This document shows positions 1 through 33,192 of a stretch of DNA of 33,192 nt, in pieces. Both the position numbers and the translations under genes were made by a program. The stretch comes from an uncultured Terriglobales bacterium (GTDB lineage: Bacteria; Acidobacteriota; Terriglobia; Terriglobales; Acidobacteriaceae), in the NCBI GenBank assembly GCA_955652845.1, contig CATPBY010000050.1, positions 1-33,192 of the forward strand, given 5' to 3'. The notes under the pieces are model-generated. The model was given only the letters and a program-made list of their open reading frames with translations. It had not been told where the DNA came from and ran no database searches. How positions within the stretch are numbered: position 1 is the stretch's first letter; each line of letters begins with the position of its first letter.

Positions 1-141
1 CACGAAGCAGCCGCCTCGCTGCTCGACGCCGCTTTGCAAAAGGAACTGGCTGAAATCAAGCGGAGTTCGATTTCAGAGTTGGTTGCGACACGATATAAGA
101 AGTTCCGCAACATGGCGCAGTTTCTGCGGGTCGAAGAGTAG
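1..141 (+). CDS. accA: 3' end of an upstream gene (start outside the window); the tail resembles the C-terminus of acetyl-CoA carboxylase carboxyltransferase subunit alpha
   Basis: Frame 1 is open from base 1 to TAG at 139-141 (HEAAASLLDAALQKELAEIKRSSISELVATRYKKFRNMAQFLRVEE*). The RY-KFR-M ending matches my memory of AccA C-termini. Only 46 residues are visible, so the call is weak. Confidence 0.4.
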   Translation, partial: HEAAASLLDAALQKELAEIKRSSISELVATRYKKFRNMAQFLRVEE

Positions 142-301
142 TTCCACAGAAGTCTGGTTCAACGACAGGTACCTTCGTTTTCAGACCGTGGTTTCCTCGT
201 GTGCTCCCCGTCGCACATGCCGTATAATTGAGGGTTCTACTTCATCCATTAACAACGAAAATTGGCGGGCTAAACCCGCTCCGCTCAGGAAGGATCCAGG
301 A

Positions 302-2137
302 ATGGCCACCACCGATGTAGCGCTCCATGAAGCCTCGGGGCGATTAGAACCGAAGCGCGTTGTCAACAACATGAGCATCCAGGTTGCGACGGTGAACGGT
401 TCCGGTTCGCAGAGTTCCAACACTGTGCTGTTGCGCAGCATTTTCCAGATGGGAGTACCGGTTTCGGGCAAAAACCTCTTTCCGTCAAATATTGCAGGTT
501 TGCCCACCTGGTACACCATTCGCGCCAATAAAGACGGATACATCGCGCGCAAGAAGGAAATCGACTTTGTAGTGGCCATGAACCCGGAAACGGCGCAGGA
601 AGATGTAATGTCCCTGGCGCCGGGCGCCGCCGTTTTGTATGACGAACCGCTCAATCTCAGCGCGCTTCGTTCCGACCTGGTTTTTTATGCGGTCCCGTAC
701 GACAAACTGGTCGCTCCGGTATGTCCAGAAGCCAAGCTGCGCAAGTTGGTCAAGAACATGGTTTACGTGGGTGTGGTCGCCAGACTTCTCGAAATTGATA
801 TGGCTGAAGTAGAGAAGGCGATCCGCAAGCAGTTCGCTAAAAAGGTAAAGGCCGCCAATCTGAATCTGGCAGCCGTGCAGGCCGGCTACGATTATGCGGC
901 CTCGAATCTTCCCAAGCGCGACCCATATTTTATCCAGCGCATGGACAAGACCCAGGGCAAGATCATCATCGATGGAAACTCGGCGGCTGCGCTGGGCTGC
1001 ATGTTCGCGGGAGTGACGTTCGTCAGCTGGTATCCGATTACGCCATCCTCTTCGTTGCCGGAAAGCATCATTGAGTACATGAAGCGATTTCGAATTGGTG
1101 CGGATGGTAAAGCCACGTTTGCCATCATCCAGGCGGAGGACGAACTGGCCGCCATCGGGATGGTGGTTGGCGCCGGCTGGGCCGGAGCGCGCGCTATGAC
1201 CGCGACCGCAGGTCCCGGTATCTCGCTGATGGCGGAGTTTGCCGGACTGGCTTACTACGCCGAGATTCCGGGCGTCATCTGGGACATTCAGCGCGTCGGA
1301 CCCTCGACCGGCCTCCCGACTCGGACTTCGCAGGGGGACATTCTTTCGACTGCTTTCCTGTCCCACGGCGATACCAAGCACATCCTTCTGATTCCATGCT
1401 CGGCGGAAGAATGTTTCATCATGGCGCAAGACGCCTTCGAGCTGGCAGAGCAATTTCAGACTCTGGTTTTTGTTATGTCCGATCTCGACCTGGGTATGAA
1501 CAATTGGATGGCGGATCCTTTCCACTATCCCGAAAAACCCATCCATCGGGGGAAAATATTGGCGAAGGAAGACCTGGACCGTCTTGGCGGATTCGCCCGT
1601 TACAAGGATGTCGATGGTGACGGTATCGGCTACCGCACATTGCCGGGCACCGACCACCCTGCGGCTGCGTATTTCACCCGAGGCAGCGGGCATAACGAGA
1701 AGTCCCAGTACAGCGAGCGTCCGGACGACTTTGAACAAAACATGGAGCGCATTAATCGTAAGTTTGAGACCGCGCGCTCTTTTGTGCCGCGACCCGAGGT
1801 TTCAACCGGAAAGTCGAAAATCGGATTTATCGCCTATGGCACTTCGCACTGGGCGATCATTGAAAGCCGCGACCAGTTGCGCGAAGAGTACGGCGTTGAA
1901 ACCGATTATCTGCGGCTTCGCGCCTACCCGTTTACCCGGGAGGTGCATGAGTTCGTAAAGCAGCACGACCGCGTTTACGTGGTGGAGCAAAACCGCGATG
2001 CGCAGATGTTGAGTCTTCTCAAGCTTGATCTCGAACCAGGCCTGCTGACGCGCCTGCGCAGCATCGCGCATATTCACGGATTGCCGCTCGACGCGCGTTC
2101 GGTGACCGACGAACTCATGACCATGGAGGGCAAGTAA
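302..2137 (+). CDS. korA: 2-oxoacid (2-oxoglutarate-type):ferredoxin oxidoreductase, fused gamma/alpha subunit
   Basis: The ORF-track entry 83-2137 starts at a TTG. ATG at 302 (MATTDV...) follows AGGAAGGA and fits the family length. A gamma-like N-terminal domain (VATVNGSGSQSSN, NLFPSNIAGLPTWY) is followed by an alpha domain (IIIDGNSAAALG, WYPITPSS). The stop abuts the beta-subunit start (TAA ATG at 2135-2140). Confidence 0.85.
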   Translation: MATTDVALHEASGRLEPKRVVNNMSIQVATVNGSGSQSSNTVLLRSIFQMGVPVSGKNLFPSNIAGLPTWYTIRANKDGYIARKKEIDFVVAMNPETAQEDVMSLAPGAAVLYDEPLNLSALRSDLVFYAVPYDKLVAPVCPEAKLRKLVKNMVYVGVVARLLEIDMAEVEKAIRKQFAKKVKAANLNLAAVQAGYDYAASNLPKRDPYFIQRMDKTQGKIIIDGNSAAALGCMFAGVTFVSWYPITPSSSLPESIIEYMKRFRIGADGKATFAIIQAEDELAAIGMVVGAGWAGARAMTATAGPGISLMAEFAGLAYYAEIPGVIWDIQRVGPSTGLPTRTSQGDILSTAFLSHGDTKHILLIPCSAEECFIMAQDAFELAEQFQTLVFVMSDLDLGMNNWMADPFHYPEKPIHRGKILAKEDLDRLGGFARYKDVDGDGIGYRTLPGTDHPAAAYFTRGSGHNEKSQYSERPDDFEQNMERINRKFETARSFVPRPEVSTGKSKIGFIAYGTSHWAIIESRDQLREEYGVETDYLRLRAYPFTREVHEFVKQHDRVYVVEQNRDAQMLSLLKLDLEPGLLTRLRSIAHIHGLPLDARSVTDELMTMEGK

Positions 2138-3178
2138 ATGGCAACCACACCGGCCAGTACCCCTAAACTCAATCGTGTCGGACTCTCCGTGGTCGATTAC
2201 CGCGGCGGTAAGACCACGCTATGCGCCGGCTGCGGGCACAATGCCATCTCCGAGCGCATCATTGACGCGATGTACGAAATGGGCGTGGCGCCGGAGCGGG
2301 TGGCCAAATTGAGCGGAATCGGCTGCTCCTCGAAAAGCCCGGCGTACTTCATGGGACGCTCTCACAGTTTCAACGCAGTACACGGCCGCATGCCTTCAGT
2401 CGCGACCGGCGCGATGCTGGCGAATCGCAACCTGCTGGCGCTCGGCGTCAGCGGCGATGGCGACTCTGCTTCGATTGGCATGGGGCAGTTTGTCCATCTT
2501 ATGCGCCGCAATCTTCCAATGATTTACATCATCGAAGATAACGGGGTGTATGGTTTGACCAAAGGCCAGTTCTCAGCCACTGCGGACCTCGGATCAAAGC
2601 TGAAAACCGGCGTGATCAATGACTTGCCACCCATCGATACCTGCGCCATGGCCATCACTCTGGGCGCTACTTTTGTGGGCCGTTCGTTTTCCGGGGATAA
2701 GAGGCAACTCCATTCCATGCTGAAGGCCGCGATTGCCCACAAAGGCACGGTCATGCTTGACGTGGTCTCACCCTGCGTGACCTTTAATGATCATGAGGGT
2801 TCGACCAAATCCTACAAATATATGAAGGACCACGACGAACCTTTACAGGAAATCAGCTTTGTTCCGGTCTTTGAGGATATCGCGGTCGAATACGACGCCG
2901 GCACAACAGTCGAAGTGACTATGCATGACGGCTCCCGCCTGCGCTTGCGCAAACTGGAAGAAGATTACGATCCCACCGATCGGATCAAATCCATTACGCG
3001 CTTACATGAAGCTCACGATGCCGGCGAAGTGCTGACCGGCGTTTTCTACGTCAACACGCAGACACCAAGTTTCGTTGACCTGTTGAACCTCACGGAACAG
3101 CCACTCGCCACTTTGCCTGAGTCGGTTGTTCGCCCTGGCAGGGAAGTGCTGGAGCAGGCCATGGAAGAGCTGCGATAA
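2138..3178 (+). CDS. korB: 2-oxoacid:ferredoxin oxidoreductase beta subunit (TPP-binding)
   Basis: It has an N-terminal Cys cluster (CAGCGHN) and a TPP-binding motif (GDGDSASIGMGQF...EDNGVYGLTKGQ). The start lies directly after the korA stop. Confidence 0.9.
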   Translation: MATTPASTPKLNRVGLSVVDYRGGKTTLCAGCGHNAISERIIDAMYEMGVAPERVAKLSGIGCSSKSPAYFMGRSHSFNAVHGRMPSVATGAMLANRNLLALGVSGDGDSASIGMGQFVHLMRRNLPMIYIIEDNGVYGLTKGQFSATADLGSKLKTGVINDLPPIDTCAMAITLGATFVGRSFSGDKRQLHSMLKAAIAHKGTVMLDVVSPCVTFNDHEGSTKSYKYMKDHDEPLQEISFVPVFEDIAVEYDAGTTVEVTMHDGSRLRLRKLEEDYDPTDRIKSITRLHEAHDAGEVLTGVFYVNTQTPSFVDLLNLTEQPLATLPESVVRPGREVLEQAMEELR

Positions 3179-3243
3179 TCCACTTCACGTCTCACCCATT
3201 TGCGGACAGCGTCATTTATCGGACGGTTTCTGCAACTCTCTCA

Positions 3244-4845
3244 TTGCCAATGACATCTGAGAAACGATCGTTCGCGGGGGCGGCTGTGGTCTTGGAGACC
3301 CTAAGTGCTCGACGTAGTGCTCCTTCTACCGGGAAATTAGTGCTCATAGCGGTTGCGGCAACGTTCGTTGTCCTTCTGTTAGCGATAACGTTTGCAACCC
3401 GCCATGCTGACCCCTACCTGCGGGCCCGCGCCGTCGAGATGCTTCGGGAAAAATTTCATGGTGATGTCGAGCTGCGTGAATTCAAGGTATTTCTGTGGCC
3501 TCAAGTAAGGATTGAGGGATCCGGGCTGAGACTTTGGCACCAGGGCCAGACCGACCTGCCACCGTTGATTTCGGTTGGCGAATTCTCAGCCGACGCGGGT
3601 TTGCGCGGGCTGGTCGGACGACCATGGACGATTCACCAGGTCAGACTGAAAGGACTGGTAATTCAGATTCCCCCGGCGGGACAGCGGGCTAAGCAAGACT
3701 GGTCAAGAGTACGAGATATGCCGGTCTTTATCGATGAGCTTATATCGGACGATGGGGAACTACGGCTTCTGCCGAAGTCGGCGGATAAAGAACCGCACGT
3801 CTTTGAACTTCATCATCTGGTCCTGCATTCTGTAGGGCTGGGGAAACCCGCGAATTTCAGTGCTCAATTGAGCAATGCGGTTCCTCCCGGAGAGATCAAC
3901 GCTCAGGGCAGCTTTGGGCCCTGGAACCCCGACTACCCCGGCCAAACTCCCCTGGCCGCTGATTATGCTATGACGAAAGCTGATCTCGGCGTTTTCAGGG
4001 GCATTCGTGGCATCTTGTCTTCGCAAGGAAAATTTGGAGGCGCGCTGAACAAGATCGAAGTCGAGGGCACGACCGAGACTCCAGACTTCAGCCTTCGAAC
4101 TGGCGAACACCCGGTGTCACTGCAGACCACCTTCAGCGCCACGGTGGATGGCACCAACGGAAATACGCTACTTCACCCTGTGCACGCGCACTTCCTTAAT
4201 TCATTCGTGACCGCGAGCGGCGAAGTGGTCAAAAAGCCGGGCAGCAAGGGCCGCAATATCACCCTCGATGTCGTTGTAGATAAGGGCAGGCTTGAGGACA
4301 TGCTGCGGCTGGCGGTTAAGTCGGAGAAGGCCATCATGACGGGCGCTCTCAAGCTGAGAACGAAGTTCAACCTTCGACCAGCTGAAGGCGATATCATCGA
4401 TCGTTTGACGCTCAAGGGAAACTTTGGAGTGGGAGGAGCCGAATTCACCAATCCAGATGTAAGCGCCAAGATTCAAACCCTGAGCCGCAAAGCCCAAGGC
4501 AAACCGGGAAATGAGGACGCGGGCAGCAGCGTATCGGAATTAAAAGGTAACTTTCTGTTGAATGATGGAGTCGTTACCTTCCGGGGGCTGACTTTTAGCG
4601 TGGTCGGAGCCGACGTGGGACTCGATGGCGGTTACAACCTGGATAAAGAGTCTTTGGACTTCCACGGCAAACTAAAGATGTCAGCCAAGCTATCTCAGAC
4701 TATGACCGGCTTCAAATCATTTTTCTTGAAGCCGTTTGATCCATTCTTTCGCAAAGACGGCGCCACCGTGCTTCCCATCAAAATCACTGGGACACGAGAC
4801 CATCCCTCTTTCGGGCTGGATTTTCATCACAAAAATACGCTCTAG
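3244..4845 (+). CDS. AsmA-family envelope protein (N-terminal membrane anchor, long beta-rich periplasmic region)
   Basis: One N-terminal TM segment (LVLIAVAATFVVLLLAITFA) is followed by about 480 aa of hydrophilic, beta-type sequence. The C-terminal tail (GATVLPIKITGTRDHPSFGLDF) is typical of AsmA-like C-terminal regions. The track start 3244 is TTG; ATG at 3250 is an alternative start. Confidence 0.6.
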   Translation: MPMTSEKRSFAGAAVVLETLSARRSAPSTGKLVLIAVAATFVVLLLAITFATRHADPYLRARAVEMLREKFHGDVELREFKVFLWPQVRIEGSGLRLWHQGQTDLPPLISVGEFSADAGLRGLVGRPWTIHQVRLKGLVIQIPPAGQRAKQDWSRVRDMPVFIDELISDDGELRLLPKSADKEPHVFELHHLVLHSVGLGKPANFSAQLSNAVPPGEINAQGSFGPWNPDYPGQTPLAADYAMTKADLGVFRGIRGILSSQGKFGGALNKIEVEGTTETPDFSLRTGEHPVSLQTTFSATVDGTNGNTLLHPVHAHFLNSFVTASGEVVKKPGSKGRNITLDVVVDKGRLEDMLRLAVKSEKAIMTGALKLRTKFNLRPAEGDIIDRLTLKGNFGVGGAEFTNPDVSAKIQTLSRKAQGKPGNEDAGSSVSELKGNFLLNDGVVTFRGLTFSVVGADVGLDGGYNLDKESLDFHGKLKMSAKLSQTMTGFKSFFLKPFDPFFRKDGATVLPIKITGTRDHPSFGLDFHHKNTL

Positions 4846-5060
4846 GCAACATCATCCACGGGGCGCTTGGAAGGCTCCTGGGGTTCTCCGCTGTGTTCAG
4901 GATTCCCCCCAGGCTCGGGAAAATCGGTGTCGGCGGATTTCAGCCGCGGATCCTGATCGCGATGTCCGATCTGGCCTTGCAACCCACTGTTACCCGGCGT
5001 CTCGTCCCCATCATGCTCCACGGCGCCTTTACCGCGGTCCTGGTCTTTACCATCGCGCAT
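4842..5060 (-). CDS. small (72 aa) highly charged, Gly/Asp/Pro-rich hydrophilic protein, function unknown
   Basis: ATG at 5060 is preceded by a perfect AGGAGG with a 9-nt spacer (minus-strand reading ctcccAGGAGGaatcctataATG). There are no hydrophobic segments. Its stop overlaps the AsmA-like stop in a CTAG at 4842-4845. The competing plus-strand ORFs have no ribosome-binding site. Confidence 0.45.
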   Translation of the reverse strand: MRDGKDQDRGKGAVEHDGDETPGNSGLQGQIGHRDQDPRLKSADTDFPEPGGNPEHSGEPQEPSKRPVDDVA

Positions 5061-5185
5061 TATAGGATTCCTCCTGGGAGTTCATACGGTTAATCCCCGC
5101 TTGTCAGCGTACCCCAAATTTTTTCTTTGCGGAAGGGGATAACGCTGTATATATGTAGCAGGCATTTCCCATTCAGGAGTTAGCG

Positions 5186-5356
5186 ATGAAAGGTCTTCTC
5201 ATTTCACTTGTGCTGTTCACATTGACACTCGCGGCCCCTGCGGCCCTCCCAAGTTCCCGACAATCGGAAAAGCCGTCCAAGCGAGCAAATCACCATAAGG
5301 CCCATCGAGCTGGACACCACAGCAAACCACGCCACGGACATCACACAGGCGCATAG
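5186..5356 (+). CDS. small secreted histidine-rich basic peptide (56 aa), not in the supplied ORF track
   Basis: ATG at 5186 lies 7 nt after AGGAG (5175-5179). The translation is MKGLLISLVLFTLTLAAPAALPSSRQSEKPSKRANHHKAHRAGHHSKPRHGHHTGA*, with TAG at 5354-5356. It has a classic signal peptide (n-region K, hydrophobic core, APA-A site). The mature part carries 9 His and many Lys/Arg. Confidence 0.55.
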   Translation: MKGLLISLVLFTLTLAAPAALPSSRQSEKPSKRANHHKAHRAGHHSKPRHGHHTGA

Positions 5357-5506
5357 TACGACGGCTCAGGAGAAATGAGTCGAATTGCCATCTCCGGGCC
5401 TGACAACGCGAACTCCTACTCTGGCCACTACACCCGAGGCTGGTGACCTTCGTTTTCGCTGCGACGCGGCATCCTGCCCTAGAATGCTCTCAGCGAAGGT
5501 TCGCTA

Positions 5507-5818
5507 ATGACCGCTCCCACTACTCTTTTTCGGCCTTTTTTCCGACTGATAAAAATCACGATTCTAGGCACGCAATTTGACGTGCCGGAAAACAATACCC
5601 TGCTGCGCTGCTTTCAGTATCTGGCGCCGGAACCGGTTTCCTATGGTCGTTTCTGCTGGAACGAGGATTGTCAGTATTGCCGGGTAACGTTCGATCTGGG
5701 GGAAAGAGGCGCGAGCCGGACCGCTCTCTCCTGCAAATTAATGGTAGAAGCGGATATGCGAGTAACCGAAGCGGCGGCAGAAATCAGATATTGTTCGAGG
5801 ACGCTCAATCTCAAATAA
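5507..5818 (+). CDS. small [2Fe-2S] ferredoxin-like (beta-grasp) protein, putative
   Basis: GAAGG lies 8 nt upstream of the ATG. A Cys-x4-Cys-x2-Cys motif (CWNEDCQYC) plus a downstream Cys (SCK) matches plant/vertebrate-type 2Fe-2S spacing. The N-terminal segment IKITILGTQFDVPENNTLL resembles Fer2-type domains. Confidence 0.45.
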   Translation: MTAPTTLFRPFFRLIKITILGTQFDVPENNTLLRCFQYLAPEPVSYGRFCWNEDCQYCRVTFDLGERGASRTALSCKLMVEADMRVTEAAAEIRYCSRTLNLK

Positions 5819-5852
5819 GAGAAATAAGCGCGCGCCTGTATCGGTCTAAATC

Positions 5853-6698
5853 CTACTGGGCGGCCCTATGAGAAGTAGTTCCTGCCACTGGCACTCCCAG
5901 CTTGCGCAGGCGGTCGCGAGCCTGGGTGGCTTCGTTCGATCGCGGGTAGCGCTGAACCACGTGGCGCAACTCGGAAATACCATCCTCTTTCTGCCCCAGT
6001 TCGATCAGTGCGAATCCTTTTTTTAACTGAGCCGCAGCGGCTTTGTTTCCGCTGGGAAAGTCCTGCATAACCTGGTCGTAATTCTTGGCCGCCTGCTGGT
6101 AGTTCCCCTGCCGGTACTGGATTTCCGCCAGGTAAAAATATGAATTTCCGGTCAGATCGGTGTTGGGATAGTACTTGATGTAGTCAGAGAACTCCTGCGT
6201 GGCCAGGTCATTCTTGCCGGCGTTGTAATCGCGCAGGCCATTGTTGTAAAGCACGTCCGGCGGCGGGGCCTGCGCCTGCTGTTGCTGTTGCGATTGCTGT
6301 GCGGCCAGGTTCTGCTGAGCCGACTGCATGTCTTCCAATTGCTTGCTGACTTTGGCCAGCCGGGCTTTCAATTCATCCATGGTGTCATTCAACGCCTGGA
6401 TCTGCCCGGACAGTTGGTCCACATGGGCGCCGCTATCGCTCTGCTGTTTCTGCAACGTAGTCTGCAGATTGGTGATGGCAGTTACCGCCTTGTTCATGCT
6501 GTCGGTATTCTGGTCCATCAGGTTTTTCATGATGCCCATGCGCTCATCGAACGACTGACGCATTTGCGTCATCTGGTCCTGCAATGCCTGCACCTGGGTT
6601 TGCAGTTGAATCATCTCTTTGCTGGCGCCCCAAGCCGGCGTCAGGGTGAGCCATAGACCGGTGATGCCAATCACGATGGAATAACGTTGGATTCTCAT
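5853..6698 (-). CDS. cpoB: Tol-Pal system periplasmic protein CpoB/YbgF (coiled coil plus TPR)
   Basis: It is the last gene of the Tol-Pal cluster. ATG at 6698 gives MRIQRYSIVIGITGLWLTLTPAWGA (signal peptide); the track start 6842 is an upstream extension. A Gln-rich coiled coil (QLQTQVQALQDQMTQM...QQSQQQQQAQ) is followed by a C-terminal TPR-like region (YFYLAEIQYRQGNYQQAAKNY). Confidence 0.8.
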   Translation of the reverse strand: MRIQRYSIVIGITGLWLTLTPAWGASKEMIQLQTQVQALQDQMTQMRQSFDERMGIMKNLMDQNTDSMNKAVTAITNLQTTLQKQQSDSGAHVDQLSGQIQALNDTMDELKARLAKVSKQLEDMQSAQQNLAAQQSQQQQQAQAPPPDVLYNNGLRDYNAGKNDLATQEFSDYIKYYPNTDLTGNSYFYLAEIQYRQGNYQQAAKNYDQVMQDFPSGNKAAAAQLKKGFALIELGQKEDGISELRHVVQRYPRSNEATQARDRLRKLGVPVAGTTSHRAAQ

Positions 6699-6866
6699 AA
6701 TTAATCCCCGGGCTGCGAAAAACGAGACGACGAAGTCAGCCGCCTGTTGGACAGAAAGCCCATGGTGTAGGATAACCCGCTGCGGACGCGGTAGGTAAGT
6801 CCTACCGCAAACGATGGAACTAGAACTAATGAGGCGAGCCAATTCAGCCCGCCCCAGATCCAGCGT

Positions 6867-7598
6867 CTACTTCTGATAAACAAAGTGACCGCGGCGGTTC
6901 TGCTGCCAGCAACTCTCATTGGACTGGGTGCAGAACGGCTTCTCCTTACCGTAGCTGATGGTCTTGATGTGATCCCCGCCAATGCCGGATTGCACCAAAG
7001 CATTCCGCACGGCGTTGGCGCGGCTGTCGCCCAGCGCCAGGTTGTACTCTGTGGATCCCCGTTCGTCACAATGTCCTTCGATAGTAAAGGCGATGTTGGG
7101 ATGTTGCTTCAGAAAACCAGCATCGGCCTGCAAAGCGGACTGCTGGTCGGGCCGAATGTCACTCTTATCATAGTCAAAGAAAACATCTTTCACATTCTGC
7201 GAGAACAACTCTTCTTCCGTTCCGGAAGATGAAGGTGGCGGCGGCGCTCCTGCGGTTACCGTAACCCGCGCCGTGGCGTCTTGAGTTCCTCCCGCTCCTT
7301 TGGCGGTCAGGTGATAGGTCGTTGACTCCGCCGGAGTCACCGCCTGCGATCCGTTGGGTTCCACCGCTCCAATACCGTCGATGCTTACATCGGTAGCATT
7401 GGTAGTCTGCCAGGTCAGGGTGGTGGATTGTCCTTTCTCAATGGTGTTGGGATTGGCTGTGAGTGAAGCCGTCGGTTCAGTCGGAGCCGGTGGCGCCGGC
7501 GGCGGTGGTGGCGGTACTTTCTTTTTGCAGGCGGCCAACATCATAATGGCGCCCAGTACGAACACCATGGTAATGCACTGCAATTTTCGCTGCTTCAC
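6867..7598 (-). CDS. pal: peptidoglycan-associated lipoprotein Pal (OmpA-like) with an extra Ig-like domain
   Basis: GTG at 7598 follows GGGGAGGA with a 5-nt spacer. It has a lipobox (MMLAAC), a Pro-rich linker and a roughly 70-aa beta-sandwich-like insert. The OmpA-like domain follows (FFDYDKSDIRPD, EGHCDERGSTEYNLALGDSRANAV). Confidence 0.85.
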   Translation of the reverse strand: MKQRKLQCITMVFVLGAIMMLAACKKKVPPPPPPAPPAPTEPTASLTANPNTIEKGQSTTLTWQTTNATDVSIDGIGAVEPNGSQAVTPAESTTYHLTAKGAGGTQDATARVTVTAGAPPPPSSSGTEEELFSQNVKDVFFDYDKSDIRPDQQSALQADAGFLKQHPNIAFTIEGHCDERGSTEYNLALGDSRANAVRNALVQSGIGGDHIKTISYGKEKPFCTQSNESCWQQNRRGHFVYQK

Positions 7599-7635
7599 TT
7601 TCGTCCTCCCCTTCGAAATCGCGCGCGCTAACAAA

Positions 7636-8982
7636 TTATTTCCAGCTCCAATTGGGTTGGGTATTGCTTCCCGCGGATGTCAATTGCTTTTGGTTGGTGC
7701 CGTCAGCCAGCATGGTCCAAATTTGCTCGCTTCCCGAGCGGCTGGACTGAAAGATGATGTGCCTGCTGTCGGGCGACCAATAGGGAAAATCATTCCGCCC
7801 ACCATCGTGCGTGAGTTGCACCCACTGCTTGCTGGCAATATCCATGATGTAGATGTCTTGCGCACCCGGCGCTCCCGGCCCGTAGTGCCGAATCCATGAA
7901 AACACCAGGAACTGACCATTGGGCGACCATGCCGGCGAGACTGCGTATCCCTCCTCGGTAAGCCGCTGAGGGTTGGTGCCATCGGCTTCCATGGTGTAAA
8001 TCTGCGGCAACCCGGTTCGGCCGCTGACCCATGTGATCTGAGCGCCGGTTTTGCGGTTCCACGCCGGCGAGACGTCGGGACCTTTGGAGGAAGTGAGCCG
8101 CTTCAGATTGGCGCCCGATTGATCGACCACATATATCTCTGGATCGCCGCTCCGGGAGGAAGAGAACGCCAGCTTGGTGCCGTCTGCCGACCATGCCGGA
8201 GAAAGATTGGTCCCGCCAAAACGGGGAAAGCTTACCAGCCGGCCCAGTTCCATCGAGTACATCAGGATGTCCCATCCCGTCCGGGTGAGGGAACTGAAAG
8301 CGATGCGGGAACCGTCGGGCGAGACTCGCGGGGACAGTGAAATGGAGCCCACGTGGGTCACGGCGTGCTGGTTGGAGCCATCGTAATCCATGGCCCAGAT
8401 TTCCTTGCGGCCACTACGGCTGCTGACAAAATAAATCTTGCTTTCGGCTATGCCCGGAATGCCCCCGCCAAGACGAAAGATAATCTCGTCGGCGAATTTG
8501 TGGGCGATCATGCGGGCCGCATCGCTGGTGGGGGTATCGCCGTACTGTTTTCCCAGCACCTGCGGCGAAGCAACATTCTTAACGTCGTATAACCAGCCCT
8601 GCACCGTCAGATTGTTGCCGGAAACACCCAAGTTGCCGAAAGCCAGCATCGCGGCACTCGGAGGCGCAGAGCTCCAAGCTTCGAATTTCACGTCGGGCGG
8701 ACTGCCCACGGGGACAAGGGGGTAAAAACTCTTCGACACCATGTCGAAGATGCCGGCGTTGTCGAGATCATTCCACAAGGTGTCATTGAAGACTTTGAGA
8801 AGATCGGCGTTCTTCGGGTCCTGGCTGGACGCTTTGAAATCGGGTACTGCGAGGCGGACTTTTTCGACACCGAGCCCGGTGCCGGTGCGAATCCAGTCCT
8901 GAGAAAAGGCCGATGATAAGAAAATAGGTATCAGCAACAACGATTTAAGCAATCGATTCATGAATGGGAACATTTCCTTCAC
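7636..8982 (-). CDS. tolB: Tol-Pal system beta-propeller protein TolB
   Basis: It has a signal peptide and repeated propeller blades (SPRVSPDGSRIAFSS, SPAWSADGTKLAFSS, SPAWSPNGQFLVFS, YWSPDSRHIIFQS). It sits between the tolA-like gene and pal. The track start 8982 is GTG; ATG at 8961 (MNRLLKS) is an alternative start. Confidence 0.9.
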   Translation of the reverse strand: MKEMFPFMNRLLKSLLLIPIFLSSAFSQDWIRTGTGLGVEKVRLAVPDFKASSQDPKNADLLKVFNDTLWNDLDNAGIFDMVSKSFYPLVPVGSPPDVKFEAWSSAPPSAAMLAFGNLGVSGNNLTVQGWLYDVKNVASPQVLGKQYGDTPTSDAARMIAHKFADEIIFRLGGGIPGIAESKIYFVSSRSGRKEIWAMDYDGSNQHAVTHVGSISLSPRVSPDGSRIAFSSLTRTGWDILMYSMELGRLVSFPRFGGTNLSPAWSADGTKLAFSSSRSGDPEIYVVDQSGANLKRLTSSKGPDVSPAWNRKTGAQITWVSGRTGLPQIYTMEADGTNPQRLTEEGYAVSPAWSPNGQFLVFSWIRHYGPGAPGAQDIYIMDIASKQWVQLTHDGGRNDFPYWSPDSRHIIFQSSRSGSEQIWTMLADGTNQKQLTSAGSNTQPNWSWK

Positions 8983-8986
8983 TTAA

Positions 8987-9778
8987 CTATCTTTTGTAAT
9001 CGAACCAGAACTCGACTGAAACCTTATTTCCGGAATAATCCGAGGGCAAGGGACCAAAAGTATCAATGCGCTGAATGGCCCGTACCGCCGATTGATCCAG
9101 CGAAGGTACGCCACTTGACTGTTCGACCTGCACGTTGGTAGGCCGGCCATCACGCACTACATCAAAAGTAAGATAGACCCGCGGCGCTTCCGTGATACGC
9201 CGGTCTACATCATAAGTGAGCCAGCTCTGCTGTACTTTCTGCTGGACCACACGCACATACCAGCCGTAGCGAGTGCCGAAATCGCCGCCGCCGCCGGTAA
9301 AACCGAAGCCGCCTTTTGCCTCTCCCGCGCTGAAGGTCCCGTAGGGTCCGCTTACCGGGCCGCCCTGTCCGAAGGGAACTACGTTGTTGGCTTCCACTGG
9401 CGCAGGTTGAGCCTTGGGGCGCGTCGTACTCGTTTCCTTTGGAGCTTTCTTCTTAACATCCTTATCTGGGATGGGAATTGCTTCCGGTTCCTTCTGTTTC
9501 TCTTCAACCTTAGGCAAAGATTGGGTAAGGCCCTTGGACTCGTTCGCGAGAACGTTCTGAGTTTGCACCGGAGCGGAGGGAAGAGGAACGGTATTGACCA
9601 GCGTTACCCCAATAGCATCTCCGCCGCCTCCGGCCCCCCATCCGGAGCCGCGATTGGACGGCACGACCACAGCATAGAGCAGTATGGAACCTGCAACCAC
9701 GATGTGAAGTCCAGCCGACCAGGCCAGGTTACGGCCCCAACGTTCGTGCTCAAAGAAAATTTCAGCGCTGGCTGCCAT
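8987..9778 (-). CDS. tolA: TolA-position energy transducer with a TonB-type C-terminal domain
   Basis: ATG at 9778 gives MAASAEIFF; the track start 9787 is TTG. An N-terminal TM anchor (LHIVVAGSILLYAVVV) is followed by a Lys/Pro/Glu-rich linker and Gly-rich stretches. The C-terminal domain is TonB_C-like (YLTFDVVRDGRPTNVQVEQSSGVPSLDQSAVRAI). The gene overlaps the tolR 3' end by 17 nt. Confidence 0.65.
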   Translation of the reverse strand: MAASAEIFFEHERWGRNLAWSAGLHIVVAGSILLYAVVVPSNRGSGWGAGGGGDAIGVTLVNTVPLPSAPVQTQNVLANESKGLTQSLPKVEEKQKEPEAIPIPDKDVKKKAPKETSTTRPKAQPAPVEANNVVPFGQGGPVSGPYGTFSAGEAKGGFGFTGGGGDFGTRYGWYVRVVQQKVQQSWLTYDVDRRITEAPRVYLTFDVVRDGRPTNVQVEQSSGVPSLDQSAVRAIQRIDTFGPLPSDYSGNKVSVEFWFDYKR

Positions 9779-10190
9779 GAGTGTCAAGCGGCTGCGTCAC
9801 GATGCTCACGTTGCTGATGCCCGATTGTTTCACCGCATCCATCACTGTGGCGAACGCTCCGAACGGAACGTTCTCATCGGCCCGGACAAAGATGGACTGA
9901 TGGCTCGGGTCCCGGATTTTTTGTCGCAGCTTGTCTCCGATCTCATTGATGTTAATTGCGTCGTTTCCCAGGAAGACGCGTTGCGTCTTGTCAATGCTGA
10001 TCACAACGCGCTCTTCGGTGATTTCCTTTACGGTTCTAGTTTTGGGTACGCTCACTTCGATTCCAGACTGCAGCACCGGAGCGGTCACCATGAAGATGAT
10101 CAACAGCACCAGAACCACGTCGACCAGAGGAGTTATGTTGATATCGGAAAGAGAAGTCTGGGTACGTCCGTTCGAAGCCGTAAAGGCCAT
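9762..10190 (-). CDS. tolR: ExbD/TolR-family biopolymer transport protein
   Basis: It has the ExbD signature (INITPLVDVVLVLLIIFMV). Its start overlaps the tolQ stop (TAATG at 10188-10192). Confidence 0.85.
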   Translation of the reverse strand: MAFTASNGRTQTSLSDINITPLVDVVLVLLIIFMVTAPVLQSGIEVSVPKTRTVKEITEERVVISIDKTQRVFLGNDAININEIGDKLRQKIRDPSHQSIFVRADENVPFGAFATVMDAVKQSGISNVSIVTQPLDTHGSQR

Positions 10191-10918
10191 TAGCGTCGCA
10201 CCTCGGGAACTTCGGCCGCGCGATAAGCCGGTTGAACCTGATTGCGCTCGACCGCATTCAGCATTTCGAGAGCAAAGTCATCGCCGCGGGCAGCGAACTC
10301 CCGGATCGATCCGCCAATCAGGTTATACGCTATGACCGCGGGAATGGCCGCGGCAAGGCCGGCCGCCGTGGTAATCAACGCTTCCGAGATGCCTGGCGCC
10401 ACCGCGCGTAAAGTGGCTGCGCCCGCGGTCCCCAGACCGTGAAAGGCATCAATAATGCCCCAAACCGTGCCGAACAGGCCGACAAACGGCGTAACTGCGC
10501 CGGTGATCGCCAGCCACGGCAGGTTGCGTTCCAAACGCGTCAACTCCTCGGAGTTGGCAATCTGCATGGCGCGCTGGATAGCGGTCGTATTCCGGGCAAC
10601 CCCTGTCGAAACTGCACCCTGGCGGCGGAGTTCCTCAAACCCGCCTTCAAACACCCCAACCAGCGGGCTGGGGCGGAATTGCTCGGCCACGGCGGCCACG
10701 TCTTGCAGACGCTGAGCCTTGCGAAAGGCGCGCACAAAACGGCCGCTCTGCACCCGGGCACGCTGCAGCACACTCCATTTGGAAAGAATGATGGCCCACG
10801 AAATCAGGCTGAACAAAAGAAGAAGCAGCAGGACGACCTTGGCGACCGGGCCAGTTTCGCCCAGTAAGTCGAGAATCTCACCGCCGACCACCGCTGAGGG
10901 GAGTAAATACAGATGCAT
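10190..10918 (-). CDS. tolQ: MotA/TolQ/ExbB proton-channel protein
   Basis: ATG at 10918 gives MHLYLLPS; the track start 10993 is an extension. It has the conserved C-terminal channel region (PWLAITGAVTPFVGLFGTVWGIIDAF, APGISEALITTAAGLAAAIPAV). Confidence 0.85.
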   Translation of the reverse strand: MHLYLLPSAVVGGEILDLLGETGPVAKVVLLLLLLFSLISWAIILSKWSVLQRARVQSGRFVRAFRKAQRLQDVAAVAEQFRPSPLVGVFEGGFEELRRQGAVSTGVARNTTAIQRAMQIANSEELTRLERNLPWLAITGAVTPFVGLFGTVWGIIDAFHGLGTAGAATLRAVAPGISEALITTAAGLAAAIPAVIAYNLIGGSIREFAARGDDFALEMLNAVERNQVQPAYRAAEVPEVRR

Positions 10919-11107
10919 TGTTTTTAGGAGAACACCAACCTGATTATAGGTCAAGGGTGCGGGCCTGTTTCGCGGATGAATCGCATCCATCAACAGCAGA
11001 TCGGAGAAAAGCTTACTGATCGCGCATTGATAAGGGAAAATTGGGAGGTTCTTTCATGCTATTCTGCGCACAACTTCTCCATCCCAACTCTGCGGTCCAG
11101 GACGGCC

Positions 11108-12823
11108 GTGCTCGTCGAACTGCGGCTTGAAAACTACGTTGTGATCGACCACCTGGAGGTGGAGTTCGCCTCCGGATTGAATCTGCTGACCGGTGAGACT
11201 GGCGCGGGAAAATCCATCCTGATCGACGCTCTGGCTCTCCTTCTCGGCGACAAGGCCTCCGCGGAAGTAATTCGCGCGGGAGCCGAGCGAGCCATGATCT
11301 CGGCGGTCTTCGAAGCCGAGGCTGGCGCATCTGAAAGAAAGATCGCTCAAGTTCTGGAAGCCAATGGCATCGACTTGGAAGCCAACTCCATTATTTTGCG
11401 CCGCGAAATTGCAACTGGCGGCAAAGGCCGGGTTTTCGTAAACAACCAGCCAGCTACTGTGGCAGTGTTGCGTCAACTTGCGCCATATCTGGCGACCATC
11501 CATGCCCAGAACGCATCGCTCCTTTCTTTCGATGCGGCCGCACGTCTCAACCTGCTCGACGCCTTTGCGGGAAATGAAGTTGGCGGGACCACCGAGGCGT
11601 TTCTTCAGTGGAAAACGGTAGCGAATCGAATCGAAGAGTTGCAGCACAATGAACAGGACCGCCTGCGCTTGCTGGATCTGTGGACCTTCCAGAAGAATGA
11701 AATCGAGCAGCTCAAGCTGCAGCCCGGTGAAGATCACCACCTGGAAACACAAAAGCGCGTGTTGGCAAATGCAGAGAAGATTTACAGCTCCGCAATGAAC
11801 GCCTTCGACTTGCTTTACGAAGGCAACGCTTCCACCTCTGCATCATTGCGCCTGGCGCAAAAGCATATCGAAGAACTCGCCCGCTATGAGCCGAAGTTCC
11901 AGGATGCTTATTCGGCGCTCGAGACGGTTCGTATTAGCGTGGAGGATGTCGGCGCCAGTCTGCGCGATTATGCCGGCGGCATCGAAGCGTCGCCTGAGCG
12001 CCTGGCGGAGGTGGAGGATCGCCTGGCGGCCATCGACCGGCTCAAGCGCAAGTACGGTCCCACGCTGGGCGATGTAATTGGCCATAATGAAGAAGTGACC
12101 CGCAAGCTTTCCGAGATGGAAAATAAAGACGAAATTCTCCGCCGGCTGCATGCAGAGCTGGCGCAAGCCGCGGAAGGGTATCAGCGAGCGGCTCGTATGC
12201 TTTCGAAAAAGCGTTACGAGGCCGCGCGCAAATTGGAAAAATTAGTCGAAGCTGAAATCAACGATCTGGCGATGACTTCCAAGTTCAGCGTTGAAGTCAG
12301 TGGCAGTGATGAAGTAGGGAACTGGACGCCCTCGGGCTTCGACCAGGCGGTGTATATGATTTCCACCAATCCCGGCGAACCGCTGCGGCCACTGGAACAG
12401 ATCGCGTCCGGCGGGGAGTTGTCGCGGGTCATGCTGGCGCTGAAAGGCACCGTGGCGCGGGCGACCGCGAAGTCGCCAGCCAGATCGGCTGACGGTCGAG
12501 CATGCTCCGCCCAGCGCACCCTGATCTTCGACGAGATCGACACCGGAATCGGCGGGCGGGCGGCGGAAGCGGTAGGCAAAAAGTTAAAAAGCCTGTCCAG
12601 CGCTGACCAGGTAATTTGCGTGACCCATCTTCCGCAGATCGCCACCTTCGCTGACCATCACTATCTCATCGAAAAGAAGAACGCCGGCGGCCGCATGCGA
12701 ACTACAATTCGTCCAATCACTGGCCAGGAACGCACAGAGGAAATTGCTCGCATGCTTAGCGGCGCCAGGCTGACAGATACTTCGCGCAAGCATGCGGAGC
12801 AGATGCTGAAAACCAACGCGTAA
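11108..12823 (+). CDS. recN: DNA repair protein RecN (SMC-like ATPase)
   Basis: GTG at 11108 gives MLVELRLENYVVIDHLEV, a canonical RecN N-terminus; the track start 10976 is an extension. It has Walker A (GETGAGKS), a long coiled coil, the signature ASGGELSR and Walker B (LIFDEIDTGIGG). Confidence 0.9.
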   Translation: MLVELRLENYVVIDHLEVEFASGLNLLTGETGAGKSILIDALALLLGDKASAEVIRAGAERAMISAVFEAEAGASERKIAQVLEANGIDLEANSIILRREIATGGKGRVFVNNQPATVAVLRQLAPYLATIHAQNASLLSFDAAARLNLLDAFAGNEVGGTTEAFLQWKTVANRIEELQHNEQDRLRLLDLWTFQKNEIEQLKLQPGEDHHLETQKRVLANAEKIYSSAMNAFDLLYEGNASTSASLRLAQKHIEELARYEPKFQDAYSALETVRISVEDVGASLRDYAGGIEASPERLAEVEDRLAAIDRLKRKYGPTLGDVIGHNEEVTRKLSEMENKDEILRRLHAELAQAAEGYQRAARMLSKKRYEAARKLEKLVEAEINDLAMTSKFSVEVSGSDEVGNWTPSGFDQAVYMISTNPGEPLRPLEQIASGGELSRVMLALKGTVARATAKSPARSADGRACSAQRTLIFDEIDTGIGGRAAEAVGKKLKSLSSADQVICVTHLPQIATFADHHYLIEKKNAGGRMRTTIRPITGQERTEEIARMLSGARLTDTSRKHAEQMLKTNA

Positions 12824-13048
12824 AGCTCGGATAAGACATTGAGACCTGTTCCTGCAACCGTTGCAACTGGTCATCTGCGCCGGGGACGCCCCCGCCTCGC
12901 CTTGGCTGATGGTCCATTCACAGCCAAAATATCCCCAATCGATGCTAATCCTAGCCGTTTCTACGGCTTACGTTGACCTGGTGCGTACTTTTTAGATACC
13001 CTAGTTGTCAACACCCAACAGGAAACGTGTACCCTAGAAAGTAGACTC

Positions 13049-14041
13049 ATGCTAAGTAAAGACAGTCACCCCGCCGAACAGAAAACCTTGCTGTTATTGA
13101 AGCCTCGGGGCTTTTGCGCGGGCGTGGTGCGGGCCATTGACATTGTCCGCATCGCCCTGGAGGCCTTTGGGCCCCCGATCTATGTACGCAAGGAGATCGT
13201 TCACAACCGTTTCGTAGTTGAGGAATTGCAAGGCAAAGGCGCAATTTTCGTGGACAGCGTGGAAGAAGTCCCAAATGGGGAGCGGGTGATCTACAGTGCT
13301 CACGGTGTTTCACCGGAAGTGCGGGACGCCAGCCAGCATCGAGGATTACGGGTGATTGACGCTACCTGTCCCCTGGTCACAAAAGTTCATGTTGAGGCGG
13401 TAAAGTTCGCCAAGGAAGGTTATTCGCTGATCCTGATCGGGCACCGCGACCACGACGAAGTGATCGGAACGCTGGGCGAGGCACCGGTCGTCACACAGGT
13501 AGTGGGGTCGCCCGAGCAGGTAGAATCTTTGACCGTTGCGAATCCTGACCGCGTGGCCTACCTGACGCAGACGACTTTGAGTCTGGACGAAACCAAAGAC
13601 ATCATCGCGGCGTTGCGGCAGCGTTTTCCCAACATCAAGGGGCCGGCAGCGCAGGATATCTGCTATGCCACGGAAAACCGGCAGGTCGCGGTAAAACAAG
13701 TGGCTTCAGACGCAGATCTCCTGCTGGTCGTTGGATCGGATAACAGTTCCAATTCCAACCGTCTGGTCGAAGTAGCCCGAAATTTGGGCACGGGTTCACA
13801 TCTGATCGACAGCTTCCGCAATATCCAGGCGGAGTGGCTTGAGGGCGTGAAGACTATCGCTTTGACGGCGGGCGCTTCCGCGCCGGAATGTCTGGTGGAA
13901 GAAGTAGTAGAGTTTCTGGGTACCAGAGGCTTCAACAATGTGAAGGAAGTCGAAGTAATGCCTGAGAACGTGCGGTTTGGTCTGCCTCCGGAGATTGTGG
14001 AAGCTATTGCCAGCGCGCCCACCGGGGCAGTCGCGGAGTAA
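13049..14041 (+). CDS. ispH: 4-hydroxy-3-methylbut-2-enyl diphosphate reductase (terminal MEP-pathway enzyme)
   Basis: It carries PRGFCAGVVRAIDIV, SAHGVSP, ATCPLVTKVH and SSNSNRL motifs (three conserved Cys regions). The size is right at 330 aa. Confidence 0.9.
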   Translation: MLSKDSHPAEQKTLLLLKPRGFCAGVVRAIDIVRIALEAFGPPIYVRKEIVHNRFVVEELQGKGAIFVDSVEEVPNGERVIYSAHGVSPEVRDASQHRGLRVIDATCPLVTKVHVEAVKFAKEGYSLILIGHRDHDEVIGTLGEAPVVTQVVGSPEQVESLTVANPDRVAYLTQTTLSLDETKDIIAALRQRFPNIKGPAAQDICYATENRQVAVKQVASDADLLLVVGSDNSSNSNRLVEVARNLGTGSHLIDSFRNIQAEWLEGVKTIALTAGASAPECLVEEVVEFLGTRGFNNVKEVEVMPENVRFGLPPEIVEAIASAPTGAVAE

Positions 14042-14049
14042 ATCAGGGT

Positions 14050-16020
14050 ATGGAAGAGAGCTCCCCCACCCATTCGGCATCGGCGTTGCCGCCAATGCGT
14101 TTCGGGAAAATCGACGATCTGGCCAGCCGGGTAGCGGCGGCGGTTGACGGCGCCCGCAACTACCTGTTCGGCGGCCAGCACGAAGAAGGCTACTGGTGCG
14201 GCGAACTGGAAGCCGATACTTCGCTTGAATCGGATTACATCGTCCTGCACACACTGCTGGGCACCGGCAACTTGGAACGCTTCCAGAGAGCGGCGCGTTA
14301 CATCCTTCAACATCAGAATGAGGATGGCGGATGGAGTATTTATGCCGGCGGCCCATCGAATATCAGTGTCTCGGTCAAAGCATATTTCGGATTGAAGCTC
14401 GCCGGATATCCGGCGGACCATCCGGCCCTGCTTCGCGCCCGCCAAAAGATTCTGGCAATGGGCGGCGTCACCGAAGTCAATACTTTTACCAAGATATACC
14501 TTTGTTTCTTTGGGCAATATGACTATGACGCGGTCCCGGCCATTCCGCCGGAAATCGTCCTGTTCCCCAACTGGTTCTGGTTCAATATCTACGAAATTTC
14601 GTCATGGTCGCGGGCAATCCTGGTGCCACTGTCAATCGCCTACGCCAAGAAGCCATTCAAGAAGATTCCGGATGAGATGGGCGTGGACGAGTTATTCGTG
14701 GGCGGTCGAGACAAGTCCCGCATGCACTTGCACTGGTCGAAGAAGCTGTTCTCCTGGCGCAATTTTTTCCTATTGCTGGACCGCTTGACTCACTGGTTTG
14801 AGCGCGTCCATATCCGGCCGTTGCGTTCGATCGCGCTGAAAAACGCGGAGAAGTGGATGCTGGAGCGTTTCGAAATGAGTGATGGATTGGGGGCCATTTA
14901 TCCCGCCATGATGAACGCCATCATTGCGCTTCGGTGTCTCGGATATTCGGTGGACGATCCGCAGTTCATCCGCGCCATGGATGAGTTCGAGAAGCTGGGC
15001 ATCGAAGAAGGCGAAACGTTCCGCATGCAACCCTGCACATCGCCGGTGTGGGACGCCGCCTACGCGCTCTTTGCTCTGGGTCACAGCGGCGTGCCGGCGA
15101 ACGATGCGCGCCTGGTCAAGTGCGCCGATTGGATTCTGCAGAAGCAGGTCCGGAATATCGGTGATTGGAAGGTAAAAAATCCCGGAGGCCAGCCCGGCGG
15201 ATGGTATTTCGAATTCAACAACGAGTTTTATCCTGACGTGGACGACAGCGCCATGGTTTGCCTGGCGTTGAGCCAGGTGGAGCATCCTAACGGGCGTTAC
15301 CAGCGCGAATCGGTGCAGCGTGCGATTGATTGGATTCTTTCGATGCAGTGCCGCAACGGAGGCTGGGCTTCGTTCGACAAAGACAATGACCGCATGGTGT
15401 TTCAACACATCCCATTCGCAGACCATAACGCCATGCTCGATCCCGCGACGGTTGACATCACTGGCCGCATTCTGGAGATGCTCGCGACCTACGGTTACGA
15501 CCGGAATCATCCGGCGGTGAAGAAGGCGATAAAGTTTATCCGCGATGAGCAGGAACCCGATGGCTCTTGGTTTGGACGCTGGGGCGTGAACTATATTTAC
15601 GGCACCATGCTGGTGTTGCGCGGTCTTGAGGCGATGGGCGTAGATCATCACGAACCTTACGTGCAGCAGGCGGCGGAATGGCTGCGCATGATGCAGAATC
15701 CCGATGGCGGCTGGGGAGAGACGTGCGGGTCATATGACGATCCTAATACCAGGGGTGTGGGCCCAAGCACCCCATCACAGACCGCCTGGGCGGTGATGGG
15801 GCTGCTGGCTGCGAACGACACGCGAAGCGATTGTGTGGTTCGAGGCATCGCCTATCTGCTGAGATCACAGAAAAAAGATGGATCGTGGGACGAGCCCTGT
15901 TACACCGGCACGGGTTTTCCCCGCGTGTTCTATCTCAAATATCACCTGTACTGCCAATATTTCCCGCTGATCGCGCTGACCACCTGCAAGAAAGTCATGG
16001 CGGAGAAAACCAGCGATTAG
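14050..16020 (+). CDS. shc: squalene-hopene cyclase
   Basis: It has multiple QW repeats (QNEDGGWS, QCRNGGWA, EQEPDGSWFGRWG, QNPDGGWGE, QKKDGSWD). The DxDD catalytic motif is DVDDSAM. It starts 8 nt after the ispH stop. Confidence 0.95.
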   Translation: MEESSPTHSASALPPMRFGKIDDLASRVAAAVDGARNYLFGGQHEEGYWCGELEADTSLESDYIVLHTLLGTGNLERFQRAARYILQHQNEDGGWSIYAGGPSNISVSVKAYFGLKLAGYPADHPALLRARQKILAMGGVTEVNTFTKIYLCFFGQYDYDAVPAIPPEIVLFPNWFWFNIYEISSWSRAILVPLSIAYAKKPFKKIPDEMGVDELFVGGRDKSRMHLHWSKKLFSWRNFFLLLDRLTHWFERVHIRPLRSIALKNAEKWMLERFEMSDGLGAIYPAMMNAIIALRCLGYSVDDPQFIRAMDEFEKLGIEEGETFRMQPCTSPVWDAAYALFALGHSGVPANDARLVKCADWILQKQVRNIGDWKVKNPGGQPGGWYFEFNNEFYPDVDDSAMVCLALSQVEHPNGRYQRESVQRAIDWILSMQCRNGGWASFDKDNDRMVFQHIPFADHNAMLDPATVDITGRILEMLATYGYDRNHPAVKKAIKFIRDEQEPDGSWFGRWGVNYIYGTMLVLRGLEAMGVDHHEPYVQQAAEWLRMMQNPDGGWGETCGSYDDPNTRGVGPSTPSQTAWAVMGLLAANDTRSDCVVRGIAYLLRSQKKDGSWDEPCYTGTGFPRVFYLKYHLYCQYFPLIALTTCKKVMAEKTSD

Positions 16021-16026
16021 CATTGC

Positions 16027-17013
16027 ATGTTAGCTTTCGTTACCGGCGCGACCGGATTCGTGGGCAGCCATGTAGCGCGCGCGCTTGCAGACTATGGCGC
16101 TGACCTGCGGCTGTTGCTTCGCTCCAGCAGCAATCCGAAAAACATTGAAGGCCTGAAGGCGGAGCGGGTGGTTGGCGACTTGTGTGATGCCGCGTCGCTG
16201 GAGAAGGGACTGGCCGGGTGTGATGCGGTCTTCCATGTGGCCGCCGACTATCGGCTGTGGGTGCGGGATCCGGATCAGATGTATCGCGCCAATGTTGAGG
16301 GCACCCGGGCCATCCTTGGAGCCGCGCTCAAAAATGGCGTGCGGCGTGTGGTGTATACCTCCAGCGTCGCGACCATGGGCTTCACGTCGAACGGTCACCC
16401 GGCAGATGAAACTTCCCCTGTTTCGCTGGAGAAGATGATCGGCCCTTACAAGCGATCGAAGTTCCTGGCGGAAAAACTGGCGGTCGAAGCGGGACGCAGC
16501 GGGATGGACGTCGTCGTGGTCAATCCCAGCACGCCGGTCGGCGAGCGGGACATCAAGCCCACGCCCACGGGGCGGATTATCGTTGACTTTCTCAAGAAGA
16601 AGTTTCCCGCCTACGTCGATACCGGTTTGAACCTGGTGGATGTGAGCGAGTGCGCTCGTGGTCATATCGCGGCAATGGAAAAGGGACGGAGCGGCGAGCG
16701 CTACATTCTGGGCGGAGAGAACCTCACACTGAAGCGGATTCTGGACAAGCTGGCCGTGATCACCGGGCTGCCGTCACCGAGACTCAGAGTTCCGTACGCG
16801 ATTGCGCTGGCCACCGGGGTGGTGGACGAGATGTTCACGGGCCACATTCTCAAGCGAGAACCACGCGCAACCATTGACGCAGTGCGCATGGGCAGGAAGA
16901 AGATGTTTGTTTCTTCCGCCAAAGCCGCACGCGAACTGGGATGGGAAGGCGGTCCAGTGGATAATGCTCTGCAGCGCGCCGTCGAGTGGTTCACGTCGAA
17001 TGGGTATGTGTGA
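16027..17013 (+). CDS. hpnA: hopanoid-associated NAD-dependent sugar epimerase/dehydratase-family protein HpnA
   Basis: It has a Rossmann motif (TGATGFVGS), the HVAADYRLW and ANVEGT stretches that closely match my memory of HpnA, and a catalytic YxxxK (YKRSK). It starts 6 nt after the shc stop. Confidence 0.85.
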   Translation: MLAFVTGATGFVGSHVARALADYGADLRLLLRSSSNPKNIEGLKAERVVGDLCDAASLEKGLAGCDAVFHVAADYRLWVRDPDQMYRANVEGTRAILGAALKNGVRRVVYTSSVATMGFTSNGHPADETSPVSLEKMIGPYKRSKFLAEKLAVEAGRSGMDVVVVNPSTPVGERDIKPTPTGRIIVDFLKKKFPAYVDTGLNLVDVSECARGHIAAMEKGRSGERYILGGENLTLKRILDKLAVITGLPSPRLRVPYAIALATGVVDEMFTGHILKREPRATIDAVRMGRKKMFVSSAKAARELGWEGGPVDNALQRAVEWFTSNGYV

Positions 17014-17741
17014 TGTTGTCGGTTTCAGGCAAAGTCGCGATCGTGGCTGCCCTGGAGCGGGAGGTGCGGCCTTTGATCAGGAACTGGCAGTCATGCGAAC
17101 GGAAACATGAAGGCCGCAAGTTCAAATTTTTCGAGAATCAATGGGCGGTAGCGGTTTGCGGTGGGATGGGGCGGGAGCCAGCACGGCGGGCTACTGAGGC
17201 TGTAATTGCGCTTTATCACCCTTCGCTGGTCATCTCTGCAGGATTTGCGGGCGCGCTGGATAGCACTATGGCAGTAGGTGATATTCACACACCACGGTTT
17301 GTCATCGATGCTGGCGATGGGAGCCGTACCGATACCGGAACCGGCACGGGCTCGTTGGTAAGCGCTGATGCCGTGGTGCGCCCTGAGCAAAAGGCAAAGT
17401 TAGCCAGGGCCTACGGCGCGCAGGCAGTGGACATGGAAGCGGCGGCCGTGGCCCGTGGTGCGCAGGCTCGCGAAATAAAGTTTAAAGCGATTAAAGCTAT
17501 CTCGGATGACACCAAGTTTGTCATGACTCCAATGGAACGGTTTGTCAGTTGGGATGGGAGATTTCGTGGAGGCAGATTCATGGTCTTTGCGCTTCTTCGT
17601 CCGTGGCTGTGGGCAAACATCGTGGGTTTAGCGAGAAATAGTTCCTTCGCCGCACGAGCACTTTGCCGCGCGCTAGAGCAGTGCAGTCACGGAGAAAGCA
17701 ACCATGCGATTGAACGATTGCAGGCCGTACCCGGGAAATAG
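17013..17741 (+). CDS. hpnG: hopanoid-associated nucleosidase/phosphorylase HpnG (adenosylhopane to ribosylhopane)
   Basis: ATG at 17013 overlaps the hpnA TGA by 1 nt and gives MLSVSGKVAIVAAL. It has PNP/UDP-phosphorylase-family features (VDMEAAAVARGA, IKAISD). It sits directly after shc-hpnA. Confidence 0.8.
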   Translation: MLSVSGKVAIVAALEREVRPLIRNWQSCERKHEGRKFKFFENQWAVAVCGGMGREPARRATEAVIALYHPSLVISAGFAGALDSTMAVGDIHTPRFVIDAGDGSRTDTGTGTGSLVSADAVVRPEQKAKLARAYGAQAVDMEAAAVARGAQAREIKFKAIKAISDDTKFVMTPMERFVSWDGRFRGGRFMVFALLRPWLWANIVGLARNSSFAARALCRALEQCSHGESNHAIERLQAVPGK

Positions 17742-17758
17742 CGCTGGAACGGGTATAA

Positions 17759-17790
17759 CGAAAGAAGCGCTTGACGAAAGAAGGGCTTGA
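17759..17790. repeat. tandem 16-bp direct repeat (15/16 identical) in the hpnG-to-MDR intergenic region
   Basis: CGAAAGAAGCGCTTGA (17759-17774) is followed immediately by CGAAAGAAGGGCTTGA (17775-17790). A purine-rich AAAGGAAACG follows. Confidence 0.8.
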
Positions 17791-17849
17791 AAAGGAAACG
17801 AGCGGTTTAGTGCCCCTTGATTTGTGAGGCGACCAGACTGACTCACGCT

Positions 17850-18974
17850 ATGTCGATTGCGCGACAATTCAACATCGAAGACAAGCGACTGGCCGTTCCA
17901 GCCACTATGCTTGCTGCGGTATATCGCAGGCCAGGTGAAGTTTGCATGGAGACCGTGCCTGTTCCCCGCATTAGTGCGGGCGAGTTGCTGGTCCGGGTCC
18001 ACACCTGCGGCATTTGCGGCACGGACTTAAAAAAGATTGCCACGGGATCGCATTCTGCACCTCGAGTCTTCGGCCACGAAACTTCGGGCGTGGTGGCCGC
18101 GGTCGGAGAGGGCGGACACGAATTCAACCCGGGTGACCGCGTGGTGGTCTTCCATCACGTCCCGTGCGGTGAGTGTTACTACTGCCGCCACAAGACTTTC
18201 GCCCGGTGTGAAACTTACAAGAAGGTAGGTTGCACGGCAGGCTTCGAACCCTCGGGAGGAGGCTTTGCAGAATACGTCCGCGTGATGGACTGGATTGTGC
18301 GGCGCGGGACAGTGCGTATTCCAGACCAGGTTTCATTCGAACAGGCCTGCTTTGTCGAGCCAGTCAATACCTGTATGAAGGGCATCCAGCGATTGCACAT
18401 CGAGCCGGGCGAAACAGTCCTGGTGGTCGGCCAGGGTCCTATCGGCATCTTATTGAGTGTATTGGCGAAACGAGGCGGGGCAAAGGTAATAACTTCCGAT
18501 TTGTATCAGCAGAGGCTTACAATATCAAGAGGGTTCGGACTAGACAATAATATCGACGCTTCACGTTCTGACGTAATAACGGCAGTGCGTCAGCGCACCG
18601 AGGGGCGAGGAGTTGACGCGGCTATTCTGGCGGTTGGGGGGAATGCCCTCATCCAGAAAGCGGTCGATTCGGTACGTCCGGGAGGAAGGGTGTTGTTATT
18701 TGCGCAGACCGTACGCGGTGAAGCTGTAATTGATCCGGCCGCGATCTGCATGGACGAGAAAACATTGTTGGGGTCCTATAGCGCTTCCGTCGAGCTGCAG
18801 GACGAATCGGTGCGATTTGTGATGAATCGTGAAATGGATCTGGAGCGTCTCATCAGCCACCGCTTCCCGTTAACGGACAGCGTGGAAGCCTTGAACCTGG
18901 CTGCCCATCCTCAGCCCGATTCCATGAAAATCGTGATTCAGCCGGGCAGCATGTGGGAAGGAAGTACAGAGTGA
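17850..18974 (+). CDS. zinc-dependent medium-chain dehydrogenase/reductase (polyol/threonine-dehydrogenase-like), copy 1
   Basis: Catalytic Zn ligands are present (CGICGTDLKK, GHETSGVV), as are a structural-Zn loop (CGECYYCRHKTFARC) and a GxGxxG motif (VVGQGPIGILL). The start is uncertain. ATG at 17850 is the longest ATG start; ATG at 17907 (MLAAVYRRPGEV) fits family N-termini best; the track start 17817 is TTG. Confidence 0.85.
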   Translation: MSIARQFNIEDKRLAVPATMLAAVYRRPGEVCMETVPVPRISAGELLVRVHTCGICGTDLKKIATGSHSAPRVFGHETSGVVAAVGEGGHEFNPGDRVVVFHHVPCGECYYCRHKTFARCETYKKVGCTAGFEPSGGGFAEYVRVMDWIVRRGTVRIPDQVSFEQACFVEPVNTCMKGIQRLHIEPGETVLVVGQGPIGILLSVLAKRGGAKVITSDLYQQRLTISRGFGLDNNIDASRSDVITAVRQRTEGRGVDAAILAVGGNALIQKAVDSVRPGGRVLLFAQTVRGEAVIDPAAICMDEKTLLGSYSASVELQDESVRFVMNREMDLERLISHRFPLTDSVEALNLAAHPQPDSMKIVIQPGSMWEGSTE

Positions 18975-18982
18975 ACGGAAAG

Positions 18983-20020
18983 ATGACAGCTGCAGTCCTC
19001 TACGGCAAAGAGGACATAAAAATTGAACGAGTACCGATCCCGCGCGTGGGACACGGCGAAGTGCTGGTCAAAGTGCAGGTCGCATTGACCTGCGGCACCG
19101 ATCTGAAAGTTTATCAACGCGGTTATCACGCCCGGATGATTGTCCCCCCTGCTCTGTTTGGCCATGAACTGGCTGGAGTCATCGAAGAAGTAGGATCGGG
19201 CGTACGTGGCTTCAAGAAGGGTATGCGGGTGGTGGCGTTGAACTCCGCTCCCTGCCAAATGTGCTTCTATTGCTCGAAACACCAGGAGAACCTCTGCGAA
19301 GACCTGTTATTCAATAACGGCGCCTACGCAGAGTACATACGGATTCCACGACGAATTGTAGAGACTAACATGCTGGCTGTGCCGCCGGATGTCAGTTACG
19401 AAGAAGCGGCGATGGTCGAGCCGCTGGCCTGCGTGCTTCGCGGGCTGCACGAAACCCGCGTGGAGATTGGGGATACGGTTACCGTGATCGGCGGCGGGCC
19501 GATTGGACTGATGTTCGTGCAGGTTGCCAAGGCCATCGGGTGCAACGTGATCTCAGTAGTCAAACGTGATTCGCAGGTGGCAGCCGCCAAGCGTATGGGC
19601 GCCCACGAAGTTGTACAGATCACACAGGTGAAGGATCCGGTTGAAGCTGTGCGCATGCTTTCCCCGGACAAGCGCGGCGGAGACGTTGTGATCGAAGCAG
19701 TGGGCCGTCCGGAAGCCTGGGAGTGGGCGATTGACATGGTGCGCAAAGGTGGCACGGTCAATTTTTTTGGCGGATGCGCCAGCGGGACCAAGGTGCAGCT
19801 CGATACCAACCGGCTGCATTATTCGGAAGTTACCTTGAAAGCCACGTTCCACCACACGCCGGAAACTGTGCGCAAAGCCTTTGGTCTTATCGCCGAGAAG
19901 AAAATTCGTTCGACCGACTACATTACTGGCGAAGCGCCGCTTTCGCGTCTGCAGCATGTTCTCCGTCACATGCTCAATCGTAACGGCGATATTAAGACAG
20001 CCATTATTCCTGGACACTGA
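18983..20020 (+). CDS. zinc-dependent medium-chain dehydrogenase/reductase (polyol/threonine-dehydrogenase-like), copy 2
   Basis: Catalytic Zn ligands are present (LTCGTDLKV, GHELAGVI), as are a structural-Zn loop (CQMCFYCSKHQENLC) and a GxGxxG motif (VIGGGPIGLMF). ATG at 18983 (MTAAVLYGKEDI) fits the family. GTG at 18971 overlaps the copy-1 stop (GTGA) and follows AGGAAG, so it is an alternative start. Confidence 0.85.
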   Translation: MTAAVLYGKEDIKIERVPIPRVGHGEVLVKVQVALTCGTDLKVYQRGYHARMIVPPALFGHELAGVIEEVGSGVRGFKKGMRVVALNSAPCQMCFYCSKHQENLCEDLLFNNGAYAEYIRIPRRIVETNMLAVPPDVSYEEAAMVEPLACVLRGLHETRVEIGDTVTVIGGGPIGLMFVQVAKAIGCNVISVVKRDSQVAAAKRMGAHEVVQITQVKDPVEAVRMLSPDKRGGDVVIEAVGRPEAWEWAIDMVRKGGTVNFFGGCASGTKVQLDTNRLHYSEVTLKATFHHTPETVRKAFGLIAEKKIRSTDYITGEAPLSRLQHVLRHMLNRNGDIKTAIIPGH

Positions 20021-20062
20021 GCTGGAATCGAAGCTCCGCCATTTGCCCGGGCGATAAAATCC

Positions 20063-21013
20063 ATGCCATCTGCCGTCACCAACCGCGTCAGTCCTACCCC
20101 CATGTCTCCTGCGTTGACGGGATGGAGCCGTTTGCCGGCGGAATACGCGATTCCGGATCAGGCACCCACGCTAGTGGAGGCCCAGAGCTACTGCCGGCGT
20201 TTGGCTCGCACCCACTACGAAAACTTCTCGGTCGCTACCTGGTTTCTGCCTGCCGGGCTGCGCCAGCATTTCTACAATGTGTATGCCTATTGCAGGATTT
20301 CGGATGATCTCAGCGACGAGGTGGGCGATCCGCGCGCATCTCTTCAGTTGCTCGATCAATGGGAGGAAGAGCTCGACGCTTGTTATCAGGGCCGCCCGCG
20401 TCATCCGGTATTCGTGGCACTGGCGGAAACAGTGGGCAAGTTCGATATTCCCAGGCAGCCGTTCGCCGATTTGTTGAAAGCATTCCGCCAGGATCAAGCC
20501 GTTACCCGCTATCCGACTTTCGATGATCTGCTGGGCTACTGTCGTTACTCGGCGAATCCGGTCGGCCATCTCGTGCTCTATTTGTGCGGTTATCGTGACC
20601 GGGAACGGCAAGCGCTTTCCAATTTCACCTGCACCGCACTCCAGCTGGCAAACTTTTGGCAGGATGTGAGCCTGGATCATGCCAAGGGCAGGATTTATCT
20701 TCCGCTGGAGGATCTGCAACGGTATGGCGTCAGCGAGGACGCCATAGCATCTGCGCGCAACACTGAAGCTTTTTGCGGGGTGATGCGCTTTCAGGTGCAA
20801 CGGGCCCGAGAGTGGTTCCAACAGGGCTTGCCATTGATTGGATTGGTGGATCGCGAATTAGCCATCGATATTGAATTGTTCAGCCGCGGTGGGCTGGAGA
20901 TTTTGAACGCGATCGAGCGCGAGCGGTATGCGGTGCTCGGGCGCAGACCATCGATTTCAAAACTCCGCAAACTGGCGCTCCTGGCCCGGGCGGCGCTGGG
21001 AAAGCTACTATGA
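20063..21013 (+). CDS. hpnC: squalene-synthase-family enzyme HpnC (presqualene diphosphate to hydroxysqualene)
   Basis: It shows the trans-isoprenyl diphosphate synthase head-to-head fold pattern (HYENFSVATWFLP, YAYCRISDDLSDE, NFWQDVSLD). It is first in the canonical hpnC-hpnD-hpnE order. Confidence 0.85.
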   Translation: MPSAVTNRVSPTPMSPALTGWSRLPAEYAIPDQAPTLVEAQSYCRRLARTHYENFSVATWFLPAGLRQHFYNVYAYCRISDDLSDEVGDPRASLQLLDQWEEELDACYQGRPRHPVFVALAETVGKFDIPRQPFADLLKAFRQDQAVTRYPTFDDLLGYCRYSANPVGHLVLYLCGYRDRERQALSNFTCTALQLANFWQDVSLDHAKGRIYLPLEDLQRYGVSEDAIASARNTEAFCGVMRFQVQRAREWFQQGLPLIGLVDRELAIDIELFSRGGLEILNAIERERYAVLGRRPSISKLRKLALLARAALGKLL

Positions 21014-21951
21014 GTGTGGCCGTGCAGCAGGCTCCAGCGCCCTTCGCCCCGACCCAATCGCAGCTGGCGGTGGCCTATTCAGTTTGCCGCAGCATCACGC
21101 GTTCGACAGCAAAAAACTTTTACTACGCTTTTCTGGCGCTTCCGCGGCCGAAACGGCAGGCTCTATGCGCGGTATATGCCTTCATGCGCCGATGTGATGA
21201 CATTGCCGACAATACCAGGATGCCATCAGGCGAAAGACGCCAACGGTTGGAGGAATGGCTTGACGCCTTCCATCGTACGCAATACGGGGAGCCTACAGAT
21301 GATCCCGTGCTGTTGGCATTGAGCGATGCGCAACTCCGCTACCAGATCCCGGGAGAATTGATGGACCAGCTTGCCTACGGCACGGCCATGGACCTTCCGG
21401 AGGATGCGCGGCAGTCAGGAAGGGAATCACGTGAACCCAGGGTGCGCTACGCCACGTTCGACGATCTTCGGGTGTACTGCTACCGGGTAGCTTCGGTGGT
21501 GGGCTTAGTTTGCATCCGGATATTCGGCTACCACGATTCGAAAGCAGAGTCCTTGGCTGAAAATTGTGGGTTGGCCTTCCAGCTTACCAACATCATTCGC
21601 GATGTAAAAGAGGACGCGGCGATGGGCCGGGTTTATCTTCCAGAGGAAGATTTAAGAAAGTTCGACATTGCAGCCGGCGAGCTCCGCAATCCCGCAGCGC
21701 CGACGCGGCTGCGATGGCTTCTGGCTGCGGAAGCTGAGCGCGCGCGGCAGTACTATCGGTCTGGCGATCAGTTGATTCCTCTCGTTGACGAAGACAGCCA
21801 GCCCGCCCTGTGGGTGCTGATCACGATCTATCGGCGGTTGCTGGAAAAAATTGGCAGCCGTCATTATGACGTTTTCAGCGATAGGGTGACTCTCTCGGTC
21901 CGCGAAAAACTCGTCATCCTTGGAAAGGGCTTTTTAAAACGCCTTACCTGA
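21010..21951 (+). CDS. hpnD: presqualene diphosphate synthase HpnD
   Basis: It has phytoene/squalene-synthase motifs (NFYYAFLALP, YAFMRRCDDIADN, NIIRDVKEDAAMGRVYLP). Its ATGA overlaps the hpnC stop. Confidence 0.85.
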   Translation: MSVAVQQAPAPFAPTQSQLAVAYSVCRSITRSTAKNFYYAFLALPRPKRQALCAVYAFMRRCDDIADNTRMPSGERRQRLEEWLDAFHRTQYGEPTDDPVLLALSDAQLRYQIPGELMDQLAYGTAMDLPEDARQSGRESREPRVRYATFDDLRVYCYRVASVVGLVCIRIFGYHDSKAESLAENCGLAFQLTNIIRDVKEDAAMGRVYLPEEDLRKFDIAAGELRNPAAPTRLRWLLAAEAERARQYYRSGDQLIPLVDEDSQPALWVLITIYRRLLEKIGSRHYDVFSDRVTLSVREKLVILGKGFLKRLT

Positions 21952-23381
21952 TGACGGAGCGCTGGACACAATCACCCAGGGTAGGCGTAGTTGGCGGCGG
22001 TTTGGCGGGACTTGCTGCCGGTTGTACTTTAGCCGATAGCGGATTCCGCGTGACATTGTTCGAACGCCGCCCATACCTGGGCGGACGCGCATCGTCATAT
22101 CAGTTGCCGGCGACAGGCGAGGTGGTAGACAACTGCCAGCATGTTATGCTTGGTTGCTGCACCAATCTGATCGACTTCTATCGCCGCATCGGCGTGCAGG
22201 ACAAGATTCGCTGGTACGACCAGATGACATTTCTGGAGCCCGGGGGGCGGACGTCGGTGATTGGGCCATCGTCGCTGCCAGCGCCGTTCCACACCGCACC
22301 AGCGTTCTTGCGTGCCGCCTGTCTGAACCTCCGCGACAAAATGGGCATTGCTTCGGCAATGGCGGCGCTTGCTCCCACGACGCCAAACGACAATGGCGAA
22401 TCGTTTCTCAGTTGGCTGCGTCGTCATGCGCAAACAAACCGCGCGATCGAACGGTTCTGGAAGACCGTGCTGGTAAGCGCTCTCAATGAAGATCTCGACC
22501 GCGTGTCCGTGCCTTGCGCCGCCCAGGTCATACGAGAGTCTTTCCTGAAGTCGCCCCCGGCGGGTCGTCTTGGCATCCCTACGGTGCCCCTGACCGAGCT
22601 GTACAGCGTGGCAGCAGACTACATCGCTGCCCGAGGTGGAGAAGTACGACTCCGCTCCGGTGTGGAAACATTTAGAGCGGAGTTCGCCAGCTTAAAGCTT
22701 TCGGGGGGAGAGCGAGAACAGAGTTTTGATTTCGTTGTCTTGGCAGTGCCCTTCGACGTGTTGTCCAGGATGTTGCCAGAAACCTCGGCAGCAGAGCCAC
22801 TGCGGCAGAATTTAGGCCGCCTGGAGACTTCGCCCATCACCGGCATTCACCTATGGTTCGATCGTCAGATTACCGGCCTCGATCACGCCGTATTGCTTGA
22901 TCGCACGATTCAGTGGATGTTCCACAAGTCGAGACTGCTGGAACGGGCCTCATTGAGCAAAGACGGCAAACCAGCGCAGGCCGGAGACGGCAGTTACGTG
23001 GAGCTTGTGGTCAGTGCTTCGAAGACTCTGGTGGACAAATCACGGGCGGAAATCGTGGAGATGGCGCTGGGCGAACTGCGTGAGTTTTTTCCTCAAGCGC
23101 GCGCCGCGAATCTGCTGAAGTCCACGGTGATCAAAGAAGTTCATGCTACGTATTCACCACGGCCGGGGGTCGAGCCTCTGCGCCCGCCGCCGGAAACTGT
23201 CTGGCCGCGAGTTTTTTTCGCCGGGGACTGGACAGCTACCGGCTGGCCGGCCACCATGGAAGGCGCCGTCCGCAGTGGCTACACCGCGGCCCAATGCGTG
23301 GCTCGGGTTGCCGGCCTGCGCGACGCCGCGTTTCTGGTGCCGGACCTGCCCGCAGCCGGATTCATGCGATTGTTTGGATAG
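21951..23381 (+). CDS. hpnE: FAD-dependent hydroxysqualene dehydroxylase HpnE (amine-oxidase fold)
   Basis: It has an N-terminal dinucleotide-binding motif (VGVVGGGLAGLAAG...LFERRPYLGGR) and a C-terminal FFAGDW motif. It overlaps the hpnD stop by 1 nt (TGATG). Confidence 0.85.
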   Translation: MTERWTQSPRVGVVGGGLAGLAAGCTLADSGFRVTLFERRPYLGGRASSYQLPATGEVVDNCQHVMLGCCTNLIDFYRRIGVQDKIRWYDQMTFLEPGGRTSVIGPSSLPAPFHTAPAFLRAACLNLRDKMGIASAMAALAPTTPNDNGESFLSWLRRHAQTNRAIERFWKTVLVSALNEDLDRVSVPCAAQVIRESFLKSPPAGRLGIPTVPLTELYSVAADYIAARGGEVRLRSGVETFRAEFASLKLSGGEREQSFDFVVLAVPFDVLSRMLPETSAAEPLRQNLGRLETSPITGIHLWFDRQITGLDHAVLLDRTIQWMFHKSRLLERASLSKDGKPAQAGDGSYVELVVSASKTLVDKSRAEIVEMALGELREFFPQARAANLLKSTVIKEVHATYSPRPGVEPLRPPPETVWPRVFFAGDWTATGWPATMEGAVRSGYTAAQCVARVAGLRDAAFLVPDLPAAGFMRLFG

Positions 23382-23396
23382 TGTGCCGATACACAA

Positions 23397-23777
23397 CTAC
23401 GCCGCCAGCAGCACCACCCCGCCGGCAACCAGCAAGGCAGCGATCCAGCGCCGATGGTCAACTCGTTCATGCAGGAAAATTTTTGCCGCAACCGCGTTGG
23501 CGATGAAGGTCAGCGCCGCCGCAGCTGGTCCTACCACGCTGACATCCGCCCAGGAGAGGCCGACCAGGAGGCTATAGAAAGCAAAAGTCATTGCCAGGAC
23601 TCCCAGCAGGAAACTGGGATTGCTTAAAACTCTTCCCACGACAATTAGCGCACCGCGCCGACGCCGGAGATCGCCGACATCACCTACATGCTTCATGGCA
23701 CGGGAGAGCAACACGTCGCCGGTCGTCGAAGCCATAACAATGGCTGCGATCGCAACCCAGGCGTGCGCCTGCTTCAT
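23397..23777 (-). CDS. half-size DMT-superfamily (single EamA-like domain) membrane protein, subunit B
   Basis: The 126-aa protein is nearly all hydrophobic helices. It is paralogous to the upstream gene (shared GD-LLSR-MK, LSWAD, FLHE-V---RW motifs). Its ATG overlaps the upstream stop (ATGA at 23774-23777). Confidence 0.75.
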   Translation of the reverse strand: MKQAHAWVAIAAIVMASTTGDVLLSRAMKHVGDVGDLRRRRGALIVVGRVLSNPSFLLGVLAMTFAFYSLLVGLSWADVSVVGPAAAALTFIANAVAAKIFLHERVDHRRWIAALLVAGGVVLLAA

Positions 23778-24214
23778 GGATTACTCCGGGTAGCAATAGG
23801 GTCAGCCACATAACCCTTCGGCTTGCTGTGCGGGATTTTCTTAGTCAACTCCGGCCCACGGGTCACAAACCCCACCCCGGCCGAGATCAACAAAATGCCG
23901 AGCCAGCGCGTCGTGCTGACGTCCTCATGCAAGAGGAACTTGGCAATCAGCGCCAACAACACATATCCCAGCGAAGTAGCGGGAAGGACATAAGTTAGAT
24001 CAGCCCAGGACAGGGCAGTCATGTAGGCGGCGAAAAAACCCAGCAGAAAGATAATTCCCAGAGCAACCCAGGGATTGAGGATTGCGAGAATGACATTCGA
24101 CAGATGTTGCGGGGAAACGCTGCCTAACTGCTTCATGCCTCGGGAGAGCAGCGAATCGCCCACCGCAGCAAACACGGTCACTGCGGCCAGCACCAGATAC
24201 TTGCGAAAAGTCAC
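23774..24214 (-). CDS. half-size DMT-superfamily (single EamA-like domain) membrane protein, subunit A
   Basis: The 146-aa protein starts at GTG 24214, preceded by AGGGA with a 7-nt spacer. That start is 12 nt after the stop of the radical-SAM gene. The motifs match its partner. It also has a hydrophilic C-terminal tail (TRGPELTKKIPHSKPKGYVADPIATRSNP). Confidence 0.75.
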   Translation of the reverse strand: MTFRKYLVLAAVTVFAAVGDSLLSRGMKQLGSVSPQHLSNVILAILNPWVALGIIFLLGFFAAYMTALSWADLTYVLPATSLGYVLLALIAKFLLHEDVSTTRWLGILLISAGVGFVTRGPELTKKIPHSKPKGYVADPIATRSNP

Positions 24215-24226
24215 ACTTGTCTGTCC

Positions 24227-25705
24227 CTAAGCCTTGACGGGTTCCGCCGCCGCCGTGGAAGCGTCCTTATCGCGCTTGTCCTTGACCCACTTGTGGCGCA
24301 TGGCACGTACTTTCAGGAAGGTCTTGGCCTCTTTGTAGAGACGCTTGCGATCGTCGCTATGGAACGCGGCCTTTTTCAGAATGCGGAATACAGCCTTGGG
24401 CCTGAAGTAGTATTCATCGTAGAAGCGGTGCACGGCGTCCAGGATCTCTTCCGCCGGCAGGCCAGGATACTGGATGTGAGCGAGCTGATGGCCGCCTTCA
24501 TCCACCATTATGCTGTCTGCCACAATGAATCCATTCTTCATCGCATAATCGTAAAGTTCGGTGCCAGGATAAGCGTGCGCCACCGAAACCTGAATGGTCT
24601 CCACATCCAGTTCCTTGGCAAACGCGATGGTGTTGTTAATAGTCTCGCGAGTTTCTCCCGGCAACCCCATGATGAAATCGCCGTGAACCACCAGCCCCAG
24701 CTTATGGCAATCCTTTGTGAACTGGCGGGCGCGCTCGATGGTCGCGCCCTTCTTGATGTTCTTCAGGATCTGCTGGTCCCCGGACTCGTAGCCCACGATC
24801 AAAAGGCGGCAACCAGCTTCCTTCATGGCCTTGAGAGTTTCAAAATCCGTGGTAACACGCGAAGTGCAGGACCAGGTGAGCTTCAGTGGCTTCAGCTTAG
24901 CGCACAGTTCGACCGTGCGTGCTTTCTGAATGTTAAAGGTGTCATCGTCAAAAAAGAATTCTCTGACGTAGGGCCAGTAATCCTTGGCTTTGGCCATTTC
25001 CCGGGCCACGTCATCGGTCGAGCGCTTGCGCCAGGCATGGCCGCTGGTGGTTTGCGGCCACAGGCAGAAGGTACACTGCGCCGGGCAACCGCGCGTCGTA
25101 TACAGCGACACATAGGGATAAAGCAGAAAAGGCACGTTGTAGCGCTTCGGATCCAGGTCCCGCAAATAGACATCGGTCACGTGCGGAAGAGCGTCGAGGT
25201 CTTCGATCTGCGGCCGATCGGGGTTGTGCACGACTTTGCCGCTCTTTAAGTAAGAGACGCCAAGAATCTGATCGAGCGGTTTGCCCTGCGCGAACTCAAC
25301 CACGGAATAGTCGAATTCTTTACGGCAGATGAAGTCGATGGCCTGGCCATCCCGCAGAGTTCGCTCCGGAAGTACAGTGACGTGCGGCCCGACGAAAGCA
25401 ATCTTGATGCTGGGGTTGGCGTCCTTAATCTTCTGAGCTAACCGGATATCTCCGGGAAACCCCGGGGTGCTGGTGTAGAGCACCAGGAATTCATAATCGC
25501 GAGCGATCTTGATGGTATCTTCCGCCGTAACGTAATGCGGAGGGGCGTCCAGCAAGCGGGCTCCCTCCAGCATTCCAGCCGGATAGGCGAGCCAGACCGG
25601 ATACCAGTAAGACTCGATTTCACGGGTAGCAGGCCAACGTGACCCGGCGCCTCCGTCGAAGTTCTCAAACGAGGGGGGGTTCAGAAACAATGTTTTTAAA
25701 GGCAT
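24227..25705 (-). CDS. hpnJ: B12-binding-domain radical SAM enzyme, HpnJ-like (hopanoid-associated)
   Basis: The radical-SAM cluster motif is CPAQCTFC (CxxxCxxC). An N-terminal Rossmann-like cobalamin-domain region is present. The N-terminus LKTLFLNPPSFENFDGGAGSRWPATREIESYWYPVWLA resembles HpnJ family members as I remember them. It lies beside the hpn operon. The radical-SAM/B12 class call is about 0.9; the HpnJ subfamily call is less certain. Confidence 0.6.
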   Translation of the reverse strand: MPLKTLFLNPPSFENFDGGAGSRWPATREIESYWYPVWLAYPAGMLEGARLLDAPPHYVTAEDTIKIARDYEFLVLYTSTPGFPGDIRLAQKIKDANPSIKIAFVGPHVTVLPERTLRDGQAIDFICRKEFDYSVVEFAQGKPLDQILGVSYLKSGKVVHNPDRPQIEDLDALPHVTDVYLRDLDPKRYNVPFLLYPYVSLYTTRGCPAQCTFCLWPQTTSGHAWRKRSTDDVAREMAKAKDYWPYVREFFFDDDTFNIQKARTVELCAKLKPLKLTWSCTSRVTTDFETLKAMKEAGCRLLIVGYESGDQQILKNIKKGATIERARQFTKDCHKLGLVVHGDFIMGLPGETRETINNTIAFAKELDVETIQVSVAHAYPGTELYDYAMKNGFIVADSIMVDEGGHQLAHIQYPGLPAEEILDAVHRFYDEYYFRPKAVFRILKKAAFHSDDRKRLYKEAKTFLKVRAMRHKWVKDKRDKDASTAAAEPVKA

Positions 25706-25767
25706 AAGGGTGAATAACTTATCTTAACATTCCTCGAAAGATTTTGTGCTGGCAACCGGGGTACACT

Positions 25768-25798
25768 CCAGGTCCGCCTTGGTACCAAGCCCGCCTGG
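25768..25798. promoter_or_regulatory. nested palindrome upstream of the HpnJ-like operon (possible operator)
   Basis: A perfect 10-bp palindrome TTGGTACCAA (25779-25788) is flanked by CCAGG (25768-25772) and CCTGG (25794-25798). It lies 63-93 nt upstream of start codon 25705 on the minus strand. Confidence 0.3.
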
Positions 25799-25942
25799 AC
25801 AAAGCTATGCCCAAAGATAATTCTCAGGTTAATGGCTCCCTACTCCCAAGCCCAACACGTTTACGGTGAATGGCTGATTCGGAGGGGTGAAGGGCAGGGC
25901 TGGGTTCTGTAAGGGAACGGTTCCCCAGGGCTTATCGCAAAC

Positions 25943-27262
25943 CTACTTGCGGACCCCCGCCCACTCTTCAAGGTCGCCCGTGGCGCGCAGGAGCGTAATT
26001 CGGGCCCGCTGCATTTCAAAGCTGGCATCCTGAAGCATATTGAAGCGCTCTGTCGTCTGAATGCGGGCGTCCTCCAAATCATGCAAGGTGGCGGAGCCGG
26101 CGTCCATGCGGATTTGCAGCGCGTCCAGATTGGACTGCGCGACCTGATATTCGAGATCGGCTACCTGCTGCGCTGCGGTCAGTTGTTCCACGGATCGTTG
26201 CAGCCTTAATGTTTCTTCAGAAAGCTGGTTCTTCGCGGCTTCAGCGGTTTTTCTGGCGTGCAGCGTTTCAGCATCGGCTCCCTCTGCGCGAGCCCGCTGC
26301 GTAAAGCTCAGAAAAGGAAAACGGATGGCAACGCCCAGCGTGGCATTGTGACGTTGGAAGCTGCCCGCCCTGAAATATTGATCGTAATTGTTGTAAGTAG
26401 ACAGCAGCGCATACTGTCCGGCGAAATCAACCGATGGCAGCATTGCGCGATGCTCTGCGCGAGCACGAAAGCTTTGGGCAGACACGTGGACTTGCGCCGC
26501 TTCTACTGATGGGTTGACGCGTACCGCCTTGGCCGCCAGATCGTCCTCCTGTTTTACTTCAGGTAACGCCGGAATAGAGTCAGGCATAGTTTCTATGGAG
26601 GCGGCGGGAAGTCCGGTGAATTGTGCCAGCCGGCTTCGCAATACATCCGCAGCTCCGCGAGCCTCAGAAATCCGCAGCCGCACTCGAGCGCTGGTGAGAC
26701 GTGCCTGGTTTTTAGCCAACGGATTGTCTATGCCTTCCTGGATCCGTTGATCGACTACCTGTTCCATTTTAAGTGCATCGGTTTGCTGCTGTTGCAGATG
26801 CCCCAGAAACGTCTCCCACTTGCTGAGCTCGACGTAACTCAGCACCGTATCCTGGATGACCTGAGCGCACTGATCCTTAACCCGCAGCGCTGAGGCTTGC
26901 CACTCGGTTTGGGCAGCGCGCACGAGATCTCGCAGAGAGGGATTGATGAGCGCCGATTGCGTGTTAAGACTCAGGATGGCGGGTGCTGAGCCTTCCAGGC
27001 TGAGCGGGAACCCCCATGATTTTCCCAGGCCGGAACCCAAAATAAATTGCGGTATGTATTGATCGCGCGCTTCCCGATAAGCCGCAAATGCCCGTTGTTC
27101 ATCGGCGCCGGCGGCCGCTGCGGTTGTGCTGTGAGTCAGCGCCAACTCAACCGCGCGCTTCAGGGGCAGCGGTTCGGCTTCGAGCCCAGGCAAAGAGAAC
27201 AGAGAGCCGGCAAATAGGATACAGAAGGAAACACGCGAAGTAATGCGTGAAGCAGGTTTCAT
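25943..27262 (-). CDS. TolC-family outer-membrane efflux protein
   Basis: It has a signal peptide (FCILFAGSLFSLPGLEA) and a two-fold repeated OEP-type helical/beta pattern. It is the last gene of an operon that starts with a membrane fusion protein. Confidence 0.8.
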   Translation of the reverse strand: MKPASRITSRVSFCILFAGSLFSLPGLEAEPLPLKRAVELALTHSTTAAAAGADEQRAFAAYREARDQYIPQFILGSGLGKSWGFPLSLEGSAPAILSLNTQSALINPSLRDLVRAAQTEWQASALRVKDQCAQVIQDTVLSYVELSKWETFLGHLQQQQTDALKMEQVVDQRIQEGIDNPLAKNQARLTSARVRLRISEARGAADVLRSRLAQFTGLPAASIETMPDSIPALPEVKQEDDLAAKAVRVNPSVEAAQVHVSAQSFRARAEHRAMLPSVDFAGQYALLSTYNNYDQYFRAGSFQRHNATLGVAIRFPFLSFTQRARAEGADAETLHARKTAEAAKNQLSEETLRLQRSVEQLTAAQQVADLEYQVAQSNLDALQIRMDAGSATLHDLEDARIQTTERFNMLQDASFEMQRARITLLRATGDLEEWAGVRK

Positions 27263-27328
27263 CTCGCCACCTTCGAAGGAGCTGTATTTGCTAGAAATCG
27301 CGATTGTAAATGACGCGCCGGGCGGCGC

Positions 27329-28288
27329 TCAGCGGTTTAGCCGGTTCAGGGCGTCCTGGGCGCGAGAAAATTCTTTGGCCAGAGCCAGGGCGGCGCGATA
27401 TTCGTTGGCGGCAGATTGTTGATCCCCTTGCTTTTCCAAAACTGTTCCCAGCAGATAGTGGGCTTTAAAAGCTGGGGCTTCTTCCACCGGGGAGCTCGAG
27501 GCGAGATAACGACGCAATAAGTCGGTGGCCAACTTCAAATTTCGGCCACTGCGGATCAGGACGTCTCCAGATTCCACCAGGATTTCCGGGCGGTTCATGG
27601 GCGCGGATGAGGCATGACGGATGGCGTCTTCCATTTCATCCCAACGCTGCCCGTGACGATAAAACAGCGCCAGGTTGAACCAGGCCAGGGCACTGCCGTG
27701 GCTGGTCTCAATTGCGGCCCGGTACTCCTTTTCCGCGGCTGCAGAATCCTTCCTCTTTTCCTCCAGCCTCCCGTTTACCCAGTGCGCCCTGGCGGGGTCG
27801 AGTCTGGCGAGAGTCTCCGCCTGGACGCGAGCTTTATCCTGACCACCGCCAACGATTCCCGGAGCCTCAAGATAAAACTCGGCCAGATCGGTGCGGGCAT
27901 CGACGTTGTCAGGATCCAGTCTGACTGCCTGTTCAAATTCAGCACGAACCTTTTTGGCTAAACTGGCAGCGGAAAAAAATCCAGAGGCGCCAGCCTTCTC
28001 TCCGTAAATGCGTCCCAGCCACAAATGGTAGCGGCTGTTTCCGGGTTCAAGAGCGACGGCCTGTTCGCAGGCGGCGATACCGCGATTCCAATCCCCGATG
28101 GAGAAATAAGCGCGGCAAAGAAAGTTGTGAGCTGCAGCGTCTTCCGGCGTGTTACGGATTCGCGTGCGCAACGTCACGATAGCGTCATCGACTCGCCCGG
28201 CTGCCAGCAGGGCTGGACCGGAATCGTCGGCTGCGGCAGCACAAGTCACAGCACCCACACATAATATGATGTATTTCGGCCAGCGCAT
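27329..28288 (-). CDS. secreted tetratricopeptide-repeat (TPR) protein
   Basis: It has a signal peptide (YIILCVGAVTCAAAA) and repeated TPR-like units (AHNFLCRAYFSIGDWNRGIAACEQAVALEP, HLWLGRIYGEK, WFNLALFYRHGQRWDEMEDA, HYLLGTVLEKQGDQQSAANEY). Its start is 2 nt after the stop of the upstream adaptor gene. Confidence 0.75.
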   Translation of the reverse strand: MRWPKYIILCVGAVTCAAAADDSGPALLAAGRVDDAIVTLRTRIRNTPEDAAAHNFLCRAYFSIGDWNRGIAACEQAVALEPGNSRYHLWLGRIYGEKAGASGFFSAASLAKKVRAEFEQAVRLDPDNVDARTDLAEFYLEAPGIVGGGQDKARVQAETLARLDPARAHWVNGRLEEKRKDSAAAEKEYRAAIETSHGSALAWFNLALFYRHGQRWDEMEDAIRHASSAPMNRPEILVESGDVLIRSGRNLKLATDLLRRYLASSSPVEEAPAFKAHYLLGTVLEKQGDQQSAANEYRAALALAKEFSRAQDALNRLNR

Positions 28289-28290
28289 TC

Positions 28291-29559
28291 CTAATGGACC
28301 ACTTTCACCGATAGACCGCTGCGTAGCGGCTTGGAATTGAGGGAGGCTAGCGCCACCTCGGCGTTTTCTGTTATTCCCCCGGTCACTTCTACCGACGTCA
28401 GGTTGGAAACCGAAGTCTGAACGTCCCGCCGTTGTAACTCATTGTTCACCACTTCAAACACGTAAGTCTTGCTGTCATCCTGACGGATAGCCTCGCGCGG
28501 CACTGTAAGCACGCCGCGGTGTTCCGCCGTAACAATGGTAATGCCCACGTTTATGTTGGGCAGAAGTTTGAAATCCTGGTTGTCAACCACACAGGTTGTT
28601 TCCCCCACGTTCCGCGTACCGCGCAGTTTAACGGTCGCAGGAATGGTATTTACCGTTCCATTCCAAATGCGGCCCGGAATTGCATCCCATGTAACCTCGA
28701 TCTTCTGTCCAGGGGTCAGGCGCCCGACGTCGGGTTCATCCACAAAGGCGCGTACCAGCACCTTGGAGAGATCAGCCTCCTGCAAGACCAGGTCTCCCGG
28801 ATTGACGTATGCACCCTGATGCAGCGGCAGGGAGAAAACGATGCCGTCAAAAGGAGCGCGGATATTCAGTTGACTAAGGATATCTTCCGCGGCCGCATGA
28901 GCGCTTTGCGCCTCGGTCTTCTGCGCCTGGGCACGCGCAATTTCCGGCTCAGAATACCGGCCCTTCTGTTTCTGCTGAAGCAGGTTGAGGTCGGTGGTGG
29001 CGCGCGCTAATTGATTCTCGGCCTCCTTTAACTCCGCCGGTGAGGCGGCGTCCTTCTGCCGCAAACGCTGAAGAGCTTCCAGGTTGCGCTGCGCCGTGTC
29101 GCGCGCGTCCCTGGCCTTGATCAATTGCGCCTCCACAGTAAGCACTTCTTCCCGATTGCCGCCGCTCTGAATGGCGCTGAGATCAGCGTTCGCAGCACTC
29201 ACCTGAGACAATGCTCGCGCGGCATGGCTTCGGGCCTCGGCATCATCGAGCAGAACCAGCAGCTGACCTTTCTTTACCTGGTCGCCTTCTTTAACCAGCA
29301 ATCTTTTCACGGTGGTGCCCACGGGGGCATGGGGCTCGAAACTCTGGATGGGTTCGACTTTTCCGTTTGTGGAAACAACGCTGCGGATCGTATCGCGGTG
29401 CGCCTGGGCGACGCGAACGGGTACCGCATCATCACGGGACATGAATGAGGCCAGTACCACTACTGCAGCCATGATGAGAATCGCCGGCACGAGCCACTGG
29501 CGCCGCCCGAAAAAACCGTTGTTGTCACTGGTTGATGCCACTTTGTTCGCTAATCGCAA
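28291..29559 (-). CDS. efflux periplasmic adaptor (membrane fusion protein, HlyD/MacA-like)
   Basis: An N-terminal TM anchor (WLVPAILIMAAVVVLASF) is followed by a lipoyl-like motif (VKEGDQVKKGQLLVLLD), a long alpha-hairpin coiled coil and a beta-barrel region (PGQKIEVTWDAIPG). The start codon is uncertain; the track start 29559 is TTG. Confidence 0.8.
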   Translation of the reverse strand: MRLANKVASTSDNNGFFGRRQWLVPAILIMAAVVVLASFMSRDDAVPVRVAQAHRDTIRSVVSTNGKVEPIQSFEPHAPVGTTVKRLLVKEGDQVKKGQLLVLLDDAEARSHAARALSQVSAANADLSAIQSGGNREEVLTVEAQLIKARDARDTAQRNLEALQRLRQKDAASPAELKEAENQLARATTDLNLLQQKQKGRYSEPEIARAQAQKTEAQSAHAAAEDILSQLNIRAPFDGIVFSLPLHQGAYVNPGDLVLQEADLSKVLVRAFVDEPDVGRLTPGQKIEVTWDAIPGRIWNGTVNTIPATVKLRGTRNVGETTCVVDNQDFKLLPNINVGITIVTAEHRGVLTVPREAIRQDDSKTYVFEVVNNELQRRDVQTSVSNLTSVEVTGGITENAEVALASLNSKPLRSGLSVKVVH

Positions 29560-29667
29560 TAATGTATCATCTGTCGCCTTCGGCAGCTTGCGGGACTACT
29601 TAATCTCTTAGATGCGCCACTGCCCGCTAAGACTCGCAATCGCTGCCGTTTGGGGATGTCCCATACC

Positions 29668-29695
29668 GCTGGTTACAATAAGCTGGTTACAATAA
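29668..29695. repeat. perfect tandem 14-bp direct repeat ending 4 nt before the queF ATG
   Basis: GCTGGTTACAATAA occurs at 29668-29681 and again at 29682-29695. Each unit contains a TACAAT (-10-like) hexamer. No Shine-Dalgarno sequence lies between the repeat and ATG 29700. Confidence 0.85.
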
Positions 29696-29699
29696 AAAG

Positions 29700-30110
29700 A
29701 TGCCAAGGAGCCCGCGCTACCGTCCCGAACACGCCCAGGCCGGTCTCGACGCCCAATTTCCCGAAATCGAAACCTGGCAGAACCAGTTTCCAGGTTATGA
29801 AATTGTTGTGGATGACCCTGAGTTCACATCCGTCTGTCCTAAGACGGGGCTGCCGGATTTCGGCTCGCTTACCATTCGCTATATGCCCAATAAGCTCTGC
29901 CTGGAACTGAAATCACTGAAAGAATACCTGCAGTCTTATCGTAATCTCGGCATTTTTCAGGAGAACATTGTGAACCGCGTGCTGGATGACGTGGTCCGCT
30001 GGACCCGTCCGGTCTGGGCGGAGGTAAAAGGTGAGTTCCGACCGCGTGGCGGGATATCCACCGTGGTAACGGCGCGCTGGCCGCGCCCGAAGTCGGGTAA
30101 AAGAAAATAG
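29700..30110 (+). CDS. queF: NADPH-dependent 7-cyano-7-deazaguanine (preQ0) reductase, unimodular type
   Basis: It has the catalytic Cys motif PEFTSVCPKTGLPDF and the QueF motif ELKSLKEYL. The size is right at 136 aa. Confidence 0.9.
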   Translation: MPRSPRYRPEHAQAGLDAQFPEIETWQNQFPGYEIVVDDPEFTSVCPKTGLPDFGSLTIRYMPNKLCLELKSLKEYLQSYRNLGIFQENIVNRVLDDVVRWTRPVWAEVKGEFRPRGGISTVVTARWPRPKSGKRK

Positions 30111-30218
30111 CCCCTCCCCAAGTCATCGAAGAACTTAGAAGCCGCGCACCGCGAATCTCTGGTTGCCAAAACAGGCACGTGGCCCGACTGCCGCGGTCAT
30201 GTTAGATTCGCTCGACCC

Positions 30219-31460
30219 GTGTCCAATCAAAGGCTCTATCCTCGTGTCGCGCTGGCCCTGCTCACGGCGCTGAATCTTTTCAATTACATTGACCGCTCGG
30301 TACTGTTTGCGGTGCAGGATCTGGTCAAAGCCGAGTTTCATCGCAGCGACGCCTCGTTCGGCCTTTTGACTAGTGTCTTCTTCGTTTTCTACATGATCGC
30401 CGCGCCGTTCATGGGGCCATTGGCGAACCGGTTCTCCAGGAAGAGTGTGATCGTTGCCGGAGCGATCCTATGGAGTGCGGCCACCCTGCTGACGGCTTTT
30501 ACGCACAACTTTAACCAATTGCTCATACGCCACACCCTGGTCGGCATCGGGGAAGCCAGCTTCGTCACGCTTTCTCCGACATTTGTTGCGGACATGTTTC
30601 CGGAAAATCAGCGCGGACGGGTGATGGGTGTTTTTTATCTGGCGATACCCGTGGGAACCGCGCTGGGTTACGTACTCGGAGGCCTGATGGGCCCCGCATA
30701 CGGATGGCGCGCTCCGTTTTACATTGGCGCGGCCCCAGGAGTGTTTCTTGCCTTGCTGCTCTTATTCGTTCCCGAGCCGCCGCTCGGCCAGTTCGACTCC
30801 GCAGAAAAAAAGACGCCAGATCGCGACACATTGAAAGGATTGCTGCGCAATCCGGCTTTCCTCACGGCGACCTTTGGAATGGCGATGATGACTTTCGCGT
30901 TGGGCGGATTGCAGGTCTGGATGCCGACGTTCCTGCATCGCGCCCGCAGTTATAGCCTGAGGGATGCCAACAATCTTTTTGGTTTGAGTACAGCCATTAA
31001 CGGACTGGTAGCGTCGCTGGCCGGAGGATGGTTGTCGGATTACCTTCTCCGACGGACCAGGGCGGCGCATTATCTGGTTTCAGCGGCCAGCCTCGGGATT
31101 GCGATCCCGGCGATGTGGATGGCGCTGTACACAACTGGTAAATGGATGGTGGTTGGGATCTTCCTCGCTGAGTTCTTGCTGCTGCTGAACACCGGGCCAC
31201 TGAATGCCGCCGTCATAAACTCGGTTGGACCGCACGTTCGAGCTATGGCTATCGCAGTGAATATTTTCATTTTCCACCTGCTGGGCGACGTGCCATCGGC
31301 CTACTTGATCGGCTACATGTCTGACAAGTATTCCTTGCAACTGGCGTTCCTTGGCCCCGTCATCGCCATCGCGCTGTCGTCTGCGATATTGTTTTACGGT
31401 ATGAAATTCGCTCCGCCAGTCAGCATGCAGAATCAACCAGGCGCGGTTGGAGCCCATTAG
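30219..31460 (+). CDS. MFS transporter, Spinster-like subfamily
   Basis: The start is GTG. The N-terminal LNLFNYIDRSVLFAV and GPLANRFSRK (motif A-like) and GIGEASFVTLSPTFVADMFP are characteristic of Spinster-type MFS proteins as I remember them. Hydrophobic segments run the whole length. Confidence 0.8.
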   Translation: MSNQRLYPRVALALLTALNLFNYIDRSVLFAVQDLVKAEFHRSDASFGLLTSVFFVFYMIAAPFMGPLANRFSRKSVIVAGAILWSAATLLTAFTHNFNQLLIRHTLVGIGEASFVTLSPTFVADMFPENQRGRVMGVFYLAIPVGTALGYVLGGLMGPAYGWRAPFYIGAAPGVFLALLLLFVPEPPLGQFDSAEKKTPDRDTLKGLLRNPAFLTATFGMAMMTFALGGLQVWMPTFLHRARSYSLRDANNLFGLSTAINGLVASLAGGWLSDYLLRRTRAAHYLVSAASLGIAIPAMWMALYTTGKWMVVGIFLAEFLLLLNTGPLNAAVINSVGPHVRAMAIAVNIFIFHLLGDVPSAYLIGYMSDKYSLQLAFLGPVIAIALSSAILFYGMKFAPPVSMQNQPGAVGAH

Positions 31461-31462
31461 GG

Positions 31463-32638
31463 ATGCCGTATTTCCACTGGATTGCTGGCTGCATCCTGGG
31501 GCTGGTCTGGTTTGAGCGGCTGGCCGAAGCTGCTTTCGGGATGAGAAGAATCTCTGATCTTTCTCGCCCGGAATGGAACCGCAATCCGGTCACTGCCAAG
31601 GGAAATCCGACGGTCAGTATCATCGTCCCCGCCCGCAATGAAGCGGATAACATCGAACAGACCCTGACCCAGTTATTGGCCCTTGACTACGAAAACTACG
31701 AAATTATCGCCGTGGATGACCGCTCCACGGATCGCACGGGCGCGATCATGGATCACATAGCGGCTACCGCGGATGCAAAACAGCATCTCAAAGTGCTGCA
31801 CGTGAACGAGTTGCCCGCGGGATGGATGGGGAAAACCCACGCGATGTGGACGGCGTCCCAACAGGCTGGCAGCGAGTGGTTATTGTTTACCGACGCCGAT
31901 GTGCTCTTCAGTCCGGGCGCGGTCCGTCGCGCTCTGGCGTATGCGGAGTCTGAGGGCGCTGATCATCTGGTACTTTTTCCGCACATGATTATGAAGCGGC
32001 CGGGCGAAAAAATGATGATCGCATTTTTCCAGATGCTGTTCGTTTTTGGACATCGACCCTGGAAGGTCGCCGATCCGAATACTAATGATCACATGGGTGT
32101 GGGCGCCTTCAACCTGATCCGTCGCCGCGTCTACGACGCAGTCGGAACTTACCAGCGGCTGCGGATGGAAGTAATTGACGATATGAAACTGGGTAAGGTG
32201 GTGAAGAACGCAGGCTATGCTCAACACATCGTATTTGGCGGACATTTGATTTCCATCCGTTGGGCGAATGGCGCAATGGGGGTAGTGCGCAATCTCACCA
32301 AGAATTTCTTCGCACTCATGTCTTTCCAGTGGCCGCGGGCGGTCCTCTCCTGTATCGCACTAACCTTCCTGAACCTGATGCCTTTTATCGGAATTGGATT
32401 GGCGCATGGTTGGGCGCGCCTGCCTTACGCGGTTGCGCTGCTGGCGGTGTTCCTGATTTATCTGGGGATGTCGTGGATGTCAGAAATCCGCCCCTATTAC
32501 TTCTTGCTTCATCCCATCGGCACCATTCTGTTCATCTACACCATGATGCGTTCGATGGTTTTGACGCTAGGGCAGGGCGGAGTGCTGTGGCGAGGAACAT
32601 TTTATCCGCTGGGAGAATTACGGAAAGGGATGGTCTAA
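31463..32638 (+). CDS. membrane-bound family-2 glycosyltransferase (CrtQ/HpnB-like lipid glycosyltransferase type)
   Basis: GT2 motifs are present (VSIIVPARNEADNI, IIAVDDRSTDRT, GWMGKTHAMW, LFTDADVLF). It has an N-terminal TM segment and several C-terminal TM segments. Its start is 2 nt after the MFS stop. The subfamily assignment (hopene-associated HpnB-like) is tentative. Confidence 0.75.
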   Translation: MPYFHWIAGCILGLVWFERLAEAAFGMRRISDLSRPEWNRNPVTAKGNPTVSIIVPARNEADNIEQTLTQLLALDYENYEIIAVDDRSTDRTGAIMDHIAATADAKQHLKVLHVNELPAGWMGKTHAMWTASQQAGSEWLLFTDADVLFSPGAVRRALAYAESEGADHLVLFPHMIMKRPGEKMMIAFFQMLFVFGHRPWKVADPNTNDHMGVGAFNLIRRRVYDAVGTYQRLRMEVIDDMKLGKVVKNAGYAQHIVFGGHLISIRWANGAMGVVRNLTKNFFALMSFQWPRAVLSCIALTFLNLMPFIGIGLAHGWARLPYAVALLAVFLIYLGMSWMSEIRPYYFLLHPIGTILFIYTMMRSMVLTLGQGGVLWRGTFYPLGELRKGMV

Positions 32639-32671
32639 CTGCCACGGGTAAGACTGTCGGAGCAGCAAGCC

Positions 32672-33178
32672 TCAATCGTCCGTATCTTCCGGGACTTGTA
32701 TAGGAAGTGTCGCTGGGTGCTTTTTCTGGTTGGAAGTTTTGCGGGATTTAGGATGACTCATTTTCCCGGCACTGTAGTGACCCTTGTGCTCGACATCATA
32801 GTTCCTGGGCAGCGGTGGAATCCGTGATCCTGCTCCGCGAAGTTGTCTGGGCTCCTGCAAAATCACCTCGGCGCGCCCATCGTACTCCTTCACCGGGCCG
32901 TGGATCTCGATGACCCTGCCTTGTAACTCGCGGATATCGCCGACGTTCTTCAGGTCCCGGGGAAATACCACCACGGTGAAGGGACAAGTTCGATAGTCTT
33001 CGCAGAAGTCGAGGTAGCGAACGCCGCGATCTCCCTGCTCAATGCGAAACACTTTTCCCGTGACGCAGCGAGTTTCGCCAACATGCTTTCTGGCGTCGCT
33101 GATCGCTACACATTCGGCTCGCAGATTTGAAAGAAGAAGCGTCAGGCTAACCGTGGTAAGAAATAACATCAGGAACAT
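32672..33178 (-). CDS. secreted hypothetical protein with an OB-fold-like core and a basic C-terminal tail
   Basis: It has a signal peptide (MFLMLFLTTVSLTLLLSNLRA) and four Cys. The segment GKVFRIEQGD...VVVFPRDL...GRVIEIHGPVKEYDGRAEVIL looks like a small beta-barrel. The tail is Lys/Ser/His-rich. I recognise no family. Confidence 0.5.
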   Translation of the reverse strand: MFLMLFLTTVSLTLLLSNLRAECVAISDARKHVGETRCVTGKVFRIEQGDRGVRYLDFCEDYRTCPFTVVVFPRDLKNVGDIRELQGRVIEIHGPVKEYDGRAEVILQEPRQLRGAGSRIPPLPRNYDVEHKGHYSAGKMSHPKSRKTSNQKKHPATLPIQVPEDTDD

Positions 33179-33192
33179 GGCAACACCCCACC

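Follow-up and report, generated by a model that had tools for sequence, protein, structure and literature searches.

Hopanoids rank among the major membrane lipids of bacteria and serve as important geological biomarkers. A pair of neighbouring dehydrogenase genes may bear on two gaps in our understanding of their biosynthesis: which enzyme turns ribosylhopane into bacteriohopanetetrol (BHT), and how the BHT stereoisomers used as biomarkers arise. The pair lies inside a hopanoid (hpn) cluster of Terriglobales, dominant soil bacteria, and its members, here called MDR1 and MDR2, are the genes ug1 and ug2 that Sinninghe Damsté et al. 2017 (Front Microbiol 8:968, PMC5462960) described, leaving their function open. 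In that study, ug1 was placed after hpnA-hpnG ('cluster C') and ug2, encoding a Zn-binding alcohol dehydrogenase of ~350 aa, before hpnC-D-E ('cluster A') in subdivision 1 Acidobacteria; their association with hpn genes was already remarked, and hpnA was proposed for the ribosylhopane-to-BHT step. B. cenocepacia, however, is reported to make BHT without needing HpnA (Schmerk 2015, as cited in PMC5462960). A ribosylhopane reductase activity has been observed in a cell-free system of Methylobacterium organophilum, and the account of it in PMC12583986 (citing Bodlenner 2015) identifies no protein; the premise of the preliminary description of this locus, that the reductase has never been assigned, agrees with the literature (PMC12583986, PMC13459092). 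Relative to the 2017 study, the new comparison adds the conservation of the pair outside Acidobacteria, a predicted NAD/NADP split between the two proteins and the persistence of a cassette with hpnCD.

In fold and domains, MDR1 and MDR2 resemble the polyol dehydrogenase/ketose reductase/TDH branch (1e3j, 1pl6, 2dfv), with which they share a Cys-His-Glu(-Glu) catalytic Zn site, a four-Cys structural Zn site and GxGxxG. The usual reaction of polyol-type MDRs links a secondary carbinol to a ketone (C2); reduction of an aldose aldehyde is unusual. They are soluble enzymes acting on small polar substrates, whereas hopanoids are membrane lipids. The pair differs from this branch in that its PDB matches reach only E = 1e-32 to 1e-40, and in its context, which is lipid biosynthesis rather than the sugar catabolism, with uptake and kinase genes, of sorbitol-type enzymes. 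Couples that use NAD+ and NADPH to invert a carbinol via a ketone, one enzyme oxidizing and its partner re-reducing, are exemplified by IolG/IolW of B. subtilis (myo- to scyllo-inositol) and by HpsO/HpsP (DHPS). The MDR pair likewise consists of co-encoded dehydrogenases of opposite cofactor preference, which in its case is predicted; the known couples, however, belong to other families (GFO/IDH/MocA and SDR) and act on soluble substrates, and inversion by the MDR pair is a proposal only. HpnA (TIGR03466, 'hopanoid-associated sugar epimerase') is, like the pair, a nicotinamide-dependent oxidoreductase of hpn clusters, and its gene often sits just 5' of (hpnG-)MDR1, but it has an SDR rather than an MDR fold and is far more widespread among hopanoid producers.

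In the window, that is, the whole 33,192-nt stretch of DNA analysed, the two MDR genes lie between an hpnG-like gene and hpnC, as originally described (Table 1). The upstream gene had been named hpnG; TIGR03468 is indeed its best NCBIfam match, but the score falls below the cutoff and the gene is better called HpnG-like.

Table 1. Features of the hopanoid cluster around MDR1 and MDR2, in window coordinates.
Feature	Position	Strand	Description
ispH	13049-14041	+	TIGR01507, 785 bits
shc	14050-16020	+	squalene-hopene cyclase
hpnA	16027-17013	+	SDR, rival candidate reductase; TIGR03466 503 bits, cutoff 368
hpnG-like gene	16986-17741	+	nucleosidase/phosphorylase; TIGR03468 88 bits (below 187 cutoff); PNP_UDP_1 domain
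Tandem 15-mer GAAAGAAG[C/G]GCTTGA	17760-17790	+	two copies, in the hpnG-MDR1 spacer
MDR1	17850-18974	+	Zn-dependent MDR dehydrogenase, 374 aa, predicted NAD user
MDR1/MDR2 junction	18971-18985	+	GTGA start/stop overlap, or 8-nt spacer ahead of ATG
MDR2	18983-20020	+	Zn-dependent MDR dehydrogenase, 345 aa, predicted NADP(H) user
hpnC	20063-21013	+	squalene-synthesis module
hpnD	21010-21951	+	squalene-synthesis module
hpnE	21951-23381	+	squalene-synthesis module

The reading frame of MDR1 opens at TTG 17817 and closes with the TGA at 18972-18974. Its start is ambiguous: the ATG at 17850 lies 108 nt behind the hpnG-like gene, conservation is weak over the first 19 residues, and distant homologues start where MDR1 has Met20, an alternative start being ATG 17907. 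MDR2 has three in-frame starts, GTG 18953, GTG 18971 and ATG 18983, of which the second overlaps the MDR1 stop by 4 nt; re-reading the frames thereby returned the coupling coordinates given before. The gap from MDR2 to the ATG of hpnC is exactly 42 nt, also as described. The two genes are tightly coupled and probably co-transcribed with hpnCDE.

Both proteins carry the two domains of Zn-dependent MDRs above gathering cutoffs, PF08240 (ADH_N) at 89 bits in MDR1 and 86 in MDR2 and PF00107 (ADH_zinc_N) at 68 and 92.5 bits, and their Zn ligands and GxGxxG motif likewise place them in this superfamily. Specifically, MDR1 has CGICGTDLK, FGHE, VEPVN, C106/C109/C112/C120 and GQGPIG, and MDR2 has TCGTDLK, FGHE, VEPLA, C91/C94/C97/C105 and GGGPIG. 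Across 163 MDR1 orthologues, C56/H76/E77/E170, the four structural Cys, GQGPIG and Asp217 are invariant; among 136 MDR2 orthologues, C37/H61/E62/E146 and the structural Cys are invariant or nearly so (C37 in 135), as are two of the three glycines of GGGPIG (G175 in 134). The earlier view that both enzymes look catalytically intact is thereby strengthened, and MDR2 is moreover the best-conserved protein of the cluster, with 84-94% identity across Terriglobales.

The cofactor sites of the two proteins diverge. Where MDR1 has the NAD-type Asp217, MDR2 has V/G193-K/R194-R/H195, aligned with A199-R200 of the NADP-dependent ketose reductase 1e3j, and MDR2 also retains the SDH/KR-length loop from CGTD to GHE. 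These motifs suggest that MDR1 depends on NAD and MDR2 on NADP(H). The two share only 31% identity and so are not recent duplicates, and MDR1 scores closer to no fewer than 150 clusters of other proteins in the database than to MDR2; the description of the genes as paralogous is as such correct for the superfamily and does not extend beyond it.

Nor is either protein an orthologue of a characterized sugar or amino-acid dehydrogenase. No NCBIfam equivalog reaches its cutoff for MDR1 or MDR2, the best scores being 147-172 bits against cutoffs of 450-458: scyllo-inosose 3-dehydrogenase IolM (NF041097, cutoff 450) gives 172 bits for MDR1 and 147 for MDR2, and L-threonine 3-dehydrogenase (TIGR00692/NF003808, cutoffs 458/380) gives 154/159 and 168/164 bits, respectively. 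The nearest solved relatives are polyol/ketose/threonine dehydrogenases, and TDH and plain ADHs match at least as well as sorbitol dehydrogenase 1pl6 (E = 9e-32 for MDR1, 1e-33 for MDR2). Since the family scores lie so far below their cutoffs and the PDB matches are weak, the JGI label 'L-iditol 2-dehydrogenase' is not established.

The association with hopanoid genes is real. The scan of genomes gave a best 80 loci, all but one labelled Acidobacteriota/Terriglobales, and more distant lineages were reached via a second profile search, a metagenome scan and single look-ups. The exception (L013, 74% identity) is labelled Ca. Eisenbacteria and may be mis-binned. MDR1 and MDR2 are adjacent in 145 of the 150 loci with room for both, down to ~41-44% identity. 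In the 109 related loci for which both flanks are available, an hpn gene adjoins the pair in 97, far beyond chance, over MDR1 identities of 44-79% and through several rearrangements; hpnC or hpnD lies directly 3' of MDR2 in 92, and hpnG or hpnA directly 5' of the pair in 77. By physical linkage the pair is thus hpn-associated, and its most persistent neighbour is the squalene-synthesis module hpnCDE, ahead of the side-chain genes hpnG/hpnH. Fusion proteins were rejected as a sign of a functional link. P0003, whose 586 aa span MDR1 and MDR2, is an artefact produced by a frameshift in a fragmented long-read assembly; P0231 and P0124 reflect read-through or N-terminal extension and contain no hpn domain; and P0148, which truly joins a nucleotidyltransferase to an MDR, shares just 37% identity with MDR1.

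The same cassette recurs in Chthonomonadales (L170), in an AT-rich lineage (L171) and, with fused hpnCD, in SD2-type Acidobacteria (L137). Its MDR1/MDR2 junctions are overlaps of 4-16 nt or gaps of at most 45 nt (L083, L084, L137, L165-L168, L170, L171), the largest gap at this or the MDR2/hpnC junction across lineages being 57 nt, and standalone cassettes have a conserved promoter-like motif 5' of MDR1. MDR1-MDR2-hpnC-hpnD, found in at least two phyla, is a robust and unexplained association that hints at an accessory step beside the three-enzyme squalene pathway.

Taken together, the data single out MDR1 and MDR2 as good candidates, still to be proven, for a redox step of hopanoid biosynthesis that has no assigned enzyme. 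We tentatively favour a model in which the two serve the squalene-hopanoid pathway as an accessory NAD+/NADPH redox couple confined to certain lineages, with the ribose-derived C5 polyol side chain as preferred substrate. MDR1, with its NAD-type Asp, would oxidize a carbinol with NAD+, and MDR2, with its basic NADP-type motif and ketose-reductase-like sequence, would reduce a carbonyl with NADPH. Oxidation at C-34 followed by re-reduction could then yield inverted stereochemistry or a keto intermediate; alternatively, MDR2 may carry out an NADPH-dependent reduction giving the tetrol. Domain content, catalytic residues, gene coupling and synteny are observed directly; cofactor preference (from motifs), reaction directions and substrate are inferred. 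The model is supported by the resemblance of the BHT side-chain end to a pentitol and by the polyol, ketose and threonine dehydrogenases among the solved relatives, as well as by the intact invariant residues, the near-constant adjacency of the pair, its hpn neighbours, the split between Asp217 and the V/G-K/R-R/H motif and the conservation of MDR2. It also gains from the existence of a ribosylhopane reductase activity to which the account in PMC12583986 attaches no gene. Against the same model stand 12 loci without hpn genes, a linkage that is strongest to squalene synthesis and not to hpnG/hpnH, the absence of the pair from alphaproteobacterial hpn clusters and of ug2 from C. thermophilum, the small number of close MDR1 clusters, a lipid substrate for soluble polyol-type MDRs and the occurrence of MDR1 without MDR2 in one locus (L124). 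More narrowly, the couple may form BHT through MDR2 in Acidobacteria while MDR1 adds an oxidation, for example at C-34 towards a BHT stereoisomer or a keto-BHP, or may invert or salvage hydroxysqualene for HpnE; this formulation is possible but doubtful. If either version is true, hopanoid biosynthesis would gain its first assigned MDR enzymes, and a step open since 2010-2015 would be filled. As two cloneable genes with a predicted split into NAD-linked oxidation and NADPH-linked reduction, they make the question testable.

The hpn-free loci raise the question whether the pair has a hopanoid role at all. In 12 of the 109 loci, all distant, the flanks of ~1.5 to 10 kb hold no hpn gene, which implies a present or past function of the pair that does not depend on hpn neighbours. 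It might be a general-metabolism pair for a soluble polyol, sugar or amino-alcohol whose place beside hpnC was fixed ancestrally and which then travelled with the cassette. Consistent with this, the neighbours of standalone pairs are unrelated genes (queF with a proline dehydrogenase-like gene; a PQQ propeller; GGDEF), one distant relative carries a fused sugar-1-phosphate nucleotidyltransferase and a single cyanobacterial MDR1-like gene lies near polysaccharide export genes. This explanation is nevertheless unlikely, as passive hitch-hiking seldom outlasts the divergence and rearrangements over which the hpn adjacency is kept, and the reading frames overlap or lie close to hpnC.

The proposal of the preliminary description, that the missing ribosylhopane reductase is MDR1, MDR2 or both, reducing the open-chain C-35 aldehyde to BHT, fares less well and is quite unlikely. 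Part of it stands: the linkage to hpn genes holds, orthology to characterized enzymes is absent, and the step has no assigned enzyme. The activity in M. organophilum is said to be NADPH-dependent, which would suit the predicted cofactor of MDR2, and hpnG is the direct 5' neighbour in 52 of the 54 loci of the 57-69% identity class and likewise in SD2-type loci, while the MDR1 that lacks an MDR2 (L124) stays beside hpnA-hpnG. The order hpnG-then-MDR was taken to mirror the pathway, but this argument fails because hpnC/hpnD is the more persistent neighbour: the pair remains beside hpnCDE in eight loci with an inverted hpnG block (L010, L015, L018, L130, L140, L145, L151, L164), and in other lineages hpnCD(E) are the only hpn genes next to it (L083, L166, L170, L171). 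The claim that a polyol-type, NAD(P)H-dependent MDR has the right chemistry fits the predicted NADP(H) use of MDR2, but not the apparently NAD-dependent MDR1, nor the usual preference for a C2 carbinol or ketone over an aldose aldehyde, and a single reduction needs fewer than two enzymes of opposite predicted cofactor type. HpnA, furthermore, is an equally placed candidate (PMC5462960).

Distribution points the same way. In 48 alphaproteobacterial hpn clusters there is no candidate for the MDR pair (PMC12583986), and C. thermophilum makes BHT and has hpnCDE but lacks ug2 (PMC5462960). The pair is not present in BHT producers generally; these absences, together with the hpn-free loci, rule it out as a general BHT reductase, though it is possibly a lineage-specific one. 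For MDR2, the assignment as ribosylhopane reductase is conceivable if weakly supported; the alternative offered in the preliminary description, that the side chain undergoes a second redox step, agrees better with the data.

Action near squalene synthesis, on a hydroxylated HpnC/HpnD intermediate or by-product, for instance stereoinversion or salvage of hydroxysqualene via a ketone by NAD+ oxidation and NADPH reduction to feed HpnE, would match the closely spaced cassette, its promoter-like motif and the classic NAD/NADP design for inverting secondary alcohols, but is very unlikely given the similarity to small-polar-polyol dehydrogenases rather than terpenol or cinnamyl-type ADHs, the squalene that Z. 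mobilis and R. palustris HpnCDE genes gave in E. coli without MDR partners (Pan 2015, as related in PMC5462960), C. thermophilum with hpnCDE and no ug2, and a pair (L163) and a lone MDR1 (L124) beside hpnA-hpnG without hpnCD.

Close relatives of MDR1 are scarce: among 1.84 billion representatives, only about a dozen full-length 50%-identity clusters are at least 40% identical to it. A tblastn search of 72,556 plasmids with both proteins returned generic MDRs of at most 36% identity, with no pair and no hpn context, and one 46% MDR2-like gene in Rhodococcus.

As to regulation, an Rfam scan of the window gave no matches, and consensus scans of 12800-24300 gave 0 promoters and 16 terminator-like matches against 12.3 expected, none of them in intergenic gaps. 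The tandem 15-mer of the hpnG-MDR1 spacer, with two matches where 0 are expected, is not kept at the other loci compared and is possibly a regulatory site.

Re-reading the window confirmed that the nine genes from ispH to hpnE are all co-directional (table), and the junction between the two adjacent medium-chain dehydrogenase (MDR) genes, MDR1 and MDR2, and the 42-nt gap to hpnC agree exactly with the preliminary description. The upstream gene described there as hpnG exists, although it is only HpnG-like: its TIGR03468 score is 88 bits, where the cutoff is 187. The homologue in L137, a locus of SD2-type Acidobacteria, reaches 130 bits, and acidobacterial HpnG forms a divergent branch of the HpnG family. 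The 108-nt spacer between hpnG and MDR1 holds two copies of an exact tandem repeat, GAAAGAAG[C/G]GCTTGA, with a 16-nt period (0 expected by chance); the repeat shows no conservation across other loci of Terriglobales and may be a strain-specific regulatory site.

Coordinates of features in the window and in related loci (L-numbers)
Locus	Feature	Coordinates	Remark
Window	ispH	13049-14041	
Window	shc	14050-16020	
Window	hpnA	16027-17013	
Window	hpnG-like gene	16986-17741	
Window	spacer repeat	17760-17790	
Window	MDR1	17850-18974	start codon uncertain; TGA stop 18972-18974
Window	MDR2	18983-20020	in-frame starts GTG 18971 (GTGA overlap with MDR1 stop) and ATG 18983
Window	hpnC	20063-21013	
Window	hpnD	21010-21951	
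Window	hpnE	21951-23381	
Window	two EamA-type genes	23397-24214	- strand; 126 and 146 aa
Window	hpnJ	24227-25705	
Window	queF	29700-30110	
Window	MFS transporter and GT2 genes	30219-32638	2 nt apart
L095	queF	8607-9083	
L124	hpnA-hpnG-MDR1	7766-11053	then opposite-strand efflux genes
L137	fused hpnC-hpnD	12151-14121	656 aa
L165	queF	9372-9767	
L167	compact cluster	7830-15106	
L170	queF	5417-5764	

Both dehydrogenases combine ADH_N and ADH_zinc_N domains and contain every motif listed earlier. Described earlier as tandem paralogues, they are adjacent but represent two separate MDR subfamilies rather than the products of a recent tandem duplication: they share only 31% identity, and MDR1 has many relatives among other MDRs that are nearer to it than MDR2. 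Neither protein reached any curated NCBIfam equivalog cutoff, the best matches being IolM (172 bits for MDR1 and 147 for MDR2, cutoff 450) and Tdh (154 and 168, cutoff 458), and the nearest solved structures, at E = 1e-32 to 1e-40, are a Thermus ADH, the NADP-dependent ketose reductase 1e3j, threonine dehydrogenases and sorbitol dehydrogenase. These sub-cutoff scores and structure matches place both in the polyol/threonine-dehydrogenase-like branch of Zn-dependent MDRs, with orthology to no characterised enzyme; the label "L-iditol 2-dehydrogenase", common on homologues in databases, is not established. A 602-aa representative protein from an AT-rich organism (P0148), which fuses a sugar-1-phosphate nucleotidyltransferase to an MDR1-like dehydrogenase (37% identity), suggests that some relatives may act on sugar or polyol phosphates bound for nucleotide activation. 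An apparent 586-aa MDR1-MDR2 fusion (P0003) proved to be an artefact of L001, a locus on a 3.9-Mb contig; almost all genes of the locus are broken up by frameshifts, as expected of a long-read assembly.

Residue conservation was assessed in 163 MDR1 and 136 MDR2 orthologues taken from the fetched loci. The catalytic Zn ligands (C56, H76, E77 and E170 in MDR1; C37, H61, E62 and E146 in MDR2) are invariant or nearly so, and the same holds for the four structural Cys and the glycines of the GxGxxG site; this bears out the view that both enzymes are probably catalytically intact. At the end of strand beta-2, the position that discriminates between cofactors consistently sets the two apart. Specifically, every MDR1 orthologue has Asp217, an NAD-type residue, and V/G193-K/R194-R/H195 of MDR2 aligns with Ala199-Arg200 of 1e3j; by these motifs, MDR1 would be NAD-type and MDR2 NADP-type throughout the family. 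Of all the proteins of the cluster, MDR2 is the most strongly conserved: within Terriglobales its identity is 84-94%, where MDR1 has 72-79% and SHC about 84%.

Among the best 80 loci of a GTDB species-representative scan (MDR1 identity 58-79%), labelled with a single exception as Acidobacteriota or Terriglobales, MDR2 follows MDR1 wherever downstream sequence exists, and hpnC-hpnD-hpnE then follow in nearly all. In a frequent variant (L010, L015, L018 and metagenomic L130, L140, L145, L151 and L164), the hpnG-hpnA-shc-ispH block is inverted beyond recN, and the pair remains with hpnCDE rather than hpnG. Wherever the cassette faces recN divergently (L117, L142, L145, L146, L156, L158, L161, L164), a conserved promoter-like motif, approximately TTTGAAACGAA-N(12-16)-CATCATCTAAAAT, lies about 10-40 nt 5' of MDR1, which suggests that MDR1-MDR2-hpnCDE is a transcription unit of its own. 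The two genes are adjacent in 145 of 150 loci with room for both. Among the 109 loci whose flanks reach 1.3 kb or more on each side, Terriglobales-like members (>57% MDR1 identity) had both hpnG/hpnA upstream and hpnC/D downstream in 61 cases, only hpnC/D in 15, only hpnG/hpnA in 3 and neither in 1; the corresponding counts for more distant loci (<=57%) were 12, 4, 1 and 12.

The MDR1 family is narrow: among 1.84 billion representative proteins searched, only about 12 full-length 50%-identity clusters had at least 40% identity to MDR1. More distant contexts, gathered by profile search, metagenome scan and single look-ups, extend the hpn linkage past Terriglobales. L137 reads shc-hpnA-hpnG-MDR1-MDR2-hpnCD-hpnE, its fused hpnCD agreeing with that reported for subdivision 2 Acidobacteria. 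L167, L108 and L135 share a compact ispH-hpnA-MDR1-MDR2-SQS_PSY-shc cluster with one HpnD-like SQS_PSY gene, and hpnC, hpnE and hpnG were not detected in the available sequence (at most 10 kb per side). L083, L166 and Chthonomonadales L170 have MDR1-MDR2-hpnC-hpnD-hpnE, and their available flanks of roughly 5-10 kb contain neither shc nor hpnA nor hpnG; L171, from an AT-rich lineage (44% identity), has MDR1-MDR2-hpnC-hpnD. The single clear split is L124, where MDR1 stays with hpnG and both MDR2 and hpnCDE are absent; a cyanobacterium has a lone MDR1-like gene. Pairs with no hpn gene nearby occur in L084, a Planctomycetota contig, marine contigs, a GGDEF-gene contig and a P0126-like clade, where the pair adjoins queF and a proline dehydrogenase-like gene. 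The association with squalene/hopanoid genes outlasts rearrangements and hpnC-hpnD fusion and, by transfer or by inheritance, spans two phyla or more; it is far too persistent for chance or passive hitch-hiking.

The gene association itself has been published, and what the present analysis adds is the cassette shared across phyla and the split in cofactor type. In cultivated Acidobacteria, ug1 (MDR1, after hpnA-hpnG) and ug2 (MDR2, a ~350-aa Zn-binding ADH before hpnCDE) were described with function unknown, ug2 being absent from C. thermophilum, and hpnA was suggested for the conversion of ribosylhopane to bacteriohopanetetrol (BHT) (Sinninghe Damsté et al. 2017, PMC5462960). The 2025-2026 literature agrees with the earlier statement that this step has no assigned enzyme: one paper states it outright (PMC12583986), and another even terms the step "nonenzymatic" (PMC13459092). 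No further candidate genes emerged when 48 hpn clusters of Alphaproteobacteria were surveyed (PMC12583986). MDR1 and MDR2, uncharacterised members of a well-known superfamily, bear on a real open question.

The constant pairing of NAD-type and NADP-type enzymes points to a couple that oxidises and then reduces, or else to two distinct steps. The favoured substrate, tentatively, is the ribose-derived hopanoid side chain, given the family likeness to polyol/ketose enzymes and the resemblance of the BHT side-chain end to a pentitol. MDR2 would then be the NADPH-dependent reducing partner, and hence the only reasonable candidate for reducing ribosylhopane. A general-metabolism role unrelated to hopanoids would accommodate the pairs away from hpn genes and is unlikely in view of the persistent hpn association. 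Somewhat more doubtful is the strict proposal of the preliminary description, that the pair is the ribosylhopane reductase, for which it cited redox chemistry and the place after hpnG. Its specific argument is not supported: the stable neighbour is hpnC/D, the distribution is too narrow for a general BHT reductase, some pairs lie away from hpn genes, and polyol-type MDRs typically interconvert secondary carbinol and ketone. The assignment is plausible in part only, with MDR2 as the candidate. Least probable is action on hydroxysqualene beside HpnC/HpnE.

Elsewhere in the window, two small EamA-type half-transporter genes adjoin hpnJ. Across loci of Terriglobales they always accompany hpnJ together with a gene for an outer-membrane efflux protein; they recall the lipid-sugar flippase ArnE/ArnF in size and pairing, and by analogy may flip a hopanoid glycolipid. 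The GT2 glycosyltransferase behind the MFS transporter best matches HpnB (170 bits, cutoff 379), with HpnI far weaker (35 bits). Finally, queF (preQ1 synthase) recurs near the pair in unrelated contexts: it lies immediately upstream in the standalone clade, 3 kb off in Chthonomonadales and 10 kb off in the window. This may be either coincidence or what is left of an ancestral synteny.
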